Source of the DNA: an uncultured Acidobacteriota bacterium
Lineage (GTDB): Bacteria > Acidobacteriota > Thermoanaerobaculia > UBA5066
Reading direction: 5' to 3'
DNA length: 64,000 nt
NCBI GenBank assembly: GCA_963721385.1
Contig: CAVRJB010000008.1
Location: forward strand, 42,074 to 106,073
Part shown: piece after piece, positions 1 through 64,000 of the stretch
How positions within the stretch are numbered: the first letter of the stretch is position 1
Layout: every line of letters starts with the position of its first letter
Made by a program: the position numbers and the translations under genes
Notes under the pieces: model-generated
Told to the model about the DNA's origin: nothing
The model's input: only the letters and a program-made list of their open reading frames with translations
Database searches by the model: none

Positions 1-259
1 GACGCCGTTCATCGTCGGGAGCCGCGTGAAGCTCCACCCGTTGGCGGTCCTCCTGGCGTTTCTCTTCTGGGGAATCCTCTGGGGCGTGCCCGGCGCGATC
101 CTCGCGGTCCCTCTGACGGCGACGCTCAAGGTCGTGGCGGAGCGGTTCGACCGCTTCGCGCCGTTCGCCGCGCTTCTCGGCGAGCGGACGCCCGACCCCG
201 AGCCGAAGGAAGACCTCGAGGCGGCCATCGCGGGGCCCGCCCCGTCGCCGAAGCGCTGA
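1..259 (+). CDS. AI-2E family transporter (PerM/YdiK-like), C-terminal fragment; 5' end lies outside the window
   Basis: Frame of ORF 26..259 is open back to position 1. C-terminal motif LWGVPGAILAVPLTATLKVV is typical of UPF0118/AI-2E permeases. Confidence 0.55.
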   Translation, partial: TPFIVGSRVKLHPLAVLLAFLFWGILWGVPGAILAVPLTATLKVVAERFDRFAPFAALLGERTPDPEPKEDLEAAIAGPAPSPKR

Positions 260-266
260 GGCGCCC

Positions 267-1169
267 CTAGGACAGGTTCCGGCGCCGGACGGCGATGCCG
301 CCGCCGAGGAGGCCGGCCGCGAGCCCTCCCGCCACGAGGAGCGCCGCCGTCGAGGGAGGCAGGAAGCGGAGCCCGAGGAGTCCGGCGACGTTCTCCTGCG
401 CGCGAGAGCTCCACCAGACGAGGGCCCGGAACGCGAGCGCGAGAAACCCGAGCGCGAGGACTCCGCCGAAGAGCCCCTGCACGAGTCCGCCGAGGAGGAA
501 CGGGCCGCGGATCAGGAACTCCGGCGCGCCCACGAGCCGCAGGATCTCGATCTCGTCGCGGTGGAGGAGGATCGTGAGGCGGACGACGTTTGCGATCGTG
601 AAGGCGGCGCCGAGAACGAGGATCACGGCGAGCGCCGTCCCGCCCGTCCGGACGACCGCGACCACCCCGCGGAGGCGGCGGATCCACTCGACATCGAACT
701 GGACCTCCTCGGCCGCCGCGTGCGACGCGAGGTTCTTCAGGAAACCGGGGAGCGCCTCGGACCGGACCGCGTCGGGGAGGAGGTCGAACTCCAGCGACTC
801 GGGGAAGGGATTTGTCGTCATCCCCCCCGCGGCCGGCGCCAGCGAGCGCCACCAGGACGAGAAGCGTGCCCGCGCTTCCTCCGGGGTGACGTGGCGGACT
901 GCGCCGACGAGGCGCGAGTCGCGAGCAAGGCGCGCGAGATCCTCCCGGGCCTCGGCGGTCGCGCCGGGCCTCAGGAAGACCGTCACCGACGTCTCGCCCC
1001 GCACGGTCTCGACGAGGCCCCGGAGGTTCTCGGCGACGAGCAGAAAGACGCCGACGAGGAAGATCGAGACGGCGATCGTCAGGACCGACATCGTCGTCAT
1101 CCGCCGCGCGCGGACGAGGCCCGCGCCCGCCTCCTCGACGAGCGCGGCGAGGGAGGCCGCGGCGTTCAC
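267..1169 (-). CDS. ftsX: cell division permease FtsX
   Basis: 300 aa with a cytoplasmic N-terminus, a periplasmic loop and three C-terminal TM helices. It sits directly downstream of ftsE with a 4-nt overlap. Confidence 0.85.
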   Translation of the reverse strand: MNAAASLAALVEEAGAGLVRARRMTTMSVLTIAVSIFLVGVFLLVAENLRGLVETVRGETSVTVFLRPGATAEAREDLARLARDSRLVGAVRHVTPEEARARFSSWWRSLAPAAGGMTTNPFPESLEFDLLPDAVRSEALPGFLKNLASHAAAEEVQFDVEWIRRLRGVVAVVRTGGTALAVILVLGAAFTIANVVRLTILLHRDEIEILRLVGAPEFLIRGPFLLGGLVQGLFGGVLALGFLALAFRALVWWSSRAQENVAGLLGLRFLPPSTAALLVAGGLAAGLLGGGIAVRRRNLS

Positions 1170-1888
1170 GTCCGGTCCGCCTCGCCTGTCTCCGGGCGCT
1201 TCGCGGCGGCCTGCGGCGGGAGAGCGGCCTCGACGAGCCCCTCGACGATCCGCCCGCGGTCGAGCGTCAGGCAGCGGCGCGCCGACCGGCGGACCAGGTC
1301 CTGGTCGTGCGTCGCGACGACCACCGTCGTCCCGCGAATGTTGATCTCGGCGATCAGCTTCATGACCTCGCCCGCGAGGCGGTGGTCGAGGTTGCCGGTC
1401 GGCTCGTCGGCCACGAGGAGCGTCGGGTCGTGGACGAGGGCCCGCGCCAGCGCGACGCGCTGCTGCTCGCCTCCCGACAGCTCCTCCGGAAGCGCTCCGA
1501 GCCGGTGGTGGAGCTCGACGAGCCGCAGCACCTGGTAGGCGCGCCGGCGGCGCTCGGCCGCCGGGACGCCGAGAAACTTCTGCACGTACGTGACGTTTTC
1601 GAGGACGGTCCGCGTCGGGAGGAGCTTGTAGTCCTGGAAAACGATCCCGATCGACCGGCGGAGCGCGGGGACCCGCGACCCGGACATGGCCGACACGTTC
1701 ATGCCGTTGACGATGATCTGGCCGTCGTTCGGCCGTTCCGCCCTGAAGACGAGGCGGAGAAGCGTCGTTTTCCCCGCGCCAGAGGGCCCGGTCAGGAAAA
1801 CGAATTCCCCCTTCTTCACCTGGAACGTCACGTCCTTCAGGACGCGGCGCCCCTGGTACTCCTTGGCGACGCGGTAGAACTCGATCAC
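1166..1888 (-). CDS. ftsE: cell division ATP-binding protein FtsE
   Basis: Walker A GPSGAGKTT, ABC signature LSGGEQQRVALARAL and Walker B LLVADEPT. Operon with ftsX. Confidence 0.9.
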   Translation of the reverse strand: MIEFYRVAKEYQGRRVLKDVTFQVKKGEFVFLTGPSGAGKTTLLRLVFRAERPNDGQIIVNGMNVSAMSGSRVPALRRSIGIVFQDYKLLPTRTVLENVTYVQKFLGVPAAERRRRAYQVLRLVELHHRLGALPEELSGGEQQRVALARALVHDPTLLVADEPTGNLDHRLAGEVMKLIAEINIRGTTVVVATHDQDLVRRSARRCLTLDRGRIVEGLVEAALPPQAAAKRPETGEADRT

Positions 1889-3348
1889 GAGGGCTTCTCG
1901 AGCGCTTCCTTGAGGAGCCGGTTGACGACGGCGGGGCTCGCCTTACCCCCTGTCGCCTTCATCACCTGCCCGACGAACCACCCGAACGCCGCAGCCTTTC
2001 CGGCGCGGTACGTCTCCACCTGCTGCGGGTTCGCGGCGAGGATCCTCCCGAGGACCTCGAGGATCGGCCCCTCGTCGACGATCTGGACGAGGCCCCGCTC
2101 TTTCACGACGGCGTCGGCCTCCTTCCCTGTCGCGATCATCTCCGGGAGGACCTCCTTCGCGATCTTCCCGGAGATCGTGTCGCCGTCGATGAGGGCCACG
2201 AGCCGAGCGAGGGACGCGGGCGCGAGCGGCACGCGCCCGGCCTGCTTCTCGGCGTCGGTCATCCTGCCGAGAAGGTCCGAGAGGAGCCAGTTCGCGATTC
2301 CCTTCGGGTTCGCCGGGTGACCGGCGACGGCGGCTTCGTACCAGTCGGCGAGCGGGCGGGAGAGGCAGACCAGGTCGGCGTCGCCGGGCGGGAGCCCGAG
2401 CGACGCCTCGAGCCGCTTCGCCCGCGCCTCCGGCAGCTCCGGAAGCGCCGCCTCGACCTCGCGCCGCCACGCGGCGTCGACGACGAGCGTCCCGAGATCG
2501 GGCTCCGGGAAGTAGCGGTAGTCCATCGCCTCTTCCTTCCCGCGCATCGGCTTCGTCGCGCCGGCGGCCGGGTCCCAGAGGCGCGTCTCCTGGACGATCG
2601 TCCCGCCGGCGGAAAGAGCGGCCACCTGCCGCCCGATCTCGTGCTCGAGCGCCTTCTTCACGTGGGCGATCGAGTTCAGGTTCTTGATCTCCACTTTCGT
2701 CCCGAGCGCCTCCGCGCCCGCCGGGCGGACGGAGACGTTCGCGTCGCAGCGGAGCGACCCCTCCTCCATGTTCCCGTCCGAGGCGTCGACCCACCGGACG
2801 AGCCGGCGGACCTTCACGAGGTAGTCGTAGGCCTCGTCGGCGGAGCGGAGGTCGGGCTCCGAGACGATCTCGATGAGCGGCGTTCCGGCGCGGTTCAGGT
2901 CGACGAGCGAAACACCGGTCGGCACGTCGTCCCACGGAAAATCGTGCATCGACTTCCCGGCGTCCTCCTCGAGGTGGATCCGGTGAAGGCGGATGCGGCG
3001 CGCGGCGCTCCCCGCGAGGACCTCCACGACGCCGCCCGTCGCGAGCGGCCGGTCGTACTGCGAGATCTGGTAGCCCTTCGGCAGGTCCGGGTAGAAGTAG
3101 TTCTTCCGCGCGAAGATCGAACGCTCCTGGACGGAGCCGCCGGTCGCGAGGGCGACCCGCATCGCGAGGGTCACCATCTCGCGGTTCATCACGGGAAGGA
3201 CGCCCGGATACCCGAGACAGACCGGGCAGACCGCGGTGTTCGGCGCCGCCCCGAAGACGACCGGGCAGGAGCAGAACGCCTTGCTCTTCGTCCTGAGCTG
3301 GCAGTGGACCTCGAGCCCGATGACGGGCTCGAACAGGGCGGGCGGCAT
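1885..3348 (-). CDS. gatB: Asp-tRNA(Asn)/Glu-tRNA(Gln) amidotransferase subunit B
   Basis: 487 aa. N-terminal GLEVHCQL..CSCP..CPVCLGYPG motif and C-terminal GatB/YqeY domain are diagnostic. Confidence 0.95.
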   Translation of the reverse strand: MPPALFEPVIGLEVHCQLRTKSKAFCSCPVVFGAAPNTAVCPVCLGYPGVLPVMNREMVTLAMRVALATGGSVQERSIFARKNYFYPDLPKGYQISQYDRPLATGGVVEVLAGSAARRIRLHRIHLEEDAGKSMHDFPWDDVPTGVSLVDLNRAGTPLIEIVSEPDLRSADEAYDYLVKVRRLVRWVDASDGNMEEGSLRCDANVSVRPAGAEALGTKVEIKNLNSIAHVKKALEHEIGRQVAALSAGGTIVQETRLWDPAAGATKPMRGKEEAMDYRYFPEPDLGTLVVDAAWRREVEAALPELPEARAKRLEASLGLPPGDADLVCLSRPLADWYEAAVAGHPANPKGIANWLLSDLLGRMTDAEKQAGRVPLAPASLARLVALIDGDTISGKIAKEVLPEMIATGKEADAVVKERGLVQIVDEGPILEVLGRILAANPQQVETYRAGKAAAFGWFVGQVMKATGGKASPAVVNRLLKEALEKPS

Positions 3349-3366
3349 CCGGAGAAGTCTAGCGAA

Positions 3367-4764
3367 TCAACCCGGGAGGACTTTCCCGGGATTCAGGATC
3401 CCACGCGGGTCGAGAGCGGTCTTGACGGCCCGCATCGCGTCGAGGAACGCGGCATCGCGCCGGAGCGGCAGGAGGTTCCTCAGGATCACGCCGACGCCGT
3501 GCTCCCCGGTGATGGTCCCGCCGAGCCGCACGGCCTCGGCGTAGATCCCGTGGACCGCGCCCTCGAAGACCGCCGAGCTCGCCTCGCCGTGCCCTTCGCG
3601 GAGGAGCCGGACGTGGACGTTTCCGTCGGCGGCGTGGCCGTAACAGAACGGGTGCAGCTCCGCCGCCTGCGCGATCCGGCGAACGCCGAGGACGAGCGCG
3701 ACCAGCTCGGAGCGCGGGACCGCGACGTCGATCTCGACCGAGACGCCGACGTCGTGGATCGCCTCGGCGATGCCGCGCCGGACGTCCCAGAGGGTCCTCC
3801 GCTTCGCCTCGTCCGTCGCGAGGGCGACGTCGAGCGCGCCCCCCTCGAGGAGGATCTCCCCCGCCCGCGTCACGTCCCGCTCGACCTCGCCGTCCGAGGC
3901 GCCGTCGAAGTCGAGGAGGAGCCGCGCCTCGGCCTGGGGATACGGCACGCCGACCCCCTTCTTCCGCGACGAGACCTCGACGCTCGGGCGGTCGATCATC
4001 TCGCAGGCCGACGGGACGAGCCCGCGCCGGTGGATCTCGAGGACGGCTCCCGCGGCCTTCTCGAGCGATCCGAACGGCGCGAGGACCGTGGCCCACGCGG
4101 CCGGCTTCGCGATGAGGCGGAGCCACGCCGCCGTGACGACGGCGAGAGTTCCCTCGCTCCCGACGAGGAGCGAGGTCAGGTCGTAGCCCGCCACGTCCTT
4201 CCGGGTCTTGCCGCCGGTCACCGTGACGCGCCCGTCGGCGAAGACGGCTTCGAGCCCGAGCACCCACTTCCCCGTCACGCCGTACTTGGCCGCGTGAGGG
4301 CCGCCGGCGTTCTCGGCGACGTTTCCGCCGATCAGGCACGAGCCGCGCGAGGAGGGGTCGGGCGGGTAATAGAGGCCGATCTCCTCCACCGCCTCCTGCA
4401 GCGTCTGCGTGACGACCCCCGCCTCGGCGATCGCCACGAAGTTCGCGGGGTCGATCTCGCGGATCGCGTTCAGGCGCTCGAGCGACAGTGCGACGCCGCC
4501 GTGGACGGCGAGGGCCCCGCCCGACATCCCGGTCCGCCCGCCCTGCGGCGTCACCGGGATCCGCCGCTCGTGACAGAGGGCGAGAAGCCGGGAGACCTCC
4601 GCCGTCGTGCCCGGCTTCACGACGGCCGCGGGGACGTGGACGAGGTCGCGTGTCCAGTCCTTCGCATAGGCCGAAAGGTCCTCGCCGCCGGCCAGGACGT
4701 GCCGTGAACCGACGACGCCGGCGAGCGCGGAAATCTCCCCGGGGGTCAGCTCGCGCCGGGCCAT
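3367..4764 (-). CDS. FAD-linked oxidase (GlcD / D-lactate dehydrogenase family)
   Basis: 465 aa with an FAD-binding PCMH domain (PQGGRTG...GG) and a C-terminal FAD-oxidase domain (HAGDGNLH-like HAADGNVHV). Confidence 0.8.
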   Translation of the reverse strand: MARRELTPGEISALAGVVGSRHVLAGGEDLSAYAKDWTRDLVHVPAAVVKPGTTAEVSRLLALCHERRIPVTPQGGRTGMSGGALAVHGGVALSLERLNAIREIDPANFVAIAEAGVVTQTLQEAVEEIGLYYPPDPSSRGSCLIGGNVAENAGGPHAAKYGVTGKWVLGLEAVFADGRVTVTGGKTRKDVAGYDLTSLLVGSEGTLAVVTAAWLRLIAKPAAWATVLAPFGSLEKAAGAVLEIHRRGLVPSACEMIDRPSVEVSSRKKGVGVPYPQAEARLLLDFDGASDGEVERDVTRAGEILLEGGALDVALATDEAKRRTLWDVRRGIAEAIHDVGVSVEIDVAVPRSELVALVLGVRRIAQAAELHPFCYGHAADGNVHVRLLREGHGEASSAVFEGAVHGIYAEAVRLGGTITGEHGVGVILRNLLPLRRDAAFLDAMRAVKTALDPRGILNPGKVLPG

Positions 4765-4873
4765 GACCGGGATCTTAAGTTCGGAGCCGCCCTCCTACGT
4801 GGCCGAAAATAAGGCGGCCCTCTCCCGGGATGCCCCGATAGAATCGTCTCCGGACCCCGGCGAAGGAGAAACG

Positions 4874-6241
4874 ATGAGCACTTTCGTGGAGAAGGTCACG
4901 GAGGACGCCCGGCGCGACGCGGCCTCCTTTCGCAGCACGGGAATCGACGCCCTCGTCCGGCAGGCCGTTTTCGAGAGCGATGTCGCGAAGCGCGACGAAG
5001 CGCGTCACGCCATCCGGGCCGCCGCGGCGGCGTACGGCATCCTCCCCGCGTCGATTCACGACCTCTACATGGCGATCGGGCGCGGCGAGTCCGGCGGCTT
5101 CACGACCCCCGCCATCAACGTCCGGATGCTCGCGTACGACACGGCGCGCGCGATCTTCCGCGCGGCGAAGAAGCACGACGTCGGCGCGTTCATCCTCGAG
5201 ATCGCCCGCAGCGAGATGGGGTACACGGACCAGCAGCCGGGCGAGTACGCCGCCGTGACCCTCGCGGCCGCCATCCGGGAAGGGCACGACGGTCCGGTCT
5301 TCATCCAGGGCGACCACTTCCAGATCAACGCCAAGAAGTACGCGACGAACCCCGACGGCGAGCGGAAGGCCATCGAGGCCCTGATCGGCGACGCGATCCC
5401 GGCGGGCTTCTTCAACATCGACATCGACACGTCGACGCTCGTCGATCTCTCGCAGTCCACCGTCGTCGAGGAGCAGCGCCGCAACTTCGAGAACGCCGCG
5501 CACCTCACCCGCTTCATCCGGTCCCGCGAGCCGAAGGGCCTGACGATCTCCGTCGGCGGCGAGATCGGCGAGGTCGGCAAGGACGTCTCCAGCCCCGAGG
5601 AGTTCCGCGCCTTCATGAACGGCTTCAAGGCGGCGCTGCCGCCCGGGATGACGGGCGTCTCGAAGATCTCCATCAACACCGGCACCTCGCACGGCGGCGT
5701 CGTCCTCCCGGACGGCACGGTGGCCAAGGTCTCCATCGCCTTCGACTCCATGCAGGCGATCTCGAAGATCGCACGGGCCGAGTACGGCCTCGGCGGCGTC
5801 GTCCAGCACGGCGCCTCGACGCTGCCCGCCGAGATGTTCCACGAGTTCCCGAACCACGGGGCGTGCGAGGTCCACCTCGCCACCGAGTTCCAGAACATGA
5901 TCTACGAGCACCCGGCGCTGCCGAAAGAGCTCAAGGACGAGATGTACGCCTGGCTGAAGGCGAACGCCGCTGACGAGCGGAAGGCGAACGACACCGACGA
6001 ACAGTTCCTCTATCGCTCGCGGAAGAAGGCGATTGGCCCGTTCAAGAAGGCGGCCTGGAACCTGTCGGAGGCGGTCCGCGCCGAGATCGGCGCCTCGCTG
6101 CAGGCCAAGTTCGAGTACCTTTTCGGAAAGCTCCGCGTTCAGGGAACGAAGAACGCGGTCTCGCGCTTCGTGAAGCCGGTCGAGGTCGAGCGAACGGTCG
6201 CCGGCGGCAGGTTCGTCCGCGACGACGAGGCGGGAGATTAG
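4874..6241 (+). CDS. class II (zinc) ketose-bisphosphate aldolase family protein, long form
   Basis: Internal ATG preceded by AAGGAG 6 nt upstream. GDHFQ and NTGTSHGG motifs resemble the LDHG / GNVHG zinc-ligand motifs of the FBA class II family. The track ORF starts 111 nt earlier, overlapping the divergent glcD-like start. Confidence 0.55.
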   Translation: MSTFVEKVTEDARRDAASFRSTGIDALVRQAVFESDVAKRDEARHAIRAAAAAYGILPASIHDLYMAIGRGESGGFTTPAINVRMLAYDTARAIFRAAKKHDVGAFILEIARSEMGYTDQQPGEYAAVTLAAAIREGHDGPVFIQGDHFQINAKKYATNPDGERKAIEALIGDAIPAGFFNIDIDTSTLVDLSQSTVVEEQRRNFENAAHLTRFIRSREPKGLTISVGGEIGEVGKDVSSPEEFRAFMNGFKAALPPGMTGVSKISINTGTSHGGVVLPDGTVAKVSIAFDSMQAISKIARAEYGLGGVVQHGASTLPAEMFHEFPNHGACEVHLATEFQNMIYEHPALPKELKDEMYAWLKANAADERKANDTDEQFLYRSRKKAIGPFKKAAWNLSEAVRAEIGASLQAKFEYLFGKLRVQGTKNAVSRFVKPVEVERTVAGGRFVRDDEAGD

Positions 6242-6247
6242 CCTCTC

Positions 6248-7978
6248 TCAGGAGGGCGGGCGCGGACGGAAATAGATCGCCGCGTCCGCCCGAAGCGCCC
6301 GAGGCCGCCCGCCCGGAGGCCGCTCGAGCGTCTCGACCCTCTCCATCTGGCGGCCAAAGACGCGCATGAAGTCGTCCAGATAGCCTCGTCCGAAGTACGG
6401 GCGCCCGTACTCCGGAAAGGAGCGGTTGACGATGAAGGCGGCCCCGGGGCGCGTCCGGTCGAGAGCCGTGATCATCTCCTTCTCGTCTTTGGCGCCCTGC
6501 TCGCCCGGATTGAAATGCTCGAACGCGAAGGGCGTGCGGCGTTCCGCGAGGAACAGGACGACGCCGGGCTCGGGAAATCCCGCCACGTAATCTCCCGGCT
6601 TGGTGTCGCGCGACAGTCGGGTCACGAGGCCGTCGATGAGGCGCGCCTCGGCGGCGGGTAGAAGCAGGCTCCCCCGCGGAGATCGCACCCACTCGCGGGG
6701 CGTGTCGTGGAAGTCACGGACGACCCCGGCGCCGTGCCCGAGCGCCAGCCCGAGAACGAGGGCTCCGAGGGGCTTCGTCCCGCCCGTCCACCGCGCCAGA
6801 GTCGTCAGGGAGATCGTCAGGGCGAGTGGACCCGAGAACGCGCTGTAGGGGCAGTACCTCATGAGGAAGAGCGGCTGGCGGGCGAGAAACGGAACCATCG
6901 CCGCTCCCGTGGCCATCACGGCGGCGTTCGCGCCTGGATCGCGCCAGCTTTTTCGGACGATGGCCCGCACACCCTCGACCACGAAGGCCGCGCTCGCAAG
7001 CGGCACGAGCACTTGCACGGCGAGATTCGACGGCATGAGAGAAGCCGCTATCCCCGAAGCGAAGAGCAGGGGCGTGGCGAGCTGGTTCCCGAGTGAGCGT
7101 GACAGAAACAGCGCCGCGGCGAAGAGCGCCGCCGAGGGGAGGTAGAGCCGGAGGCCTTCCCAGGAGAGGAGCTGCTCCCTCGTGAGGCTGCCCAGGAGAA
7201 CGAAACGGTACAGGCCTTTCAACTCTTCCGACATATGAAAGGCCATGAGGAATCCGCGCCGGCCGAGCAGGTCGGTGTCGTACCGCGCCAGGGGGACGAG
7301 CCAGAAGAGGCTTCCGGCGGCAGCGGCCAGAAAGACCGAGACGAGCGCCTCGCGCCGCGGCCGGCGCCAGAGCAGCGCGACCCCGACGCCTCCGAGCGCC
7401 ATCGGGATCATTTCGAGCTTCGTCCCGCAGGCGAGTGCCGCCACCGCCGCGGCGAAAAGGGAGCGGCGCGGGCCGGTCGACCCGAGCGCCGCTTCGAGGG
7501 CGACGAGCGATAGGACGATCCCCTCCAGAGCGGCGACCGTATACGGAAAAGCCCACGCGCCGCCTCCCGGCTCGAAGACGCAGACGCTCACGACCAGGCA
7601 GGTCGCCGCCGCCGCGAAACCCGGCGACGGGACGAGCCGGAGCACGAGGCGGCGGAGCGCCTCGACACCCGCGAGGGCCAGGATGGCGCGCAGGGCGAAA
7701 AGCGCCTCAAGCCTATGGCCGAGGACGAGGAAGGCCATCGCGTCGAGGGTGGGCGGGACGGACCCGAACCAGTAAGCGATGTCGCGGTAAATCGCCCCCC
7801 CGAGGAAGAACCGGCTCGCGACGCCCACCTCGCGCCCGCAGTCCTGGAACGGCATGACCCAGCGCCCGTACGTCGCGGCGTACAGGACGACGAAAAAGAG
7901 GGTCGGTCCCGCGGCCGGCAGCCAACGCAACACGACGGCGAGACCGCGGCGGCCCGCGGCCGCAACCTGCTCCCTCAC
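6248..7978 (-). CDS. polytopic integral membrane protein, unknown function (possibly GT-C-type glycosyltransferase-like)
   Basis: 576 aa with about 12 predicted TM segments plus a C-terminal soluble domain. No confident family assignment from sequence alone. Confidence 0.45.
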   Translation of the reverse strand: MREQVAAAGRRGLAVVLRWLPAAGPTLFFVVLYAATYGRWVMPFQDCGREVGVASRFFLGGAIYRDIAYWFGSVPPTLDAMAFLVLGHRLEALFALRAILALAGVEALRRLVLRLVPSPGFAAAATCLVVSVCVFEPGGGAWAFPYTVAALEGIVLSLVALEAALGSTGPRRSLFAAAVAALACGTKLEMIPMALGGVGVALLWRRPRREALVSVFLAAAAGSLFWLVPLARYDTDLLGRRGFLMAFHMSEELKGLYRFVLLGSLTREQLLSWEGLRLYLPSAALFAAALFLSRSLGNQLATPLLFASGIAASLMPSNLAVQVLVPLASAAFVVEGVRAIVRKSWRDPGANAAVMATGAAMVPFLARQPLFLMRYCPYSAFSGPLALTISLTTLARWTGGTKPLGALVLGLALGHGAGVVRDFHDTPREWVRSPRGSLLLPAAEARLIDGLVTRLSRDTKPGDYVAGFPEPGVVLFLAERRTPFAFEHFNPGEQGAKDEKEMITALDRTRPGAAFIVNRSFPEYGRPYFGRGYLDDFMRVFGRQMERVETLERPPGGRPRALRADAAIYFRPRPPS

Positions 7979-7988
7979 GATCCCCGAA

Positions 7989-9005
7989 TTATCGGCGGTA
8001 GCGCTCCCGGATGGTCGGGATCAGGTACTCGCTGAAGGCCCGGGAGAGGTCGTAGCGTGTCGCGAAGCCCCAGTCGCGCCGCGCCGCCGCGTCGTCCACG
8101 TCGGCCGGCCAGGAGTCGACGATCCCCTGCCGCTTCAGGTCGGGCTCGAAGGTGATCGCCGCGCCGGGAAAGGCGTTCACGACGAGGTCGCGGATCTCGG
8201 CCGCCGACGGGTTGAACGAGCCGACGTTGTAGATCCGGCGTGACAGGCGCTCGGCCGGGGCTGCGGCCAGCTTCAGGAGCGCGTCGACGCCGTCGGGCAT
8301 CGCCATGAAGGGGATCCGGGCGTCGGGCCGGACGAAGCAGGCGTACGGCTTTCCCTGCGCGGCGGCGTGGATCATCTCGGGGGCGTAGTCCGAGGTTCCG
8401 CCCGACGGCACCGTCACGGCCGAGATGAGCCCGGGGAAGCGGACGCAGCGGAAGTCGAGCCGCGGGACCGGCTCGGCGGAGAGCTGCTTGTAGTGCCCGG
8501 AGTAGTACCGGCCGAGGTGCTCACAGTAGAGCTTGTTGCAGCCGTACATCGTCGTCGGCGCGTTGAACTCGTCCTCTTTCACCTTCCCCGCATGCGCCTT
8601 CGTCGCGAGGTCGGGCAGGCCGTAGGCCGCGATGGACGACGGGTAGATGAACGTGACCGGCCGCCCATGCGAGCAGCGCTCGGAGTAGGCGAACTCCAGG
8701 AGCAGGAGCGTCCCCTCGACGTTCACCTGGTGCGCCGTCACCGGCGTGAACTCGCTCCTCGTCGAGAGAAGCGCCGCCAGGTGGAAGATCAGGTCGATCT
8801 CGTACTCCGAGAGGATCCGCTCGAGGAGGTTTCGCTCGAGGATCGAGCCGGTGAACTGCCGTTCGACTCTCCGCCCGAGGTCCCCCTCGAGCGTTTTCAG
8901 ATCGAGCGTCACGATGGCACGGGAGCCGTCGCCCGATAGATGAGTGATCAGTCCGTGCCCGATCTCGCCGCTGGCTCCGGTGATGAGGACGACGGTTCGC
9001 CGCAT
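7989..9005 (-). CDS. NAD-dependent epimerase/dehydratase family protein (L-threonine 3-dehydrogenase-like SDR)
   Basis: Start placed at M115 of the track ORF (MRRTVVLITGASGEIGHGL, a Rossmann GxxGxxG motif), with YxxxK-type catalytic context. The upstream 114 codons are Arg/Gly-rich junk. Confidence 0.7.
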   Translation of the reverse strand: MRRTVVLITGASGEIGHGLITHLSGDGSRAIVTLDLKTLEGDLGRRVERQFTGSILERNLLERILSEYEIDLIFHLAALLSTRSEFTPVTAHQVNVEGTLLLLEFAYSERCSHGRPVTFIYPSSIAAYGLPDLATKAHAGKVKEDEFNAPTTMYGCNKLYCEHLGRYYSGHYKQLSAEPVPRLDFRCVRFPGLISAVTVPSGGTSDYAPEMIHAAAQGKPYACFVRPDARIPFMAMPDGVDALLKLAAAPAERLSRRIYNVGSFNPSAAEIRDLVVNAFPGAAITFEPDLKRQGIVDSWPADVDDAAARRDWGFATRYDLSRAFSEYLIPTIRERYRR

Positions 9006-9092
9006 GGTCGCGTCTCCTTCCGAGCGTGAGGATCTTAGACGCTGGACGGCGCCGCGGAGCCTGCCTCCTGCATCGGTATCATCCCCGCCGCC

Positions 9093-10046
9093 GTGTCCGA
9101 AAGCCCCGCCATCGTCTCGCGCCTCACGCACCTGACGTTCGGGCTCTGGTTTTCGTTCTTCCGCTGGATGGCGAGGACGTTGCCGCCCGAGTGGGTGGCC
9201 CGGCTCGCGGCGGCGACGGCCGAGCGGGCGATCTGGGAGCGGGAGAGCGTCCACGACGCCATCGCCGACAACTTCTCGGCCGTCCTCGGCCTCCCGCCTG
9301 GGGACCGCCGCGTCGAGGAGACGGGACGCGAAATGGTCTCTCGCCATTCACGGCAGTGGATCGACTTCCTTCGCTACACGGGGCGCGCGGACATCGACGT
9401 GCGCGCACTGCGCGCAAGCCGCTCCGGGGACGAGCACCTTATCGCTGCGCGGGACGCGGGGAAGGGCGCGATCCTCCTGACCGCCCACGTCGGCAACTTC
9501 GAGCTGGGCGGGCTCTTCCTCCGCGAGCTCGGCCTTTCGTGCGCGGCGGCGTACGTCCCGGACCCGTCGCCCGTCATCGAGAGGCACCGCGAGGAGGCGC
9601 GGAAAGCGCTCGGCGTCACGGGCATCCCGGTGACGTCCTCCCCCTTCGCTTTCGTACCGCTTCTACGCGCCCTCCGCGAGGGTCGCTTCGTGGCGATGCA
9701 GGGGGACCGGGACGTCTCAGGCACGGGGCGGACCCTCCCGTTCTTCGGGAGGTCGGCCTCGTTTCCGGTCGGCCCGTTCCGCCTCGCGGCCTTCTCGGGG
9801 GCGCCACTCCTTCCCGTCTTCGTGCTCCAGGAGAACGACGGCCGGTACCGGACGCTCGCCGAGGAACCGATCCGCCTCGCGCTCGCCCCGGGATCGCGTT
9901 CGGAGCCCGACGAGGGGGAGCTGGAAGCCGCCCTGGCGCACTGGGTGAGCGTTCTGTCGAGGGTCATCCGCGAGAATCCCACGCAGTGGTATCTCTTCAC
10001 CCGGTTCTGGGAGGCGCCAGACCCCGCGGAAGGCGCCTCCCTATAA
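9093..10046 (+). CDS. lysophospholipid / lipid A (Kdo2-lipid IVA) acyltransferase family protein (LpxL/HtrB-like)
   Basis: 317 aa with an N-terminal hydrophobic anchor and an HX4D-type acyltransferase motif (AHVGNFELGG). GTG start. Confidence 0.7.
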   Translation: MSESPAIVSRLTHLTFGLWFSFFRWMARTLPPEWVARLAAATAERAIWERESVHDAIADNFSAVLGLPPGDRRVEETGREMVSRHSRQWIDFLRYTGRADIDVRALRASRSGDEHLIAARDAGKGAILLTAHVGNFELGGLFLRELGLSCAAAYVPDPSPVIERHREEARKALGVTGIPVTSSPFAFVPLLRALREGRFVAMQGDRDVSGTGRTLPFFGRSASFPVGPFRLAAFSGAPLLPVFVLQENDGRYRTLAEEPIRLALAPGSRSEPDEGELEAALAHWVSVLSRVIRENPTQWYLFTRFWEAPDPAEGASL

Positions 10047-10119
10047 TCCGCGCGCGCCGCCGGACTCTCCCGCCGCCCCTCTTCGGCACGGGTGTTGCTG
10101 ACGCCGCGGAGCCCGCGCC

Positions 10120-11628
10120 ATGAAGATCGTCATCGCCACCGACCGCAACCAGCCGAACGAACGCTACCGCGGCGCGCTGCTCTGCGCGGGGGCGCTGCCC
10201 GAGGAAGTCGCCGTCGTCACGCCGGGGCAGAAGCTCCCCGACGAGTTCGACGGGCTGCTCCTCGCAGGGGGGCCCGACGTCGCGCCGGAGCGCTACGGGG
10301 AGGCGCCCGCCACCGACGCGCTGGCGATCGACGCCGCGCGCGACACGCTCGACTTCGCCCTTCTCTCGGCCACGGCCGAGCGGAAGATCCCGGTCTTCGG
10401 CATCTGCCGCGGGATCCAGGTGATCAACGTCGCCCTCGGCGGGACTCTGTGGCAGGACCTCGACACGCAGCGGCGGCGCGGCGTCGTCCACGATTGCGAC
10501 CGCGACGCGGCGATCTTCCCCGACCACCTCGTCCGGTCGCGCGCCCCTTCGTCCGGCGGGTCGGCCTTCGCTGCCGCGCTCTTCTCCCCGAACGGGACGA
10601 CGGTCAACTCGCGCCACCACCAGGGAATCAAGGACCTCGCGCCCGGCCTCGCCTCGCTCGCCGCCTCGCCCGACGATCTCGTGGAAGCCGTGGAGAAGCC
10701 GGGCGAGCCGTTCCTCGCGGCGGTGCAGTGGCACCCGGAGGATCTGGTCGCCCGGCCCGATCAGAAGCGGCTCTTCCGCGCCTTCCTCGAGGCCTGCCGG
10801 GCGCGGGTCCGGCGGACGGGGCGGCGCCCCTCAACGCTGATCGAGGTCGCGCTCACGGGGCGCATCCCCGTCGTCCGCTTCAACCGGCCGGCCGCCCGAA
10901 ACGCCTTCACCACGCCGATGGCCGCGATGCTCGCCGACACGGTCGACGCCCTCGGCCGAGACATGACCGTTCCCGCCATCGTCCTCGCGGGAAACGGGGG
11001 CGCCTTCTCCGCCGGCGGCGACCTCGACGTGATGCGCGCCCTCGCCGCCGCCTCGGACGAGGAGGGTTTCCGCGACCTGCTCGAGGCGGGCGGCCGCGCG
11101 GTCCTCGCGATCCTCGACGCGCCGCGCCCCGTCCTCGCCGCGGTGGACGGCGCGGCGGCCGGTGGCGGGATGAGCCTCGCGCTCGCAGCCGACGTCCGAG
11201 TCGCCTCGTCGGCGGCCGGCCACGCCGCGCTCTTCGTCCCCTCGTATACCGCGGTCGGCCTGATCCCCGCGTGGGGAGCGACGCTCCACCTGTCCGAGCG
11301 CCTCGGCGCCGGCCCCGCGGCGGACGTCGTCTTCTCGGCGGAGCGCATTGGCGCGGTCCGCGCCCGCCAGTTGGGCCTCGTCGACGTCCTCGTCGAGGAC
11401 GGCCCGAGCCTTCCGGCCGCGCTGGCGCGCGCGGAGACCTACGCCGAGCGCTCGCTCGCGGCCGTCGCCGCCGCCAAGCGCCTTCTCGCGGCCGAGCGGC
11501 GGCCGCGCCTTGTGGGCGCGCTCGGCCGCGAGGTGGAAAGCCAGATCGAGCTCTTCCGGAGCGGGGAGCTCCTCCGGCGACTGCCGGGAAACGAGCGAGT
11601 CCGCCCGGACGAACAGGAGACCTCATGA
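10120..11628 (+). CDS. fusion protein: class I glutamine amidotransferase-like / peptidase C26 domain + enoyl-CoA hydratase/isomerase (crotonase) domain
   Basis: N-terminal domain has GICRGIQ, HHQ and VQWHPE motifs (PuuD / gamma-glutamyl hydrolase-like). C-terminal domain is a crotonase fold (VVRFNRPAARNAF...GNGGAFSAGGDL). No stop codon separates the two domains. Confidence 0.65.
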   Translation: MKIVIATDRNQPNERYRGALLCAGALPEEVAVVTPGQKLPDEFDGLLLAGGPDVAPERYGEAPATDALAIDAARDTLDFALLSATAERKIPVFGICRGIQVINVALGGTLWQDLDTQRRRGVVHDCDRDAAIFPDHLVRSRAPSSGGSAFAAALFSPNGTTVNSRHHQGIKDLAPGLASLAASPDDLVEAVEKPGEPFLAAVQWHPEDLVARPDQKRLFRAFLEACRARVRRTGRRPSTLIEVALTGRIPVVRFNRPAARNAFTTPMAAMLADTVDALGRDMTVPAIVLAGNGGAFSAGGDLDVMRALAAASDEEGFRDLLEAGGRAVLAILDAPRPVLAAVDGAAAGGGMSLALAADVRVASSAAGHAALFVPSYTAVGLIPAWGATLHLSERLGAGPAADVVFSAERIGAVRARQLGLVDVLVEDGPSLPAALARAETYAERSLAAVAAAKRLLAAERRPRLVGALGREVESQIELFRSGELLRRLPGNERVRPDEQETS

Positions 11629-12581
11629 CCAAGATTCATCCCGTCCTCCCCGCCGCGCTCGCGGCCCTTTTCTTCGCCGGAGCTGCAGCGGCCCAGGCGC
11701 CGGTAGCGCCGAAGGCCCCGGAGATCCCTCCGTTCGAGACGACGCAGAGCGACCCGCACTCGTGGGTGGGCCGCTTCGGCATCACGAACTGCGCGTGGTT
11801 CGACATGGGCGACGCCGTCCTCCTCATCGACATGGGCGCCTCGGAGGCGGACGGCCGGAACCTCCTCGCCGAGGTGAAGCGGACGGTTCCCGGAAAGCCC
11901 GTGAAGTGGGTCGTCATGACGCACCTGCACGGCGACTCGAACGGCGGCTTCAACGCGCTCATGCCGACCGACGTGACGGTGATCGTGAACGAGCGCGCGA
12001 TTCCGAGCTTCGGCGGCCTCGTCCGCGGCGCCGGCAAGGCGCCGACGGTCGTCGGGGTGAAGGACACGCTCGTCCTCCTCGGAAAGACGCTGTCGCTCGA
12101 GATCCATGCGACGGCGTCACCCGCCCACACGGCGGACGACCTGTGGGTCTTCCAGCCCTCGGCGAACGTCGTCTACGTCGGCGACCTCGTCACGCCGACC
12201 CGCTGTCCGCTGATGTCCGACCCCGGGACCGACCCGAAGGGCTGGCTCGCGACGCTCGATCAGATCGACGCTGTCCACGCCGGCGCGCTCGTCCCGACGC
12301 GCGGGCCGTCGACCGTCAAGGTGGCCGAGCAGATTCTCGGAACGCGGTCGTACATCAAGCGGATGCTCGACATCCTGACCGCGATGAAGAAGATCAACGC
12401 GGCGGAGGCGCGCGTCTCGGGCGAGCTCGCGGCCCAGAAGATCGGCGAGTACTGCCCGAAAGAGCTCGACGTCACGAACGCGCTCTATCTCTACCGCCGG
12501 ATGAACGACGACGGCACGTTCCGACAGAAGCCGGGCGGGCCGGCAGGCGGCCCCGCCAAGCCTCCCGCCAAGAAGAACTAG
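11625..12581 (+). CDS. secreted MBL-fold metallo-hydrolase
   Basis: Signal peptide, then an HxHxDxxGG motif (MTHLHGDSNGG). ATG overlaps the upstream stop (ATGA). Confidence 0.7.
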   Translation: MTKIHPVLPAALAALFFAGAAAAQAPVAPKAPEIPPFETTQSDPHSWVGRFGITNCAWFDMGDAVLLIDMGASEADGRNLLAEVKRTVPGKPVKWVVMTHLHGDSNGGFNALMPTDVTVIVNERAIPSFGGLVRGAGKAPTVVGVKDTLVLLGKTLSLEIHATASPAHTADDLWVFQPSANVVYVGDLVTPTRCPLMSDPGTDPKGWLATLDQIDAVHAGALVPTRGPSTVKVAEQILGTRSYIKRMLDILTAMKKINAAEARVSGELAAQKIGEYCPKELDVTNALYLYRRMNDDGTFRQKPGGPAGGPAKPPAKKN

Positions 12582-12589
12582 AGACGAAA

Positions 12590-12620
12590 AAGGGTCCCGG
12601 CGGAATCGCCGGGACCCGGT
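12590..12620. terminator. GC-rich hairpin (11-bp stem GGGTCCCGGCG/CGCCGGGACCC) between convergent genes; candidate bidirectional intrinsic terminator
   Basis: Perfect inverted repeat flanked by an A-run on the 5' side. Confidence 0.4.
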
Positions 12621-12871
12621 GCCGGGCGGCTCATGACTGCCGCCCCGTCTCAGGGCCGCGTCCGCAGCCCTTTGTTGTGGCCGGACCGTCGTCGAGGCGT
12701 TCTCCCGGTCGGGAGACCCGGACTCGGATCCGGCCGTTTCGCGCGCCCGGGTTCGAAGAGGGCAGCCCTCGGTGACGGTCTCTCGAACTCGTGCTCGGGT
12801 TGCCGTTCGAAAGCGGTCGCGCACCCCCAAGATGGTTTCCGCGGCCGCTCCTGTCAAGGGGGGACGCCGGC

Positions 12872-13282
12872 TCAGCGGCGGGACGCGCGAGGCCAGCCCG
12901 CCTCGACCGTGGTCTGGATCCCTCCGCGGGGAGTGAAGGCGCCGCGGACCGTCATCCGGCGCGGATCGAGGGCCGCCACGAGGTCCTCGAGCACCCGGTT
13001 GACGGCGTTCTCGTTGAAGATCCCGAGCGAACGGAAGGCGAGGAGGTACTCCTTCAGCGATTTCAGCTCGACGCATCGCTCCCGGGGAACGTAGGTCACG
13101 GTGAGCGTCGCGAAATCCGGGAGACCCGTCTTCGGACAGATCGACGTGAACTCCGGGACCGTGATGACGATCTCGTACTCGCGCCCGTACTGGTTCGGCC
13201 AGGTCTCCAGGGCGGGAAGCGGCGAGCGCGTCCCGGACGCGGCATGTTCGTCGGTGTAACGGGGCTTCGGCGGCCTTTTCAT
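12872..13282 (-). CDS. queF: NADPH-dependent 7-cyano-7-deazaguanine reductase
   Basis: EFTSICPKTGLPDFATLTVTYVP is the QueF signature. 136 aa, YkvM-type. Confidence 0.9.
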   Translation of the reverse strand: MKRPPKPRYTDEHAASGTRSPLPALETWPNQYGREYEIVITVPEFTSICPKTGLPDFATLTVTYVPRERCVELKSLKEYLLAFRSLGIFNENAVNRVLEDLVAALDPRRMTVRGAFTPRGGIQTTVEAGWPRASRR

Positions 13283-13308
13283 GGCCCGGAGGATAAACTC
13301 CCGCCCCT

Positions 13309-14013
13309 ATGGCGTTCTCCAAGGAAAAGCGAGCGGCCCTCTTCCGCGACCTCCGGCACCTCGTCGTCATGGCCGCGGTCATCCTGACCGGCCGCTCGGT
13401 TCTGGCCGACTGGTACGTCGTCCCGACCGGCTCCATGAAGCCGACCATTCTCGAAGGCGACCGGGTTTTCGTCTGGAAGTCGGCCTACCAGATCCGCGTC
13501 CCCTTCTCCCGGATCAAGCTCTTCTCGACCGGGGTACCGCGGCGCGGCGACGTCGTCGTCGTGAGAAACCCCGACGGTGGGAGCATCCCCTTCGTCAAGC
13601 GCCTCATCGGGCTTCCCGGCGACGTCGTCGAGCTCCGGAACGAGACGCTCTACCTGAACGGCAAGCCGATGCCCGCCGAGTTCCTGCCCGAGCGAAAGGC
13701 CGACGACGGCGAGACGCTGCTCCTCGGCACGGAGGACCTGATGGGGCGAACGCACCCGATCCGGATCCTGCCGGACCGACCCGCCTTCCGGACCTTTGGC
13801 CCCATCACCGTTCCGGAGGGCGAGGTCTTCGTCATGGGGGACAACCGTGACGAGAGCCGCGACGCCCGCTTCTTCGGGACCCGTCCCGTGACAGACCTCC
13901 TGGGGCGGGCCGTCGGCATCATGTGGAGCTGGAACAACGAGTTCGCGAAAGGTCCGCGATGGAGTCGCTTTGGACGGGCGTTCATCACGGGCGCGAACGA
14001 GGTCAAGCCCTAA
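13309..14013 (+). CDS. lepB: signal peptidase I
   Basis: N-terminal TM anchor, catalytic Ser box (VVPTGSMKPTI) and Lys box (GDVVVV...FVKRLIGLPGD). Confidence 0.9.
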   Translation: MAFSKEKRAALFRDLRHLVVMAAVILTGRSVLADWYVVPTGSMKPTILEGDRVFVWKSAYQIRVPFSRIKLFSTGVPRRGDVVVVRNPDGGSIPFVKRLIGLPGDVVELRNETLYLNGKPMPAEFLPERKADDGETLLLGTEDLMGRTHPIRILPDRPAFRTFGPITVPEGEVFVMGDNRDESRDARFFGTRPVTDLLGRAVGIMWSWNNEFAKGPRWSRFGRAFITGANEVKP

Positions 14014-14035
14014 TCTGCCCCCGGCTTGCGCCGGC
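14008..14035 (+). terminator. rho-independent terminator after lepB
   Basis: CCGGCttgcGCCGG hairpin followed by a TCTTTTT run. Confidence 0.6.
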
Positions 14036-14062
14036 GTCTTTTTGGACTTAATCTAAGATCGT

Positions 14063-14473
14063 ATGGAAACTCGCGCCCGGGCCGAGGGGCGGCTCCGCGA
14101 AAAGGGGCTCAGGGTCACGCAGCAGCGCGTGGCCGTGCTGACCTATCTCGGCTCCGTCCGGCACCACCCGACGGCCGAGGCCGTCGGCGAGGCGGTGAAC
14201 CGGCTCGTGCCGACGGCCCGCGCGTCGGTCTACAACGTCCTCCGCTCGCTTCGCGAGGCGGGCTTGATCGAGGAGCTGGTATTCGACGACGCCGTCGTCC
14301 GCTACGACGCGAACCTCGAGAAGCACCACCACTTCGTCTGCGCGGTTTGTGGCGGCGTGGCAGACGTGCCGTGGGACTCCCTGCCGCAGGCGCCGAAGCG
14401 GAAGCTGGCCGACGGCCGCACGGTCGAGGACTGGAGCGTCACGCTTCACGGCCGCTGCCCGGGCTGCCAGTAG
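14063..14473 (+). CDS. Fur family transcriptional regulator (Fur/Zur/PerR)
   Basis: 136 aa with a winged-helix N-terminus and HHHF..C..C...CPGC metal-binding motifs. Confidence 0.85.
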   Translation: METRARAEGRLREKGLRVTQQRVAVLTYLGSVRHHPTAEAVGEAVNRLVPTARASVYNVLRSLREAGLIEELVFDDAVVRYDANLEKHHHFVCAVCGGVADVPWDSLPQAPKRKLADGRTVEDWSVTLHGRCPGCQ

Positions 14474-14568
14474 CCCGGGCCGGCTCCGACCTCGGCGCTC
14501 CCCTTGCTTAGAATCGTCTAGATTCCGGGTGGCGCGCCCTTCCGGCGCTCTCCCCGCAAGGAGACCCG

Positions 14569-15310
14569 ATGAACCTCCGGCGCCATCTGATCGAGACGGC
14601 CACGCTCGTCGCCGTGTCGGTCGTCGTCGCCCTCGTCTCGAACGCCATCGCGTCGAAGGAGCGGAAGCTGAAGCTCCCGGGCGACTACCCGAATGCGACA
14701 TCCGTCCCGGGTCCGGCGGCCGCGGGAGTTCCTTCTGCTCCCGTGCAGGCCGACTCGAGCACCGTCGTCTCCTGCTACAGCGCAGTTCGGAACCGCCGGT
14801 ATTGCTTCGAAGGGTGAATTGGAACCAGCTGCGGCACCGGGCCGCAAGGCTCCGCCGGGACTGCTGCGGTCCTTCGCCGTCTGAGAATCCCGGCGACATC
14901 TCCCTGCCGGCCGTCGCGGATAATCGGATCTCCTCGTCCGCTTCCCGCCCCACCCCGACAAGCCCTGGGTCGAGATCCCGGGTGACGACGCGGCGTTTCT
15001 GCAGGCCCGGGGCGTCCTCTTCCTCGACGCGCGTCGGACGAAGGACTTCGAGCAGGGACACGTCCGCGGCGCGCGGCCGTTCTCCGTCTGGGAGTCGGAC
15101 ATCGACGACAAGGTTCTCGCCCTCCTCGCTGAGGGGCGCGACATGAAGCAGCCCGTCGTCCTCTACTGCTCGGGAGGCGACTGCGAGGACTCTCACATGC
15201 TCGGCCAGAAGCTTTTCGGGGCCGGGTTCAACAACCTCCTCGTCTACAAGGACGGTTTCCCCGACTGGGCGAAGCGCGGCGGGGCCATGGCCCAAGGCGG
15301 CCCGTCGTGA
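14569..15310 (+). pseudogene. membrane-anchored single-domain rhodanese (sulfurtransferase), disrupted by frameshifts or assembly indels
   Basis: An N-terminal TM ORF (14569..14817, frame 0) is followed by a complete rhodanese domain in another frame (14924..15310; ...LFLDARRTKDFEQGHVRGA...VVLYCSGGDCEDS). The rhodanese frame has no ATG/GTG/TTG start, and two frame changes would be needed to join the parts. Confidence 0.5.
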
Positions 15311-15792
15311 AGGCAGTCCGCGACTGGCTCGCAGGCGACTGGCTGTCGACCCGCGTTTCGATCGCCCTCGGCCTCTTTTTCGTCGTCGCCGCGCTGCCGA
15401 AACTCGCCGACCCCCCCTCCTTCGCCCACATGATCTACAACTACCGTCTCGCGCCCGGCCCGCTCGTCAACGTCGCGGCGCTCGTCCTGCCTTGGCTGGA
15501 ATTGACGTGCGGCGTCGCGCTGATCCTCGGGATCTGGAATCGGCCAGCCGCGGCCATCGGTGGAGGCCTTCTCCTCGTCTTCGTCATCGCGATCTTCGTG
15601 AACCTCCTCCGCGACCACGCGATCGAATGCGGCTGCTTCGACGTCAGGGACGCCGGGAAGTCGGTCGAGGAGCGGCTCTCCGACATGCGGATGGTGATCG
15701 TCCGCGACGTCGGGATGCTCCTGATGGTCGCGCAGATCCTCTGGGCGGGCGCGAGGCGCGAGGCCGCGGACGGCGCCGCCCGCGTCGGCTAG
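15307..15792 (+). CDS. DoxX/MauE family membrane protein
   Basis: 161 aa with 4 TM segments. GTG start overlaps the rhodanese stop. A DoxX-rhodanese pairing is a known association. Confidence 0.65.
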   Translation: MKAVRDWLAGDWLSTRVSIALGLFFVVAALPKLADPPSFAHMIYNYRLAPGPLVNVAALVLPWLELTCGVALILGIWNRPAAAIGGGLLLVFVIAIFVNLLRDHAIECGCFDVRDAGKSVEERLSDMRMVIVRDVGMLLMVAQILWAGARREAADGAARVG

Positions 15793-17306
15793 AGCGCGCC
15801 GACCTCCCGCGCCGCCGCGAGGACCTCGTCCACGGTCGCATCGGCGTCCGCGAGGGTCGAGCGCGGATTGACGAAGCAGGGGCGGATCGCGAACCGGCCG
15901 CCGACGCGCGTGTGCGACGGGATCGCGCGTCCCCGCGCCCGGACCCGGAGGAGGACCTTCTCGTTCAGCGCGTCGAGGACGGCGTCGTCCGCGGTCCCCG
16001 TCGGCCGCACCCGGAAGCAGCAGATCGAGAGGACCGGCTCGGCCAGGAGCTCCAGCTCCGCGTGCGCCTTCACGCGGGCTGCGACGCGGCGGGCCGCGTC
16101 ATGGTGGCGGACAACCCGCGCGCGCATCCCGCTCGCCCCGATCTCCTTCAGAAGCGCCCAGACGGCGAGCCCGCGGGAGGGTGCGGAGTGGTCCACCGAG
16201 AAGTCCGGGTTCCCTTCCCCCCTCTCGTCGAACGGCGAGCCGAGGTCGCCCGTCCCGGTCGGCGCCATCTCCACGTAGGCCGCCGGCTCGAGCGTCAGCG
16301 CGCGCCCGAGGAGCCCGCCGTCACGGACGAAGCCGGCGCCGCAGCCGACGGCGATCGCCATCCACTTGTGCGGGTCGACGGCGAAGGAGTCGATCTTCGC
16401 GAGGTCCCCGTAGAGCGGCGCGACGCGGGGATCGAGAACGCCGAACCCCCCGTACGCGCCGTCGACGTGCAGCCAGACGCCGCGCGCGTGGGCAATGGCC
16501 CGCATCGCGTCGACCGGGTCGACCGCTCCGGTGTTCACGTCGCCGGCGGAGGCGACGACTGCGACCGGGGTCGCGCCGCGGGCGAGGTCCTCGTCGAGCA
16601 TCCGCTCGAGCAGCGCGAGATCGGGCTGCCGCGCAGCGTCGACCGGTACGAGGCGGAGCGCCTTTCGTCCGAGCCCGAGGATGCCGCAGGCGCGGTGGAT
16701 GACGTGGTGCACCTCGGTGGAAGCGTAGACGCGCGGCTCCGGGAGCCCCGTGAGGCCGTCGAGCGACGGGTCGACGCCGCGGCGCTCGCCGGCGTGCTGG
16801 CGGGCCGCGGCGAGGCCCAGCAGGTTCGCGAGCGATCCGCCGCCCACGAAGGCTCCCTCGAAGTGGTCCGGGAGGCCGATGAGCCGGGCGAGCCAGCGGA
16901 GGCCCAGCACCTCGAGGAAATTTCCGGGTGTCGCCCACCAGCGCTGGGCGGCCGTGAGCGACGCGGCGAGCTGCGCGACGGCAGGAACCGTCGTCGGCAT
17001 CGTCGTCACCCACCCGGTGAAGCCCGGCGCGCCGATCCTGAGGCCGTTCGGGATCACGACCTCCCCGAGAGCCTCCAGGACGGCCTCGCGCCCGAGTCCG
17101 GTTTCGGGCAGCGGCTCGTCCAGCGCCGCCCGCCAGACGCTTCGCTTTGCGGCACCGTCGGGGCCCTCGAAGCGGAGAAAGCGCTCGAGGGCCGGCAGGA
17201 GCGCCGCGAGCGACTCGGCGAGGGCGTCGGTCGACGCGGCCTCGTCGGGCTCTTCCGGTTCCGCCACGCCCGCGCGGGCCCCCGCCGGGGAATTTGGGTC
17301 CATCAA
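15789..17306 (-). CDS. PLP-dependent group II amino-acid decarboxylase
   Basis: 505 aa with a fold type I PLP domain and a ...SFAVDPHKW lysine motif. Similar to aromatic-L-amino-acid and L-2,4-diaminobutyrate decarboxylases. Confidence 0.8.
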   Translation of the reverse strand: MMDPNSPAGARAGVAEPEEPDEAASTDALAESLAALLPALERFLRFEGPDGAAKRSVWRAALDEPLPETGLGREAVLEALGEVVIPNGLRIGAPGFTGWVTTMPTTVPAVAQLAASLTAAQRWWATPGNFLEVLGLRWLARLIGLPDHFEGAFVGGGSLANLLGLAAARQHAGERRGVDPSLDGLTGLPEPRVYASTEVHHVIHRACGILGLGRKALRLVPVDAARQPDLALLERMLDEDLARGATPVAVVASAGDVNTGAVDPVDAMRAIAHARGVWLHVDGAYGGFGVLDPRVAPLYGDLAKIDSFAVDPHKWMAIAVGCGAGFVRDGGLLGRALTLEPAAYVEMAPTGTGDLGSPFDERGEGNPDFSVDHSAPSRGLAVWALLKEIGASGMRARVVRHHDAARRVAARVKAHAELELLAEPVLSICCFRVRPTGTADDAVLDALNEKVLLRVRARGRAIPSHTRVGGRFAIRPCFVNPRSTLADADATVDEVLAAAREVGAL

Positions 17307-17338
17307 GACCGGCCTATTATGATGCGGGCCTCCCGCCC

Positions 17339-19798
17339 ATGGCGCCCGACCGCTCGACCCACGTCGTCCTCCTGAAAGCCTTCGAGGGCGCCCTCAAAGA
17401 GGGTCTCCTCCTCGACGAGGCGCTGGGGGGAATTCTGGGCGCCGCGCTCCATCTTTTCGACGCGCCGGTCGTCGCCCTCCTTCCCGGCCCCGGCGTGCCG
17501 CCGATGACGCGCTCCGGGCGGAGCGCCGGCGCCGCGGCGGCCGAGAGGCGCCTGTCGCAGCATCTCGAGGAGATCCTCGCCCAGGGGCGCGGGAAGAAGG
17601 TGTCCGAGGGGAGCTTCACCTACCTGGGCGCGCCGGTGAAGCTGAAGGAGAAGACGCACGCGGCTTTCGGGGTCGCGCTCGCCGAAGAGGGCGACGACGC
17701 GGACGAGGCCGTCCGGCTCTTCGCCCGGACGGTCGGCCACGTCCTCGAGCGCGACCGGACTCTCTCGACCCTCATGAAGCGCCGCGAGGAGGCCGTGGCC
17801 CTCTTCGAGCTCGCCTCGGGCGCGTTTCTCTCGCTGAACCCCGACGAGGTCATCCGCCTGACGGTCGCGTCCCTCTCGCGCGAGCTGGAGTTCGACCGCG
17901 TCCAGGCCTTCCGCTTCCGGCCCGAGACCCGCGAGGTCGAGGAGCTGTTGAGCCACGGTCCGGTCACGAGCGGAGAGCAGCCGCGGAGCTCCCGGCGCCC
18001 GCTCGACGCCGACGAGCTCCTCCTTCGCTGCCTCTCCGCGCACGGCCCGGTCTTCGACGACGAGCCCGGCACCGGTGGAGGCCCGCCGCGGCGCCGCCGG
18101 ATGGCCTTGCCGCTCCACGCGGGCGACTTCGTCTTCGGCTTCCTGACGATGTCGCGGCGCGGCGGCTTCGCCCTGACCGCTCAGGAGCTGCGCCTCGCGC
18201 AGGAACTCTCGAAGCTGGCCGCCGGCGCGCTCGAGAAGGCGCGCCTTCTCGACTCCGAGCGCAAGGCGAACGAGAAGAACGCCTTCGTCTCTCGCCTGCA
18301 CACGGCGCTCTCCGGCCTCACGGACGTCGTCGCGATCGTCCGGCGGACGGTGGAGGAGGTCGGCCCCCACTTCGACCTCGATCTCTGCGCGCTCCGGATC
18401 GTCCCGTCGGGCGAGCTGGCGGGCGCGCAGGCCGTCGCGGTCCGCGGCGGCGGCGGCGACTCGACACTCGAGGTGCCGGACGCGCTCCTTCAGCACCTCT
18501 CCTCCGAAGGGTCGCACGTCTTTCTGCCCGACGTCGCGGCCGACTCCGTCGTGGGTGCGCTCCTGCCGCGCGGCCCCGCGATGGCGCGCCTCGCGGCGCC
18601 CGTCAGCTTCGTCGCCGTCCCTCTCGCCTATCGCGGGCTCCCGGTGGGCGTTTTCGCCGGCGTTGCGTCGGGGCGGCCCCAGGGGCTTCCGCCGTCGGTC
18701 CTCGAGACGTTCGAGGCGCTTGCCGTCGAGGTCTCGCTCGCCGTCGCGTCAGCGCGACTCCTGCAGCAGGAGCGCGATTCGCACCGGTTTCTCGACCGCC
18801 TTCGCGAGGTGGGCCGCTCGCTCTCGACGACGTTCGACATGGACCGGATCAAGCAGACCCTCTGCGAACAGGCCGTCGCGCTCCTCCAGGTCGACTCCGC
18901 GCACTTCTGGGACGCCGACGCCGACGCCAAGGCTCTCCAGATCTCGGCCCGCTGGGGCGCCGACGCCGGCGAGGCCGGCCTCCGGTCGGTCTCGGCGGAC
19001 CAGACGCGGCACCCCGCCGTCCGCGCCTTCCTCGAGAAGACGGCGGTGACGGTGCGCGGGAAAGACGCTGCGGAGCTCTTCCCCTCGGTCTCGCGCGCGC
19101 TCGTCCTGCCCCTCCTTTTCCACGACGAGCCGATCGGGGTTTTCTCCCTCGCCCAGCGCCGCGGAACGGACGATTTCGGGCCCGAGTTCCGGGGCCGGGT
19201 CGAGCTCCTCGCGGACGCGGCCGCCATCGCGCTCCACAACGCCCGGCTCATGCGGCTCATCGAGCAGCAGGCGGAACGGGACGGCCAGACGGGCCTCAAC
19301 AACCGGACGTCGCTCGTGAAGCGCCTCGAGTCCGAGATCCGCCGCGCCGAGCGGAACAGCCAGTCCATCGGCGTCGCGCATCTCCGGGTCGACGGCCTCG
19401 CCGACGCGACGAAGCGCCTCGAGCCGGGCGTCGCCGACGCCCTTCTCCCGAAGATCGCCTCCCGCCTCGTCCGGTCGACCCGCGCCGTCAACCTCGTCGC
19501 CCGGGACGCCGGCGACCGCTTCTGGATCCTCATCTTCGAGGCGACGAAGCTCCAGGCGCACCGCGCCGTCCGCGCGATCCAGCGGAACTTCGAGTCGCAG
19601 GCCGACGCGCGCCTCGAGCCGGCGGGGATCCGCTTCGCGCTGACGACCGGGATCGCGGTCTACCCCGACGACGGCTTCGACAGCGCCGCCCTTCTCGCCA
19701 AGGCGGCCGAGGCCCTCGACGAGGCCGTTCGGACCGGCCCCGGCACCATCGTCGTCCGCGAGGCCCCGGCCGAGACGGAGCCTCGCCTCCCGGCCTGA
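17339..19798 (+). CDS. multi-GAF domain signalling protein with degenerate C-terminal GGDEF domain (AGDRF)
   Basis: 820 aa from the internal ATG. Several GAF-like repeats, then a GGDEF-like domain in which GG[DE]EF is replaced by AGDRF, so it is probably catalytically inactive. Confidence 0.6.
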   Translation: MAPDRSTHVVLLKAFEGALKEGLLLDEALGGILGAALHLFDAPVVALLPGPGVPPMTRSGRSAGAAAAERRLSQHLEEILAQGRGKKVSEGSFTYLGAPVKLKEKTHAAFGVALAEEGDDADEAVRLFARTVGHVLERDRTLSTLMKRREEAVALFELASGAFLSLNPDEVIRLTVASLSRELEFDRVQAFRFRPETREVEELLSHGPVTSGEQPRSSRRPLDADELLLRCLSAHGPVFDDEPGTGGGPPRRRRMALPLHAGDFVFGFLTMSRRGGFALTAQELRLAQELSKLAAGALEKARLLDSERKANEKNAFVSRLHTALSGLTDVVAIVRRTVEEVGPHFDLDLCALRIVPSGELAGAQAVAVRGGGGDSTLEVPDALLQHLSSEGSHVFLPDVAADSVVGALLPRGPAMARLAAPVSFVAVPLAYRGLPVGVFAGVASGRPQGLPPSVLETFEALAVEVSLAVASARLLQQERDSHRFLDRLREVGRSLSTTFDMDRIKQTLCEQAVALLQVDSAHFWDADADAKALQISARWGADAGEAGLRSVSADQTRHPAVRAFLEKTAVTVRGKDAAELFPSVSRALVLPLLFHDEPIGVFSLAQRRGTDDFGPEFRGRVELLADAAAIALHNARLMRLIEQQAERDGQTGLNNRTSLVKRLESEIRRAERNSQSIGVAHLRVDGLADATKRLEPGVADALLPKIASRLVRSTRAVNLVARDAGDRFWILIFEATKLQAHRAVRAIQRNFESQADARLEPAGIRFALTTGIAVYPDDGFDSAALLAKAAEALDEAVRTGPGTIVVREAPAETEPRLPA

Positions 19799-19802
19799 GC
19801 CG

Positions 19803-20645
19803 TCAGGGGAAGACGGCGACGGGAAACTCCGGCGCCGCGTCCGACGCCACCGCGGCGATCTCCCGGAGCTCGTCATCCGCGAGCGGCGTGATTCCCGGCT
19901 CCATGGTCTCGCGCGCGACCGTGTAGACCTGCACGAGAGAGACACGTCCCCCGGCGTCCCTCACGTCTTTCAGCCGTGCGGCCCACGCCGCGATCTCGCG
20001 GGCCGGCGGCGGCTCGCCCCGGAACCGGAAGAACATCGACTGAACCACGACGGGGTGGCGCTTCGCCGCGGCGGTCAGGTTTGCGAGGACGCGGCCGAAC
20101 GGAACCGACGTCCGGCAGACCGCACGGTAAAACGCCTCGCTCCCCGCATCGAGCTTCACCCAGAACGCCCCGCCGCGGGACGCGAAGAGGTCGTGCGCCT
20201 CCCGCATCCCGGCCCGGTCGAGGCCGCTCCCGTTCGTGATCAGGACGAACGGCACTCGACGGAAGCGCTCGGCGTCGCGGACGTCGAAGAGCCTTCGGGC
20301 GAGCGGCAGGAACTCCGGAAACGTCGAGGGCTCGCCGTCGCCGGCGAAGGCGATGTCGCAGAGCGGCTCCGGCTCCGCGCCGGGCCGGTCCCGGAGAAGT
20401 CGCAGCTCGGCGCCCAGCTCCGCCGCGACCTCCTCCGCGTCGATCGGCGGCCGCCCGGTCGCTTTCGCCATCTCGCGCCGGTCGACGACCTCGCAGTAGA
20501 CGCAGTCGAAGTTGCAGGTCTTCTGCGGGTCGAGGTTGACCCCGAGCGAGAGCCCGCCGCTCCGCCGCGCCCGGACGAGGTAGACGTATCGGTTGAAGCG
20601 GCGCGACCGGGCGTGAAGGGCCGGTACGCGCGGGTCGTGCTCCAC
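19803..20645 (-). CDS. radical SAM protein
   Basis: CNFDCVYC (CxxxCxxC) near the N-terminus. Start set at an in-frame GTG; the earlier ATG would overlap the divergent kinase gene by about 130 nt. Confidence 0.55.
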   Translation of the reverse strand: MEHDPRVPALHARSRRFNRYVYLVRARRSGGLSLGVNLDPQKTCNFDCVYCEVVDRREMAKATGRPPIDAEEVAAELGAELRLLRDRPGAEPEPLCDIAFAGDGEPSTFPEFLPLARRLFDVRDAERFRRVPFVLITNGSGLDRAGMREAHDLFASRGGAFWVKLDAGSEAFYRAVCRTSVPFGRVLANLTAAAKRHPVVVQSMFFRFRGEPPPAREIAAWAARLKDVRDAGGRVSLVQVYTVARETMEPGITPLADDELREIAAVASDAAPEFPVAVFP

Positions 20646-20690
20646 GCCGCGATTGTGCGACGCGGCGCGCGCGCCGTATATCCTTCCGCC

Positions 20691-22655
20691 ATGCCCGTCA
20701 CGTCCGGCACGCTCCTCGGCCGCTACCGCCTTCTCGAGAAGGCGGGGGCCGGCGGCATGTCCGAGGTCTGGAAGGCCGAGGACCAGACGCTGCACCGCAC
20801 GGTCGCGGTGAAGGTGATCCATCCTCCGATCGCCATGGACCCGACCTATCGCGAGCGCTTCCTCCGCGAGGCGCGCCTCGTGGCCGGCCTCGACCACCCG
20901 AATGTTCTCCCCATCTACGACTTCGGGACGGCGGCGATCGACGGCACCGAGGTTTCGTACCTCGTCATGCCGCTCGTGGCGGGAGGAACGCTCAAGGGGC
21001 GGATCACGGGGCCTGTCCCCTTCCCGCTCGCGGTGTCGTGGCTCCATGCCGTCGCACTCGCGCTCGACCACGCGCATTCGAAGGGGATCCTCCACCGTGA
21101 CGTCAAGCCGGGGAACGTTCTCCTCGACTCCCAGGGGCGGCCCATGCTGGCCGACTTCGGCCTTGCCCGCAGCGCCGACAGCCTTTCCTCGGGGCTGACC
21201 CAGACCGGGACCGTTCTCGGGACGCCGCTCTACATGGCCCCCGAGCAGGCTCAGGGCGGAGTGCTCGACGGCCGGGCGGACCAGTACGCCCTCGCGATCA
21301 TCGGCTTCGAGCTCCTGACGGGCCTCGTCCCGTTCCGCGCCGAGTCGCCGCTCGCGGTCCTTCACCAGCACGTCTCGGCCCCGCCCCCGCCGGCCTCGAG
21401 CGTCGTCCCCTCGATTCCTGCCGCGGCCGACGCCGTCCTCGCCCGCGGCCTCGCGAAAACGCCCGCCGGCCGGTTCGGGTCGTGCACCGCCTTCGTGGAG
21501 GCGCTCGGCGCCGCGCTCGGTGTCCCCGTCGTCGCGACGACGCAGCCGGCGCCGCAGCCATTCCCGCCGGCGCCGCCGCCTGCGCCGCCCACCATCGGCA
21601 CCGCCCCGGCGTCCGGCTCCACCTCACAGGCAGCGACCGTCGTCTCGGGCGGCGGCCTCGACCCGCACGCCCGCCTCGCGGCGCCCGCTTCGGTGCCGCC
21701 GCCCCCGGCCGCCCCCTCTCCAACCGCTGCAGCCCCGACCGCCGTCACCGTCCCGGCGGCTCCGCCGAGGCGAGGCGCGCGGACTCTCCTCGCGGCTGGC
21801 GTCGTCCTCCTTGCGCTCGCCGCCGTGGCGCTCTTCGTCCAGCAGCGCCGCGCCACGGCGCCGGTGAAGAGCCCGTCGAAGACGGAGATCGCCGCTTTAC
21901 CGGCTGTCGCTCTGCCGACCGCCGTTCCTCCGACGCCTCTCCCGGCCGAGACCCCCGCTCCGCCGAAGGAGGAGAAGGCCGAGGCCGCTCCGGCGGCTCC
22001 TCCCGCGGCAACCCAGCTGCCGAAGCAAGTGCGCGACGTCTCGGCCTCGCGCGGGCCGGTTCCCTCGCCTCCGGCGCCGCCGGCCGTTCCCCGGCTCCCC
22101 CGCCCGGAGTCTCTCCTCGGCACCGCGGCGCAGTCAGGCGACACGCGCCTCGCCGAGGCGTATCACGCGCTCGACAACTCGCGCCGGCGCCGCCTGACCC
22201 GCGAGGACTTCGTCAACGCGATGGGGGCGGCGCGCGAGGTCCTCGCCACGCGCCCCTCGAACGAGGTGAAGGTCCTGGACGCCTTCACCCGCGCCGGCGT
22301 CGCCTTCAGCGACGGGAACGACGCGGAAGCGTGGCAGCTCCTGAACCGCGCCTTCGACCTGGCTCCCGGCCTCGCCCGGGGCCGCGTCCTCGGCTTCGTC
22401 GACCGCGAGATGCGGTCGCTCGGCCCCACCCCGGGTCCCGACGGAGCGTGGGTGCTGGGGCTCGCCTTCTGCGACGTGCGCGGCGACCTCTCCGAGGAGC
22501 TCGGAAAGGCGCTCGGGCGCTCCCCCGACTCCGCCCGCGCCCACTACGCCGCGGCGCTCGCCGCGTGGCAGGCCGGCCGCGCCGCCGACGCCGCGCGCGA
22601 GGCCCGAAGGGCCTGCGAGCACGGCCTCGGCGACGCCTGCAGCCTGATTCCCTAG
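20691..22655 (+). CDS. serine/threonine protein kinase (Hanks type) with Pro/Ala-rich linker, one TM helix and extracytoplasmic C-terminal domain
   Basis: Motifs GAGGMSEV, AVK, HRDVKPGN, DFG and APE, then a TM segment (LLAAGVVLLALAAVALFV). Confidence 0.85.
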   Translation: MPVTSGTLLGRYRLLEKAGAGGMSEVWKAEDQTLHRTVAVKVIHPPIAMDPTYRERFLREARLVAGLDHPNVLPIYDFGTAAIDGTEVSYLVMPLVAGGTLKGRITGPVPFPLAVSWLHAVALALDHAHSKGILHRDVKPGNVLLDSQGRPMLADFGLARSADSLSSGLTQTGTVLGTPLYMAPEQAQGGVLDGRADQYALAIIGFELLTGLVPFRAESPLAVLHQHVSAPPPPASSVVPSIPAAADAVLARGLAKTPAGRFGSCTAFVEALGAALGVPVVATTQPAPQPFPPAPPPAPPTIGTAPASGSTSQAATVVSGGGLDPHARLAAPASVPPPPAAPSPTAAAPTAVTVPAAPPRRGARTLLAAGVVLLALAAVALFVQQRRATAPVKSPSKTEIAALPAVALPTAVPPTPLPAETPAPPKEEKAEAAPAAPPAATQLPKQVRDVSASRGPVPSPPAPPAVPRLPRPESLLGTAAQSGDTRLAEAYHALDNSRRRRLTREDFVNAMGAAREVLATRPSNEVKVLDAFTRAGVAFSDGNDAEAWQLLNRAFDLAPGLARGRVLGFVDREMRSLGPTPGPDGAWVLGLAFCDVRGDLSEELGKALGRSPDSARAHYAAALAAWQAGRAADAAREARRACEHGLGDACSLIP

Positions 22656-23574
22656 TTCTTTATTGCGTCGCCCGGCTTGAACCCGGAGCCGGAGACAACC
22701 GTCGCCGTGGAGAGCCGCGGCCCCATGATCTTGTCGACCCTCAGGCGGCCGACCTTCGTCTCGTTCTGCCCGAGGACTTCGCCCGAGTCCGGGTCCTTGA
22801 TCGGAGCGCCCATCCGCATCACGTTGAACTCCTCGCCTTCCTTCACGCCCGCCTCGGAGCCGACGTTCAGGTAGATCGTTCCCCGCCGTCGACCTTGGCG
22901 ATCTTTCCGGCCACCCCCGACGCGTCGCCCGAGCCGCCGGTGCCGCTCGTCGCGAGCGACTTCTGGGCGAGCGAGTCGGCGAGCTTCGTGACGACCGGGC
23001 GAACCAGCGAGTCGAGCTTCCGCTGGTCGTCCACGCCGCCGCCGGCCCCCGCCACGTAGACCTTCGAGCTGGAGGTCTCCTCCTTGGCCGAGTCGGCCCA
23101 GAGGATCTCGCCCGTCGTCGTCGAGAAGGCGCGCGCGTCGATGGCGCACTCCATCTTCGAGACACCCACGTTGACGCTCGGGATCCCACGGATCCACGGC
23201 GTATTGACGTTCGTCTTCTGCGCGCCGAGCTCGGTCAGGGCGCCGGCGATGATGTACTCGACGCCGAGGAGCTTCCCGATCTTCATGGCCGTCTTCTGGT
23301 CAATGTCGCCAGAGAGCGTGAGGTTCTTCTCCTGCATGATCGCGGCGAGCTGCTCGCGCTCGATGACGCGGTATTTCCCCGACTTGACGAGCGCGGTCAC
23401 GAACATGTCCTGGGCCTGGGTTCCCGCGTGGTACCAGCCCCAGCTCCAGCCCGAGACCTTGTTCTTGAACTCGATGACCGCCACGCGGGGCTTGGCCTGC
23501 GCGAAGGCCGGGCCCGCGGCCGCGAGGGCCAGGGCGCCTGAAACGAGGAAACCGGCAATCCGGGTCGCTCTCAT
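22652..23574 (-). CDS. CsgG family curli-type secretion lipoprotein; apparent -1 frameshift in a C/G homopolymer near 22882
   Basis: Signal peptide plus CsgG core in frame of ORF 22867..23610. The conserved C-terminus (GTIYLNVGSEAGVKEG...GDAIKN) continues in the frame of ORF 22652..23197. One extra G in a GGGG run would restore a continuous ...AKVDGGGTIYLNVG... reading. Confidence 0.7.
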
Positions 23575-23632
23575 GTCTTTCTCCTCCCTGTGGTGTTTCG
23601 AGACGCACATTCTAGACGCTTAGACTCGGCGG

Positions 23633-23977
23633 GTGGGAGAGAGCCGTGACGGCCCGCCCGGCGGACCCGGGGCGCCCCCGCCCCCCGTCGAGATCCCGAT
23701 CGAGGACGCCCTCGACCTCCACCCGTTCCGGCCCGCCGAGACGGCTGCCGTCGTCGCCGACTACGTGGAGGCGGCCGCGGCGCGCGGCTTCTCCGAGGTC
23801 CGGATCGTCCACGGCCGGGGCGCGGGGGTGCAGCGCCGCATCGTCCGGGCAGCCCTCGCCCGCTCGCCGTTCGTCGTCTCGTTCGCCGACGCGACCCCCG
23901 ACCGCGGAGGCTGGGGTGCGACCGTGGCCGTCCTCCGGCCGGGCCCGGGATGTCCCGCGTTGACGCGCGCCCGGTGA
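23633..23977 (+). CDS. Smr domain protein
   Basis: LDLHPF...VRIVHGRGAGVQRR matches the Smr/MutS2 C-terminal domain pattern. Confidence 0.6.
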   Translation: MGESRDGPPGGPGAPPPPVEIPIEDALDLHPFRPAETAAVVADYVEAAAARGFSEVRIVHGRGAGVQRRIVRAALARSPFVVSFADATPDRGGWGATVAVLRPGPGCPALTRAR

Positions 23978-24025
23978 ATTAGACTGCCCCTCGTGAAAAA
24001 TCTGACGCCTGCGCCAGGGAAGCGG

Positions 24026-25087
24026 ATGACGGCCATCCGGGGTTCCGGCATGCACGTTCCCTCTCAGGTGGTCACGAACGAAATGATGTCGAGGATCATG
24101 GAGACTTCGGACGACTGGATCGTCCCGAGGACCGGAATCCGCGAGCGACACTTCGCTCCGCCGGACGTCGGCTCGGCGGCGCTCGGCGTGAAGGCCGCCG
24201 AGGCGGCGCTCGCCGATGCGGGCCTGACCGCGTCCGACATCGACTTCGTCATCTTCGCCACGATGACGCCCGACCTCTACTTCCCCGGAAACGGCGGCCT
24301 TCTCGCGCGGGACCTCGGGATGAAGACGACGCACGCCCTCGACATCCGGATGCAGTGCGCGGGTTTTCTCTCGGGCCTCCAGACGGCCGACGCCTTCATC
24401 CGCTCGGGGATGTACGACCGGATCCTCCTCGTCGGCGCCGAGGTCCACAGCGGCCTGATGCCGTGGCCCGAGTCGGTCTGGGACGTGATGCTCGGGAAGT
24501 CCCCCGGGCCCTGCGATCCCGACTGGTACCGGAAGGTGACGGCGCTGCGCGACCGGGCCGTGCTCTTCGGGGACGCCGCCGGCGCCTTTGTCCTCGAGTC
24601 GAACGAGTCGGGCGACGGGCGCGGGCTCCTCTCCTTCGCGATGTACACCGACGGCGCGCACTGGGACAAGCTCCACGTCCCCGGCGTCGGCTGCCGGTTC
24701 CGTCCGTATGTCACCCACGAAATGGTCGAACGGCTGGAATCCGTTCCGATCGTCGAGGGCCGCCAGGTCTTCCGCCTCGCCGTTCAGCTGATGCCGACCG
24801 CCGTGATGGCGGTGCTCGGCGCGAACGGGAAGACGCTCGACGACCTCGACCTCCTTCTGATGCACCAGGCGAACCTCCGGATCAACGAGGCGGCCCAGAA
24901 GGCTCTCGGGCTCCCGGACGAGAAGGTCTTCAACAACATCGAGAAGTACGGCAACACGACGGCCGCGACGCTCCCGATGGCCTTCCACGAGGCGAAGCTC
25001 GAGGGCCGGGCGAAAGCCGGGGACCTCGTCGTCTTCACGGCTCTCGGCGCCGGGCTCCACTGGGGGGCGGCGCTGGCGCGCGTCTAG
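24026..25087 (+). CDS. 3-oxoacyl-ACP synthase III (FabH-like KAS III)
   Basis: Cys-His-Asn triad context (MQCAGFLSGL, HQANLRI, GNTTAATLP). 353 aa from the internal ATG. Confidence 0.75.
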   Translation: MTAIRGSGMHVPSQVVTNEMMSRIMETSDDWIVPRTGIRERHFAPPDVGSAALGVKAAEAALADAGLTASDIDFVIFATMTPDLYFPGNGGLLARDLGMKTTHALDIRMQCAGFLSGLQTADAFIRSGMYDRILLVGAEVHSGLMPWPESVWDVMLGKSPGPCDPDWYRKVTALRDRAVLFGDAAGAFVLESNESGDGRGLLSFAMYTDGAHWDKLHVPGVGCRFRPYVTHEMVERLESVPIVEGRQVFRLAVQLMPTAVMAVLGANGKTLDDLDLLLMHQANLRINEAAQKALGLPDEKVFNNIEKYGNTTAATLPMAFHEAKLEGRAKAGDLVVFTALGAGLHWGAALARV

Positions 25088-26544
25088 CCGGCGGGCTGCT
25101 CCCGGAGCTTCGCGACCGCCTCGGCGGGCTCGGCGAGGAGGGCGGCGCGGCGGCGGGCCCGCGCGGCCAGCTCGGGAGTGGTCCCGGGGACGCCGGCTCG
25201 GATCTCCAGCGTCTCCGCGGAGCGGGCGAGCGCTCCGGTCACTTCGAGCGCGAACGACTCGCCCGCCTCGGTCTCGAGGCCCTTCCGGTCCGCGATCCGG
25301 ACGACGCCCGCGAGGCCGTGGATCAAGACCGGCAGCAGCGCCGGTTCGCGGTCGAGATCGAGGAGCAGGCGGCCGATCACCCGCTCGACGGGGTGCCAGA
25401 GGACGCGCGTGAAGGCACCGTCGTCCCGCTCGACGTCCTCCCGCATCCAGGCGACGAGCGCCGCGGTCCACGGCCCGACGCTCGCCGCCTCGGCCCCCGC
25501 CGACGTGACGATCCGGGCGATCGGGCGCATGGCGCGGTCGGCCGCGCCGTCGAAGAGGCCCGCCCGGGCCACGTCCCTCATCGCGCCGACGAAGGAGCGG
25601 GCGGCGTTCCCGACGAATTGCTCCATCCCCTTCTCCCGCCCGGCGAGGAGGAGGCCGCACCACCCGTCGAAGTAGGCGAAGGCGACGGAGGGAGACCCGC
25701 GGCGGACGACGGGCACGCGCAACTCGGCGAACCAGGGCGTCACGAGGAGCTGGTAGATCCGGTCGTGCGGTTCGCGCGCCAGCTCGGCGAGCCGCCGGGC
25801 GACGAGCGAGACCGACGTCGTCACGACGGAGGCGGGGCTCTGGGCGACCACGGTCTCCAGCACGTCATGGACGGTGACGAGAGGGTCGTCCGCCTCGCCC
25901 GGCGCGATCCGGAAGGCGAAGATGAGGTCGTTCAGCGTATCGGCGCGGCCGCGCTCGGTGGCGTCGACGCCGAGGAGCCGCCGCTCCCGCGCCTCGAGAT
26001 ACGGGGCGTCCACCTGCGCCAGCGCGGCACCGAGGAGCCGCTCCTGCGTCAGGAGGGTCGGAATCGTCCGGAAGAGGCGGACGAGGGCGACGATCACCGC
26101 CCCGAACTGCAGGTAGCCGCCGAACGAGAGGAGGAAGACCGTCGTGGCGCTGTGAGAGACCCGCGGCAGGTGCGAGAGGAGGAGCGCGAGGCAACAGGCG
26201 AGGATCGTCACGATCGCGCCCGTCTGCGCGAGGCGGAAATCGGGGTCCTTGAGGACGATGGCTCCGAGGTGCGAGCGCTGGACCGACGTGCCGAGCGTCA
26301 TCGAGAGGATCAGCACCGAGCCCGCGACCGCCATGATCCCGGCGAGGACGGACGCCATCGTCGCGAGGAGGTAGGTGAACGGCGCCATGTCCTCGGCCGG
26401 GATCGGGCTCGCCGCAGGTAAGACGAAGACCGAAAGCGCCGAGGCGAGCTGGAGGACGAGCCCGCTCGCGAGAATCGCGAGGAGGACTTTTCGCGTCCGG
26501 GCGTCGGCCGCCTCTTTGGCGGTCCGGGCAGCACGCTCCGCCAT
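25084..26544 (-). CDS. hypothetical membrane protein (N-terminal TM bundle + large soluble domain)
   Basis: 486 aa; the start was counted back from the stop to the first sensible ATG. No family recognised. Confidence 0.45.
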   Translation of the reverse strand: MAERAARTAKEAADARTRKVLLAILASGLVLQLASALSVFVLPAASPIPAEDMAPFTYLLATMASVLAGIMAVAGSVLILSMTLGTSVQRSHLGAIVLKDPDFRLAQTGAIVTILACCLALLLSHLPRVSHSATTVFLLSFGGYLQFGAVIVALVRLFRTIPTLLTQERLLGAALAQVDAPYLEARERRLLGVDATERGRADTLNDLIFAFRIAPGEADDPLVTVHDVLETVVAQSPASVVTTSVSLVARRLAELAREPHDRIYQLLVTPWFAELRVPVVRRGSPSVAFAYFDGWCGLLLAGREKGMEQFVGNAARSFVGAMRDVARAGLFDGAADRAMRPIARIVTSAGAEAASVGPWTAALVAWMREDVERDDGAFTRVLWHPVERVIGRLLLDLDREPALLPVLIHGLAGVVRIADRKGLETEAGESFALEVTGALARSAETLEIRAGVPGTTPELAARARRRAALLAEPAEAVAKLREQPAG

Positions 26545-26549
26545 CGGGC

Positions 26550-27554
26550 TCAGGCCGCCGGCCGGATCGCGACCGACGACCCGACCCACGTGAAGTCCTT
26601 GTTGAAGTCGACACCGAGCATCTTTCCGCGCGAGAGCCGACAGAGGTTCAGCCCCAGCGTCAGCCGGCTCTCCCCCTCGGGGCGGTAGAACATCATCCGG
26701 ACCTCCACCTTCACGCCCCCTCCGTCGGCCGCGGCGAGGCACGGAGCGTATGAGATCTTCTCCTGCAGACACCATGCGTCGCGCTCGGAGGCGGGAATCC
26801 TCTCGACGTCGGCGCGCGTCGGCTCCACGTTGACGCCCCCGCCCGCGAAGGAAAAGAGGGGCTTCAGGACGTAGCGCTCCTTCACGTCGGCCGGGATCGC
26901 CGTGAGCGCGGAGAGCACGGTCGCCTTCGGGATCGCCGGGTGCGACAGGAGGGGAATCGACGCCTTCGACCAGGCCCAGTACCAGTTCGGATGCGGGACC
27001 CACGTCACGTCGAGCGGCTCCCGGTAGTCGAACGGAAGCGCGGCGTTCTCCTTGATCAGCTCGTCGAAGACGACCCGGTTGTAGATCCGCTCGACCGGCA
27101 CCCGCTTTCCGTCCCTCACCCGGACGAGTCTCCGCCCTTCCTTCACCAGGTCTCGCGGGTCGACGGCATCGACGCCGAGGAGCTTCTTCGTCGCGGCGAA
27201 GTCGACGTACGTCTTCTGCTTCCCGGGATGAAGGTCGAGGAGGACGACGCGCTCCGGGTCGTGTTGGCCGACGATCGTCCGGCGAAAGAGATCGAGGAAG
27301 CCATCGCGCGACAGGCCGGAGAAGTAAGGGCTCCACGCCGTCTCCGGGAGGCCGGGGATCCCCTTCAGGCACTCGTCCCAGACGTCGGACTGGAGAACCT
27401 CGAAGGCGGAGAGGGAGGGAAAGCCCTGGAGCTCGATGAGGCGCGGGACCAGCCGGCCGGACGCGTCCTCGACGACCGCGAGGTCCACCTGCGCCACCTC
27501 GGGGAGCGCCTCCATTCCCGGAGCGTTCCACTCGGGTGGGATGTGCGCCTTCAT
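26550..27554 (-). CDS. circularly permuted ATP-grasp-like protein (possible N-terminal extension to about 27768 lost by a frameshift)
   Basis: RVPVERIYNRVVFDEL...KPLFSFAGGGVNV resembles the CP_ATPgrasp family. A protein-like 71-aa ORF upstream in another frame could be joined by removing one nucleotide. Confidence 0.4.
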   Translation of the reverse strand: MKAHIPPEWNAPGMEALPEVAQVDLAVVEDASGRLVPRLIELQGFPSLSAFEVLQSDVWDECLKGIPGLPETAWSPYFSGLSRDGFLDLFRRTIVGQHDPERVVLLDLHPGKQKTYVDFAATKKLLGVDAVDPRDLVKEGRRLVRVRDGKRVPVERIYNRVVFDELIKENAALPFDYREPLDVTWVPHPNWYWAWSKASIPLLSHPAIPKATVLSALTAIPADVKERYVLKPLFSFAGGGVNVEPTRADVERIPASERDAWCLQEKISYAPCLAAADGGGVKVEVRMMFYRPEGESRLTLGLNLCRLSRGKMLGVDFNKDFTWVGSSVAIRPAA

Positions 27555-27873
27555 CGCCAGCCATGCGGCCCGGGTCGGAGAGCTCGGCGACGAGTTCCTC
27601 GGCCGTCGTGACCAGCTGATTCTCGAGGTCCTTCGTCAGAAAGACCGGCGTCTCCGCGAGCCGGAATCCCGCCGCCGCGCCGGCGCGCGTGGCCAGCGTC
27701 TCCGCCTGGCGGCGGTAGAGGTCGTCGGTGAAGGCCGCGTTGAACGCGTGCCGGAACCCGGGATGCACTGGGGGCGGAGTCTAACCTCCGCCGTCCCCGA
27801 ACCGGGTCCCGGAGGTCGCACGACCCGGCAGGCTCCGCTGACGCGGCGCGCCGTTCCGGCTTAAGCTCCCCGC

Positions 27874-28368
27874 ATGGCGACAGCTCCGAAACCCCTCGTC
27901 GGCGTCGTGATGGGCAGCCGCTCCGACTGGGAGACGATGAAGTTCACGGATGAGGTGCTGACCCGGTTCGGCGTTCCGCACGAGTGCCGCGTCCTTTCGG
28001 CCCACCGAAGTCCGAAACTGACGACCGCATACGCCCTGGCCGCCGAAAAGCGCGGCCTCGCGGTGATCATCGCGGCCGCCGGCGGCGCTGCCCACCTGGC
28101 CGGCGTTCTGGCGGCCCACACCGTCGTGCCCGTTCTCGGCGTCCCGATGGAAAGCGCGTCGCTGAAGGGTCTCGACTCCCTTCTCTCGACGGTTCAGATG
28201 CCCGGCGGGGTTCCCGTGGGGACGCTCGGAATCGGGAAGCCCGGCGCCACGAACGCCGCACTCCTCGCCGTCGCCATCCTCGCGGCGGGTGACGCCTCCC
28301 TCAAGGCGAAACTCCGGAGGTTCCGTGTCGACCAGGAGAAAGCGGTCCGGACGCAGACTCTCCCCTGA
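27874..28368 (+). CDS. purE: 5-(carboxyamino)imidazole ribonucleotide mutase
   Basis: VGVVMGSRSDWETM...AAGGAAHLAG motifs. 164 aa. Confidence 0.9.
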   Translation: MATAPKPLVGVVMGSRSDWETMKFTDEVLTRFGVPHECRVLSAHRSPKLTTAYALAAEKRGLAVIIAAAGGAAHLAGVLAAHTVVPVLGVPMESASLKGLDSLLSTVQMPGGVPVGTLGIGKPGATNAALLAVAILAAGDASLKAKLRRFRVDQEKAVRTQTLP

Positions 28369-28390
28369 GCGGGTCGAAAGGAAGGGGTTC

Positions 28391-28909
28391 ATGAAGAAGC
28401 TCGTCCCGCTTGCCGCTCTCGCCGTTCTCGCGAGCGTCGCCGCCTTCGCCGCCGCGATTCCCGAGACGCTGAAGCCCGAGGAGGCGCCGAACTACTACCG
28501 CGTCTCCCCGCAGCTCGCGACCGCGGGCCAGCCTTCGCCCGAGGTCCTGAAAAAGGCGAAGGAGCTCGGCTTCGTCACGGCCGTGAACATCCGGACGCCG
28601 CAGGAAGGGATCGAGGCCGACCGAAAGGTCCTCGAGGCGCTCGGAATCCGATTCGTCAGCGTCCCCGTGACGCCCGACACCTTCAGCCTCGCCGACGCGA
28701 AGGCCGTGGCCGCCGTCCTCGACGACCCGAAGGCCGGGCCCGTCCTCTTCTACTGCAGCTCTTCGAACCGGGTCGGCGGCGTCTGGGCGGTCGTCCAGGC
28801 GCTCCACGGAAAGAGCGACGAGGACGCGCTGGCCGACGGGAAGAAGGCCGGGCTGAAGAGCCCGTCGATGGTCGACGCAACGAAGCGGGTCCTCAAAGAG
28901 GCCCGCTGA
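28391..28909 (+). CDS. secreted DUF442-like (protein-tyrosine-phosphatase / sulfurtransferase fold) protein
   Basis: Signal peptide and a CSSSNRVGG (CX5R-like) loop. Confidence 0.5.
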   Translation: MKKLVPLAALAVLASVAAFAAAIPETLKPEEAPNYYRVSPQLATAGQPSPEVLKKAKELGFVTAVNIRTPQEGIEADRKVLEALGIRFVSVPVTPDTFSLADAKAVAAVLDDPKAGPVLFYCSSSNRVGGVWAVVQALHGKSDEDALADGKKAGLKSPSMVDATKRVLKEAR

Positions 28910-28913
28910 CGCT

Positions 28914-30349
28914 TCAGGCGGCCAGGGCGTCGACGACGCGCTCGAGCTTCATCCCGCGGCTCCCCTTGACGAGCACGGCGTCGCCGGCCAGGAGACGGGG
29001 GCGCAGCCAGCCAAGAAGGGGCTCGATCTCGAGAAAATGCGCGGCCTCGGTCCGCCCGCCCTTTGCCGCCTCGAACGCGGCCGCGGAGCGGGGGCCGAAG
29101 AAGGCGAGGAGCTCCGCCGATTCCGCCGCCCGCTCGCCGAGCGCGCGGTGCTCGGCCTCCTCGCCGGTCCCGAGCTCCAGCATGTCGCCGAGAACGGCCA
29201 CCGCGCGCCCCCGGCCCGCGACGGAGCGAAGCATCCGGAGCGCGGCCTCCATCGACGACGGGTTCGCGTTATAGCAGTCGTCGAGAAGAATGAGCCCGGA
29301 CGCGGTCTCCACGATCCGGGACCGGTGGGAGTAAGGCCGTGCCGCCGAGAGCCCGGCGGCGATTTCTTCGAACGAACAGGAAAGCGAAAGGGCCAGCGCC
29401 GCCGCGGCGGTCGCATTCATGGCGTTGTGTTCCCCCACGAACGCAAGCCGAACGATGACTCTGCTCCGCTGTAGGTTGGAACCTCGCCGCAATCGGACTG
29501 CTCCGGTGTCCCCCTCCCCCTCTTCCCCTTCTAAGCAAATTTCCTGGCCTTCCACCCCGAGAGGCGTGACCCGAAGCAGACGGACGTCGGCCCCCGGACT
29601 CTTACCAAAAGAAATCCTCCGAACTCCCGCCCGGCCCGCTCCGCCTGCGCGACGCAGCGCGGGTCGTCGGCATTGACGACGGCGACGGCCCCCGGACGAA
29701 GCGCGCGGTAGAGCTCCCCTTCCGCCTCCGCAACGCCGTCGAGGTCCTTCAGGAACTCGAGGTGCTCTGCCGCGACGAGCGTGACGAGGCCAGCGTCCGG
29801 CTTCGCCATCGCCGCGAGCCGCGCGAGCTCGCCGGGATTCGACATTCCGAGCTCGACGACGGCGGCGCGGTGCTCTTCCCCGAGCCGGAGGAGCGTCAGC
29901 GGGACGCCGACCTCGTTGTTCAGGTTTCCCTCGGTCGCGAGCGCGGGGCCTCGCGTCCGGAGGATCGCCGCGGCCATCTCCTTCGTCGTCGTCTTGCCGT
30001 TCGAGCCGGCCACGGCGCCGACGGGGATTGCGAAGCGGGCGCGGTGGAACCGCGCGAGCGCGCCGAGCGCCGCGAGCGTGTCGTCCACCTCGACGAGCGC
30101 ACCCGTCGCCGGTACGGCGGGGAGGGACGCGCCCCGCCGGACGACCGCCCCGGCCGCCCCTTTCGCGAACGCGTCGGAGAGGAAGTCGTGCGCGTCGAAC
30201 CGGTCTCCCTGGAGCGCCACGAAGAGGGCGCCCGGCGTCACGGTCCGCGTGTCGGTCGAGACGCCGTCGAAGACGGGGTGCGCCCCGGGACGAACGAGCC
30301 GTCCGCCCGTCGCCTCCACGACCTCCTGCTCCGTGAAACGAGCCGTCAC
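28914..30349 (-). CDS. murF: UDP-N-acetylmuramoyl-tripeptide--D-alanyl-D-alanine ligase MurF; apparent frameshift near 29650
   Basis: The N-terminal and central domains are in ORF 29531..30349 (GSNGKTTTKEM, Mur ligase P-loop). The C-terminal domain (GEHNAMNATAAAA...) is in the frame of ORF 28914..31103. The break sits at a short homopolymer, and because the gene is essential this is most likely an assembly indel. Confidence 0.75.
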
Positions 30350-30358
30350 GGCGCCGCC

Positions 30359-31318
30359 TCACCCCTTGGGGACAAGGCCCGCCGCGCGCGGCCACGAGCC
30401 GGTCACCTCGAACGGCCGCGGGTTCCGCGCGCGTTCCATCAGGAGCTCGGCCATCGCCCGGACGATCCAGTCGAAGTTCTCCTTGCCGACGGAGTGAAGG
30501 TCCGCGTCGGGCGCGGCGTTCATGAAGTCGATCGCATACGGGACGCCGTCCCGCACGGCGAACTCCGCCGTGTTCAGGTCGTAGCCGAGGGCGTCGCAGA
30601 GCGCGAGCGCGTCGCGGGTGACCCGCTCGACCAGCGCGGCCGGCATCGCCTTTCCCTTCGCGGCGGCGTAGCGGAGGTGGTGCGGCTCCTTCGGGGCGTA
30701 CGGCATGATCCGGACCCGCTTCCGCCCGACGACGTAGCAGCGGTAGTAGTCGGTGAACTCGATCGCCTCCTGCGCCATCATCGTCAGGTCGCGCGTCTGG
30801 TCGTACGCCGCGAAGAACGCCTCGCGGTCGTCGCACTTGTAGACGTCCTTCCAGCCGCCGCCGTACGCCGGCTTCAGGAAGATCGGGAAGCCGAGGTACG
30901 CGAAGACCGCGTCCCAGTCGACGAAGGAGAGGTTCCGGAACGACTTCTCCGTCGTGCTCGGCGGGTGCTGCTTGTGGGGGAGGATGACCGTCCGCGGCAC
31001 GGCCACGTTCAGGCTCAGCGCAACGACGTTGTTGAAGAACTTGTCGTCGGCCGCTCCCCACATCGGGTTGTTGATCACCTGCGCGCCCCGGGCGATCGCG
31101 CACTTCAGCCAGGTCCGGTAGAAGGGGACCTCGTGGCTGATCCGGTCGAGGATCACGGCGTAGTCGGACGGCGCGTCCTGGCGCACCGCGCCGATCCGGA
31201 CCGGCTCCGCCTCGATCGCCTCGCCGCCCGCCTTCGCGAGGCGGTTGATCTCGTCGACGAGCGCCCAGGGGAACGAGTCTTCCATCCCGAACAGGACGCC
31301 GATCTTCTTCTTGGACAT
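30359..31318 (-). CDS. ATP-grasp family protein
   Basis: 319 aa with an ATP-grasp-type fold (KPAYGGGWKDVY...). Confidence 0.5.
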   Translation of the reverse strand: MSKKKIGVLFGMEDSFPWALVDEINRLAKAGGEAIEAEPVRIGAVRQDAPSDYAVILDRISHEVPFYRTWLKCAIARGAQVINNPMWGAADDKFFNNVVALSLNVAVPRTVILPHKQHPPSTTEKSFRNLSFVDWDAVFAYLGFPIFLKPAYGGGWKDVYKCDDREAFFAAYDQTRDLTMMAQEAIEFTDYYRCYVVGRKRVRIMPYAPKEPHHLRYAAAKGKAMPAALVERVTRDALALCDALGYDLNTAEFAVRDGVPYAIDFMNAAPDADLHSVGKENFDWIVRAMAELLMERARNPRPFEVTGSWPRAAGLVPKG

Positions 31319-31384
31319 GCCGCGCGTCTCCGTTTCTCCGATGATCCGCGGATCCTAGCAGGCAGTCCGCTAGACTCCGCCGCC

Positions 31385-32089
31385 ATGAAGCGGACGTACG
31401 GCGCGTGGGACAGCCCCTCTCTCGGGCGCAACATGGAGTATCTCTGGTTCGGCGACCGCGGGCGGCCGCTCCTCCTCTTCCCGACCTCGATGGGGCGCTT
31501 CTACCAGAACGAGGACTTCGGCCTCGTCGGCGCCCTCGCCGAAAAGGTCGATGCCGGCTGGATCCAGGTGATCTGCGTCGACTCGGTCGACGCCGAGAGC
31601 TGGTACGACAAGCAGGCGCACCCCCGCGACCGCGTCCGCCGACACGATCAGTACGACCGTTACCTCAAGGACGAGATGTTTCCGCTGATCGTCCAGCGGA
31701 CGGGGGGAAACATCGCCGTCGGCGGCGCCTCATTCGGCGCGTATCACGCGGCGAACGTCGCGGGGCGCTACCCCGGGCTCGTCACGAAGGCCATCTGCTT
31801 CTCCGGCCTCTACCACATGGGGCGCTACCTCGACGGGTACTGGGACGAGACCTGCTACTTCCACTCCCCCGCTGCCTACCTTCCCAACATGGACGAGGAG
31901 TGGTGCGGCCGGCTCCGCCAGGTCGAGTGGATCGTCGCGACGGGCGAGCAGGACTCGCTCATCGCGGAGAACCGCGGCCTCGCCGACATCCTCGCGAGAA
32001 AGAACGTCGGCTGCCATTCCGAATTCTGGCCCGGCGTCTTCGGGCACGACTGGCCCTTCTGGAACGAGGCGGTCAAGAGGCTGATCTGA
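31385..32089 (+). CDS. esterase family protein (alpha/beta hydrolase, esterase D / enterochelin-esterase-like)
   Basis: GGASFGAY nucleophile elbow (GxSxG) and a C-terminal His. Confidence 0.6.
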   Translation: MKRTYGAWDSPSLGRNMEYLWFGDRGRPLLLFPTSMGRFYQNEDFGLVGALAEKVDAGWIQVICVDSVDAESWYDKQAHPRDRVRRHDQYDRYLKDEMFPLIVQRTGGNIAVGGASFGAYHAANVAGRYPGLVTKAICFSGLYHMGRYLDGYWDETCYFHSPAAYLPNMDEEWCGRLRQVEWIVATGEQDSLIAENRGLADILARKNVGCHSEFWPGVFGHDWPFWNEAVKRLI

Positions 32090-32121
32090 TCGTTTGACGG
32101 TGGCCGCCTACGTCGGGCCCG

Positions 32122-34425
32122 TCACCGGTTGCTGGCGCCGGCGATCTCCCTGTCGGCGGCGATGGCGCGCTGCAGCGCCTCGGCGGCGGCGTTCGAGCGG
32201 CCGAGGGCGGCGTTCACGTTCGCCAGCGAGCGCCAGAGCTCCGGCCGGTGGGGGGCGGCGCGCGCTGCCTCCTCGGCCGCCTCGAGCGCGAGGTCGAGGT
32301 TTCCCTGGCGTTCGTAGCCCGTCGCGAGGGCGTGGAGGATCTGCCACGACTCCGGGAAGACGTGCTTGGCGTCGGCGAGGACGTCGAGCGCCCCTTTCCT
32401 GTCCCCGTCCCACTCGTGGTAGCGGGCGAGGAACGCGAAGTCTTCCGGGCGGCGCTCGTCCAGGTCTTGCGTGACCGACTCGAAGAAGCGCCGCGCCGAA
32501 TCGCCCGCGGCCTTCGCTCCTTCGAGCGACAGGCCGGACTCGAGGCCGAGGACGAGGGCCTGGGCGCCGGCGCGCTTCAGGGACGTGCTCTTGGGCCACG
32601 CCTTCATCCACGGATCGCACAGCGAGAGCGTTCGGCCCCATCCCCCCGTCTTCACGAGGCAGGAGACGTAGAGCTCGGCACGCTCGCGCCCCTTTTCGCC
32701 CGACCGGGAGAGGTTGACGGGGTCGCCCAGCTCGGCCAGCGCCTCGTCCCACCGCTCGAGGAGGACGAGCGTCTTCACGAGTGCCATCGGCGTGCCCGGG
32801 GAGGCGTCGGGCTTCCCCTTCGCCTCGCGGAAGAGGGCGGCCGCCAGGCGGAGGTCCTTCAGCCTTTCGGGGCGGTTCCGCTCGGAGGCTTTCATCGCCA
32901 CCTTCACGAGGAGCGCCGCCGCGGTTTCGAGGGCGGGCGTTTCGCGTCCGGCCTTCAGCCGCTGCATCGCCGTTTTCGCGGCGTCGGCGCCGCGGTCGAG
33001 GGCGCTCTGTGCCCTCACGAGGACGTCGAGGAGGTCGCGGTCCCCGGCATGCCGCGCCGTCCCGGCGAACGCGAGCCGCTCGGCCTGGGCGAAGTCGCCG
33101 AGGGCGAGGCAGGCCTGAGCCGCGAGGACGAGCGACTCTTTCGGCCGCTCGGCGGCGCCCGACAGCGTGTCGAGCGTCTTCAGCGTCTCCGCGGGCCGGT
33201 TCAGCTTCAGGTGCGTCCGAGCCATGCCGAGGACGATCGCCTGCTGGAGCTCGTCGTCGGCCAGCTCCTTCACGAGCGACGGCATGTAGTGCCGCGAGTA
33301 GACGAGGTGGGCTTTCGCCGCGTCGCCGGCCGCCTCGAGCGCGGAGGCCTCCTCGAGGTCGCGGCGGGCCCCCTCCCAGGCGACCGGGGCGCGCCGGCCG
33401 TCGCTCCCGTCGGCCGTCACGAATCCTCCCGAGGCCATCCGCGCCTTCAGGGATGCGGCGTCGAGGGTCCGGCTGGCATAGCGCTGCTTCGGGAGGAACG
33501 GAGCGGCATCGACGCCCTTCAGGAGCGCCGCGTTCACGATCGCCTCGCCGAGCGCCTTGAAGTCCGGGAAGCGCTCCTCCCGGTCGTTCGAAAGGCACTT
33601 CTTGATCACGTCGTCCGCCCCGAACGAGGAGCGCCGGAAGATCCCCGACATCCTCCGCGGCGCCTCGAACAGCTTCTTCCTCCGGAGCTCGTCCCAGGTC
33701 GGTGCGTCGAACGGCGGCCGGCCCGTCTCCCACTCGTACATGATCGTGCCGAGGCTGTAGATGTCGCTCCGGACGTCGACCGGCACGCCGCCGAGGACCT
33801 GCTCGGGCGAGGCATAGGCGATCGACCCGAGGATGAGGCGCGCCTCGGCGCTTCCCGTCTTTACCGGGGGACCGGGCGGGGCGTGCTTCCAGCCGTCGGT
33901 CCCGACCTCGAGGATCTGGGCGATGCCCCAGTCGGAGACCTGCGCCTTGCCGTGCTCGTCGAACAGGATGTTCTCGGGCTTCAGGTCCCGATGCAGGACG
34001 TCCTGCTTCGTGGCCGCCCACTCCAGGGTGCCGGCCACCCGGATCATCGTGGAATAGAAGGCGGCGGCGTCCTTCTTCGCCATCTTCGACCGGAGGCTCC
34101 CCCCTTCCATCCAGCGCGAGACGACGACCGGCCGGCCGCGCCACCTGAAGACGCAGAGGGCCTCGAGGATCCCGTCGCAAGCCGAGAGGTTCAGCCAGAC
34201 CCGAAGCTCCGTCAGGAACCGGTCCAGCGCCTCGGCGTCGTACGCGCCCGCGAAGACCGGCATCTTCAGCGCGAACGGGGCGCCGAGCATCGTCGGTCGG
34301 ATCCGGAGACAGACGCCCATTCCCCCCTTGATGACCTCGTCGACCGTGAAGGTCGCCTCCTCGAGGCCCTGCTGCTTCGCCAGTTCGGGAAAGGTCAGGG
34401 TGTCGCCGACGCGGATCGAAACCAC
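32122..34425 (-). CDS. serine/threonine protein kinase with C-terminal TPR-like repeats
   Basis: HRDLKPEN, DWG and SPE motifs, followed by about 450 aa of helical-repeat region. Confidence 0.8.
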   Translation of the reverse strand: MVSIRVGDTLTFPELAKQQGLEEATFTVDEVIKGGMGVCLRIRPTMLGAPFALKMPVFAGAYDAEALDRFLTELRVWLNLSACDGILEALCVFRWRGRPVVVSRWMEGGSLRSKMAKKDAAAFYSTMIRVAGTLEWAATKQDVLHRDLKPENILFDEHGKAQVSDWGIAQILEVGTDGWKHAPPGPPVKTGSAEARLILGSIAYASPEQVLGGVPVDVRSDIYSLGTIMYEWETGRPPFDAPTWDELRRKKLFEAPRRMSGIFRRSSFGADDVIKKCLSNDREERFPDFKALGEAIVNAALLKGVDAAPFLPKQRYASRTLDAASLKARMASGGFVTADGSDGRRAPVAWEGARRDLEEASALEAAGDAAKAHLVYSRHYMPSLVKELADDELQQAIVLGMARTHLKLNRPAETLKTLDTLSGAAERPKESLVLAAQACLALGDFAQAERLAFAGTARHAGDRDLLDVLVRAQSALDRGADAAKTAMQRLKAGRETPALETAAALLVKVAMKASERNRPERLKDLRLAAALFREAKGKPDASPGTPMALVKTLVLLERWDEALAELGDPVNLSRSGEKGRERAELYVSCLVKTGGWGRTLSLCDPWMKAWPKSTSLKRAGAQALVLGLESGLSLEGAKAAGDSARRFFESVTQDLDERRPEDFAFLARYHEWDGDRKGALDVLADAKHVFPESWQILHALATGYERQGNLDLALEAAEEAARAAPHRPELWRSLANVNAALGRSNAAAEALQRAIAADREIAGASNR

Positions 34426-34542
34426 GACCTAATGATGCGACCAAAGTGTCCGATTTGCTTCACGAGGCGGACGGCACGGGCGGCCCTTCCCGGGCCGACC
34501 GCCGTAAACTCCCACCGGCTCGACCCCGAGCCCGAGGTGCTC

Positions 34543-36141
34543 ATGAACCCCACCGTCCCCCGCCGCCCGCGGCCCGCTCGGGCCGCCGGGCTTCTCCTCC
34601 TCGCCGCCGGCCTTCTTGCCGGCGCGCTCCCGGCCTTCGCACAGGAGCTGAAGGTCGAGGAGCGGACCCTGTCGAACGGGCTGAAGCTCCTCCTCCTTCC
34701 CCGGAAGGACGAGCCGACGATCGCCTGCGGCTGGGTCGCGAAGGTCGGCAGCGTCAACGAGCGCCCCGGGATCACCGGCATCAGCCATCTCTTCGAGCAC
34801 ATGATGTTCAAGGGGACGCCGACGATCGGGACGAAGGACGCGAGGAAGGACCTCGAGATCATCGAGGAGCAGGAGAAGGTCCGTGCCGGGATGCACGAAG
34901 AGATCTCGAAGATGCGCGCCGCCTGGCGCCGCGGCGAGATCGACGACATCACGAAGCCCGAGAACAAGACCACGCGGTACAAGGAGCTCGAGGCGAAGTT
35001 CGACGCGCTCGTGAAGGCCCAGCGCGACCTCCTGGTCAAGAACGAGTTCGACCGGATCTACACCGGGCAGGGGGGCTCGGGGATGAACGCCTTCACGACG
35101 TACGACATGACGGGCTACTTCGTCACCGTCCCGAAGAACAAGCTCGAGCTCTGGATGTGGATGGAGTCGGACCGCCTCCTCTCCCCCGTCTTCCGGGAGT
35201 TCTACGCCGAGCGGGACGTCGTCTACGAGGAGCGCCGCCTGCGCGTCGAGTCGACGCCGACCGGAAAGCTGGAAGAGGCCTTCGAGGAGATCTTCTGGCA
35301 CAGCTCCCCCTACTCGTGGCCCGTCCTCGGCTACCCCTCGGACGTCGCGGCCATCACGAAACAGCAGGCGGACGACTACTACGCGCTCTACTACGCGCCG
35401 AACAACGTCACCGCGATCCTCGTCGGCGACTTCGACCCGAAGGAGGCCCTCGCCCTCGCCGAGCGCTACCTGGGCCGGATTCCGCGAGGGAAGAACCCGC
35501 CCCCCGAGGTCATCACGACCCCGCCGAAGTGGGACGCCGAGGTCCGTTTTTCCGGCGAGGCGGAGACGAACCCCGAGATCGAGATCTCCTGGCACACCGT
35601 CCCCTTCCAGAACCGGGACAGCTACGCGCTGGAAATCCTGGCCGGCCTCCTGAACGGCCGGACGGGGCGCCTCGAGAAGGCGCTCGTCCTCCCCGCAAAC
35701 GCCGTCGCCACGAATGCGAGCGCCTCGGCGGGAGGCGTCATGAGCGGGGCCCCGCTGAAGTACGCCGGCGCCTTCTCCGTGGGCGCCGAAGTGAAGGAGG
35801 GAAAGTCGCTCGGGGACGTTGAGACGGGGATCCTCGCCGAGATCGAGAAGCTCAAGGAGCAGCCGGTCCCGGCCGAAGAGCTCCAGAAGGTGAAGAACAA
35901 CGTCGCCGCCGCCTCGTTTCGGCGGCTCTCGAGCAATTTCTACATCATGTTCCAGCTCCTCCACTACGAAGGCTTCGGCGACTGGCGCGAGATGAACGAG
36001 GCGCCGCGAAAGGCCGCGGCGGTCACCGCCGGGGACGTGCAGCGGGTCGCGAAGACCTACTTCCGAAAGGACAACCGCGCCGTCTATCTCGTCACCCGCA
36101 AGGAAGGGGCTGCCGCCCAGCCGTCGACGGTGAAGAAGTGA
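34543..36141 (+). CDS. secreted M16 family zinc peptidase (active subunit)
   Basis: Signal peptide and the inverted zinc motif HLFEHMMF (HxxEH). 532 aa. Confidence 0.85.
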   Translation: MNPTVPRRPRPARAAGLLLLAAGLLAGALPAFAQELKVEERTLSNGLKLLLLPRKDEPTIACGWVAKVGSVNERPGITGISHLFEHMMFKGTPTIGTKDARKDLEIIEEQEKVRAGMHEEISKMRAAWRRGEIDDITKPENKTTRYKELEAKFDALVKAQRDLLVKNEFDRIYTGQGGSGMNAFTTYDMTGYFVTVPKNKLELWMWMESDRLLSPVFREFYAERDVVYEERRLRVESTPTGKLEEAFEEIFWHSSPYSWPVLGYPSDVAAITKQQADDYYALYYAPNNVTAILVGDFDPKEALALAERYLGRIPRGKNPPPEVITTPPKWDAEVRFSGEAETNPEIEISWHTVPFQNRDSYALEILAGLLNGRTGRLEKALVLPANAVATNASASAGGVMSGAPLKYAGAFSVGAEVKEGKSLGDVETGILAEIEKLKEQPVPAEELQKVKNNVAAASFRRLSSNFYIMFQLLHYEGFGDWREMNEAPRKAAAVTAGDVQRVAKTYFRKDNRAVYLVTRKEGAAAQPSTVKK

Positions 36142-37672
36142 GGACCCCGAACGTGACAGACCACGGCCCTTCTCCTCCACGCCTCCTCTCCCTCCTCCTC
36201 CTGGCCTCGTCCCTTCCGGCCACGGAGATCGCCACCCACCCGGACAAGCTGACGTACCCGGCGTTCGCCTTCACGCCCCCGTCGGCGAAGGACCACCGGA
36301 CCGTCCTCCCGTCGGGCCCCGTCGTCTACGTCGCCGAGAACCGCGAGCTCCCGATCGTGAACGTCAGCCTCGTCTTCCGGGGTGGGACGTACCTCGACCC
36401 GGCCGGCAAGGAGGGCCTCGCGTCCCTCGCGGGCACCCTCCTGACGCGGAGCGGGACGAAGGGCCGGACCCCCGAGCAGCTCGAGGAGCGGCTCGCCTTC
36501 CTCGCCGCCCAGCTCTCGTCCGGCTGGTCCGACGACCGCGGCGCCGTGACGCTCAACCTCCTCTCGAAGGACCTCGACGAGGGGCTCGCCATCCTCCGCG
36601 AAGTCCTGACCGAGCCGCGCTACGCCGAAGAGCGGATCAGGCTCCGGAAGGAGCAGCGCCTCTCGGAGATGAAGCAGCGGAACGACGACTCCGCCGCCAT
36701 CGAGGCGCGCGAGCGGGACTTCCTCGTCTACGGGAACGATTTCTTCGTGACCCGCTACGACACGAAGGCCTCCCTCGACTCTCTCACGCAGGGCGACCTT
36801 TTGGCCTTCCAGAAGAAGTGGATTCACCCCCGGAACGTCCTTGTCGCCGTCTCGGGCGACGTCGACCGGGCCGCGATCCTGAAGAAGCTCGACGCGCTCT
36901 TCGCCGCGCTGGCCGACGCCGGGCGAGGCCGCGCCGCCCGTTCCGAAGCCCAGCCACACCCTGGCGCCCGGGACCTTCCTCGTCGACAAGGACGTCAACC
37001 AGGGACGCGTCTTCGATCCTGCTCCCCGGGATCTCGCGCGACGACCCGGACTACTTCCCCGCCGTCGTCATGAACGACATCCTCGGCGGAGGCGGCTTCA
37101 CGAGCCGGATTACGAATCGCGTCCGGTCGGACGAGGGGCTCGCCTACTCGGCCAACTCGCAGTTCAGCGGCGGCGTCTGGTACCCCGGCACCTGGAGCGC
37201 CTCGTTCCAGTCGAAGGTCCGGACCGCGTCGTACGCAGCCGAGATCGTCCTCGACGAGGTGAAGAAGCTCCGCGCGGGCGGCGTCACCGACGAGGAGCTG
37301 AAGACCGCCAAGGCCTCGTTCGTCGAGACCTTCCCGCGCCGCTTCGCCACGAAGGCGCGGGTCGCGGGAGCGCTCCTCGACGAGGAGTTCACGGGCCGCT
37401 ACAGGACCGACCCGAACTACTTCGCCGAGGTCCGCGGCCGGATCGAGAAGGTGACGGCCGCCGACGCGAAGCGCGTCGCGGACCGCCTGCTGTCTCCCGA
37501 GAAGGTGACGATCCTCGCCGTCGGGAACAGGGAAGGCCTCCTGAACCCCGATCCGAAGCACCCCGTGACGTTCGCCGACCTGACCAGAGGAAAGCTGACG
37601 TTCCTGCCGCTCCGGGATCCGATGACGATGCAGCCGATCACGGCTCCGGCGCCGGACGGGAGCGGAAAGTGA
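36138..37672 (+). CDS. secreted M16 family peptidase, non-catalytic partner subunit; two apparent +1 indels near 36905 and 37010
   Basis: Homology runs through three frames (ORF 36138..37073, a 35-aa middle segment, ORF 36818..37672). Removing one G and one T restores ...ALFAALPTPGEAAPPVPKPSHTLAPGTFLVDKDVNQGRVSILLPGISRDDPDYF... Confidence 0.7.
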
Positions 37673-39903
37673 GGGTGCGGAAGGAGACCAGCGCTTCCGC
37701 CCTCTTCCTCCTCGCTCTTCCGTTCGTCCTCTCGGCCCAGGCTCCGGCCAGGAAGTCGCTCACGCTCGAAGCGATCAGCGGCCCGGAGTCCCTCGTCCCG
37801 CGCGGCGCGACCGGAATCGCGTGGCGGGACGGCGGCCGCGTCACCTGGCTGACGACCGAGGGGCGCGGGAAGGAGACCTCGACGACGCTCTGGCAGTACG
37901 ACACGGCCAAGGGAAAGAAGACGGCGCTCCTCGTCAAACCGATGCTGCCGGCGGCGAAGGGCGTGGACGGAACGGACGAAGCGCCGAAGCCGCTGGCGCT
38001 CGCCGGCATGCAGTGGAGCCCGTCGGGGTCCGTCCTGCTCTCCTCGGGCGCTTCCGACCTCTGGATCTGGGACTTCGGCGCGAAGGCCGGGCGGGAGCTC
38101 CGCCGCCTGACGAACGACGCCGATGACGAGGAAGTCCCCGGGTTCTCTCCCGACGGGTCGCGCGTCGCCTACGTCAAGAAGAACGACCTCTGGGTTCTCG
38201 ACCTCGCGAGCGGCAAGGAAACGCGCCTCACGACGACCGGAAGCGAGACCGTCCTGAACGGGAAGCTCGACTGGGTCTACGAGGAGGAACTCGCGCACCG
38301 GCGGAGCGGCCGGTCGTTCGAGTGGGCGCCCGATTCGAAGGCCATCGCCTATCTCCGCCTCGACGAAGGCCGCGTCCCCGAATACCCGATCGTCGACTAC
38401 ACCCCGACGAACGGAAAGGTGACCCGCCAGCGCTACCCGAAGGCGGGCGACCCGAACCCCGTTCCGTCGGTCCACCTCGTCGAGATTTCGGGCGCGAAGG
38501 CGTCGGCCCGAGACGCGACGTTCGCGAACGACGACGTCCTCGTCTACCCGGAATTCTCGTGGACGGCCGACTCCTCGGCCGTCTCGTTCGTGAAGCTGAA
38601 CCGCGTCCAGACGAAGGCCGAGGTCTTACTCCTGCCGCGGGACGGCACCGCGCCGAAGCTCCTCCTTTCGGAGAGCGACCCCGCCTGGGTGAATCCCATG
38701 GAGCCGCCGCGCTTCCTCGCGGACGGCTCCGGCTTCCTCTTCGTCTCGGAGCGGACCGGCTTCCGGCACCTCTATCGCTACGCAATGGACGGGACGCTCC
38801 GGAACGCCGTCACCAAGGGCGACTGGATGATCGACGGCCCCGTGGAGGTGGACGAGAGGGCGGGCGTCGCCTTCTTCGCCTCGACGGTGAAGGACCCGCG
38901 CGAGCGGCAGGTTTGCCGCGTCAACCTCGACGGCAGCGGCTTCGCGGTCCTCGCCGCCGAGCCGGGAACGCACTCGGTCGTCCTCTCGCCGTCCGGGCGC
39001 AGCTACGTGGACACCTTCTCGAGCCTGAGCACTCCTCCTTCGCTCCGGCTCCGGTTCGCGGACGGCACGAGCGACATGGCCGCCGCGGCGCTCCACGAGG
39101 TGGCGCTTCCGTTCACCGTCGACTCGCTGGGAACCGTCGAGATGGGCTCCTTCCGCGGCGCCGACGGGACGCTCTTCTACACGTCGCTCGTGAAGCCGGC
39201 CGGCTTCGACCCGGCGAAGAAGTACCCCGCGGTCGTCTACGTCTACGGCGGCCCGCACGAGCAGGTCGTCCGCAACAGGTGGGGCAACGGGACGCTCCTC
39301 GACCGCCTTCTCGCCTCGAAGGGGATCCTCGTCTGGTCGATGGACAACCGTGGCTCGTGGGGCCGCGGCCACGCCTTCGAGACGCCGATCCTGAAGAAGC
39401 TCGGAACGGTCGAGCTCGCGGACCAGCTGTCCGGAATCGCCGAGCTGAAGAAGCTGCCGTTCGTGGACGGCGGCCGCCTCGCGATCCGGGGTTGGTCGTA
39501 CGGCGGCTTCATGACGCTGACGGCCGCGACGCACGCGGGTTCGACGTTCACGTGCGCTATCGCGGGGGCGCCCGTCGTCGCCTGGAGGCTCTACGACTCC
39601 ATCTACACCGAGCGGTACATGAAGCTCCCGAAGGAGAATGCCGAGGGGTACGCGGCGGCCTCGCCGCTCGAGACGGCGGGGACGCTCGGGACGAGGCTCC
39701 TGATCCTCCACGGCACCTCGGACGACAACGTCCACATGCAGAACACCATCCTCTTCGCCGACGAGCTGATGAAGGCGCGGAAGGACTTCGACTTCGTCCC
39801 GCTGCCGCGCCAGGCACACGGTCCCCGCGATCCCGACGCCCGCCTCTACACGGACCAGCGGATCGTCGAGTTCCTCCAGCGGAACCTCCTGAACCGGCCC
39901 TGA
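37669..39903 (+). CDS. secreted dipeptidyl-peptidase IV (S9B family)
   Basis: N-terminal DPP-IV beta-propeller region and a C-terminal prolyl oligopeptidase domain with GWSYGG (GxSxGG) and Asp/His in a conserved context. Confidence 0.85.
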   Translation: MRVRKETSASALFLLALPFVLSAQAPARKSLTLEAISGPESLVPRGATGIAWRDGGRVTWLTTEGRGKETSTTLWQYDTAKGKKTALLVKPMLPAAKGVDGTDEAPKPLALAGMQWSPSGSVLLSSGASDLWIWDFGAKAGRELRRLTNDADDEEVPGFSPDGSRVAYVKKNDLWVLDLASGKETRLTTTGSETVLNGKLDWVYEEELAHRRSGRSFEWAPDSKAIAYLRLDEGRVPEYPIVDYTPTNGKVTRQRYPKAGDPNPVPSVHLVEISGAKASARDATFANDDVLVYPEFSWTADSSAVSFVKLNRVQTKAEVLLLPRDGTAPKLLLSESDPAWVNPMEPPRFLADGSGFLFVSERTGFRHLYRYAMDGTLRNAVTKGDWMIDGPVEVDERAGVAFFASTVKDPRERQVCRVNLDGSGFAVLAAEPGTHSVVLSPSGRSYVDTFSSLSTPPSLRLRFADGTSDMAAAALHEVALPFTVDSLGTVEMGSFRGADGTLFYTSLVKPAGFDPAKKYPAVVYVYGGPHEQVVRNRWGNGTLLDRLLASKGILVWSMDNRGSWGRGHAFETPILKKLGTVELADQLSGIAELKKLPFVDGGRLAIRGWSYGGFMTLTAATHAGSTFTCAIAGAPVVAWRLYDSIYTERYMKLPKENAEGYAAASPLETAGTLGTRLLILHGTSDDNVHMQNTILFADELMKARKDFDFVPLPRQAHGPRDPDARLYTDQRIVEFLQRNLLNRP

Positions 39904-39945
39904 CGCCTCCGGCGTGGCCGCCGCCTGTCCGCGGCGGCCACGTTG
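39904..39945 (+). terminator. perfect 11-bp stem hairpin (GTGGCCGCCGC ctgtcc GCGGCGGCCAC) after the DPP-IV gene
   Basis: Sequence inspection. No U-tract follows, which is common in high-GC genomes. Confidence 0.45.
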
Positions 39946-39986
39946 CCCCGTTGACAGCGGCCGGGCGCCGCCGCAAGCTGGTCTCA

Positions 39987-41807
39987 ATGTCAGATCCGCG
40001 TCGCTCCTATCCGCTCCCCGGGGGGAGGCCCCTGAAGGTCTTCGCCATGGACCCGATGCTCGGGGACGCGGCGGGAAACCGGATCACGATCGCCCTTCGA
40101 AACGAGTCGCTCCGGCCCGGGCCGAGCGGCGAGCGGCTCGAGGTCGTCGACTACGACGGCGGGAGCCGCCGCTTCTACGAGCCGGTCGACCTCGACCACC
40201 CGGCGCTCCTGATGCAGGGGGGGCTCGACCCGGCCGAGTCCGACCCCCGCTTCCACCAGCAGATGGTCTACGCCGTGGCGTCGAGGGTGCTCGAGAACTT
40301 CGACGCCGCGCTCGGGAGGCGGTTCCGCTTCAAGGGAGGGGCGCGCCTGCGCCTCCTGCCCCACGCCTTCCGCGGCGCGAACGCCTTCTACGACCCCGAC
40401 CTCTCCGCGGTCCTGTTCGGCTACTTCCGTGCCGACGAGGAGAACCCCGGCCCGAACCTCCCGGGCCAGACGGTTTTCACCTGCCTCTCGCACGACGTCA
40501 TCGCGCATGAGGTGACGCACGCGCTCGTCCACCGCCTCCGGCCGCGTTACCTCGAAGCCTCGAACCGCGACGTCCTCGCCTTCCACGAGGGGTTCGCGGA
40601 CATCGTCGCCATCTTCCAGCACTTCTCCTTCCCCGAGATCCTGACCGGGGCGATCCAGGAGACGCACGCCCGCCTCCAGTCGGCCAACTCGCTCGTGAAG
40701 CTGGCCCAGCAGTTCGGCTACGCCACGGGGTCGGGGCAGGCGCTCCGCTCGGCGATCGACGACGAGGCCGACGATGGTGACGACGCGGCGGGAGAGAAAC
40801 GGCGCAAGCGCGAGCGGCTGAAGCGCCAGCAGTACGAGACGGTCCTCGAGCCCCACGAGCGCGGCTCCATCCTCGTCGCCGCCGTCTTCGACTCCTTCTT
40901 CGCGACGTACCAGTCGCGGATCCGGGACCTGATCCGGATCGCGACCGGCGGCTCCGGCGTCCTCCCCGAAGGGGATCTCCACCCCGACCTCGTCGGGCGG
41001 ATCGCGAAGGAAGCCTCGAAGTCGGCCCAGAACGTCCTGACGATGTCGATCCGCGCCTTCGACTATCTGCCCCCCGTGGACGTCACGTTCGGCGACTTCC
41101 TCCGCGCCCTGGTGACCGCCGACACCGAGCTCGTCCCGGCCGACGACCGAGGCCTCCGGGCCTCGATGATCGAGGCCTTCCGCGTCCGCGGCGTCTACCC
41201 GGAGAGCGTCGTCTCCCTCGCGCAGGAGTCGCTCCTCTGGGAGGACCGGAGCGGCGAGATCCCCGACCTGCCGGTGAACCTCCTCCGGCAGCAGCTCGTC
41301 CTCTCCGCGCGCGCCTTCGACCGGTACGCGCCCGGGCGCGAGAGCGACGACGACCCCGTCGGGCCTTGGGCACAGGCGCTCCGCGCCTGGGCCGCTGCGA
41401 ACGCGCGCTCCCTCGACCTCGTCCCTGGCCTTCCCGTCGAGCTGGGGGGGTTCCACACGGTCTTCCGCGTCTCGCCGGACGGACAGCTCCTCGTCGAGCT
41501 CGTGGCCCGCTTCGTCCAGACGCCGAAGGGCCCGAGGGACGTTCCGCCCCTCCGGGGAGGGACGACGATCGTCGCCTCTTCCGAGGGGAAAGTCCGGTAC
41601 GCCATCTCGAAGCCCCTGCCGTCGAGGAAGCTCCGCCCGGAGGCTCACCGCGAGGGCGAGCGCCGGACGGAGCGCCATGCGCGCCTCACTGACGAGATGG
41701 CTCTCCGCGATCCGTCGCTCGCCTGGGGGGACGCCCGCTCCGAAAAGCGCCGCCGCCTCGGTGTCAGCTTCGAGGCCCTGCACCGGGCCGTCTGGAGCAC
41801 GCGATGA
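39987..41807 (+). CDS. cytoplasmic thermolysin-fold (M4-like gluzincin) metallopeptidase domain protein with unknown N- and C-terminal regions
   Basis: HEVTHAL...(20 aa)...HEGFAD reproduces the thermolysin spacing H-E-x-x-H ... E(+24) x x x D(+28). No signal peptide. 606 aa. Confidence 0.55.
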   Translation: MSDPRRSYPLPGGRPLKVFAMDPMLGDAAGNRITIALRNESLRPGPSGERLEVVDYDGGSRRFYEPVDLDHPALLMQGGLDPAESDPRFHQQMVYAVASRVLENFDAALGRRFRFKGGARLRLLPHAFRGANAFYDPDLSAVLFGYFRADEENPGPNLPGQTVFTCLSHDVIAHEVTHALVHRLRPRYLEASNRDVLAFHEGFADIVAIFQHFSFPEILTGAIQETHARLQSANSLVKLAQQFGYATGSGQALRSAIDDEADDGDDAAGEKRRKRERLKRQQYETVLEPHERGSILVAAVFDSFFATYQSRIRDLIRIATGGSGVLPEGDLHPDLVGRIAKEASKSAQNVLTMSIRAFDYLPPVDVTFGDFLRALVTADTELVPADDRGLRASMIEAFRVRGVYPESVVSLAQESLLWEDRSGEIPDLPVNLLRQQLVLSARAFDRYAPGRESDDDPVGPWAQALRAWAAANARSLDLVPGLPVELGGFHTVFRVSPDGQLLVELVARFVQTPKGPRDVPPLRGGTTIVASSEGKVRYAISKPLPSRKLRPEAHREGERRTERHARLTDEMALRDPSLAWGDARSEKRRRLGVSFEALHRAVWSTR

Positions 41808-43021
41808 GCCCGGCAAAGAAGCCCTCCGGTGCGGTAACCGTCCGGATGTACAACGTCGGCTTCGGCGACGCGTTCCTCCTGACGTTTCCCGGCTCGCCGC
41901 CGAGAAAGGTCCTCGTCGACTGCGGCTCCCACAACGCCGGCCCGGGCCCCGAGCCAATCGGCGACGTGGCCGCCCGGATCGTCCAGGACGTCACGGGAGC
42001 CGACGGCGTCCCGAAGATCGACGTCGTCATCGCCACGCACCGCCACCGGGACCACGTCGCGGGCTTTTCGTCGCCCGTCTGGAAGGACGTGCGCGTTGGC
42101 GAGGTCTGGATGCCGTGGACCGAGGAGCCTGATGACCCCGACGCAAAGAGAATCCGCGAAGCACAGAGTTCCGGCGCGGCCAAGCTCCACGCGGCCCTCC
42201 GGCTCTCCGGCGCCCCCGACCACGTCCTCGACCTCGTCGCCAACTGCCTCACGAACGAAAAGGCGATGGCGACGCTCCACGGCGGCTTCGCCGGGAAGCC
42301 CCACCGCTTCTTCCTGCCGAAAAAGGGCGCGGAGAGAAAGCCCTTCACCCCGGCCGCACTTCCGGGCGTCACCGTCCACCTCCTCGGCCCGTCGCGCGCC
42401 CCCGACGTCATCCGCGACATGGAGCCGCCGAAGGGAAAGGGCTATCTGCGGCTCTCGGGCGAGGCCGACGGCGGCGCCGGCCTGCCGTTCCGCCGCCGGT
42501 GGGCCATGACGCCGAAGGAGTTCGACGCCACCGCCGCCTTCGCGCACCTCAGGCTTCCCGAGAAGTACCGCCGGGCCGTCGACGCCCTCGGCGAGGACGA
42601 CGACCTCGCGGTCGCCGTCGCCCTCGACGCCGCGGTCAACGGCACCAGCCTGATGCTGATGTTCGAGGTCGGGAAGGCGTTTCTCCTCTTCCCCGGAGAT
42701 GCGCAGTGGGGGACGTGGAACGCGGTCCTCTCGGACGAATCGGCCGTCCAGCTCCTGAAGAAGACCGTCTTCTGCAAGATCGGCCACCACGGCAGCCACA
42801 ACGCCACGCCGCGGGAGTTCGTCGAGAACGACCTCTCGACGTTCTCGGCCATGGTCTCCACCCGCCCGATGCCCAATTGGAAGTTCATTCCGAAGCCGGC
42901 GCTGATGGCCGCGCTTCACAAGAAGTCGAACGCCGTCGTCCGAAGCGACCAGCTCTCGTCCGTCCCCTCCGGCTTCACGAAGCACGGAAACATCTGGGTG
43001 GAGACGAGGATCCCGGTCTGA
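41804..43021 (+). CDS. MBL-fold metallo-hydrolase (ComEC/DNA-internalisation-like MBL subgroup)
   Basis: VRMYNVGFGDAFLL..VLVDCGS, HRHRDH (HxHxDH) and a distal KIGHHGSHN motif. Start overlaps the upstream stop (ATGA). Confidence 0.65.
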   Translation: MSPAKKPSGAVTVRMYNVGFGDAFLLTFPGSPPRKVLVDCGSHNAGPGPEPIGDVAARIVQDVTGADGVPKIDVVIATHRHRDHVAGFSSPVWKDVRVGEVWMPWTEEPDDPDAKRIREAQSSGAAKLHAALRLSGAPDHVLDLVANCLTNEKAMATLHGGFAGKPHRFFLPKKGAERKPFTPAALPGVTVHLLGPSRAPDVIRDMEPPKGKGYLRLSGEADGGAGLPFRRRWAMTPKEFDATAAFAHLRLPEKYRRAVDALGEDDDLAVAVALDAAVNGTSLMLMFEVGKAFLLFPGDAQWGTWNAVLSDESAVQLLKKTVFCKIGHHGSHNATPREFVENDLSTFSAMVSTRPMPNWKFIPKPALMAALHKKSNAVVRSDQLSSVPSGFTKHGNIWVETRIPV

Positions 43022-43031
43022 GAGGAGCGCC

Positions 43032-43548
43032 ATGGCCCAGTTCACCGTCAACGCCGGCCGCTTCGACCCGTACAAGAACTTCAAGTTCCGCGTAAAGTGG
43101 GATGGCAAGGTCGTCGCCGGCGTCAGCCGCGTCAGCCCGCTCCGGCGCGTCACGGAGGTCATCGAGCACCGCGAGGGAGGCGACCCGAACACGTCCCGGA
43201 AGTCGCCGGGAAGGACCCAATTCGACGCCATCACCCTCGAGCGGGGGGTCACGCACGACCCGGCCTTCGAAGAGTGGGCGAACCAGGTCTGGCGCCTCGG
43301 CGCCGGCGCGGGCGCCGAGGTCGCTCTGGCCAACTTCCGCAAGGACATCGTGCATCGAGTTCTGCAACGAGGCCGGGCAGGTGGCCCTGGCCTACAAGGT
43401 CTACCGCTGCTGGCCCTCGGAGTACCAGCCTCTTCCGGCCCTCGACGCCGACTCCGGGGCGGCCGCCTTCCAGTCGATCACCCTCCAGCACGAAGGGTGG
43501 GAGCGCGACACCTCGGTCCAGGAGCCGCAGGAACCCAAGTCGACGTGA
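43032..43548 (+). CDS. phage T4 gp19 / eCIS (Afp1/Pvc1-like) tail tube protein homologue (TIGR02241-like); apparent +1 indel near 43357
   Basis: N-terminus has FKFRVKWDG...IEHREGGDPNTSRKSPGRTQFDAITLERGVT. The C-terminus (IEFCNEAGQVALAYKVYRCWPSEYQ...ITLQHEGWER) lies in the frame of ORF 43102..43548. Deleting one base in gtgcatcgag joins them as ...FRKDIVIEFCNEAG... Confidence 0.65.
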
Positions 43549-43943
43549 GCGCCGGCGGCGCGGATCCGCCGGCGCGTCTCGACGTCCGGAAGACGCTCCG
43601 CCCGGGCGAGCGGGGAACGAGGAAGTTGCTCAAGCTCTACGGCAACGACCTCGTCTCCGTCCGCTACCGCCACGACGAGGCCGCCGGCGTCCGCCTGAAG
43701 ACGGCCGAGATCGTCGTCGCCCGGGTCAAGCTCAAGCGGTCGAGGTCGCTCCCCCCGAGCGCCCTCGTCTACGCGAAGGTCGAGCCGTGGGAGAAGCCGC
43801 TGCACGAGAAGCTCAAGAAAGCTGGCGCGCGGTGGGACCCGGGACTACGATTGTGGCGGATGCGCTACGACACGGCCCTCGCCCTGGGGCTCCGACGGCG
43901 GATCCTGACGTCCCTTCCGAAGCCCGAAAGCGGTCACCGGTAG
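43545..43943 (+). CDS. small Lys/Arg-rich hypothetical protein (candidate DNA-binding protein)
   Basis: GTG start overlaps the tail-tube stop (GTGA). Lys-rich, non-repetitive composition argues for real coding sequence. Its last codons overlap the first downstream direct repeat. Confidence 0.4.
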   Translation: MSAGGADPPARLDVRKTLRPGERGTRKLLKLYGNDLVSVRYRHDEAAGVRLKTAEIVVARVKLKRSRSLPPSALVYAKVEPWEKPLHEKLKKAGARWDPGLRLWRMRYDTALALGLRRRILTSLPKPESGHR

Positions 43944-44008
43944 GAACTTAAATGCGGTCACCCGTAGGAACATTCGCCCGAAACAGACCAAAAGCGGTCA
44001 CCGGTACC
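43930..44008 (+). repeat. three direct repeats of an imperfect palindrome GCGGTCACC(G/C)GTAGG (spacing 24 and 40 nt)
   Basis: Read directly from the sequence. Copies begin at about 43930, 43954 and 43994. Each has a CGGT(C)ACCG core with dyad symmetry. Confidence 0.6.
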
Positions 44009-44032
44009 CACCTGGGGGTGCCGTCTAATACT

Positions 44033-44039
44033 AGTTAGG
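44033..44039 (+). other. isolated GTTAGGC integron-type core site (GTTRRRY), 25 nt downstream of the direct repeats
   Basis: Sequence match to the canonical attI/attC R' core. No upstream attC-like stem is present, so it may be an attI-like or attG-like site. Confidence 0.35.
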
Positions 44040-44451
44040 CGGCGAATGGACGAACGCGGCCTCGTCGCTGGCTCGACGTCCGACACCTTGGCTCGAGATT
44101 CGAAGCTCTACTCCGGCCGACCGCGTCGAGCACTGCGCCTTATCGCGCGGTGAGCCGGTGGAGCCGTCTCCTCGACAATTCCCCGCTGACCGGCTTACTC
44201 GAGCTTGCTGAGCGCACTCGCGCTCAGCTTTCTCCACGGCATCGACGGCGGCCTAGCCCGCGTCTCACTCGCAGATCTGGAGGTGGCGTCAGCCCGCCAC
44301 AGTGTAGGCGTATCGCTCGTCAGCATCGCCTCGCAGGGCAGCATCGCGCCGAGCACTCCTTGCGGCCGTCGAGCCACGTAAGTCGCGGCACGCTACCCGA
44401 GGGCGAGCGGCTCGCGCTGCAGCGGCAGCTTGCGGCCGAGCGGGCGTGGCC

Positions 44452-44483
44452 ACCTAACAGCGCGCTGCAGCGGACTCGGAGGT
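44452..44483 (+). other. 5' half (R''-L'') of an integron attC-like site, interrupted by the IS3 element
   Basis: ACCTAAC (RYYYAAC) then GCGCTGCAGCGGACTCGG. Homologous to the 5' halves of the intact copies at 46397 and 46987. Confidence 0.6.
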
Positions 44484-44527
44484 TGCTTCGGTATCGTTGA
44501 CACTCTCAGCTAACTAGAGAGGTCGCG

Positions 44528-44884
44528 ATGGGAAAAGCAGGACCCCGGAGAGTCAGAAGCTACAGCCAGGAGTTCAAGCTGCGGGCCGTTCAGCTGAGCC
44601 GGCAGCCGGGAGTCCTGGTCCGGGACGTGGCGCTTTCACTGAGCATTCACCCCTTCATGCTGTCGCGCTGGCGCAAGCAGGCCCGGGACGGCCAGCTGCG
44701 CGGTGCCTTGCCGGCTCTGGACCTGAAAGCCGTGGGTGAGCTCCAGCGGCTGCGAGAGGTCGAGCGCGATTACAAGCGGCTGAAGATGGAGCATGAGCTC
44801 CTAAAAAGAGCGATCCGGTTCGCCCGCGAGTTACGGGGGACGTCTTCGCGTTCCTCGAGGCGAACCGGAGGTTCTTCCCGGTGA
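44528..44884 (+). CDS. IS3 family transposase OrfA (HTH domain)
   Basis: SYSQEFKLRAVQL...MLSRWRKQ and a leucine-zipper-like C-terminus. A run of A's followed by G (CTAAAAAGAG, a likely slippery site) lies near 44810. Confidence 0.8.
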   Translation: MGKAGPRRVRSYSQEFKLRAVQLSRQPGVLVRDVALSLSIHPFMLSRWRKQARDGQLRGALPALDLKAVGELQRLREVERDYKRLKMEHELLKRAIRFARELRGTSSRSSRRTGGSSR

Positions 44885-45711
44885 GCCTGATGTGCAGGAG
44901 GTTCGGCGTCACGCGGGCCGGGTTCTACGCCTGGCGACGCCGTCGTCCGAGTCGCCGGACGTGTTCTGACGCGGCGATGACCGAACGGGTTCTGGCGGTG
45001 TTCCAGGAGGCGAGGGGGCTTTACGGCAGCCCTCGAGTGACCCGGGAACTCGGGCGGCGAGGCGTTTCGGTTGGCCGACGCCGTGTCGCGCGTCTGATGC
45101 GCCTGGCACAGCTCCAGGGCCGCTCGGCCCGTCTTTACCGCCGGTCGCGCGTGGGTCAGAAGGCGTTCTATCGGCTGCATCCGAACACGGTCCACGGTCT
45201 CACGACGACCGGCCCGGACCAGCTCTGGGTGGGAGACGTCACGTACGTCCGGGTCGCCGGACGCTGGCGGTACCTGGCCGTCGTGATGGACCGGCACTCC
45301 CGCAGGGTCCTCGGATGGAGCCTGGGCCGGAATCGGGACGCTTCGCTGACCCGGCGCGCCCTCACTCACGCCGTCCGATGGCGCCGTCCGCCTGCGGGCC
45401 TGACGTTTCACAGCGACCGCGGGATCGAGTACTCGGCCGTCCACCTCGGAGACGAACTGTCCCGCCGGGGTTTCGTCCAGAGCATGAATCGCCCGCGGCA
45501 GATGAACGACAACGCCCACATGGAGTCGTTCTTCCATTCGCTGAAGACCGAGTGGCTCTTCGGGATGACGTTCCAGAAGGACTCCGACCTCCGGGCCGCT
45601 CTCCTCGACTACGTCGGCTTCTACAATCGGCGGCGCCTCCATTCGTCCCTTGGATACCTTCCCCCGGCCGTGTTCGAAGCCCAGGTCCCTAACCACACGG
45701 GTGTCAACTGA
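44881..45711 (+). CDS. IS3 family transposase OrfB (DDE integrase catalytic domain)
   Basis: LWVGDVTYV...HSDRGIEY...NAHMESFFHSLKTE gives the D, D35E motifs of rve-type integrases. Confidence 0.85.
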   Translation: MSLMCRRFGVTRAGFYAWRRRRPSRRTCSDAAMTERVLAVFQEARGLYGSPRVTRELGRRGVSVGRRRVARLMRLAQLQGRSARLYRRSRVGQKAFYRLHPNTVHGLTTTGPDQLWVGDVTYVRVAGRWRYLAVVMDRHSRRVLGWSLGRNRDASLTRRALTHAVRWRRPPAGLTFHSDRGIEYSAVHLGDELSRRGFVQSMNRPRQMNDNAHMESFFHSLKTEWLFGMTFQKDSDLRAALLDYVGFYNRRRLHSSLGYLPPAVFEAQVPNHTGVN

Positions 45712-45720
45712 ACCGAAGCA

Positions 45721-45763
45721 AGTTCCCTCGCTACGCTCGCCGCTGAGCTCGATATCGTTAGGC
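45721..45763 (+). other. 3' half (L'-R') of the IS-interrupted attC-like site, ending in canonical GTTAGGC
   Basis: CGCTCGCCGCTGAGCTCGATATCGTTAGGC is homologous to the 3' halves of the other copies. The next ORF starts 21 nt downstream. Confidence 0.6.
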
Positions 45764-45783
45764 GATTCTTAGGGGAGGACATC

Positions 45784-46347
45784 ATGCGTTCACAGGCCTT
45801 CCTTTCGAGCAATTGTTCGCGACGGACGATTACCGGGCTCGCAGTGCTTGTTCTTCTGGCTGCCACTCCGGCGCACGCTCAGGTGTCGTGCAAGCTGCTC
45901 CAGCCGGTAGAGCTTGAGTCGATCCTGAAGGAGTGGGCCGCAGGAGGGAAAACGGCAAAGTTCTCCGGCTCCACCGACAACTCAAGCGGCATAGCCTTCG
46001 ACGCCTGCAGCAGCGAAATCGTGAGACCGGGTCAAGGGAATCTGCAGATCAGGGTCGTCGTTGTCAAGAATCTCCCCATGAGCGGCGGCGACGCCATACG
46101 CACGCGAAACGCAGCTTTGGCACGCGAGGGCCAGTGGAAGGTCAAGGGCGCGCAATTTGAGGAAAAGGCAGTGGGCAAAGCGATGTGCACCCTGTATGGC
46201 AGGCCCGGAGTGGCAGCACATTCGGTGTGCGCCATCCCCAGCGCGAATGGTTATGTCGAGGTGGAGGTGATTACTCCTTTTCAGAAGGTGATCGTATCAA
46301 TGGATGCCGTAGGGACGCTGGTGCAGAAGGCGAACAGCCGCTTGTGA
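45784..46347 (+). CDS. cassette ORF: secreted hypothetical protein (signal peptide, 4 Cys), lower GC
   Basis: 187-aa ORF with an AGGGGAGG RBS, followed by an attC-like site. Confidence 0.55.
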   Translation: MRSQAFLSSNCSRRTITGLAVLVLLAATPAHAQVSCKLLQPVELESILKEWAAGGKTAKFSGSTDNSSGIAFDACSSEIVRPGQGNLQIRVVVVKNLPMSGGDAIRTRNAALAREGQWKVKGAQFEEKAVGKAMCTLYGRPGVAAHSVCAIPSANGYVEVEVITPFQKVIVSMDAVGTLVQKANSRL

Positions 46348-46396
46348 CTAACAAGGTCCATATTGACGTGAAACGGTCCCGGAACAAAAGTCGGGC

Positions 46397-46457
46397 GTCG
46401 AACAACACGCTGCAGCGGACTCGCTTGCGCTCGCCGCTGAGCGCGGTATCGTCAGGC
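46397..46457 (+). other. integron attC-like recombination site (61 bp; R'' GTCGAAC ... R' GTCAGGC)
   Basis: Inverted core sites, an internal imperfect palindrome with an extrahelical G (GCTGCAGCGG vs CCGCTGAGC), and a position immediately 3' of an ORF. Confidence 0.6.
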
Positions 46458-46526
46458 CGACAGACGCGCGTCACCGCCGATAACGCCCCGTGTGGCCCAT
46501 ATCACTCGAACCCCAGGAGGAACACC

Positions 46527-46977
46527 ATGATCGTTGAAGCACAGGTAACCATCAACGGATCCAAGGCGGCGATCTGGGCGGCAATCACCAACATCGAGAA
46601 CGCCTCGGAAACCATCAGCGGAATCGAAAACATTGAGGTCCTCGAAAAACCGGCAAACGGGCTCGTCGGACTAAGGTGGCGAGAGACCCGAATGCTATTT
46701 CGGCAAGCCAGCTACCGCGGAAAAGTGGATCACCGATGCTGCTGAGAACGAGTTCTACAAAACCAAAGCAGAAAGTGATGGATTTGTATTCTTAACCACC
46801 AAGAGTATTTCAGAGAGCAGTGGCGGCATTACGTTGGCTGAGTCTCATGATTCCAAGCCTCAAGGCATCGTTGCAAAACTAATGTCGATCCCAATGCTGT
46901 TTCTGTTCAAGGGCGTGGTGAAGAAGGCCCTCCTGCAAGACCTAAACGATATTAAGTCCGCAGTTGAACAGAAATGA
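46527..46977 (+). CDS. cassette ORF: SRPBCC (Bet v1 / polyketide-cyclase-like) protein; apparent +1 indel in a TTT run near 46700
   Basis: N-terminal part in frame 1 (MIVEAQVTINGSKAAIWAAI...RETRMLF). The remainder (GKPATAEKW...KKALLQDLNDIKSAVEQK) is in the +1 frame. GC is only about 45 %. Confidence 0.6.
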
Positions 46978-46986
46978 TCGATTGCG

Positions 46987-47046
46987 GCCTAACGACGGCA
47001 TGCAGCGGACGCGCTTCGCTCGCCGCTGAGCGCGGTATCGTCAGGC
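46987..47046 (+). other. integron attC-like recombination site (60 bp; R'' GCCTAAC ... R' GTCAGGC)
   Basis: Same architecture as 46397..46457, with about 85 % identity to it. Confidence 0.65.
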
Positions 47047-47092
47047 CGCAGAAGAAACATTCCTCTCACCACCACCGCGCATCGGAGGTCAC

Positions 47093-47479
47093 ATGAAACG
47101 AGTCACTGGTATCGGGGGCATCTTCTTCAAGGCGAAAGACGCTCCATCACTGCAGGCTTGGTACAAGCGGCACTTGGGAATCGATGTCCAGGCCTGGGGC
47201 GGAGCTGCCTTCGATTGGACCGACGCCGAGGGCAAGCCGGTTGCAGGCACAACTGCCTGGCTCATCGATCCGCAAGAAAGTAATCACTTTGCTCCGAGCT
47301 CTGCTTCCTTCATGGTCAACTACCGAGTGGAAGACCTCCACGCCTTGGTCAAGGTCTTGAAGGAAGAAGGCTGCAATGTGCTCGAGAAGATTGACGAATC
47401 CGAGTATGGGAAGTTTGCCTGGGTCATTGATCCAGAGGGAAACAAGGTCGAGCTATGGCAGCCGCCACAAGGCCAATGA
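47093..47479 (+). CDS. cassette ORF: VOC (glyoxalase/bleomycin-resistance) family protein
   Basis: 128 aa with the VOC beta-alpha-beta-beta-beta fold pattern (GIGGIFFKAKD...). Confidence 0.7.
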   Translation: MKRVTGIGGIFFKAKDAPSLQAWYKRHLGIDVQAWGGAAFDWTDAEGKPVAGTTAWLIDPQESNHFAPSSASFMVNYRVEDLHALVKVLKEEGCNVLEKIDESEYGKFAWVIDPEGNKVELWQPPQGQ

Positions 47480-47510
47480 GCAGGCTCGTTACGCACGGCC
47501 GCGAACTGCG

Positions 47511-47582
47511 GCCTGACACTTCGTTCAACCGGACGCCTTGCGGCGGGCTGCCGCAAGGCGCCGGTTAACTCGAACGTCAGGC
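47511..47582 (+). other. integron attC-like site of a different sequence class (72 bp; R'' GCCTGAC ... R' GTCAGGC; internal perfect palindrome GCCTTGCGGCgggctGCCGCAAGGC)
   Basis: Perfectly inverse core sites and a central hairpin. It sits between two + strand ORFs. Confidence 0.6.
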
Positions 47583-47616
47583 AGCACACCGATCCGCAGC
47601 GCCTGAGGTACCACTC

Positions 47617-48090
47617 GTGACAAATATCCGCACGTCGAGTTCAGTCCTTCTTGCGGCAGCGATGAGCTCGTTCGCAATCGCTCTCGTTCACCTCGGCATC
47701 ATGTTCATGGGCGCTCCGGGCTACCGTTACTTCGGTGCGCCGGGACTCGCCGTTCAAGTGGAGCGTGGGTCCTCGGTGCCCGCGTTTCTCTGTATTGGCG
47801 TCGCCGCGCTCCTTGGCCTTTGGGGTCTCTACGCCCTCGCAGGGGCAGGCCGGATCCGACCGCTGCCTCTGCTTCGCGCAGGCATCCTTCTCATCGGTAC
47901 TATCTACCTCCTCCGGGGGTTGCTCGGGCTCCCGCAACTCGTCTGGGTACTCGCCGGGCGCAACGTGGCACCCCTCCGATACCTCCTCTTCTCTCTGGTG
48001 TCGGGCGTCACTGGCGTGCTCTATCTCGCCGGCCTCTTTGGACTTCGGCGTGCCACACGCGCCACCTTCGAGGAGCACCGTGCTGCCTGA
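47617..48090 (+). CDS. cassette ORF: small integral membrane protein (4 TM), unknown function
   Basis: GTG start 35 nt after the R' core. The TGA stop is embedded in the next GCCTGAC core. Confidence 0.5.
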   Translation: MTNIRTSSSVLLAAAMSSFAIALVHLGIMFMGAPGYRYFGAPGLAVQVERGSSVPAFLCIGVAALLGLWGLYALAGAGRIRPLPLLRAGILLIGTIYLLRGLLGLPQLVWVLAGRNVAPLRYLLFSLVSGVTGVLYLAGLFGLRRATRATFEEHRAA

Positions 48091-48174
48091 CCCCTCGCTC
48101 CAGCGGACGCGCTAGCGATCGCCACCGGCTCGTGGCGGGAATTTGCTCACGACGTGCTGGCGCGCAAGTGACGG
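48085..48174 (+). other. degenerate attC-like site (R'' GCCTGAC overlapping the stop codon; 5' arm homologous to the 46397/46987 copies; R' decayed to GTGACGG)
   Basis: GCTCCAGCGGACGCGCTAGCGATCGCC aligns to GCTGCAGCGGACTCGCTTGCGCTCGCC. Confidence 0.45.
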
Positions 48175-48202
48175 TGGCGCCTTCGGGGCGCTCCTCCTGA
48201 CC

Positions 48203-48685
48203 TCACTTCGCCGCGGGTGGCGCGGGAGGGAGCGAGGTCCGGGAGTAGAGGCCGACCGGGTGACCGGCCGGATCCACGACGAGGCCGATGGCCCCGGTGC
48301 CGTCCGTCAGATTGAAGGGAAATCCGGGAATGACCGTTCCCCCCAGCTCTTTCGCCTTCCTGCAGCTGGCCAGGATGTCGATCACCTGGACGTAGACGAC
48401 GCCGTTGAAGGGGCTGATCTTCCCCTCCGCGACCCGCAGCGTCCCGATGGCGGTGCCGCTCGCGACGATCTCCGCCGCCAGGTCGGTGCCCGGCACCGGG
48501 TTGAATTTCCAGTCGAAGAGCTTGCCGTAGAATTCCTTCGCCTGTGCGAGGTTGGTCGTGGAGATGTCGAACCAGGCGATGCGCCCCGGTCCGACATCGG
48601 CGGGGGGAGCCTTCTGCGTCGCCGCCGGAAGCGGTCCGGTCAAGAGGGTCATGACCATGGTGATCGCCGAGATCGCGTTTCGCAT
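48203..48685 (-). CDS. VOC (glyoxalase-like) family protein with signal peptide, in inverted orientation relative to neighbouring cassette ORFs
   Basis: 160 aa with a VOC fold pattern. Confidence 0.65.
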   Translation of the reverse strand: MRNAISAITMVMTLLTGPLPAATQKAPPADVGPGRIAWFDISTTNLAQAKEFYGKLFDWKFNPVPGTDLAAEIVASGTAIGTLRVAEGKISPFNGVVYVQVIDILASCRKAKELGGTVIPGFPFNLTDGTGAIGLVVDPAGHPVGLYSRTSLPPAPPAAK

Positions 48686-48699
48686 CGCCGCCCTCCTGG

Positions 48700-48779
48700 C
48701 TCACATTCGCGGGGGAGGGCCCGAATGCTAGCACCGGGCAGAAAGCCCCTCTGCGCCGGGCGCGAGGTCGTCGGGCGTC
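48700..48779 (+). other. possible decayed attC-like 3' arm (GCGCGAGGTCGTCGGGCG, compared with consensus GCGCGGTATCGTCAGGCCG)
   Basis: Partial similarity only. Confidence 0.3.
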
Positions 48780-48852
48780 ACAAGTCATCCCTCGGCGCTC
48801 CCGTGGTCGGTCGAATCCTCGACCCCGGCCAAACGTCGAACTGAAAGGCGAG

Positions 48853-49305
48853 GTGATCATGCCCACAGGTACCGTCCGGCTTCACCGCGTGCTCCGTGCC
48901 AAGCCCGACCGCGTCTATCGGGCCTTCCTGGACGCCGACGCCATGGCCAAATGGCTGCCACCCTACGGTTTCACCTGCAAGGTCCACCACCTGGATGCCC
49001 GGGTGGGCGGCACCTACAGGATGTCGTTCACGAACTTCGGCACGGGTCACGGCCACTCCTTCGGCGGCGAGTACAAGGAGCTGGTGCCGAACGAGAAGCT
49101 CCGCTACACGGACAAGTTCGACGACCCGAACCTGCCCGGGGAGATGCTGACGACGGTGACCCTGAAGCCCGTGTCGTGCGGCACCGAGCTGAACGTCGTG
49201 CAGGAGGGTCTGCCGGAGTTCATTCCCGTCGAAATGTGCTATCTCGGCTGGCAGGAATCGCTCGAGCAGCTCGCGAAGCTCGTCGAGCCCGAGATTCCGG
49301 GGTAA
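48853..49305 (+). CDS. SRPBCC superfamily protein (AHSA1 / activator-of-Hsp90-ATPase-like)
   Basis: 150 aa with a conserved N-terminal RVYRAFLDADAMAKW motif. Confidence 0.65.
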   Translation: MIMPTGTVRLHRVLRAKPDRVYRAFLDADAMAKWLPPYGFTCKVHHLDARVGGTYRMSFTNFGTGHGHSFGGEYKELVPNEKLRYTDKFDDPNLPGEMLTTVTLKPVSCGTELNVVQEGLPEFIPVEMCYLGWQESLEQLAKLVEPEIPG

Positions 49306-49367
49306 CGGGGTTCCGCCGGATTCCTTGCTCCGGCGGACGACGCGCGGGAGACCGAAGGAGGCAGGGG

Positions 49368-49862
49368 ATGGATCCCGAGACGGTTCAGGAACTGCAGGCG
49401 TACAACACGTGGGCGAACGGGCGGATCCTGGACGCGGTGGCGCGCCTCGATTCAGACGGGTTCAAACGCGCCCTCGGCGGGAGCTTTCCGTCTGTCCAGG
49501 CCACGCTGACGCACATGGTCTGGGCGGAGTGGCTCTGGCTCGAGCGGTGGCAGGACCGCTCGCCGAAGGAACTGTTCGCGGCGGAGGAGTTTCCGTCCGT
49601 CCCGGACCTGAGGGCCCGGTGGAGCCCGGTCCAGGCCGCGCAGAAGACCTTCGTCGCGGCGCTGACGCCGGAGAGGCTTCAGCGGGTCGGCCGCTACACG
49701 AACCGGAAGGGGGAGACGTGGGAGTACGCCCTCTGGCGGCAGATCCACCACCTCTTCAACCACTCGACCTACCACCGCGGCCAGGTGACCAACATGCTCC
49801 GGCTTCTCGGCGCCCAGCCGGCGGTGACGGACTTCCTGGACTACTGGGACGAAGGCCGGTAG
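49368..49862 (+). CDS. DinB/YfiT-like (DinB_2) metal-dependent four-helix-bundle protein
   Basis: NTWANGRIL...HMVWAEWLW...HHLFNHSTYHRGQ pattern. Confidence 0.7.
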   Translation: MDPETVQELQAYNTWANGRILDAVARLDSDGFKRALGGSFPSVQATLTHMVWAEWLWLERWQDRSPKELFAAEEFPSVPDLRARWSPVQAAQKTFVAALTPERLQRVGRYTNRKGETWEYALWRQIHHLFNHSTYHRGQVTNMLRLLGAQPAVTDFLDYWDEGR

Positions 49863-49961
49863 GCGTGCGACTCCGGACGACCGTGGACAGATCAACATGA
49901 TCAGGAAGAGGATGAAGCCGTAGCTGACGGCCTCCGGTCCGCCGGGGGGAGGGCTTGATCC

Positions 49962-50885
49962 GTGCACATCCTGCAGGCCATCGGGAAGACGTCTCTCGTA
50001 AGGCTTCGCAAGGTCGTCCCGCCTGGCTGCGCGGAGATCCACGTGAAGCTGGAGTGGGAGAACCCCACGGGCAGCATGAAGGACCGGATGGCGCTGGCCG
50101 TGATCTCGCGGGCCGAGGAGGACGGGCGCCTCCAGCCGGGAGACACCGTCGTCGAGTACACGGGGGGGAGCACGGGCGCGTCGCTGGCGCTCGTCTGCGC
50201 CGCCAAGGGCTACCCGATCCGGCTCGTCACGTCCGACGCGTTCAGCCGGGAGAAACGGGATCACATGGCGGCCCTCGGTGCAGAGCTGACGATCGTCCCG
50301 AGCGAGGGCGGGCTCAGCACCAGAAAACTGTTCCAGGACATGATCGAGACCGCCCGCAGGATGAGCCTGGAGCCTCACACCTACTGGATCGACCAGCTCA
50401 ACAACCGGGACAGCATCGCGGGCTACACCTCGCTGGGCGAGGAGATCTGGAGCCAGACGACCGGAGAGGTCGACGCCTTCGTTCAATCCGCCGGTACGGC
50501 GGCTTCTTCGCGCGGGGTCGCCACGGTGCTGAAGCGGTACAAACCGGGCGTCGCGATCGTCGTCGTCGAACCCGCGGAATCCTCGGTGCTGCGGGGAGGC
50601 CCGGCCGGTGCTCACGGGATCGAAGGAATCGGGATCGGCAGCACTCCCCCGCTCTGGGAGCCGACGCTCGTGGACGAGATCCTGTCCGTCAGCACGGACG
50701 ACGCGGAAAAGATGGCGAGGCGGCTCGCGCGGGAGGAGGCTCTCTTCGCGGGGACCTCGTCCGGCGCGAACGTCGTCGCCGCGATCCGGGTCGCCGAGCG
50801 GCTCGGTCCGGGCGCACGGGTGGTCACGTTGATGGTCGACTCCGGCCTGAAGTACCTGAGCACCGACGTCTACAGGCGAAAGTAG
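49962..50885 (+). CDS. PLP-dependent cysteine synthase family protein (CysK/CysM-like)
   Basis: PTGSMKDR lysine motif and a GSTGASLA-like glycine loop. GTG start. Confidence 0.75.
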   Translation: MHILQAIGKTSLVRLRKVVPPGCAEIHVKLEWENPTGSMKDRMALAVISRAEEDGRLQPGDTVVEYTGGSTGASLALVCAAKGYPIRLVTSDAFSREKRDHMAALGAELTIVPSEGGLSTRKLFQDMIETARRMSLEPHTYWIDQLNNRDSIAGYTSLGEEIWSQTTGEVDAFVQSAGTAASSRGVATVLKRYKPGVAIVVVEPAESSVLRGGPAGAHGIEGIGIGSTPPLWEPTLVDEILSVSTDDAEKMARRLAREEALFAGTSSGANVVAAIRVAERLGPGARVVTLMVDSGLKYLSTDVYRRK

Positions 50886-50913
50886 CCCGCGATATCGTTC
50901 CCGAAGATCCCCG

Positions 50914-51733
50914 ATGATCATCGGCCTCGCGTCGCCGCGCATCGCCTCGACCCTCGACGAGGGCCTGGAGAAGATCGAGCGGCTCCTGTCCGAAGCTTCG
51001 GCCCGCGGAGCGGAGATCGTCTGCTTCCCGGAAGCCTATCTCCCGGGCCTCCGGGGACAGGACTTCGAGGTCTTCCCCTTTGACGAGATGCAGCAGGAAC
51101 GGGCGTTTCGGACCGTGGCGCAGTGGGCGCGAACGTACGCGGTCGCCACGATCCTCGGGATGGAGAGGCTCAGCCCGGCGGGCAGGCAGATCGTCGCCTT
51201 CGTCATCGACGCCCAGGGCGAGCTTCAGGGATATCAGACCAAGAACCAGCTCGACCCGACCGAAGACAGGTTCTATGTGCCCGGAGATACCCGGCGACTC
51301 TTCGAGATCAACGGGGTCAAGTTCGGAGTGGCGATTTGCCATGAAGGCTGGCGCTATCCCGAGACGGTGCGATGGGCGGCGGCGCGGGGCGCCAAGATCG
51401 TCTTTCATCCCCAGCACACGGGGACCGAGCGCGACGGCGTCCGGCTGACGGAGTGGGGCGCGGCCGGCGAATCCCTACTACGAGAAGGCGATGACGATGC
51501 GCAGCCTCGAGAACACGATCTACTTCGCCAGCGTCAATTACGCGTTGCGCTTCCAGGAATCGGCGACGAGCCTCATCGACCCGACAGGCAAGTGCCAGGC
51601 GTATCTCCCCTATGGGCAGGAAGGCCTGCTGGTGCAGGCCATCGACGTCGAGGAGGCCACCGGATTGCTGGCAATCCGATATGCCCCCGAGCGCCATCGG
51701 GAATTCCTCTCCGACGAAAGGAGGGGCTCATGA
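50914..51733 (+). CDS. carbon-nitrogen hydrolase (nitrilase superfamily); apparent +1 indel near 51475
   Basis: E-K-C triad context (CFPEAY..., ...GVAICHEGWRYPE). The C-terminal part (NPYYEKAMTMRSLENTIYFASVN...) continues in the frame of ORF 51491..51733. Confidence 0.65.
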
Positions 51734-51776
51734 CGGTTTCCTCACGCCAGATGGCGCTGAAGTCATCGTCGACCGT

Positions 51777-52139
51777 ATGAGGCCTCGCGAGCTCGTCCGG
51801 GCCTGGGTCGAGGCCTTCAACCGGGCCGATGCCGACGCGCTCGCGGCCTTCTACGCCGAGGACGCCGTCAACCACCAGGTCGCCGAGGCCCCGGTGAAGG
51901 GCCGCGAAGCCATCCGCGAGATGTTCGCCTCCGGGTTCGCGTCGGCGACCATGGTCTGCCTCGTGGAAAACCTCTTCGAGGACGGCGAGTGGGCGATCCT
52001 CGAGTGGCGCGATCCGCTCGGCCTCCGGGGCTGCGGCTTCTTCCACGTGGTGAACGACAGGATCGTCTTCCAGCGAGGCTACTGGGACAAGCTCTCCTTC
52101 CTGAGATCCCGGGGCCTGCCGATGCCGGAAGATCCGTGA
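51777..52139 (+). CDS. NTF2-like / SnoaL-like protein
   Basis: 120 aa with a LVRAWVEAFNRADADALAAFYAEDAV pattern. Confidence 0.6.
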   Translation: MRPRELVRAWVEAFNRADADALAAFYAEDAVNHQVAEAPVKGREAIREMFASGFASATMVCLVENLFEDGEWAILEWRDPLGLRGCGFFHVVNDRIVFQRGYWDKLSFLRSRGLPMPEDP

Positions 52140-52158
52140 GCCCCGCAGGAGGTCCGCC

Positions 52159-52518
52159 ATGGAACCGGTCAACCTGAAGGACAAGCTCGCTCTCTTCTCG
52201 ACCCGTTGGGACCCCAAGATCGTCGGAGAGCTGAACGGCCAGCACGTGAAGCTCGTGAAGTTCCTCGGCCCGTTCATCTGGCACCGGCACGAGAACGAGG
52301 ACGAGCTGTTTCTCGTCCTCCGGGGCTCGTTCGAGATGGAGTTCCGGGATCGCACCGTTCCCGTTCGGGAAGGGGAGTTCCTGATCGTCCCCCGCGGCGT
52401 CGAGCATCGCCCCGTCGCCGAATCCGAGGTCCACGTCCTCCTCTTCGAGCCGGTCTCCACGCTCAATACGGGCGACGTTCGGGGACCGCTCACCGTGAGC
52501 CAACCGGAATGCATCTGA
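52159..52518 (+). CDS. cupin domain protein
   Basis: HRHENEDELFLVLRG...VPRGVEHRP are the two cupin motifs. Confidence 0.7.
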   Translation: MEPVNLKDKLALFSTRWDPKIVGELNGQHVKLVKFLGPFIWHRHENEDELFLVLRGSFEMEFRDRTVPVREGEFLIVPRGVEHRPVAESEVHVLLFEPVSTLNTGDVRGPLTVSQPECI

Positions 52519-52539
52519 GTCTCTCCGTCCCGGGACCCG

Positions 52540-52590
52540 TTTGCGCCGGCCGCTGTTCGCGGTATCGTCACGGGGCACCAAAACGCACCG
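52540..52590 (+). other. remnant 3' arm of an attC-like site (GCCGCTGTTCGCGGTATCGTCACGG) upstream of the next ORF
   Basis: Homologous to the GCCGCTGAGCGCGGTATCGTCAGGC arms at 46430 and 47020. Confidence 0.4.
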
Positions 52591-52614
52591 CGGGGAGACA
52601 GGAGGGACCGAAGC

Positions 52615-53031
52615 ATGTCCGAGGCCCAGAACGCAGCTCTCGCGCGGCGCGTCATCGACGAGGCCTTCAACAACAAACGCTCGGAGGCGGTCCGCGAGCT
52701 CCTGCACCCGAAAGCGGTCGGCCACCTCGAGGGGTTCGAGGTGCGTGGGCCGGAGGGCTTCCTCCCCGCGTGGGCCAGTTCTCTCGGCGCGTTTCCCGAC
52801 CTCAAGGTCATCATCCAGGACCTCATGGCGCAGGGGGACTCCGTCGCGGTCCGGTGGACGGCCTCCGGCCTGCATACCGGGCCGCACCTCGGCATCGCGC
52901 CGTCCATGAAGCTCGTCGCGTTCCGCGGCATCACGTGGCTCCGCTTCTCGGAGGGGAAGATCATCGAATGGTGGGAATCCTGGAACCAGGGCCGGCTCTT
53001 CAGCGAGCTGCAGCAGGCCCGCAAGGACTGA
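52615..53031 (+). CDS. SnoaL-like ester cyclase family protein
   Basis: 138 aa. ALARRVIDEAFNN...AVRWT pattern of the ester cyclase / SnoaL_2 family. Confidence 0.6.
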   Translation: MSEAQNAALARRVIDEAFNNKRSEAVRELLHPKAVGHLEGFEVRGPEGFLPAWASSLGAFPDLKVIIQDLMAQGDSVAVRWTASGLHTGPHLGIAPSMKLVAFRGITWLRFSEGKIIEWWESWNQGRLFSELQQARKD

Positions 53032-53035
53032 AGGC

Positions 53036-53398
53036 GTGAACAAGGCCACCACCAGCATCCGCGTCTTCGGGATCTACCTCCTCGTCCTCGGCCCGCTCCT
53101 CATCCTCGTCCCGTCCGTCGTCCTCGGCCCGTTCGGCATTCCCGTGCCGTCCGATGTCTGGATCCGCGTCGTTGGCGTCCTCGCCGCCGTCCTCGGGTAT
53201 TACTACCTTCAGGCGTCGCGGTTCGGGCTCGTCCCGTTCTACCGGGCGACGGTCGCGGGACGCGGCTTCGTCTTCGTCTCGTTCCTCGCGTTCGCGCTGC
53301 TCGGACTCGCCCCGGCGACGCTGGTCCTCTTCGGAGCGGTCGACCTCGCCGGCGCCGCCTGGACCGCTCTCGGCCTCCGCTCGGCGCCGGGCGCCTGA
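53036..53398 (+). CDS. small membrane protein (3-4 TM), unknown function
   Basis: GTG start 5 nt after the upstream stop. Hydrophobic throughout. Confidence 0.45.
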   Translation: MNKATTSIRVFGIYLLVLGPLLILVPSVVLGPFGIPVPSDVWIRVVGVLAAVLGYYYLQASRFGLVPFYRATVAGRGFVFVSFLAFALLGLAPATLVLFGAVDLAGAAWTALGLRSAPGA

Positions 53399-53588
53399 CC
53401 CCCCGACGCAACCCGGAACTCGCCCCGTCCATGGCGGACGGGAACGGGCCTGTCCCATGCCGCGTCTGCATTTCGCCGTCGTCTTCGTCGCCCTCGCGGG
53501 CCTCGTCTTCGGCGCCTGCGTCGCGTCCGGGTCCCCGGCCCTTCCCCGCTGACGTCCAGGCCGATCTCGGTCAGAATCGGAAGCCGTC

Positions 53589-54047
53589 ATGCCCGAGCCC
53601 TTCCGTAAGAGTTTCCGCGTCCGCTGGGGCGATGTCGACTTCAACGGCCACATGGGAAACAGCGCGTATCTCGACCTCGCGAGCGACGTCCGGATGCTCT
53701 TTTTCGACGAGCACGGCTTTCCCGCGCGGAGGTTCCAGGAGCTCTCGATCGGACCCGTCATTCAGCGCGACGAGCTGGAGTACTTCCGGGAGCTGCGCCT
53801 CCTCGAGGAGATCACGGTGACCCTGGCGCTCGCGGGCCTCTCGGCGAATGGCGCCCGCTTCCGGCTCCGGAACGAGTTCGTCTCGGCCGACGGGACGCCC
53901 GCCGCCCGGGTCACGAGCCACGGTGGGTGGCTCGACCTCGCGGCGCGGAAGCTTGCGCCTCCCCCGAAGGAGCTCGCCGACGCCCTTCTCGCCATGGCCC
54001 AAACCCCCGACTTCGAGGAAATCCTCCCGCGGAAGGAGAGCCGATGA
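53589..54047 (+). CDS. acyl-CoA thioesterase, hotdog fold (YbgC/4HBT-like)
   Basis: FRVRWGDVDFNGHMGNSAYLDL is the hallmark 4HBT N-terminal motif. Confidence 0.7.
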   Translation: MPEPFRKSFRVRWGDVDFNGHMGNSAYLDLASDVRMLFFDEHGFPARRFQELSIGPVIQRDELEYFRELRLLEEITVTLALAGLSANGARFRLRNEFVSADGTPAARVTSHGGWLDLAARKLAPPPKELADALLAMAQTPDFEEILPRKESR

Positions 54048-54511
54048 AACCGAACCCTCGAACCGCCACGCTGCTCTTCCTCGTTGTGACGCTCGGCGGG
54101 GCATCGCCCCGGGCCCGGGCCGCCGAGCCCGCCGCGACCGCTCCCCCGGCTGACCGGCCCTACGTCGTCGAGTACTACTACAAGGCGAAGTGGGGGTACG
54201 CGGACGAGTTCTTCCGCCTCTTCCGGAAGAACCACCTGCCGGTCCTCCGGAAAGAGATCGAGATGGGGCGGATCCTGCAGGTGACGGCGGCGGCTCCCCG
54301 CTACCACGCGACCGAGGACGGCCGCTGGGACTACCGGGTCACGATCGTCTTCAAGAATGCCGCCGTCGCGACCGACGCCTTCGACCCCGAGACGATCACG
54401 AAGCAGCTCTACCCCGACCAGGAGACGTTCAAGCGGGAAGAGCAGCGGCGGTTCGAGATCCTGCTTGCGCACTGGGACCTCCCTTTGAAGGAAGTCGACC
54501 TGGGCAGGTAG
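54044..54511 (+). CDS. secreted hypothetical protein
   Basis: Signal peptide. ATG overlaps the upstream stop. No family recognised. Confidence 0.45.
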   Translation: MKPNPRTATLLFLVVTLGGASPRARAAEPAATAPPADRPYVVEYYYKAKWGYADEFFRLFRKNHLPVLRKEIEMGRILQVTAAAPRYHATEDGRWDYRVTIVFKNAAVATDAFDPETITKQLYPDQETFKREEQRRFEILLAHWDLPLKEVDLGR

Positions 54512-54554
54512 CGGTCTTCGACGACGTCGAGTGGAACGAACCTCGTGCAGCCCG

Positions 54555-54597
54555 GCTCGCCCCGCTTCGCCGTGCGCGATATCGTCGGAGCCGGGGG
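54555..54597 (+). other. remnant attC-like 3' arm (CTCGCCCCGCTTCGCCGTGCGCGATATCGTCGGAG) upstream of ridA
   Basis: Homology to the other copies. R' decayed to GTCGGAG. Confidence 0.35.
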
Positions 54598-54604
54598 AAA
54601 CACC

Positions 54605-55003
54605 ATGGCCCAGCGGCTCAACGTGTCGAGTGGCGGTCCGTGGGAAGCGCGCGTCGGCTATTCGCGCGCCGTCCGCATCGGGCCTCACGTCTTCGTGGCG
54701 GGCTCCACGGCGATGACGCCGGAAGGGCTCGTCGGCGAAGGAGACCCATATCGGCAGGCGGTCCAGGCTCTCCGGACGATCGAGGCCGCGCTCGCAAAGG
54801 CCGGGGCGGCGCTCGGGGACGTCGTGGCGACGCGGATGTACGTCACCGACATCTCCCATTGGGAAGCCGTGGGGCGCGCGCATGGCGAGATCTTCGGCTC
54901 CATCCGTCCGGCCGCGACGATGGTCCAGGTCGCGGCGCTCATCGACCCGAGGATGCTCGTCGAGATCGAGGTCCAGGCGTACGTGCCCGACCTCCGCGGC
55001 TGA
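54605..55003 (+). CDS. ridA: RidA family (YjgF / enamine-imine deaminase) protein
   Basis: 132 aa with a conserved ...TRMYVTDI...EIEV pattern. Confidence 0.75.
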
Positions 55004-55011
55004 CGGCCGGG

Positions 55012-55461
55012 TCAGTCGACCAGCTTCGGCGTCACGAGGAGGTCGCGCCCCTCGCCCCGCACCGCCTTCGAGACGATGCAGTACTTCTCCGCGAGGGTGA
55101 GCGTCTTCTCGACGTCCTCCTGCCGCGCGGCCCAGACCGCCTTCGGGACGTAGGGGACGAGGTCGAACTTCGTCACCCGATAGCCTCCGTTCGGGTCCTT
55201 GTCCAGCTCGCAGCTCCCGTCGAGGACGGGGTTCTCGATCGGGACCTTCAGCTTCGCGAGGAAGATCGCCCACGTCTGGACGAAGCAGGTCGCGAGCGCC
55301 GAGAGGAGGAGCTCCTCCGGGTTCGTGACGCCGGTTTTCCCGCCGAGGCACGGGGCGGAGGAAACCGGGACCGCGAAGGTCCCGTCGGCGTTCTTCAGCC
55401 GCCCTTCCTTCGCCTCGGGGCTCCAGGTGGACGACACGTGAAAGACGTGCTCTTCGGACAT
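55012..55461 (-). CDS. OsmC/Ohr family peroxiredoxin
   Basis: Two conserved Cys in an OsmC context (APCLGG...ALATCF). Confidence 0.75.
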   Translation of the reverse strand: MSEEHVFHVSSTWSPEAKEGRLKNADGTFAVPVSSAPCLGGKTGVTNPEELLLSALATCFVQTWAIFLAKLKVPIENPVLDGSCELDKDPNGGYRVTKFDLVPYVPKAVWAARQEDVEKTLTLAEKYCIVSKAVRGEGRDLLVTPKLVD

Positions 55462-55472
55462 CGTTTTCCCCC

Positions 55473-56849
55473 TCAGGGCGCCCGCAGCACGAGGAGCCGC
55501 GGTTCCGTGAACTCTTCCATGGCGTAGAGCGGCCCTTCCCGTCCCGTTCCCGACTCCTTGACGCCGCCGTACGGCATCCGGTCGGCCCGCCACGTCGGGA
55601 CGTCGTTCACGACGACCGCGCCGACCTCGAGCGTCTCGAAGGCCGTCTCGATCCGGCCGAGGTCGCGCGTGAAGATCCCCGCCTGAAGGCCGAACGCCGA
55701 ATCGTTCACGCGGCGCAGCGCCTCGTCCCACGTGTCGTAGGGCGAGAGTGTGACGACCGGCGCGAAGACCTCCTGGCACTCGACCTTCATCTCGCGCGCC
55801 GTCTCCGCCAGCACCGTCGGCTCGAGGACGGCGCCCGTCCGCTTCCCGCCGCAGAGGAGCTTCGCGCCCGCGGCGACGGCCTCCAGGATCCAGCTCTCCG
55901 CCCGGACCGCCTCGCTCTCGGCGATCATGGGGCCGACGTCGACCGCGTCGTCGAGCGGGTCGCCCGTCTTCAGCTTCCCGACGGCCGCGAGGAAGGCGCT
56001 CTGGAACGCCGCGAAGACGGGCCTGTGGACGAGGACTCGCTGGACCGAGATGCACGACTGGCCGGCGTAGAGGAAACCGCCCGTGGCGGCGCGCGCCGCG
56101 GCGTCGGCGACGTCGGCGTCCCCGTGGACGACGAAGCCGGCGTTCCCGCCCAGCTCGAGGCCGACGCGCTTTTTCGGCACCAGCTCCTTCAGCCGCCAGC
56201 CGACGGCCGCCGAGCCGGTGAATGACACGACCGGGAGCCGCGGGTCGGTGACGAGCGTCTCGCCGTCCCGGCCGGAAACCGGCAGGACCGCGTAGGCGTC
56301 CTCCGGCCATCCGGCCGAAAGGACGATCTCCCGGAGCGCCAGCGCCGAGAGCGGCGTCTGCGACGCCGGTTTCTGGACGACGGGGGCGCCGACGCCGAGC
56401 GCCGGGGCCACCTTGTGCGCCGTCAGGTTCAGCGGGAAGTTGAACGGCGTGATCGCGCAGACCGGCCCCAGCGGAAAGCGCCGGAGGACACCCCACTTCC
56501 CGAGCGAGCCGGCGTTGACGTCGAGCGGGAAATGCGTCCCCGTTCCCGTCTCGACGACCGCCGCGGCGGCCTGGAACGTCCCCGCCGCTCGGTCGACCTC
56601 GGCGCGGGCCGCCTTCATCGGCTTTCCCGCCTCGAGAGCGATCGTCCTCGCGAGCGCCTCCCTTTTTTCCGCAAGAGCACCTGCGACCGCGCGGAGGATC
56701 TCGGCCCGGCGGTACGTCGGCAGCTTTCGCGTCGTCTCGAACGCCCGCGCGGCCTTCGCGACGGCGGCCTCGACCTCGACGGGCGACGGGACCGCCACCC
56801 GGCCTACCTCGCGCCCGTCGTACGGAGCACGGACGACCCGCTGCGTCAT
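55473..56849 (-). CDS. NAD(P)-dependent aldehyde dehydrogenase
   Basis: 458 aa. LELGGNAG (catalytic Glu) and GQSCIS (catalytic Cys) motifs. Start overlaps the upstream stop. Confidence 0.85.
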   Translation of the reverse strand: MTQRVVRAPYDGREVGRVAVPSPVEVEAAVAKAARAFETTRKLPTYRRAEILRAVAGALAEKREALARTIALEAGKPMKAARAEVDRAAGTFQAAAAVVETGTGTHFPLDVNAGSLGKWGVLRRFPLGPVCAITPFNFPLNLTAHKVAPALGVGAPVVQKPASQTPLSALALREIVLSAGWPEDAYAVLPVSGRDGETLVTDPRLPVVSFTGSAAVGWRLKELVPKKRVGLELGGNAGFVVHGDADVADAAARAATGGFLYAGQSCISVQRVLVHRPVFAAFQSAFLAAVGKLKTGDPLDDAVDVGPMIAESEAVRAESWILEAVAAGAKLLCGGKRTGAVLEPTVLAETAREMKVECQEVFAPVVTLSPYDTWDEALRRVNDSAFGLQAGIFTRDLGRIETAFETLEVGAVVVNDVPTWRADRMPYGGVKESGTGREGPLYAMEEFTEPRLLVLRAP

Positions 56850-58183
56850 TTCTTCTCCTCCTCCGGAAGCTGGTCGGGATTCCAGACCTTCGGCGCGGTC
56901 CAGGCCCGCGCCGTGAAGAAGGCCGAGAAGGCACGTCCGAGGAGCGGCGACGGCCGCCGCGCCTCGAAGGCGTCGACGAGGCGCTGCACCTCGGCCGGCG
57001 CCGAGGCGGGAACGGCGAGCCGGACGAGCGAGAGCAGCCCGGCCGGCGCCTCGAGACGCACCTTCTCCCACGCCTCCGTCAGCGCGCCTTCCTCCGCCGG
57101 CGCGAGCGGCGTGACACCGGTCAGCGAGAGCTTTCCGGAGAGGACCGCGAAGAGGAGCGGCAGGTCGCGGAGGACCGGCACCGCGGTCTCGAAGCGAAAC
57201 GTCGTGAACGGCTGCCGTCCGGACTCCCCGTTTCCGTTGAGGGTCAACTCGCGTCGCGCGTGGCCGGCGTTGGCGATGAGCGACCAGACGAGCGCCACGG
57301 GCCAGAGGGGGAGCGAGAGGACGAGGAGAAAGAGAGCGACGCCCCTTCCACCGGCGGCCTGCTTCCCGGCGGCGGCCGGCAGCCGGTCGGACAGCTTCGA
57401 GACGGCGCCCGTCGCCGCGTCGACGACGACGTTCCCCGAGACGACGGCGCTTTCCAGCGAGACGCCCGGCGGGATCGCCGTCTTGGGGAGGACGCTCGTC
57501 TCCGCAAGCGAGGCGCCCGCGAAGACGACGGACTCCTCGCCCACCGTCGCGCCGGGAAGGAGCTTCGCCCCCTTCTCGACCTCGGCGCGCGGCGACACGG
57601 CCGGCGCCGCCCCCCGGTCGGCGGCGCGGTAGGACGCCACCGAGTCGAGAAGCGGGACTCTTGTCTTCAGCTCCAGCGCCACGTGATCCCGGTCGAGCGC
57701 CCAGTCGGGCGAGGCCGGCTCGCGCGGCAGCTCCTTCTTCTTGATGGCTCCCGGCAGGAGCCGCCAGAAACCGGCGGGCTTTCCGCCCGAAACGCCTGCC
57801 ACGATCGGCCCGCGCTTCTCCTCCACCTCGCGGAGGAACTCGCCGAGGGCCTCGTGGGCGCCGACGTCGCCGCGGAGGACGAGTGTCTCGCCGTCGAGGC
57901 GGTGCTCGAGCCGGCGGAGGACGTCGCCGACGCTCTCCTCTTCCTCGCGCCGGAGTGTCTCGAGCGCGATTCCCCACCGGATCCCCTTGCCGAAGCGGCG
58001 CTCGATCCCGGAAGCACGGGGACCGACGACGAGGAGGGCGTCGCGGATGCCGGAGGCGACGAGCGACGTGAGCATCCGCTCGAGCGCCGGGACCCCCCCC
58101 AGCGGGAGAAGGGCCGGAACGATCCGGTCCGCGAGAGGCCCGAAGGCGGAGCCGTCGCGGTCCGCGAAGACGACGGTGGTCAT
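56846..58183 (-). CDS. nucleotidyltransferase-like / left-handed beta-helix protein fused to a C-terminal bacterial sugar-transferase-like domain
   Basis: N-terminal NTP-transferase-like region, then hexapeptide-repeat-like segments, then a TM segment and QPFTTFRFET...LPLLFAVLSGKLSLTG. That last stretch resembles the KFRTM...LPQLFNVLKGDMSLVG core of polyprenyl-phosphate sugar transferases. Confidence 0.5.
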   Translation of the reverse strand: MTTVVFADRDGSAFGPLADRIVPALLPLGGVPALERMLTSLVASGIRDALLVVGPRASGIERRFGKGIRWGIALETLRREEEESVGDVLRRLEHRLDGETLVLRGDVGAHEALGEFLREVEEKRGPIVAGVSGGKPAGFWRLLPGAIKKKELPREPASPDWALDRDHVALELKTRVPLLDSVASYRAADRGAAPAVSPRAEVEKGAKLLPGATVGEESVVFAGASLAETSVLPKTAIPPGVSLESAVVSGNVVVDAATGAVSKLSDRLPAAAGKQAAGGRGVALFLLVLSLPLWPVALVWSLIANAGHARRELTLNGNGESGRQPFTTFRFETAVPVLRDLPLLFAVLSGKLSLTGVTPLAPAEEGALTEAWEKVRLEAPAGLLSLVRLAVPASAPAEVQRLVDAFEARRPSPLLGRAFSAFFTARAWTAPKVWNPDQLPEEEKK

Positions 58184-58196
58184 GGGAGAGCGATTA

Positions 58197-59972
58197 TCAA
58201 CGAGGAACGAAGACGCGGAGGCCCGTCGTCCTTCCGGCTCGCGCGTCGACCTGCGCCGTGACGTCCCGGAGCTCGGCCATCATCGCCTCGCGAACCGCAA
58301 CGGGCGGCGCAAGTGGCCCCGGCGGGGCATCTTCCTGGTAGATCCAGGCGCGGACCTTTTCGGCGCGGGCCTCGGCGACGAGCGCCTCGGGCGACGCCAT
58401 TCCCTCCCACGAGCTGCCGGTCCGGAAGAGGAGGAACTCCAGCGCCTCCAGCTCGGCGCCCCGGAACGAAACCTCGGCCGGCCGCGCGGGGGCGACCAGC
58501 GGCGAGATCTGCGCGGCCGTCTCGCGCGCGCCCGTCCGGTGCCCGAGGAGCGCGAGCCCGATGGCCCTCACCGACTCGACGCCCGCCGCGACGAGGAGCC
58601 CCGAGAGGAAGACGGCCGCCAGCCGGCCCCCGAGGAGCCGGGCGCCGAGGCCGCGCAGGAGGAGCGCCGAGGCGAGCGCGACGCCCCCGATCGCGGCGAG
58701 CGCGGCGGTCACGTCCACGGGGCGTTCCTTCCCGCCGAAGAGAGGCTCCACCGGCGACGCCGCGAGGACGGCGGCGACGGCGAGGATGAAGAGACCCGCG
58801 AGCGCCGTCGCCAGCGTCTCGCGCTTCTTGCGCTCCAGATCGGCCGACGGCCTGAGGAGCGCGGCCCCCCCGAGGCCCGCGAGCGCCGCGATCGCGGGAA
58901 GGACCGGGATCGAGGAAAGCCGGAGCCGCCCCGCCACGGCGACGACGACGACCAGCTCGACGAGGTAGACGCTCCAGAGGACGCGGTGGTCGAGCCGCCG
59001 CGCGCCGCCGGTCGCGCCGGAGTCGACCTCCCCCTCGCCCACCGGCCGCGACAGGACGGCCACGCCCGCACCCGCGAGCGGCAGGAAGAAGAAGAGCGTG
59101 GAGACGAGGCTCTTCGGGTCCGCGGCGAAGGCCGTCGGCGCCGCCGCCACGCGGGCCGCCGCCTCCGACGCGCCGAAGAGCGTCGCCAGCTGGAAGCCGA
59201 AGAGGTCCGGCCGGAAGAGCGCGACCGCGAAGAGCCGCGCCCCGCCGATCAGGACGAAGGCGGCCGCGAGGAGCCCCAGCGCGCGCCACGTCCGGCCGAG
59301 ACCGAAGAGGTGCGGCCTCGCGACGAGCGCAATCAGGAGCGGCAGCATGTAGAGGCCGACGGCGTAGCCCTTCGCGAGGAAGCCGAGCCCGAAAAAGAGC
59401 CCGGCGAGCGCCCCCTCGAAGGGCTCGTCCTCCTCGAAGGCGCGGAGGCCGAAGAGAATGCCGGCGAGGCCGCTGGCGGCGAGCGTCGGCTCGACGGTCG
59501 CCGCGCGCGAGGCCGAGACGAGGGGCGGGAGAAGCGCGGCGAAGGCTCCGGCGAGATGCCCCGCCGGCTGCCCCCAGCCGCGCCGGATGATCCGCTCGAG
59601 GACGAAGGCGCCGACGAGGCCGGCGATCGCCGACGGAATCCGGATCGCCCACTCCTCCGGCCCGAAGACGCGCACCATCACGGAGAGGACGACCGGAAAG
59701 AGGATCGGCGTTCCCGCCGGCGCGCCGAGCGGCGTCGCCGAGAGCGCGAGGGCCTGCGCCCCGTCTCCTTCCACCAGATTCCGCGCGCCGATCGCCCACG
59801 TTCCTTCGTCCGCCCCGAAGAGGTCGGGCCGCCCGAGGAGGATGAGGCGCAGAAGCGCGCCGGCCAGGAGAGCCAGCGCGAAGAGAAGCCGCCCCGAGGC
59901 TTCGGGATCGTCGGCTTTCGGGCCCTCTGCCGTCACGGCGACGAGTATACGGACGCCTCCCGGGCGGTCCAT
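58197..59972 (-). CDS. GT-C family membrane glycosyltransferase (ArnT/PMT, GT39/GT83-like)
   Basis: 591 aa with about 12 TM helices and an N-terminal DE-containing loop (GADEGTW). Confidence 0.55.
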   Translation of the reverse strand: MDRPGGVRILVAVTAEGPKADDPEASGRLLFALALLAGALLRLILLGRPDLFGADEGTWAIGARNLVEGDGAQALALSATPLGAPAGTPILFPVVLSVMVRVFGPEEWAIRIPSAIAGLVGAFVLERIIRRGWGQPAGHLAGAFAALLPPLVSASRAATVEPTLAASGLAGILFGLRAFEEDEPFEGALAGLFFGLGFLAKGYAVGLYMLPLLIALVARPHLFGLGRTWRALGLLAAAFVLIGGARLFAVALFRPDLFGFQLATLFGASEAAARVAAAPTAFAADPKSLVSTLFFFLPLAGAGVAVLSRPVGEGEVDSGATGGARRLDHRVLWSVYLVELVVVVAVAGRLRLSSIPVLPAIAALAGLGGAALLRPSADLERKKRETLATALAGLFILAVAAVLAASPVEPLFGGKERPVDVTAALAAIGGVALASALLLRGLGARLLGGRLAAVFLSGLLVAAGVESVRAIGLALLGHRTGARETAAQISPLVAPARPAEVSFRGAELEALEFLLFRTGSSWEGMASPEALVAEARAEKVRAWIYQEDAPPGPLAPPVAVREAMMAELRDVTAQVDARAGRTTGLRVFVPR

Positions 59973-59983
59973 ACTTCGCCGCC

Positions 59984-60745
59984 GTGCCGCGCCTCTCGGT
60001 CACGATCATCGCGAGGGACGAGGAGGACCGCCTCCCCGCGGCCCTCGCGTCGGCGGCGTTCGCCGACGAGATCGTCGTCGTCGTCGACGCCGCGTCAGCC
60101 GACCGGACGGAGAGTGTCGCGCGCGCCGCGGGGGCGCGCGTCCTCGTCCGCGCCTTCGGCGGCTTCGGCCCCCAGAAGAACGCCGCGGCCGACGCGGCCT
60201 CGCACCCCTGGGTCCTGAACCTCGACGCCGACGAGGTCGTGATGCCGCCGCTCGCGGCGGAGATCACGGAGACGATCGAGCGGGACGTGGCCGCAGCCTT
60301 CCGGGTCCCGATTCACCTCGAGTTCCTCGGCCGGGCGCTCCGCTTCGGACGCCACACCGTCTCGGCGCCCGTCCGCCTCTACCGCCGCGACCGCGCACGC
60401 TTCTCCGACGAAGCCGTCCACGAGAAGATCGTCCACGAAGGGCCCGCGCCTCGACTCCGGGGGACGATCGTCCACCGCTCGTACCGGGACCTCGCGCACT
60501 ACCTCGAGAAGTTCGACCGCTACACGACCCTCGGGGCGGCCTCGCGTTTCGCGGACGGGGAGGCCCCGTCCCGCTTTCCGGCCCTTCGCTTCGCGTTCGA
60601 CGTCCTCGACCGCGCCGTTCTCCACCTCGGCCTCCTCGACGGCGTCCCGGGCCTCACGTTCGCGGTCCTCTCCGCGGGAAACACCTACTTCCGTAACCGG
60701 AAGCTCGAAGAGCGGCGCCAGGCGGCGACGGGAAACGCCCCGTGA
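59984..60745 (+). CDS. family 2 glycosyltransferase
   Basis: SVTIIARDEE...LDADE (DxD) pattern. Confidence 0.7.
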   Translation: MPRLSVTIIARDEEDRLPAALASAAFADEIVVVVDAASADRTESVARAAGARVLVRAFGGFGPQKNAAADAASHPWVLNLDADEVVMPPLAAEITETIERDVAAAFRVPIHLEFLGRALRFGRHTVSAPVRLYRRDRARFSDEAVHEKIVHEGPAPRLRGTIVHRSYRDLAHYLEKFDRYTTLGAASRFADGEAPSRFPALRFAFDVLDRAVLHLGLLDGVPGLTFAVLSAGNTYFRNRKLEERRQAATGNAP

Positions 60746-61527
60746 ACGCCGCTGCGCTCGTCGCGGCCGGGACCGGCCTCGCCGGCCTGGCGTTCTCTCT
60801 CCGGTTCCACTGGTGGCGGCCTCGGCGACCCGGCGTCCCGATCCTGATGTACCACCAGGTCGCGCCGCACAAGGGCGGCTCCCCGCTCAACCGGTGGCGG
60901 GTGCCGCCGGCCGACTTCGAGCGGCAGCTCGACCACCTCGCCGCGCTGGGACTCCGCGGCGTGACTCTCCGGGAGCTGCTCGACGAGCCGGGCGGCAGCG
61001 AGAAGCGCGTCGTCCTGACGTTCGACGACGGCTACGAGGCGATCCGGACGGTGGCGCTTCCCCTGCTCCGCGCCCGCGGATTCTCCGCCACGGTCTTCGC
61101 CGTCAGCGGCCGGCTCGGCGGGACCAACGACTGGGACCGCGAGCGCCCCGGTGAGTCGCTTCTCTCGGCCGACGGGCTCCGCGAGTTGCACGCCGCCGGA
61201 ATCGAGATCGGCTCGCACGGCGCGACGCACCGCGCGCTGACGTCGCTCCTGGACGCCGAGCTTGCGGCGGAGACCGCGGGGAGCCGCGCGGCCCTCGAGG
61301 AGATCCTCGGCGCGCCGGTCGTCTCGTTCTGCTACCCCTACGGCGCCTTCGACGCCCGCACGGTCGAAGCCGTCCGGCGGGCAGGCTATCGCGCGGCGAC
61401 CGTCATCCGGGGCGGCATTCCGCCCGACCTCTCGGATCCCCTCCGCCTTCCGCGCGTCGCGATCCGCGGCACCGACACCGTTCTCGATTTCCGCCTCGCC
61501 CTGACGCGCGGCCGCTCGAAGTTCTGA
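60742..61527 (+). CDS. polysaccharide deacetylase (NodB homology domain)
   Basis: TFDDGY, HGATH and other NodB motifs. N-terminal TM anchor. GTG start overlaps the upstream stop. Confidence 0.75.
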   Translation: MNAAALVAAGTGLAGLAFSLRFHWWRPRRPGVPILMYHQVAPHKGGSPLNRWRVPPADFERQLDHLAALGLRGVTLRELLDEPGGSEKRVVLTFDDGYEAIRTVALPLLRARGFSATVFAVSGRLGGTNDWDRERPGESLLSADGLRELHAAGIEIGSHGATHRALTSLLDAELAAETAGSRAALEEILGAPVVSFCYPYGAFDARTVEAVRRAGYRAATVIRGGIPPDLSDPLRLPRVAIRGTDTVLDFRLALTRGRSKF

Positions 61528-61528
61528 C

Positions 61529-62719
61529 TCAGACGTCGCGCCCGAGGGCGGCCGCCCGCTGGCGAAGCGCGTCGCGGGGCGCGTCGTCGGGGAGATCGAG
61601 GAGGACCGGCGCGACGGGAAGGTCTCCCGGGTCCCAGTCGAGGAGGGCCGCGAGGGCGGGGGCCACGCGCTCGGCGGGCTCCCACGCCCGGGCGGCGCGG
61701 CGCGCGGGGAGCGCCAGCGCCGCTCGCTCCTCGGCCTCGTTCTCCGGGTCGAAGAGCGAGCCCTCGGCGAGCCGCTTCCTCCGTGCCTCGAGAACGCAGG
61801 TGTATTCGGTCCAGTCGGGCAGCGGGACGTCGAGCCGCTCCTCCTCGGAAAGGCGCAGCACTTCGAGCCACCGGTCGACCGCGCGCGCGACCTGTCGCCG
61901 CGCGTCGGGTGCCGGGTCCCGTTCCTGGACTTTCTCCCGAGCCTCGACGGCGGCGTGGTGCCGGTCGAGGAGGTCGCGAAAGCGCGTCCACGTCATCCGC
62001 GCCTGGAAGCCCTTCTTCGGCCCCTCGTCGACTCCCCCCCGCCCGAGGTCCCGCAGGGCTTCGTCGCGCGCTCTCAGGCCGGGGACCCATCGCCCCGCCG
62101 ACAGGAGCACCACCGAGCCGAGGTCGAGGTCCGTCGCCGCGACCGCGCGGAGGGCGGAGCGGGCCGGTTCTCCCGAGGGCGAGCGGTCGACGGCGCGCTC
62201 GGCCGAAAGGAGCGAAGCGCCGCAGCGGACGAGGAGGCGCAGCGCTTCGAGCGGAACCGGCGCGATCCGGGCGGGATCGGGCGCGCCCGCGAGGAGCGAG
62301 GACGGCCCCGCGACGACGCGGTTCGCGGCGACGAGCTCGAGCGTCGCCAGCGTCGGCGGGAGGAGCGGCAGCTCGGCGCGCGCCACGGTCGCAATCACGA
62401 AGGAGACACGACGCGCTTTCGCCGCCTCGGCGGCGACCTTCCGGACGCCCTTCGCGAGGGCGGAGGCCCTCCGGACGGAGGCGTCGAGGACGACGAGGAG
62501 TTCGAGCGGGTCGGTCAGCGTCACGGTGCCGTCCTCGCCGCGCGTCGCGAGCCCCTCCCCGGCAGCCGGCGGGCCGCCGAGCGCCGCGCCGAGGAGCGCG
62601 TCTCCCGCGGCGTCGCCCGCGGCCGAGACGAGTGCAGCGAGCGCGGCCTTCCCGCGTGCTTCCGCCTCGGGATCGCGGCAGAGCGTCAACGCCTGGAGGG
62701 CGGAACGGCTTTCGGACAC
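61529..62719 (-). CDS. hypothetical protein
   Basis: 396-aa ORF with a GTG start. No family recognised. Confidence 0.4.
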   Translation of the reverse strand: MSESRSALQALTLCRDPEAEARGKAALAALVSAAGDAAGDALLGAALGGPPAAGEGLATRGEDGTVTLTDPLELLVVLDASVRRASALAKGVRKVAAEAAKARRVSFVIATVARAELPLLPPTLATLELVAANRVVAGPSSLLAGAPDPARIAPVPLEALRLLVRCGASLLSAERAVDRSPSGEPARSALRAVAATDLDLGSVVLLSAGRWVPGLRARDEALRDLGRGGVDEGPKKGFQARMTWTRFRDLLDRHHAAVEAREKVQERDPAPDARRQVARAVDRWLEVLRLSEEERLDVPLPDWTEYTCVLEARRKRLAEGSLFDPENEAEERAALALPARRAARAWEPAERVAPALAALLDWDPGDLPVAPVLLDLPDDAPRDALRQRAAALGRDV

Positions 62720-62739
62720 GTCGGGGCGAGAATAGCGAA

Positions 62740-63552
62740 GTGAAGGAATCCAGGACGTCCCGGATCCTCCGCGCCACGATCGAGTACGACGGCGCCCGCT
62801 ACCGGGGCTGGCAGTCGCAGATGAACGCCCGCACCGTGCAGGGGGCGCTTTACGGCGCCGTCAAGCCGGTCCTCGGCGAGGGGACGCGGATCTTCGGGTC
62901 CGGGCGGACCGACGCCGGCGTCCACGCGCTCGGACAGGTCGCCTCGCTCTCACTCACGCACTCGGTCCCGGTCGGCGAGCTGCCGCGCCTCCGGCGCGCG
63001 ATCAACGACGGCCTCCCGCCCGACGTCCACGTCCTCGCCCTCCAGCCGGCGCCGCCCGGCTTCCACGCCCGGCACGACGCGGCGCTCCGGATCTACCGCT
63101 ACCGGCTCTCGCGGCGGCGGACCGCCTTCGGCAAGCCGTGGGTCTGGTGGGTGAAGGACCCGCTGGACGCCGCCGCCATGAAAAAGGCCGCCACGCTCTT
63201 CGCCGGGCGGCACGACTTCGCGAGCTTCTGCGAGAACGCGCCGGGTCACGATTCGACCCTCGTGGAGGTCGCGTGGGCGAAGGTGGAGACGCCCGCCTCC
63301 GTCCCCGACCTGATCCTCTTCCGGATCGCCGCCTCGCACTTCCTCTGGAAGATGGTGCGCCGCCTCGTCGGGACTCTCGTCGAGGTCGGGGCGGGACGGA
63401 TGAGCGTGCAGAAGGTCGCCTCGTTTCTCGAGGCGAAGTCCACGGAGCCCGCGCGGCTCACCGCGCCGCCGTCGGGCCTCTTTCTCGAGACGGTGGTCTA
63501 CGAGGGAGACCCGCCGCCGCCCGAGATCGACCCGCTTCGGCCCGGCTGGTGA
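62740..63552 (+). CDS. truA: tRNA pseudouridine(38-40) synthase
   Basis: RILRATIEYDGARYRGWQSQ...GRTDAGVHALGQV (catalytic Asp) motifs. Start placed at an in-frame GTG, so the coordinate is +/-3. Confidence 0.85.
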   Translation: MKESRTSRILRATIEYDGARYRGWQSQMNARTVQGALYGAVKPVLGEGTRIFGSGRTDAGVHALGQVASLSLTHSVPVGELPRLRRAINDGLPPDVHVLALQPAPPGFHARHDAALRIYRYRLSRRRTAFGKPWVWWVKDPLDAAAMKKAATLFAGRHDFASFCENAPGHDSTLVEVAWAKVETPASVPDLILFRIAASHFLWKMVRRLVGTLVEVGAGRMSVQKVASFLEAKSTEPARLTAPPSGLFLETVVYEGDPPPPEIDPLRPGW

Positions 63553-63604
63553 CGAAGCGAGGCGCGTTGCGAAGCGCCCGGCGCCGTGGTCTCATGGCCT
63601 CGCC

Positions 63605-64000
63605 ATGAGGTTCTCCCCGGCCGCTGCCTCTCTGCTCGCCGTCGCTCTCGCAGCTCTCGCAGCTCTCGCCCCCCTCCCTGCGGCCGCGGCCGCGCCCGCC
63701 GCTGTCGCGGCAGACAAGGCCGGCTTCACGGTGCCCTTTCTGCAGGGGAAGCCCTTCGCGGAGCTCCTGAAGAGGGCGCGCGCCGAGAACAAGCCCCTCA
63801 TGGTGGACATGTACGCGGTCTGGTGTGGCCCCTGCAAGCTGATGGACCGGACGACGTTCTCGGACCCGGCCGTCGGCGACTGGGCGAAGCGGAACGTCAT
63901 CTCGGTCAAGATCGACGCGGAAAAGGGAGAAGGGCGGAAGCTCGCGCAGCGTTACATGGTCGCCTCGTTTCCGACAATCCTCTTCATCGACCCGAGCGGT
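63605..64000 (+). CDS. secreted thioredoxin-like protein (WCGPCK active site), 3' end outside the window
   Basis: Signal peptide and VDMYAVWCGPCK. The ORF runs off the window end in frame. Confidence 0.65.
   Translation, partial: MRFSPAAASLLAVALAALAALAPLPAAAAAPAAVAADKAGFTVPFLQGKPFAELLKRARAENKPLMVDMYAVWCGPCKLMDRTTFSDPAVGDWAKRNVISVKIDAEKGEGRKLAQRYMVASFPTILFIDPSG

Follow-up and report, generated by a model that had tools for sequence, protein, structure and literature searches.

A four-gene block read as a mosaic of three modules at the edge of an integron-type cassette array

The block at 39987–44040 is very probably a mosaic of three independent modules, arranged head to tail. The window is the whole stretch of DNA analysed, 64 kb in length. 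Module A is read as genes 1 and 2 (39987–43021), a self-contained, horizontally mobile two-gene unit. Module B is read as gene 3 (43032–43548), an eCIS-derived inner-tube gene separate from module A. Module C is read as gene 4, three direct repeats and GTTAGGC (43545–44040), the putative end of a sedentary integron platform. The three modules are probably co-transcribed. The four genes, taken for a single operon or system in a first-pass annotation, are not read as one system, because the MBL gene immediately follows gene 1 in 71 of 71 informative loci and neither the tube gene nor gene 4 adjoins the pair in loci from other genomes (0 of 80). In this survey of homologue neighbourhoods the pair recurs, and the tube and gene 4 do not join it. 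Moderate confidence is placed in the whole explanation, i.e., the mosaic together with the functions proposed for its modules.

Four same-strand ORFs are tightly spaced at 39987–43943. Stop/start overlaps are ATGA at 41804–41807 (gene 1/gene 2) and GTGA at 43545–43548 (gene 3/gene 4). Genes 2 and 3 are 10 nt apart (43022–43031). The GC content is 0.68–0.72, the host value. The block abuts the integron-type cassette array and the IS3 element. In the first-pass annotation the two overlaps, the host-like GC and this boundary were given correctly; the gap between genes 2 and 3 was given as 11 nt. Coordinates are collected in Table 1.

Table 1. Features of the block and of the adjoining array (positions in the window).
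Feature	Position	Strand	Description
Gene 1	39987–41807	+	606 aa; thermolysin/fungalysin-fold (modelled) zinc metallopeptidase, cytoplasmic
Gene 2	41804–43021	+	405 aa; ComEC-type MBL-fold hydrolase, predicted nuclease
Gene 3	43032–43548	+	orphan contractile-injection-system inner-tube gene; 171 aa once repaired
One-base insertion GTG[C]ATC	43352–43353	+	breaks tube frame; relatives read ...FRKDIVIEFCNEAGQ...
Gene 4	43545–43943	+	132-aa basic protein; GTG start
Direct repeat DR1	43930–43944	+	consensus GCGGTCACCGGTAGG
Direct repeat DR2	43954–43968	+	same consensus
Direct repeat DR3	43994–44008	+	same consensus
attI-like core	44020–44040	+	GCCGTCTAATACTAGTTAGGC; ends in GTTRRRY crossover box (GTTAGGC)
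Cassette array	44041–54600	+	integron-type, without integrase; repeat families D1, D2
attC site	44448–44480 and 45734–45765		one split site
attC site	46393–46459		
attC site	46983–47048		
Partial attC-type repeat	~48081–48113		
Partial attC-type repeat	~52544–52575		
IS3-family insertion sequence	44478–45726	+	orfA 44528–44884, orfB 44881–45711; 26-nt terminal inverted repeats

The peptidase and MBL-hydrolase pair

Gene 1 is predicted from its structure model to be a thermolysin-fold peptidase, as had been proposed. The zinc motif HEVTH occupies residues 174–178 (H174ExxH178). The motif was correctly recognised earlier; the spacing, described as exactly that of thermolysin (Glu at +24, Asp at +28), is not exact, because the third zinc ligand Glu201 is at +27 from the first histidine and Asp205 at +31. 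Additional domains are N-terminal beta and C-terminal alpha/beta. No Pfam family is matched, neither M4 nor M36. No signal peptide or transmembrane-like segment is detected in gene 1, in agreement with the first reading, or in gene 2. Some relatives carry gene 1 in duplicate, and the HExxH of the first copy is degenerate; pseudo-enzymes of this kind are typical of conflict systems.

Gene 2 is a ComEC-like MBL hydrolase, as first described, with the motifs HRHRDH (79–84), GDA (298–300) and HHGSHN (328–333). It matches the NCBIfam/PADLOC models ComEC, 6A-MBL, Avs1a, LmuA-MBL and RTasMBL; scores on Avs1a, LmuA and 6A-MBL are 32–53 bits, far under the curated cut-offs. Within the gene 2 family, the PADLOC models LmuA-MBL, RTasMBL and Avs1a are matched by 51 of 51, 49 and 46 members, respectively. 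The family profile aligns with ComEC MBL structures in two blocks, with about 125 extra positions between them. This insertion (about 125 residues relative to ComEC) is poorly conserved and sits between catalytic motifs. It is not simply a disordered gate, because it holds the conserved islands EVWMPWTE, LGPS and PF.

The pair looks like a conflict module. This part of the conflict/defence reading offered at first stands; the tube and gene 4, included in that reading, are no part of the pair. The closest studied analogues are the MBL pro-nucleases that proteases activate in Hachiman, AVAST, Lamassu, DRT and Canu. The MBLs of these systems stay gated until a trypsin-like or caspase partner activates them (PMC12799240). 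By analogy, the gene 2 nuclease would be made as an inactive proenzyme; upon a trigger, the gene 1 peptidase would cut the gene 2 insertion and a DNase would be released. The domains added at the two ends of gene 1 may act as sensor or autoinhibitor. A patatin phospholipase, present in some relatives, may be an additional effector. Activation of the nuclease by the protease is given close to an even chance; a defence function of the pair is put forward a little more tentatively. Obligate pairing, fold and family assignments and the insertion are observed; cleavage, DNase activity and immunity are inferred. Against the mechanism stand the low model scores of gene 2, a gene order opposite to that in the published pairs, the conserved islands of the insertion and the mostly housekeeping surroundings of the pair.

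The pair is found in Acidobacteriota, Gemmatimonadota, Chloroflexota, Actinomycetota, Proteobacteria, Myxococcota, Planctomycetota, Bacteroidota, Armatimonadota and Clostridia. Its patchy occurrence over at least 10 phyla at 40–58% identity suggests horizontal transfer. This spread is at odds with the best-surviving alternative, a housekeeping or stress-response pair (e.g., nucleic-acid turnover and protein processing) rather than an immune or abortive-infection one, which is considered unlikely. Also at odds with it are the MBL's closest relatives by HMM, which are defence-system MBLs, the recurrent third genes among immediate neighbours (patatin in 15–16 of 80 loci, CHAT in 2, a Tle1-like protein in 1) and the duplicated gene 1 variants with a degenerate first copy. 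The housekeeping alternative is favoured by the syntenic position of the pair in this lineage, with core genes on the flanks, by high conservation within Acidobacteriota (55–60%) and by its immediate neighbours, which across 80 genomes are largely housekeeping genes and seldom match PADLOC models. Inheritance in this lineage is apparently vertical, which fits a housekeeping role as well. No recognisable defence islands are found around the pair.

The orphan inner-tube gene

Gene 3 encodes a tube protein of the CIS/T4 gp19 type (PF06841, E 1.2e-41; TIGR02241, 135 bits), which confirms its first assignment to the tail-tube family; it is below the CIS1 and CIS5 equivalog cut-offs. As sequenced it is split: its first 107 codons share the frame of 43032, its last 64 that of 43102. 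In a repair scan, deletion of one base at 43352/43353 yields a protein of 171 aa, 90–94% identical to intact relatives, with an exact match at the repaired junction. The uninterrupted 303-aa ORF at 43032–43943 is an artefact of the frameshift. The break is probably an assembly or consensus error, because at least three other one-base insertions are present in conserved genes of the window (M16 peptidase gene twice, nitrilase gene once), making at least four one-base frame breaks in all.

The tube is intact (169–171 aa) in five relatives (L009, L010, L015, L020, L021), and its dN/dS of 0.10–0.25 points to purifying selection and retained function. Both observations weaken the earlier reading as a truncated remnant. 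They also make it improbable that the tube is a decaying pseudogene with a real frameshift at 43353, left from a destroyed eCIS or prophage; the broken frame of the given sequence and the absence of partner CIS genes nearby would agree with that, but the other one-base insertions argue against it, and no CIS gene fragments lie beside the tube, which directly adjoins the end of the MBL gene and the start of gene 4.

At this position the tube occurs only in one shallow Thermoanaerobaculia clade. Its nearest relatives are in complete eCIS loci, and it shares 73% identity with the tube from a complete Bradyrhizobium eCIS. In this clade an eCIS-derived tube gene would have inserted between the end of the MBL gene and gene 4. 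Other CIS genes are absent from the 64-kb window (tblastn with 14 Bradyrhizobium eCIS proteins; only the tube matched), which bears out the initial observation that no sheath, baseplate or spike gene is nearby. No phage structural genes are detected in a PHROG scan of 31 flanking ORFs. Its likeliest role, given rather less than an even chance, is in a contractile injection system whose other genes lie elsewhere in the genome. Co-expression with genes 2 and 4 is likely, because the tight spacing is kept in at least six assemblies; some functional link is possible.

It is very improbable that the four genes form one system in which the tube-like protein serves the peptidase and MBL hydrolase as sensor, scaffold or decoy. 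This is already largely refuted by distribution, in spite of the ATGA/10 nt/GTGA coupling kept in the window, L009, L010, L015, L020 and L021 and of purifying selection on the tube in this position. Besides the count of 0 of 80, close relatives are without the tube. In L007 (gene 1 identity 94%) and in L003 and L006 (80–82%), gene 1 and gene 2 are followed by unrelated genes, and gene 4 is also absent; in L022 the MBL gene is followed, after 9 nt, by gene 4. The window and L003 are collinear to 43018 and again from 54605. Gene 4 goes with intI and attI, and an orphan of the same tube subfamily occurs in an unrelated context (L014).

Toxins often have metallopeptidase or nuclease activity. Least probable of all is an orphan tube with an effector cargo island, in which genes 1 and 2 would be toxins loaded into or delivered by a CIS encoded elsewhere; the likeness of the tube to those of complete eCIS, the lack of a CIS in the window and the usual toxin activities agree with it, but this early suggestion is without support because the pairs elsewhere are never near CIS genes (71 of 71 loci), and the pair occurs in taxa and contexts dominated by housekeeping neighbours, has no immunity-like small gene and at this locus is older than the tube.

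Gene 4, the attI-like site and the cassette array

In the mosaic reading, gene 4 and the repeats, first counted as operon members, are assigned to the integron platform. Gene 4 is a small basic protein, as noted at first. Its family is unnamed, with 2,441 representatives at E ≤ 1e-3. Pfam matches are limited to DUF5710, sub-threshold. Homologues adjoin intI in 40 of 84 loci; the integrases beside them score 440–467 bits on TIGR02249 (cut-off 265). The family appears typically to lie between the integron integrase gene and an attI-like site, an arrangement of which no description was found in the integron literature searched. Gene 4 would be an accessory small protein normally placed after intI, and the repeats with the crossover core would be an attI-like site.

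The three direct repeats reported at the 3' end of gene 4 are present, with 0, 1 and 2 mismatches in DR1, DR2 and DR3, respectively; DR1 encodes the last codons and the stop of gene 4. All are core-site-like and would be accessory arms of the attI-like site. They may bind IntI rather than the gene 4 protein, because they resemble the core site. The three repeats are kept in L010, L020 and L022. Behind gene 4 homologues, lineage-specific direct repeats stand in this position in 26 of 71 loci, versus 5 of 71 shuffles, and the same core in 31 of 71. Nucleotide homology of the window with L010 ends at 44040; L082 and L085 diverge straight after GTTA.

The cassette array starts directly after module C, and its own integrase is missing; no intI is present in the 64-kb window. 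Cassettes encode glyoxalase, AHSA1, DinB, PALP, nitrilase, SnoaL, cupin and thioesterase proteins (Pfam). The attC site at 46983–47048 forms a bottom-strand hairpin (z −2.6). The IS3 element (Pfam HTH_Tnp_1 and rve) sits inside the first attC; the same insertion is present in L010 at 93.6% nucleotide identity. The first cassettes may be expressed by read-through from module A.

Comparison with known systems

Gene 1 differs from thermolysin (M4) and fungalysin (M36) of clan MA(E) in its low identity (~15%, with no Pfam M4/M36 match), in the Glu lying 3 residues farther from HExxH, in the absence of a signal peptide and of an FTP/PepSY propeptide, in its cytoplasmic location, in the added N-terminal beta and C-terminal alpha/beta domains and in its obligate pairing with an MBL gene.

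Gene 3 matches the eCIS, Afp1-Pvc1 and T4 gp19 tubes (PF06841, TIGR02241) over its full length and above cut-offs. The Bradyrhizobium eCIS tube, which follows the sheath gene, has the same 10-nt spacer before ATG. Unlike eCIS tubes, gene 3 has an MBL gene on one side and an integron accessory gene on the other, and the 64-kb window holds no gene for a sheath, baseplate, spike, ATPase or terminator. In type VI secretion, orphan Hcp-effector islands exist; they are alike in having a lone inner-tube gene off the main apparatus, beside putative enzymes. They belong to another secretion machine, and the enzymes beside the tube here form an independent pair that is far more widespread and moves without it.

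Module C and the array resemble integron platforms and CALIN arrays (PMC4889954, PMC9024848) in the GTTRRRY core preceded by direct repeats, in attC-bounded promoterless cassettes in one orientation and in the break of homology among relatives at the core. They differ in the absence of an integrase from the window and in the conserved small gene (gene 4 family) that related platforms carry between intI and attI. The attI1 site has analogous IntI-binding repeats, DR1 and DR2 (PMC3146285); here the repeats are three, not two.

Module A resembles HamM/protease-HamA, Avs1a/Avs1b, the Lamassu and DRT variants and Canu CanA/CanC (PMC12799240, Science 2025) in a ComEC-type MBL with insertions, in an adjoining, strictly co-inherited protease gene and in apparent movement between genomes as a modular unit. 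The gene 2 family matches the LmuA-MBL, RTasMBL and Avs1a models, below family cut-offs. The published protease partners are subtilase, caspase/CHAT and trypsin-like only (PMC12799240), whereas here a thermolysin-fold zinc metallopeptidase takes that place as a stand-alone protein. The protease gene precedes the MBL gene here and follows it there. Module A has no fused sensor (HamA, STAND, LmuA) and lies outside recognisable defence islands. Set beside these systems, the pair is a widespread, unnamed combination of a zinc protease and a predicted DNA-cutting enzyme.

Modular structure of the locus

The locus combines three modules in a mosaic: a metallopeptidase-MBL gene pair (gene 1, thermolysin-fold peptidase; gene 2, ComEC-type MBL hydrolase), an orphan CIS tube gene (gene 3), and an integrase-less integron head, at which gene 4 encodes a small basic protein. 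Further work should concentrate on the gene 1-gene 2 pair and the gene 4 family. Window GC content is about 70%. Homologues of the window carry the annotation Thermoanaerobaculia, Acidobacteriota. Four ORFs, all in the same direction, occupy 39987-43943. The first-pass annotation described them as a single translationally coupled system, and its observations stand in part: the ORFs are co-directional and the ATGA and GTGA stop/start overlaps are present; the spacer between genes 2 and 3 measures 10 nt, not 11.

The single system is not supported by the neighbourhood survey, which covers one genome per species (best 80 loci returned, at least 10 phyla). A gene 2 homologue lies directly 3' of gene 1 in 71 of the 71 loci with room downstream. 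Tube or gene 4 homologues are found in 0 of the 80 best gene 1-gene 2 loci. Unrelated genes follow the coupled pair in L003/L004, L006, L007 (94% gene 1 identity) and L001/L002 (61%), the L-numbers denoting homologous loci from other assemblies. Placement of a tube gene behind the MBL gene is confined to close relatives of the window (L009, L010, L015, L020, L021, L045). By tblastn, the genes of L003 (80-82% gene 1 identity) are collinear with the window to 43018, and the next collinear part begins at 54605 (RidA, OsmC, aldehyde dehydrogenase); the stretch 43019-54600 is therefore a variable island. Stop-start overlaps and tight spacing are here no sign of a functional unit.

The tube ORF is flanked on both sides by a 7-bp direct repeat, GAGCGCC. 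In L022 the MBL stop is followed, after a 9-nt spacer (GGAGCGCTC), directly by gene 4, without a tube. Together, the repeat and the L022 arrangement hint that the tube was gained or lost through microhomology, chance being possible in 70% GC DNA. No promoter-like sites are found in 39700-44600, by a method uninformative for an acidobacterial genome at 70% GC. The terminator scan of the same interval, also uninformative at this GC, gives three candidate sites, each of them on the minus strand, against 2.5 expected by chance.

Coordinates of features in the window and, where a locus is named, in homologous loci
Feature	Position	Size	Remarks
One-base insertion, M16 peptidase gene	~36890		frame shift +1
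One-base insertion, M16 peptidase gene	~37012		frame shift +1
Gene 1, peptidase	39987-41807	606 aa	overlaps gene 2 by ATGA
Gene 2, MBL hydrolase	41804-43021	405 aa	starts within ATGA overlap with gene 1
GAGCGCC, left copy	43025-43031	7 bp
Gene 3, tube	start 43032	171 aa repaired	starts 10 nt past gene 2 stop
Mosaic patch of tube	43341-43412		residues ~104-127
One-base insertion, tube gene	43353		frame shift +1
Gene 4, small basic protein	43545-43943	132 aa	GTG start; GTGA overlap with gene 3 stop
GAGCGCC, right copy	43547-43553	7 bp
First direct repeat	43930-43944		0 mismatches
Second direct repeat	43954-43968		1 mismatch
Third direct repeat	43994-44008		2 mismatches
attI-like core	end 44040		GTTAGGC
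Core to first attC	44041-44447		no convincing ORF
First attC, halves	44448-44480, 45734-45765		interrupted by IS3-family element
IS3-family element	44478-45726		26-nt terminal inverted repeats
attC with strongest hairpin	46983-47048		bottom strand, z -2.6
One-base insertion, nitrilase gene	~51455		frame shift +1
Second orphan tube	L014:10001-10516		76% identity
eCIS_core gene (PF13699)	L001:18862-19803		DUF4157-type HExxH
Patatin phospholipase gene (example)	L114:6696-7880		directly after gene 1-gene 2 pair

The orphan tube gene

As sequenced, gene 3 is broken, its first 107 codons and last 64 codons lying in different frames. Removal of one base at 43352/43353 (GTG[C]ATC) restores the full length. 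The repaired junction, FRKDIVIEFCNEAGQ, is identical in L009, L020 and L021. The break is read as an assembly consensus error rather than biology, because further single-base insertions occur in the same window, two of them in a conserved gene for an M16 peptidase and one in a nitrilase gene. Of the four insertions, two adjoin GATC and one lies in CCWGG context; together they suggest systematic long-read consensus errors. Fragmented genes occur also in the relatives L010, L014 and L015 (contig_NNNN names). The case is one of a probable one-base assembly error concealed within an apparently clean gene.

Repaired gene 3 matches PF06841 (142 bits, cut-off 28; E 1.2e-41) and TIGR02241 (135 bits, cut-off 62) over its full length; its assignment to the tail-tube family is upheld after the one-base repair. 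Its subfamily keeps 70-80% identity across phyla. Comparison of the tube copies found at this locus gives dN/dS 0.10-0.25 (dS 0.2-0.44); the gene is therefore maintained, not decaying. The value is higher, 0.44, between the window and L015, because of a mosaic patch. This patch reads DIVIEFCNEAGQVALAYKVYRCW in the window, L009, L020 and L021, and DVTLELFNEAGQVVLAYKIHRAW in L010 and L015, although these are otherwise nearer the window. It looks like a short recombination tract.

No sheath, baseplate, spike or ATPase gene accompanies the tube in the window, L010, L015 or L014, and structural PHROG matches are absent from the window; the claim that no other injection-system gene lies nearby is borne out over the 64 kb. 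In Bradyrhizobium, a tube gene of the same subfamily stands 3' of the sheath gene, after a similar 10-nt spacer, in a complete eCIS (sheath, tube, Pvc16_N, AAA, VgrG-like, gp25). The partner machine of the tube, if any, must be encoded elsewhere in the genome. Gene 3 is probably a functional orphan CIS tube gene. Its reading as an integron cassette is rejected: both gene 4 and the crossover core are located downstream of it, and the gene is not followed by an attC.

The second orphan tube, in L014, is placed between GH127 glycosidase and LCM-type methyltransferase genes, with no CIS gene within 10 kb on either side. In L001, from a more distant Thermoanaerobaculia genome, an eCIS_core gene is the only CIS gene listed; the gene 1-gene 2 pair lies about 7 kb upstream of it.

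Gene 4 family and attI-like site

Clustered at 50%, the gene 4 family numbers about 2,400 representatives. It has no Pfam entry; gene 4 itself gives only a sub-threshold match to DUF5710. Among 84 metagenome loci sampled for context, an integron integrase adjoins the gene 4 homologue in 40: immediately upstream and co-directional in 24, upstream and divergent in 11, downstream in 5. A tube lies upstream in 3 loci, housekeeping genes lie upstream in 22 whose fetched contig carries no intI, and the contig is too short to tell in 19. Three integrases sampled score 440-467 bits on TIGR02249 (cut-off 265). In the 22 loci whose contig lacks intI, the gene 4 homologue and an attI-like site stand beside housekeeping genes.

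The 3' end of gene 4 runs into three direct repeats, as the first-pass annotation stated; the first repeat contains the final codons (SGHR) and the stop codon of the gene. Related loci have two to four lineage-specific direct repeats 3' of the gene 4 stop, then the core GCCGTCTAaTAcTaGTTAGGC. Repeats follow gene 4 homologues in 26/71 loci against 5/71 shuffles, and the conserved core GCCGTCTAATACTAGTTAGGC (the same core) in 31/71 loci. The alignment of the window with L010 ends at 44040, i.e. at the core; L082 and L085 diverge past GTTA of the core. Repeats, core and the break of homology at the core are read as a putative attI architecture. The site attI1 consists of a simple site with the integrase-binding repeats DR1 and DR2 (PMC3146285). 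An attC at 43915-44045 is rejected: the single-strand fold gives no significant hairpin (z +0.25), a result that agrees with a site of attI type and not of attC type.

The gene 4 family may represent a hitherto unreported kind of integron accessory protein, with its gene placed between intI and attI, and the protein could bind or organise the lineage-specific attI direct repeats. A literature search for an accessory gene in this position found none. Many environmental integrons may hold this extra conserved platform gene. The gene 4-attI architecture could bear on attI recognition and on the persistence of arrays that lack a neighbouring integrase.

The attI-like core is followed by a cassette array with attC sites at the cassette boundaries. 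The attC repeat families carry R'' GCCTAAC and R' GTTAGGC or GTCAGGC. The other attC sites are weaker than the hairpin-forming one listed. By tblastn, intI is absent from the 64-kb window and present beside gene 4 homologues elsewhere. With no intI in the window, the array would be classed as CALIN-like; it shares the missing integrase with CALIN arrays (PMC4889954, PMC9024848), yet keeps the attI-like site and gene 4. The same IS3-family insertion occurs in L010 (93.6% nt identity), and so predates the divergence of the two genomes. The L010 counterpart of the segment between core and first attC is a different one, of about 1.4 kb with a 253-aa gene; the difference probably reflects first-cassette turnover between close relatives.

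The metallopeptidase-MBL pair

Homologues of gene 1 number more than 7,500 (clusters) at 55-60% identity, with members in at least 10 phyla and no Pfam entry. H174, E175, H178, E201 and D205 are invariant across 50 homologues. HExxH and the third-ligand Glu of a downstream helix (ExxxD) are present, and the predicted structure has the two-lobe catalytic fold of thermolysin type. The thermolysin-like character first proposed is retained in zinc motif and predicted fold, but not in exact spacing, which is 3 residues longer: Glu201 and Asp205 stand at +27 and +31 from His174, not at +24 and +28. Against Pfam/NCBIfam models gene 1 has no peptidase match at E<0.1, and hence falls outside the M4/M36 models; PADLOC and PHROG give no match, nor does the family profile against PDB sequences. 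Thermolysin-like M4/M36 gluzincins share the zinc ligands and, by prediction, the two-lobe fold with gene 1; they are secreted pre-pro-enzymes, whereas the N-terminus of gene 1 is polar, without hydrophobic segment, signal peptide (as previously described) or FTP/PepSY propeptide.

Relatives of gene 1 with 957-1046 aa are not gene 1-gene 2 fusions; they are tandem peptidase-domain duplications with a degenerate first HExxH, the catalytic Glu being lost in the first copy. Tandem or fused duplicates comprise proteins P0013 and P0027 and those of L112, L115, L122 and L176. In the fused P0013 and P0027 the first zinc motif is degenerate (HQVTH, HLVSH) and the second copy retains HExxH, apparently a pseudo-protease plus protease layout.

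In gene 2, the residues D39, H79xH81xD83H84, D299 and H328H329 show no variation among 51 sequences. The family profile matches ComEC MBL structures with E-values of 1e-12 to 1e-14, in agreement with the ComEC-subgroup assignment made earlier. Weak matches are to ComEC, 6A-MBL, Avs1a, LmuA-MBL and DRT-associated MBL. The PADLOC Lamassu-type (LmuA) MBL model matches 51/51 gene 2 relatives (best E 9.5e-24), the DRT-associated MBL model 49/51 and Avs1a 46/51. Window gene 2 scores 32 bits on NCBIfam Avs1a (cut-off 420); it appears related to Avs1a-type MBL models but is not an equivalog. Alignment to solved ComEC MBL domains gives two blocks, with about 125 extra positions between HxHxDH and NNTSL; conservation within the family is lowest in this insertion.

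The MBLs of Hachiman, AVAST and Canu are gated pro-nucleases, in which insertions that the competence nuclease lacks block the active site; they turn into DNases once cut by a co-evolving partner protease, and Lamassu and DRT variants have the same protease-MBL gene pair (PMC12799240). Partner proteases in that survey are trypsin-like, caspase/CHAT and subtilase only (PMC12799240). A thermolysin-fold partner without a Pfam family would have escaped it, and on this ground gene 1 is proposed as the candidate activator: the gene 1 protein would cut the gene 2 protein and thereby activate its MBL nuclease. We infer the DNase activity of gene 2, its cleavage by gene 1 and a role in immunity alike.

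The pair moves between phyla. A patatin phospholipase gene comes directly after it in 15-16 of the 80 best loci; CHAT-domain proteins flank it in 2/80 and a Tle1-like phospholipase in 1/80. These neighbours and the duplicated peptidase variants are counted as supporting colour for activation of gene 2 by gene 1. Three observations count against a defence role. Close neighbours are chiefly housekeeping genes with few PADLOC matches, so that the defence-island test on pair neighbours gives no support; the pair is syntenic in the window lineage; and gene 2 HMM scores are far under family cut-offs.

By analogy, the pair may plausibly be counted as a novel form of protease-gated pro-nuclease. That the gene 1 family is a dedicated activator of a ComEC-type MBL pro-nuclease, i.e. 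a fourth, stand-alone protease class, is put forward tentatively, at slightly less than an even chance. A minimal two-gene system, with the sensor inside the protease and a patatin phospholipase sometimes added, is likewise possible and somewhat doubtful. If true, proteolytic gating of MBL nucleases would reach a zinc metalloprotease, beyond serine/cysteine proteases; a compact sensor-less two-gene module would be present in soil/sediment phyla scarcely covered by defence catalogues; and a large unannotated protein family would gain a testable function. A literature search for a metalloprotease-MBL system found none.

With MBLs of the HamM / Avs1a / CanC type, the gene 2 family shares ComEC-type catalytic motifs and a co-inherited protease gene, the adjoining protease gene being obligate (71/71 loci). 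The pair differs from published protease-MBL pairs (PMC12799240) in protease class and gene order, the partner in the window being a metallopeptidase.

Follow-up and report, generated by a model that had tools for sequence, protein, structure and literature searches.

What kind of site separates host-like sequence from a cassette array in the 64-kb stretch of DNA analyzed here (the window), and which protein reads the three short repeats that stand at this boundary? A preliminary description had pointed out the repeats, each with an internal dyad, and a lone GTTAGGC core behind them, and had compared the arrangement with an attI-type site or an operator array. In the following, the locus is examined together with its homologs elsewhere, which are numbered from L001 onward.

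Repeats, simple site and cassette junction in the window

The features on the left side of the junction and at the junction itself are the following.

43032 to 43548, forward strand: T4 gp19-like tail-tube gene, with Pfam PF06841 on both halves, in two frames with a frameshift near 43340
43545 to 43943, forward strand: gene of a small basic protein of 132 amino acids, from its open reading frame and translation; the GTG start overlaps the stop codon of the gp19-like gene
43927 to 43947, no strand: repeat 1, AAAGCGGTCACCGGTAGGAAC, core TCA-CCGG-TAG at 43934 to 43943, covering the last codons and the stop of the small gene
43951 to 43971, no strand: repeat 2, AATGCGGTCACCCGTAGGAAC, core TCA-CCCG-TAG at 43958 to 43967
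43991 to 44011, no strand: repeat 3, AAAGCGGTCACCGGTACCCAC, core TCA-CCGG-TAC at 43998 to 44007
44003 to 44022, no strand: imperfect GC-rich inverted repeat GGTACCC-N6-GGGTGCC, abutting the L box
44023 to 44040, no strand: putative attI simple site, with L box GTCTAAT at 44023 to 44029, spacer ACTA and R box GTTAGGC at 44034 to 44040

The window contains three 21-bp direct repeats starting at 43927, 43951, and 43991, of which the second and third are 90% and 86% identical to the first, at spacings of 24 and 40 bp. Their centers lie 29, 69, and 93 bp upstream of the center of the simple site. The 15-mer GCGGTCACCGGTAGG, which had been placed at about 43930, 43954, and 43994, is indeed found at these coordinates, exactly at 43930 and with one and two mismatches at the other two, and repeat 1 covers, just as described, the end of the open reading frame 43545-43943 with its last codons and its TAG (43941-43943). 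A search for further occurrences, which had been proposed for the genome, returned none at up to two mismatches in the 64-kb window. In first-order Markov simulations, 64 kb yield 0.37 such matches by chance, both strands counted; two extra copies inside 80 bp are thus far above chance. The description fared less well with the dyad CGGT-C-ACCG, which it had attributed to every copy and which is perfect in copies 1 and 3 only; copy 2 reads CGGTCACCC. The functional symmetry center is probably TCA-CCGG-TAG rather than this dyad. The repeats of the window are only pseudo-palindromic, and their spacings (24, 40, and 29 bp) are not strictly helical. The motif GTTRRRY is absent from them.

Repeat 1 can be aligned with the matching sites of L001 to L003, L009, and L011 to L013, and copy 2 of L002 retains CTACCCGTAG. 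Across the related loci, the spacers vary but the repeat cores and the simple site are kept. Within a given locus, repeats 2 and 3 have changed together, reading GTCACCSGTA in the window, GCTACCGGTAG in L003, and CCTAGCTCTAG in L009. A structured RNA or single-stranded DNA element was considered and rejected, the repeat region folding no better than its shuffles (z = −0.4 and +0.2), and Rfam gave no credible family between 43000 and 48500. A GC-rich inverted repeat comparable to the one that abuts the L box is also seen 5′ of the L box in L003, L058, L063, and L081.

The GTTAGGC core lies at 44034-44040, exactly 25 nt past the third copy as had been reported. The motif alone is unremarkable, with three copies in the window against 2.3 expected, and its significance comes from its context and from the comparison with other loci. 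The window, the contigs L001 and L002 with close homologs of the small gene, and the genome locus L013 (MAG CAWGDR01) are collinear over about 10 kb upstream with 88% to 96% identity, and this collinearity ends at GTTAG; beyond it, the four carry four different and unrelated first cassettes, which bears out the earlier claim that the exact limit between host-like and cassette-type sequence lies here. L004 and L006, whose platforms are identical, break immediately after GTT, and L014 and L015 likewise diverge at that point. We infer from these boundaries that the crossover would fall between G44034 and T44035. A motif resembling the simple site occurs within 320 bp of the small-gene stop in 43 of 78 loci, compared with 7.7% of control windows. 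The distance from stop to simple site has a median of 93 bp and amounts to 91 bp in the window.

The cassette side of the junction is made up as follows.

44035 to 45757, forward strand: cassette 1, with a body without recognized gene; attC R″ at about 44452 and R′ GTTAGGC at 45757 to 45763, interrupted by an insertion sequence
44478 to 45728 (approximate), forward strand: insertion sequence of the IS3 family, lying within the attC of cassette 1, with Pfam HTH_Tnp_1 and rve; orfA at 44528 to 44884, orfB at 44881 to 45711, terminal inverted repeats at 44478 to 44503 and 45701 to 45726
45758 to 46451, forward strand: cassette 2, with an open reading frame of 187 amino acids at 45784 to 46347 and attC at about 46397 to 46457
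46452 to 47040, forward strand: cassette 3, 589 bp, with attC at 46987 to 47046 (bottom-strand hairpin, z = −3.2)
47041 to 47576, forward strand: cassette 4, with a glyoxalase-family open reading frame at 47093 to 47479 and attC at 47511 to 47582 (z = −8.2)

At least four attC sites lie between 44.4 and 47.6 kb, and the attC repeat families D1 and D19 are present in the window. The bottom strands of two attC sites fold as hairpins (those of cassettes 3 and 4), and a third, degenerate one folds weakly (z = −1.0). The cassette reading frames are typical cargo, namely glyoxalase, AHSA1/SRPBCC, and unknowns. Between the window and L001, the differences are of entire cassettes: L001 lacks cassette 1, has another first cassette in its place and shows an intact counterpart attC, and the 589-bp cassette 3 is found in the window only. 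Cassette 2 is common to both and recurs in L013 further down the array, after additional cassettes. The gp19-like gene upstream is intact (171 amino acids) in L001.

An R box of the GTTRRRY type preceded at a few bp by an L box in inverse orientation, a conserved/variable boundary at G|TT in three sets of loci (the window with L001, L002, and L013; L004 with L006; L014 with L015), and, on the downstream side, cassettes whose limiting attC sites form imperfect hairpins are all features of an attI. An adjacent cognate integrase gene is lacking in the window and is found in 31 homologous loci, with fragments in seven more. The preliminary comparison with an attI-type site is thus supported both by the simple site and by the occurrence of the same gene, array, and site beside intI in homologous loci, and we hold it to be very probable that a chromosomal cassette platform of the integron type has its attI at 43927-44040.

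The small gene and its association with integron integrases

The protein encoded immediately before the junction is strongly basic, with 31 Lys and Arg against 13 Asp and Glu residues (net charge +18), and its AF2 model has a pLDDT of 89. It has 23 close homologs, and among relatives the reading frame is intact at 86% to 95% identity. A profile search collected at least 641 family proteins; by exhaustive search, the family comprises 3126 clusters at 50% identity, 1970 of them with E ≤ 1e-10. All names supplied with the source records of the family are “hypothetical protein”. No family of Pfam, NCBIfam, or PHROG matches the small protein, Foldseek of its model gave no match at E ≤ 0.001 in PDB or BFVD, and the profile found no match among PDB sequences; neither of the two PDB comparisons indicated a winged-helix fold of the Xis or MerR kind.

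The nearest likeness is to Pfam DUF5710. The C-terminal half (AGARWDPxxxLW) matches this family weakly in 9 of 19 members, with a best E of 0.0045, and DUF5710 phage proteins are the top Foldseek matches in BFVD (E = 0.05-0.17). However, the protein of the window scores only 15.1 bits (E = 0.02), below the gathering threshold of 26.5 bits, and DUF5710 itself is a family without known function. An internal duplication of the small protein was considered and rejected, hhalign of the N-terminal against the C-terminal half giving a probability of 6.6%. A tblastn search of 72,556 plasmids with a Pseudomonas homolog returned one marginal partial match, annotated “hypothetical protein”, and no connection of the family with mobile clinical integrons is seen.

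With each species represented by a single genome, 229 loci were confirmed by tblastn, of which 80 were kept. The small-gene loci span Acidobacteriota, Gamma-, Beta-, and Deltaproteobacteria, Geobacterales, Chloroflexota, Bacteroidota, and others. Seven of the 80 were uninformative as to intI, and in 38 of the 73 informative loci an integrase gene adjoins the small gene, whether co-oriented, divergent, or as fragments. A co-oriented intI stands directly upstream in 15 of the 80 (with a gap of 22-104 bp in 14 and of 2.7 kb in one), a divergent intI 77-1310 bp upstream in 16, and intI fragments in seven; in the remaining 35, intI is absent from at least 2 kb of upstream sequence. All seven integrases checked pass NCBIfam TIGR02249 (cutoff 265 bits), with scores of 361 to 499 bits. 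In L004 to L007, the stop of intI and the start of the small gene overlap, and wherever intI adjoins, the small gene always lies between it and the cassette junction. In the window, the slot directly upstream of the small gene, which intI occupies in the co-oriented relatives, is held by the gp19-like gene. An all-against-all tblastx comparison of the upstream 2.5 kb revealed no recurrent alternative partner in the loci lacking intI; it returned mostly GC-rich noise, with real homology only in the pairs L003-L011, L043-L072, and L054-L075, which are close relatives.

The small gene is not a cassette, because it has no attC and because the conserved/variable break lies downstream of it. By its position across these loci, it evidently belongs to the platform in divergent (classical) and in co-oriented (atypical) integrons alike.

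Candidate readers of the array

The DNA 3′ of the small-gene stop was read in about 90 loci. Most of them contain two to seven lineage-specific sites of 18 to 20 bp, usually palindromic, with a period of about 20 to 24 bp and a CTA-N4-TAG-like core. The arrays often begin within the 3′ end of the small gene, and a simple site of the form GTCTAAT-N4-6-GTTRRRY comes after. Arrays of GCATCTA-N4-TAGATGC are found in Geobacter, Anaerolineae, and a Gammaproteobacterium, and arrays of GTTTCT-N6-AGAAAC in Thermoanaerobaculia; the array repeat is GCGATCTACCCGTAGATCGC in Chloroflexales and CTACCGGTAG in L003. Set beside these, the repeats of the window are evidently a local GC-rich and degenerate version of a family-wide array, and their TCA-CCGG-TAG is recognizably a half-degenerate form of the CTA-N4-TAG core of the relatives. 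The repeats are likely to be functional protein sites.

As to the protein that binds them, we lean, if only slightly, toward the small protein. Where this can be judged, the array type tracks the clade of the small protein: proteins with 72% to 95% identity to that of the window go with the window-type motif, those with 61% to 69% identity with CCTAG-type motifs, and those with 44% to 46% identity with the ATCCCTG type. This is suggestive of an array type that follows the small protein rather than IntI, in a qualitative comparison that common descent and the relatedness of the motifs within Acidobacteriota confound. Pairwise comparisons give mean identities of 46% for the small protein and 59% for IntI (Spearman correlation between the two, 0.35), and in 89% of 555 pairs it is the small protein that diverges more; by these measures, it evolves faster than IntI and is evidently in part independent of it. 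The joint change of repeats 2 and 3, the decoupling of simple site and array described below, the persistence of the module without intI, the strongly basic composition, and the confidently predicted fold would also favor the small protein, indirectly. Against it stand a model without known DNA-binding fold and an imperfect coupling of gene and array. L093 carries array and simple site but lacks the small gene over about 1.6 kb upstream, and L100 seemingly likewise, its upstream sequence being only about 435 bp long; conversely, no obvious array directly follows the small gene in, for example, L029, L055, L069, and L088. The half-sites of L064 and L084, which equal the L box and are compatible with IntI binding, speak against the small protein as sole reader. 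We infer the function of the small protein from genomic association.

The reading that we prefer, and consider reasonably probable, is an attI in which a simple site is joined by an accessory array that the small protein binds, assisting or gating recombination. Against it count the missing intI in the 64-kb window and the pseudo-palindromic nature of the repeats with their not strictly helical spacing. IntI, supplied in trans at this locus, would bind the L and R boxes and exchange strands at G44034/T44035 with a folded attC, so that circular cassettes are inserted. The small protein, probably as an oligomer, would occupy the three repeats and form an accessory nucleoprotein complex beside the crossover. 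Such a complex might favor or gate integration by attI × attC recombination, by analogy with DR1/DR2 of attI1 and with other tyrosine-recombinase sites. At cer/psi (ArgR/PepA) and at phage att sites (Xis, IHF, Fis), proteins on site arrays beside the core control synapse or direction; the likeness of these to a putative small binder on an array beside a crossover core is one of analogy only, and the small protein differs from Xis and other winged-helix proteins in having no sequence or fold similarity to them. Because the small gene is co-directional with the cassettes and has a promoter of its own, the complex could possibly also gate transcription from the small gene into the promoterless cassettes, and the two roles are compatible.

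Transcriptional control has also to be weighed as the whole function. The array might be an operator or roadblock at which the small protein represses transcription into the cassettes, from its own promoter or an embedded Pc, without direct role in recombination. Such a function would suit the position of the small gene immediately upstream of the cassettes and in their direction, and its sigma-70-like promoter in L014 and L015 (TTGCTT or TTGATT, 17 nt, TATACT), as well as the TATA-like cores contained in AT-rich versions of the sites. Orphan arrays moreover retain the module, and with it they would possess the promoter that integrase-less arrays are otherwise thought to lack (PMC4889954). However, no promoter-like site was found between 43000 and 44600 of the window, the array always abuts the recombination site, and the gene is often linked or even translationally coupled to intI. 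The small gene's own promoter carries no copies of the repeats. We regard a purely transcriptional function as rather unlikely, and note that it is compatible with the accessory attI array proposed above and not exclusive of it.

The integron integrase itself could be the reader, with the repeats as its accessory sites and the small protein doing something else. In attI1, two direct repeats bound by IntI1 act as accessory sites that favor attI × attC recombination (PMC8946536). The half-sites of the arrays often hold TCTA, like the L box GTCTAAT, and are identical to it (TGTCTAAT) in L064 and L084; in the window, the left half GCGGTCA loosely resembles GCCGTCTA. Against this, an identical 19-nt simple site, GCCGTCTAATACTRGTTAG, stands behind at least four unrelated array motifs on different contigs, which makes it unlikely that one IntI surface reads both and indicates that the reader of the simple site, presumably IntI, is decoupled from that of the array. 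The array sites are also palindromes with a 4-bp center, unlike the L/R geometry of the simple site, and array and small gene persist in L015, the window, and L018, where no intI lies within 10 kb or more. Recognition of the array by IntI in place of the small protein appears unlikely on these grounds.

A third possibility is that gene, repeats, and attI are a dead relic, decaying after the loss of intI and without present function. No IntI-like sequence was detected by tblastn in the 64-kb window, which extends 44 kb upstream and 20 kb downstream of the junction, other lineages have perfect palindromes where the repeats of the window are degenerate, attC sites are hard to recognize past about 48 kb, and an insertion sequence sits in the first attC. 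Decay is contradicted by the small reading frame, intact among relatives at the identities given above, and by the conservation of repeat cores and simple site amid variable spacers. The left flank without intI is moreover common to the window, L001, L002, and L013, and their four different first cassettes at the same GTT require site-specific events later than the loss or separation of the integrase. We consider a relic very unlikely, and an integrase acting in trans on the attI of the window probable.

Finally, several repeats of about 20 bp, set apart from one another where foreign DNA begins, recall the ends of Tn7 and Tn402, but a transposon end with transposase sites of the Tn7, Mu, or Tn402 type was rejected, as there is no inverted partner copy in 64 kb, the only adjacent transposase belongs to the unrelated IS3 element with ends of its own, and the variable DNA begins at the GTT of the simple site and not at the repeats; this and a chance repeat, for which the expectation of 0.37 matches per 64 kb is too low, can be virtually discounted.

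Relation to known integrons and integrase-less platforms

Integrons have been described with three components, intI, attI, and Pc, and for most chromosomal integrons the attI sequence has not been established (PMC4889954). Like attI1, the site of the window is double-stranded, with L and R boxes inverted relative to each other around GTTRRRY, has a G|TT crossover, and carries extra repeats within about 100 bp upstream. It differs in having three repeats (two to seven in relatives), which are palindromes or pseudo-palindromes unrelated to the core and vary while the simple site stays constant, and class 1 integrons have no dedicated small protein gene such as the one present here. Atypical integrons of Treponema, in which intI is transcribed in the direction of the cassettes (PMC3607928), are matched in this respect by the 15 loci with co-oriented intI; here, an extra gene and an array lie between intI and attI, and the module also occurs with divergent or no intI.

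In the full-text literature, most subscription journals being outside its coverage, we found no description of the small gene or the array, and the reviews consulted make no mention of an integron-encoded accessory protein. An integron platform that has one further conserved gene and an array of sites appears to be undescribed. The small gene and its array would represent a fourth conserved integron component in a broad environmental set that includes Acidobacteriota, Proteobacteria, Geobacterales, Chloroflexota, and others. As the module pinpoints attI, it can serve as a practical marker for attI and the first cassette in metagenomes. The integrase IntIA of V. cholerae appears to need unidentified accessory factors for attI × attC recombination (PMC8946536), and the small protein is a candidate for the accessory factor suspected in attI × attC integration of sedentary integrons.

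In the scheme of IntegronFinder, a complete integron consists of intI and at least one attC in one cluster, and a cluster of attC sites lacking the integron integrase is a CALIN (Cury et al. 2016; PMC4889954). With at least four attC sites and no intI, the window is a CALIN and not a complete integron. It resembles other members of this class in its several attC-bounded cassettes without nearby intI, and differs in keeping a conserved attI, a platform gene, and a junction still turning over between strains, whereas the definition of CALIN ignores attI. Some arrays without integrase would thus seem to remain active platforms, having a promoter and docking site of their own.

A module present both with and without integrase is seen in one MAG, which contains it twice, at L014 with a divergent intI and at L015 beside a sugar-kinase gene without intI. 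The two loci share only 558 bp at 99.6% identity, from the −10 box of the small gene (TATACT) to GTT, and are followed by different cassettes. We tentatively suggest, as a possibility that falls short of our expectation for the array itself, that the segment of about 560 bp with gene, array, and simple site is a portable attI docking module whose protein makes the attI usable by an integrase in trans. If so, genomes would run several integrase-less sites of cassette acquisition and expression, and many arrays now classed as CALIN would be live satellites. Module-headed arrays without integrase are also present in cultured bacteria: Pseudomonas sp. 1928-m has an integrase-less array with ten classical attC sites after the small gene, and Salinisphaera hydrothermalis EPR70 has a similar integrase-less array headed by the module.

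Duplicated modules and departures from the usual layout

A module of 558 bp, comprising the promoter, the small gene, the repeat array and attI, is present twice in the MAG CADECP01, and the two copies are 99.6% identical:

L014 9926-10483, module copy in MAG CADECP01
L015 9926-10483, module copy in MAG CADECP01

One of them is neighboured by intI and the other by a sugar-kinase gene, and their first cassettes differ.

A smaller recurrence was noticed in L062 (Salinisphaera hydrothermalis), in which the final array repeat together with the simple site, TAGATATATGTCGTCTAATTGGCGTTA, is found at 10395-10421 and again at 11211-11237, that is, 816 bp downstream and within the cassette array. This second occurrence may represent a duplicated or partial attI. 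Homologues of the small-protein gene also occur as an adjacent tandem pair at L021 (3036-3885; HMM E-values of 2e-27 and 2e-49), and at L088 (385-1384) the gene order is inverted, with the small gene followed directly by intI on the same strand and no array between the two. Two further loci, L093 (1560-1690) and L100 (330-460), carry three GTTTCT-N6-AGAAAC palindromes and a canonical simple site, and the small-protein gene is absent from the ~1.6 kb and ~435 bp, respectively, that are available upstream of these arrays.

Genes upstream of the small gene

The tail-tube gene of T4 gp19 type is solitary both in the window (43032-43548) and in its close relative L001 (9489-10004), its neighbours being a gene of the MBL-fold type and a 615-aa ORF that lacks annotation and carries an HExxH motif, with no further contractile-tail genes nearby at either locus. 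It overlaps translationally with the small integron-associated gene. In the window this gp19-like gene lies in two frames, with a break near 43340, and an M16 peptidase (36138-37672) is likewise in two pieces, 36138-37073 and 36818-37672. Both genes are broken up differently in L001 and in L002, another close relative, and this differing fragmentation suggests that the splits would be indel errors of long-read assemblies rather than true pseudogenes.

The attI flank and the cassette array

A GC-rich inverted repeat, GGTACCC-N6-GGGTGCC (window 44003-44022), directly adjoins the simple site at its L box. Comparable repeats are located 5′ of the L box in distant lineages (L003, L058, L063, and L081), and no consistent compensatory changes were found among the close relatives.

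Several attC sites of the window have R' boxes reading GTCAGGC (46451-46457, 47040-47046, and 47576-47582) and not the canonical GTTRRRY, paired with R'' boxes reading GCCTGAC. These variants may reflect a core particular to this lineage, or else decay of the sites. Beyond ~48 kb, attC sites are difficult to recognise.

The attC of the first cassette is interrupted by an IS3-family insertion sequence (44478-45728); the window and its close relative L013 have this attC::IS junction in common, yet the two carry different cassette bodies on its upstream side. Transposase genes of the IS110/IS1111 family, with DEDD_Tnp_IS110 and Transposase_20 domains, lie inside the cassette arrays of the related loci L002 (11388-14398) and L003 (3656-6239) and are reminiscent of the attC-targeting IS1111 group.

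Follow-up and report, generated by a model that had tools for sequence, protein, structure and literature searches.

Organization of the locus

Within the 64 kb window (the entire stretch of DNA analyzed), part of the chromosome of a Thermoanaerobaculia-like Acidobacteriota bacterium, four full attC sites and one 5′ half-site delimit five co-oriented cassettes, C1 to C5 (Table 1). Read from left to right, the arrangement that we propose runs from a 132-aa small ORF through three direct repeats and an attI core, ...TAATACTAG↓TTAGGC (the arrow marking the crossover), into the five cassettes, each closing with an attC, the first split by an IS3-family insertion sequence (IS) and the last truncated. 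The IS-split first attC, the half-only site after the fifth cassette and the attI at 44034 (GTTAGGC) had all escaped the preliminary description. Cassettes C2–C5 are, as that description had said of the first of them, lower in GC (0.54-0.65) than the flanks (0.69-0.73), and frameshifts are present in three genes. Because attC1 is disrupted and the attC of the fifth cassette is truncated, part of the array is immobilised, which speaks against our main reading. Pfam matches bear out the cargo previously proposed for the array and the genes beyond it – two VOC proteins (one inverted), two SRPBCC/AHSA1 proteins, DinB, SnoaL, cupin and RidA – and add a second SnoaL, a 4HBT thioesterase, a PALP enzyme and a CN-hydrolase.

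Table 1. Features of the cassette array and its surroundings (window coordinates; CM, clade covariance model)
Feature	Position	Strand	Remarks
Small ORF of integron platform, 132 aa	43545..43943	+	homologs follow intI in complete integrons
Three 21-nt direct repeats (AAAGCGGTCACCGGTAGGAAC)	43927-47, 43951-71, 43991-44011 (span 43927..44011)	+	repeat search
attI core GCCGTCTAATACTAGTTAGGC	44019..44040	+	core homology with loci bearing intI
C1	44035..45757	+	no convincing ORF; attC IS-interrupted
attC1	44452-44477 and 45727-45763	+	split by IS3-family IS
IS3-family IS, 1249 bp	44478..45726	+	orfA 44528-44884, orfB 44881-45711; apex of attC1
C2	45758..46451	+	secreted 187-aa protein (45784-46347) plus attC2
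attC2	46397-46457	+	CM E = 7e-18 (site in CM training set)
C3	46452..47040	+	frameshifted SRPBCC gene (46528-46978) plus attC3
attC3	46987-47046	+	CM E = 3e-16 (site in CM training set)
C4	47041..47576	+	VOC/glyoxalase gene (47093-47479) plus attC4
attC4	47511-47582	+	CM E = 1.5e-10, outside training set
C5	47577..48113	+	157-aa membrane protein (47617-48090); attC 5′ half only
attC 5′ half-site	48085-48113	+	R″ GCCTGAC 48085-48091, L″ CAGCGGACGCGCT; repeat family
Distal block, small mostly co-oriented genes	48114..55010		Pfam; possibly former cassettes
attC 3′-arm relic (CGCCGGCCGCTGTTCGCGGTATCGTCACGGGG)	52544..52575	+	between cupin and SnoaL genes

The attC repeat family

A repeat search of the window found the 3′ arm CGCTCGCCGCTGAGCGCGGTATCGTCAGGC at 45734, 46428 and 47017 and, in weaker form, at 52544, and the 5′ arm (RYYYAAC...GCAGCGGAC) at 44448, 46393, 46983 and 48081; GCGCGGTATCGTCAGGC, allowing up to 3 mismatches, gave 4 matches against 0.6 expected. 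The near-identical site class described earlier is confirmed, as is the distinct attC4, with its inverse GCCTGAC/GTCAGGC cores and a fold of -33.1 kcal/mol (z = -9.5 vs shuffles). The three class-A attC sites adopt the expected R-box/L-box fold with a stability no better than that of shuffled sequences (z = -0.3 to -1.4), a point against our main reading.

We built the covariance model from 77 clade sites, including two from the window, and the search with it recovered 386 sites in 584 kb of clade loci, on one strand and typically spaced 500-600 bp apart; the half-site after C5, scored as a full site, was not significant (E = 3.1). In the clade, R″ takes the form RYYYAAC; 74 sites have GTTAGGC as R′, and 9 have GTCAGGC. 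Three R′ boxes of the window read GTC, not the near-universal GTT, a variant carried by about 10% of the clade's sites and likewise counted against the main reading. The 3′-arm pattern matched 79 stretches, nearly all from Acidobacteriota/Thermoanaerobaculia MAGs, which also supply the nearest relatives. Many such MAGs carry the same attC family in dense arrays beside bona fide integron integrases (TIGR02249); these array-adjacent IntI homologs are 54-57% identical to IntI1 and score 459-468 bits on the TIGR02249 "integron integrase" model (cutoff 265). With four full sites, a half-site and a family that adjoins integrases in relatives, the attC-like repeats of the preliminary description are real.

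If the repeats were a REP/BIME-like palindromic family dispersed through the genome and had nothing to do with integrons, this would account for GC-rich, imperfect intergenic palindromes in a 70% GC genome and for unremarkable folding z-scores at three sites. That explanation is effectively refuted: apart from one relic, the window copies are confined to 44.4-48.1 kb, where all share one strand and follow the 3′ ends of ORFs, those of relatives form arrays adjoining TIGR02249 integrases, R″/R′ complementarity holds per cassette, and one cassette recurs in different arrays.

Cassettes and their boundaries

The cassettes behave as mobile units, and their boundaries fall at the canonical G↓TT. 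Across 140 consecutive attC pairs, 77 of them informative, we compared the pairing of R″ with two R′ hexamers, the one that opens its own cassette and the one at its own junction; the former paired better in 57 and worse in 15. The compensatory TCAGGC/GCCTGAC pair is visible in C4 and C5, the start hexamer TCAGGC of C5 pairing perfectly with its own R″. An identical C4 VOC protein recurs in 33 blocks of the collection, spread over at least three neighbourhoods and flanked by canonical attC sites, and in these metagenome contigs homology to the window starts at the R′ hexamer, breaking at the G↓TT crossover point. The body of C1 shares 73% identity with a cassette of locus L079, and attC1, once the IS is taken out together with one CTC copy, reads ACCTAACAGCGCGCTGCAGCGGACTCGCTACGCTCGCCGCTGAGCTCGATATCGTTAGGC and is close to a 60-nt site in L007. 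The C2 protein, which has no Pfam or PADLOC match, is encoded also in L034 and L086; the suggested screening of the unknown cassette proteins for phage defence yielded no match to PADLOC models. The C3 gene matches Polyketide_cyc2 weakly (Pfam), and C3 is missing from L086 and sits at a different array position in L034.

The element that splits attC1 is flanked by a CTC target duplication, has inverted repeats (repeat search) and matches HTH_Tnp_1, rve and HTH_21 in Pfam. It occupies the identical insertion point, in the same orientation, in attC sites of five other loci (L034, L068, L030, L015 and L079). Insertion into attC at a constant point and in a constant orientation recalls the IS1111-attC elements (IS110 family) and group IIC-attC introns, from which the window element differs in being of the IS3 family (HTH_Tnp_1 plus rve); we know of no earlier description of an IS3-family element that targets attC. 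IS110-family transposase genes are found in two related arrays (L087 and L088).

The attI site and the small ORF

The array head is a genuine attI, with the crossover presumably between G44034 and T44035. Its core of ~21 nt is common to loci ordered intI, small ORF, core and cassettes, being identical or near-identical 3′ of intI plus small ORF in L036, L044, L007 and L091; related cores lie 17-84 nt past the small ORF in 21/70 metagenome loci. Other loci have two to three repeats of their own at the place equivalent to that of the direct repeats, with a GTAGG motif in common; the repeat sequences vary among loci, whereas the core is constant. The attI1 site of class 1 integrons consists of a simple site and the direct repeats DR1 and DR2, bound by IntI1, and by analogy the repeats in the window are candidate accessory binding sites. 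The resemblance extends to the GTTAGGC-ending core and to direct repeats within ~110 nt before it; unlike attI1, the window has no GTTRRRY copies there, its three 21-nt repeats carrying a motif similar to GTAGGAAC instead. Direct repeats are variably present at environmental attI sites (PMC3146285).

The GTG start of the small ORF overlaps the stop of an upstream gp19-like gene (GTGA) and is backed by same-length homologs of 83-95% identity. In complete integrons of the clade the homolog is placed after intI and before attI; the family is conserved there at roughly 110-150 aa and comprises 2429 clusters. The product is a small basic protein with no matches in Pfam, NCBIfam or PADLOC, and we found no description of an ORF between intI and attI of this clade in the literature searched. 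Speculatively, the protein, the direct repeats or both may help recruit IntI to attI. No sigma-70-type promoter was matched near attI, a further point against the main reading; cassette genes would be transcribed from upstream, through the small ORF and attI.

Absence of an integrase

Searches by tblastn with IntI1 and five clade IntI proteins found no intI or other tyrosine-recombinase gene in the window, in agreement with the preliminary description; the absence is shown for 44 kb on the left side of attI and 16 kb on its right side. The label CALIN (cluster of attC sites lacking an integron-integrase) is therefore correct, and the call of an integrase-less cassette array in a high-GC, non-proteobacterial chromosome holds, given attC sites tied to integrases and mobile cassettes bounded by G↓TT. 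A rival reading is an ordinary complete integron whose intI lies just outside the window or, as had also been proposed, to the left beyond an inserted operon. The window covers only 64 kb, and in complete integrons of the clade intI directly precedes the small ORF; here, however, that slot is held by the gp19-like gene, and the left 44 kb encodes peptidases, a kinase, a Mur ligase and FtsEX, housekeeping-type genes with no remnant of intI, in a flank also conserved in L086, L087 and L034. We therefore regard a nearby integrase as highly improbable. On its left the array adjoins ordinary chromosomal genes, not the inserted operon described before.

Extent of the array

The preliminary description drew the array from 44030 to 55010. 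Beyond C5 the genes run in the order inverted VOC, AHSA1, DinB, PALP, CN-hydrolase, SnoaL, cupin, SnoaL, membrane ORF, thioesterase, EthD-like and RidA; the block is syntenic with L086 at 96-99%, and a thioesterase homolog is located in another array (L019). No distal site is a significant attC under the clade model (E = 0.2-5). Of three "decayed 3′ arms" reported there, the relic at 52544-52575 is identical to the window attC 3′ arm at 25/32 positions, above the peak of 24 in 200 block shuffles, with no matching 5′ arm and CM E = 0.3; those at 54561 and 48747 (21/32) reach the typical shuffle maximum. Since only one arm exceeds chance, extension to 55 kb is unproven, and the demonstrable array is 44034-48113. 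The 48.1-55 kb block may consist of former cassettes now stripped of their attC sites apart from one surviving relic, so that the idea of domesticated distal cassettes retains this single significant trace.

Cassette turnover and the probable source of integrase

Three relatives, L086 (95.7% identical), L034 and L087, match the window along the left flank as far as 44040-44043 and carry other first cassettes beyond it, the array of L087 being wholly different for >10 kb; in all three, the 10 kb upstream contains no intI. Because relatives with the same integrase-less flank differ in their first cassettes, cassette exchange probably continues through an integrase encoded elsewhere: such an IntI would insert cassettes at attI and excise them at attC. 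Orphan platforms of small ORF and attI core occur at at least three chromosomal sites (window, L016 and L088), and in MAG CAWIUK01 the one at L016 coexists with a complete integron (L036).

Homologous recombination or transformation across similar attC and attI sites could also yield these differences without IntI, as in a fossil array whose integrase is lost, where site-specific recombination has ceased and gene conversion contributes too. The conserved attI core and near-identical attC sites would supply the homology, with 32-80 nt of near identity among attC copies, and the two sites that bracket the SRPBCC indel have the same 3′ arm. An R′-only crossover fails to explain why the attC of C2 is short-class in the window and long-class in L086. 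Two damaged attC sites and the three frameshifted genes point the same way, and cassette shuffling driven by natural transformation is described for chromosomal integrons (PMC12614218). Against this, all three relatives diverge from the window at the attI G↓TT, where the left-hand partner in other integrons offers only the ~21 nt core; none of the three relatives shares the attI-proximal cassette of the window, as fits attI x attC insertion; and small ORF and core are kept together at the several chromosomal sites named above. We consider a fossil array unlikely and favour, with good confidence, an integron platform of the same-strand ("inverted integrase") type that lacks intI and is probably acted on by an IntI from elsewhere in the genome.

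Comparison with known integrons

To our knowledge, CALINs are neither defined by attI nor usually examined for one. The window resembles them in having at least two attC sites <4 kb apart, no intI nearby, about five sites and an IS in the array; 83% of CALINs have <6 sites, an IS adjoins 38% of them, and half belong to genomes encoding IntI elsewhere (Cury et al. 2016, PMC4889954). It differs in retaining a recognisable attI and, at its head, the small ORF linked to intI in the clade, and in occupying a chromosomal position that it has in common with at least three relatives, whose cassettes differ.

Integrons themselves are already documented in Acidobacteria, whose chromosomal attC sites are conserved enough for a taxon-specific covariance model (Ghaly et al. 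2021, PMC8352920), so the earlier remark that integrons are poorly documented outside Proteobacteria is outdated; the novel twist is the orphan platform of attI plus small ORF. By description, the Acidobacteria attC class resembles the one family that dominates Thermoanaerobaculia MAG arrays; the window also has a second class (47511-47582) and the minority GTC variant of R′.

As in same-strand chromosomal integrons, the relatives have intI, attI and cassettes in order on one strand, with homogeneous attC sites per clade, and a cargo of small enzymes and unknowns is common to the window and sedentary chromosomal integrons. Unlike sedentary same-strand integrons, the window has no intI, and the clade adds an ORF between intI and attI. 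The same-strand type is common in Thermoanaerobaculia/Acidobacteriota. It is associated with Spirochaetes and others, and "inverted integrase" integrons are a type recognised among IntegronFinder users.

A gene-cassette array defined by its attC sites

We analyzed the repeats of the window between 43.5 and 56 kb, which fall into two families that jointly form attC-like sites. The 3' arm, CGCTCGCCGCTGAGCGCGGTATCGTCAGGC, has copies at 45734, 46428 and 47017 and a weaker one at 52544, while the 5' arm, RYYYAAC-N8-GCAGCGGAC, has copies at 44448, 46393, 46983 and 48081. At up to three mismatches, the 17-mer of the 3' arm occurs four times against 0.6 expected. The resulting complete sites (attC1 to attC4) and a terminal half-site belong to five co-oriented cassettes (C1 to C5) of an intact array at 44034-48113. 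The complete sites show, at ORF 3' ends, the inverse R'' and R' cores by which attC sites are defined (RYYYAAC and GTTRRRY at a spacing of 55-140 nt). The R'' cores are ACCTAAC, GTCGAAC, GCCTAAC and GCCTGAC, and the R' cores are GTTAGGC once and GTCAGGC three times, the GTC departing from the GTT consensus.

Features of the integron platform and its attC sites (window coordinates)
Feature	Position	Remarks
Small ORF	43545-43943 (+)	132 aa
Direct repeats	43927-44011	three, 21-nt, 5' of the attI core
Putative attI core	44019-44040	GCCGTCTAATACTAGTTAGGC, 21 nt
attC1	44452-44477 + 45727-45763	split by 1249-bp element
IS3-family element	44478-45726	1249 bp, within attC1
attC2	46397-46457	GTCGAAC...GTCAGGC
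attC3	46987-47046	GCCTAAC...GTCAGGC
attC4	47511-47582	separate sequence class; GCCTGAC...GTCAGGC
5' half-site of attC	48085-48113	

The preliminary description had distinguished two classes of site, and this division stands: three of the four complete sites (attC1-attC3, class A) form one family and attC4 belongs to another. It had also given every site an imperfect hairpin with a bulged base. Folding as single-stranded DNA predicts such a layout for the four complete sites, but only attC4 gains stability over shuffles. Its predicted fold has an R box and, across a spacer, an L box with one bulged base, topped by a terminal stem (-33.1 kcal/mol, z = -9.5). For the three class-A sites the prediction is an R box plus a 6-bp L box, the bulged base lying on the R''-L'' arm, with energies equal to those of shuffles.

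The 3'-arm pattern, sought across GTDB with each species represented by a single genome, returned 79 stretches, nearly all from Acidobacteriota MAGs and many of them labelled Thermoanaerobaculia; several copies often share a strand at spacings of a few hundred bp. A clade covariance model trained on 77 attC sites (including attC2 and attC3, with attC4 outside the training set) found 386 sites in 584 kb of related loci; in the window it scores attC2 and attC3, and recovers attC4 at E = 1.5e-10 despite its other class. Among 83 unique clade sites R'' follows RYYYAAC, mostly as GCCTAAC. R' reads GTTAGGC at 74 of them and GTCAGGC at the other 9, which makes the unusual GTC of the window a minority variant of the clade. 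In the attC alignment RNAalifold recovered the L-box stem alone, with nearly invariant pairs; because the search pattern had fixed the 3' arm, covariation is uninformative here, and pairing between R'' and R' at the level of the cassette was used instead. An Rfam scan of the window at gathering thresholds gave zero matches from any family and is hence uninformative on attC; Rfam is not known to include an attC family.

Pairing at the cassette level follows the expected crossover. In 140 consecutive attC pairs, 77 of them informative, R'' pairs better with the first 6 nt of its own cassette than with its own junction in 57 cases and worse in 15, as predicted by a G|TT crossover in which the six nucleotides after the G belong to the next cassette. 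C4 (VOC/glyoxalase) and C5 (a 157-aa membrane protein) both start with TCAGGC and end with the R'' core GCCTGAC, a compensatory change relative to the TTAGGC/GCCTAAC form that this VOC cassette has elsewhere. An identical 128-aa VOC protein occurs in 33 blocks of the collection and in at least three distinct neighborhoods (after an amidase, after RibD_C, and before an IS), with canonical attC flanks in every one, and homology to the window starts at the R' hexamer, the upstream attC being unrelated. Cassettes of the window are found in other arrays or contexts: the VOC cassette; the body of C1, which is 73% identical over 412 nt to a cassette of the related locus L079; and the cassettes whose order differs among the window and the relatives L034 and L086.

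Integrases accompany the related arrays. Their adjoining ORFs are 54-57% identical to IntI1 by tblastn (with an IntI1 query that served as a probe only), and two of these clade integrases score 459-468 bits on the NCBIfam model TIGR02249 "integron integrase", against a cutoff of 265. On five independent lines of evidence, namely repeat distribution, integrase linkage, core sites, crossover and cassette mobility, the repeats of the window are an integron cassette array. The same lines reject a dispersed REP/BIME family, named in the preliminary description as the alternative to be checked: the copies in the window are confined to one 3.7-kb stretch on a single strand, and in relatives the copies lie in arrays beside IntI.

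The cargo previously named from the sequence was upheld by Pfam. Within the window, whose GC content is about 70%, the value falls to 0.55-0.61 at 46-48 kb. A suggested defense role for the cassettes of unknown function found no support in a PADLOC screen of their proteins, which returned no match to its models of known defense systems. C1 (44041-44452) has no convincing ORF, the 116-aa frame at 44150-44500 being Arg/Pro-rich and of non-protein-like composition, and it may be a non-coding or small-peptide cassette. Three genes need one frameshift apiece: a gp19-like tail-tube gene (43032-43548), the SRPBCC gene of C3 (46528-46978) and a CN-hydrolase (50914-51735). In L034 the gp19-like and SRPBCC genes are each in a single frame and the small ORF is frameshifted. 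Such frameshifts mark the genes as pseudogenes or else reflect indel errors in long-read assembly.

An orphan attI without a local integrase

The core heading the array recurs exactly or almost exactly in many of the loci retrieved. In four of them (L036, L044, L007 and L091) it lies 3' of a same-strand intI and 5' of the first cassette, a position which identifies it as the attI of this integron lineage; the window array accordingly appears, from its sequence, to be headed by a primary recombination site. Other loci have different repeats in the position of the direct repeats and a GTAGG motif in common. Directly upstream lies the small ORF. In complete integrons its homologs are found between intI and attI, and in L091-L094 the stop codon of intI overlaps the start of the homolog. 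For a cassette promoter Pc, a sigma-70 consensus scan of 43000-48300, including the surroundings of attI and limited to canonical promoters, gave no match.

No integrase gene adjoins the array. Probing the 64-kb window by tblastn with IntI1 and five clade IntI sequences found no IntI (the best matches, at E = 0.04-0.05, are spurious), which bears out the earlier reading from the sequence alone. In the expected intI slot stands a T4 gp19-like gene, its stop codon overlapping the GTG of the small ORF. Further left lie genes for an MBL-fold protein, an HExxH protein, DPP-IV, M16 peptidases, a Ser/Thr kinase, a Mur ligase and FtsEX. The inserted operon once proposed to separate the array from its integrase is therefore not borne out, since these neighbors are ordinary chromosome. 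A contractile-injection operon (gp19-like tail tube, MBL-fold and HExxH proteins) between intI and attI was also considered and rejected, the surroundings being M16 peptidases, DPP-IV and the kinase. The tail-tube gene (PF06841, E = 1e-41) is a lone one, following the MBL-fold gene and that of the 606-aa HExxH protein at 39987-43548; no other tail or sheath genes were found near it, and the HExxH protein has no Pfam match. This trio is kept in L086, L087 and L034.

With four attC sites and one half-site in 3.7 kb, and no intI in the window (clustering distance 4-10 kb), the locus is a CALIN by the IntegronFinder definition. Its architecture is that of a same-strand sedentary chromosomal integron platform minus intI: the site is fixed, with a flank common to L086, L087 and L034, and the attC sites are homogeneous, three of the four complete ones belonging to one family. 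The window holds fewer sites than the >19 attC expected of sedentary integrons. Integrons with same-strand integrases are a recognized type. The view that integrons are poorly documented outside Proteobacteria no longer holds, since the literature already describes Acidobacteria with integrons and with attC sites specific to the clade (PMC8352920). Three points go beyond what is known: the orphan attI retains a conserved small partner gene, orphan platforms recur at several places in chromosomes and account for 38% of informative metagenome loci, and there is evidence that cassettes have turned over at an attI which lacks an integrase nearby. For most CALINs, Cury et al. found no neighboring intI pseudogene (PMC4889954). 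CALINs in general may be dead remnants, or they may serve as reservoirs of cassettes still in use. The attC family and attI core of this clade can also be used to mine the cassette pools of soil Acidobacteriota.

Cassette turnover among close relatives

Three other assemblies share the integrase-less left flank (flank identity 87-96%): L086, contig_72877 of ERZ25039492, with 95.7% nucleotide identity to the window; L034, from "uncultured Acidobacteriota bacterium MFD02199.bin.2.63" (CAWGDR01), with 87-93%; and L087, contig_73058 of ERZ25039597, whose small ORF is 90% identical. Collinearity of the window with all three stops at 44040-44043, the G|TTAGG crossover point of attI. Beyond it, the first cassette of L086 is another one, of 521 bp, and both the IS and the SRPBCC cassette are missing there, though collinearity otherwise runs on to 56 kb; in L034 the proximal cassettes are others and the order is changed (C2, which encodes a secreted 187-aa protein, then VOC, with SRPBCC further on); and L087 has a wholly different array of >10 kb with IS110-family genes and a VOC cassette. 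No intI was found within 10 kb upstream in any of the three, which argues that loss of intI, or the origin of the orphan platform, predates the split of these lineages. Cassette content, above all next to attI, changed after the split.

These differences are most simply read as ongoing attI x attC insertion and attC x attC excision through IntI acting in trans, whereby an integrase encoded elsewhere would insert cassettes at the orphan attI and excise them at attC. Two observations count for such an integrase: MAG CAWIUK01 contains an orphan platform (L016, with no intI in 6 kb upstream) together with a complete integron (L036), and a further orphan platform (L088) lies beside gpsA. Half of all CALINs likewise occur in genomes with IntI elsewhere (Cury et al., PMC4889954). 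The main rival is homologous recombination or transformation across the near-identical attC and attI sequences, which would also explain the differences among the relatives. In its favor, the attC of C2 is of a 61-nt short class in the window and of an 81-nt long class in L086 (11683-11763), the two differing by a 20-nt central insert. A crossover at R' alone does not produce this change, so other processes, conversion or indels within attC centers, operate as well. For turnover by IntI in trans, the window and its three relatives offer a natural comparison, with one integrase-less attI at one position and differing attI-proximal cassettes, and make the action of IntI on orphan platforms directly testable.

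A small protein family coupled to intI and attI

A profile search with the small ORF returned 2429 clusters (50% identity representatives, E <= 1e-3), with members typically of 110-160 aa. The family has no Pfam, NCBIfam or PADLOC annotation, and no description of it was found in the literature searched. Among 80 metagenome loci with homologs, 60 are informative, having enough upstream sequence or an IntI match. IntI homologs are present in 37 of the 60 and lie directly upstream of the small ORF in 33 (23 on the same strand, 10 divergent), and the remaining 23 (38%) have at least 1 kb of upstream sequence without IntI. An attI-like core (GCCGTCTAAT...GTTAGnn, up to four substitutions) follows 17-84 nt past the small ORF stop in 21 of 70 loci. 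The locus draws attention to a large, uncharacterized family of proteins whose genes are physically linked with intI and attI in environmental integrons.

Given a basic protein whose gene is tightly linked to attI, a role at that site, such as DNA binding, is no more than a reasonable guess. Integrons are generally considered to need IntI, attI, the Pc promoter and host factors alone, and a protein functional at attI would be an extra component. Elsaied et al. (2011) reported "first cassettes" that contain a complete ORF and lack an attC, among them one of 396 bp with a pI of 9.65; these may be the same gene. A bolder reading, which we rate as rather unlikely, is that the small ORF, the repeats and the attI core form a self-contained "docking platform", a widespread undescribed architecture in which the basic protein of about 130 aa is an unrecognized accessory factor. 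At attI the protein would then, for instance, attach to the direct repeats and so recruit IntI or set its orientation, or else drive cassette expression, and orphan platforms would let one integrase service several arrays per genome.

The distal block

The preliminary description had extended the array to 55010, with decayed 3' arms upstream of genes at 48.7, 52.55 and 54.57 kb. Genes in this block (48.1-55.0 kb) are small, mostly co-oriented and cassette-like in function, with a host-like GC content of 0.675, and the block is collinear in L086. The covariance model gave no significant attC match there, its hits (E = 0.2-5) resembling those scattered across the window. One decayed arm survives scrutiny: 52544-52575 matches the window's own 3' arm at 25 of 32 positions, whereas 200 block shuffles reach at most 24. 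The candidate relics at 48.7 and 54.57 kb were discarded, since they score 21 of 32, the usual shuffle maximum. A homolog of the window thioesterase is present in another array (L019). At least 48.1-52.6 kb may plausibly consist of old, domesticated cassettes.

Outside its cassette array, L068 carries at 7362-7811, upstream of its intI, a 74%-identical homolog of the window AHSA1 gene (48853-49305). A 370-bp segment of the window (53131-53500, within and after the ORF at 53036-53398) is missing from L086; its edges carry a direct repeat of about 41 bp, in a region of 18-nt periodic repeats with a Leu/Val/Pro-rich membrane ORF, and the difference looks like slippage or repeat-mediated deletion and not an integron event. 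The covariance model also matched 61151-61216 (E = 2e-4). This stretch is part of an ORF for a polysaccharide-deacetylase-like protein (60742-61527) and lacks AAC/GTT cores; the match is probably a false positive of a model that was roughly calibrated with a shortened procedure.

Mobile elements within attC sites

The element splitting attC1 is an IS3-family insertion sequence (HTH_Tnp_1; rve/HTH_21) with 26-nt inverted repeats and a CTC target duplication, and its removal restores a 60-nt attC1 almost identical to a site of L007. An IS3-family element occupies the same attC-apex nucleotide (after GCAGCGGACTC, with CTC duplication) in the same orientation in the window, L034, L068, L030, L015 and L079, and the arrays sharing this insertion point differ in R'' and in neighboring cassettes. 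Such a fixed point and orientation across differing arrays suggests that the element targets attC specifically. The sequence at its left end, CGGTATCGTTGAC, is similar to that of the attC 3' arm, CGGTATCGTCAGG, and a related element is present in L041, L053 and L076. In L047, L076, L081 and L082 the 5' half of attC has given way, always at one central position, to another element, which ends ...GGATTTTCCGACTGCG...GGCCTTCTCATCCCATCTC; this could be a further attC-targeting IS or the end of a group II intron. IS110-family transposase genes (DEDD_Tnp_IS110/Transposase_20), from the family that includes the known IS1111-attC elements, lie inside the arrays of L087 (11388-14398) and L088 (3656-6239).
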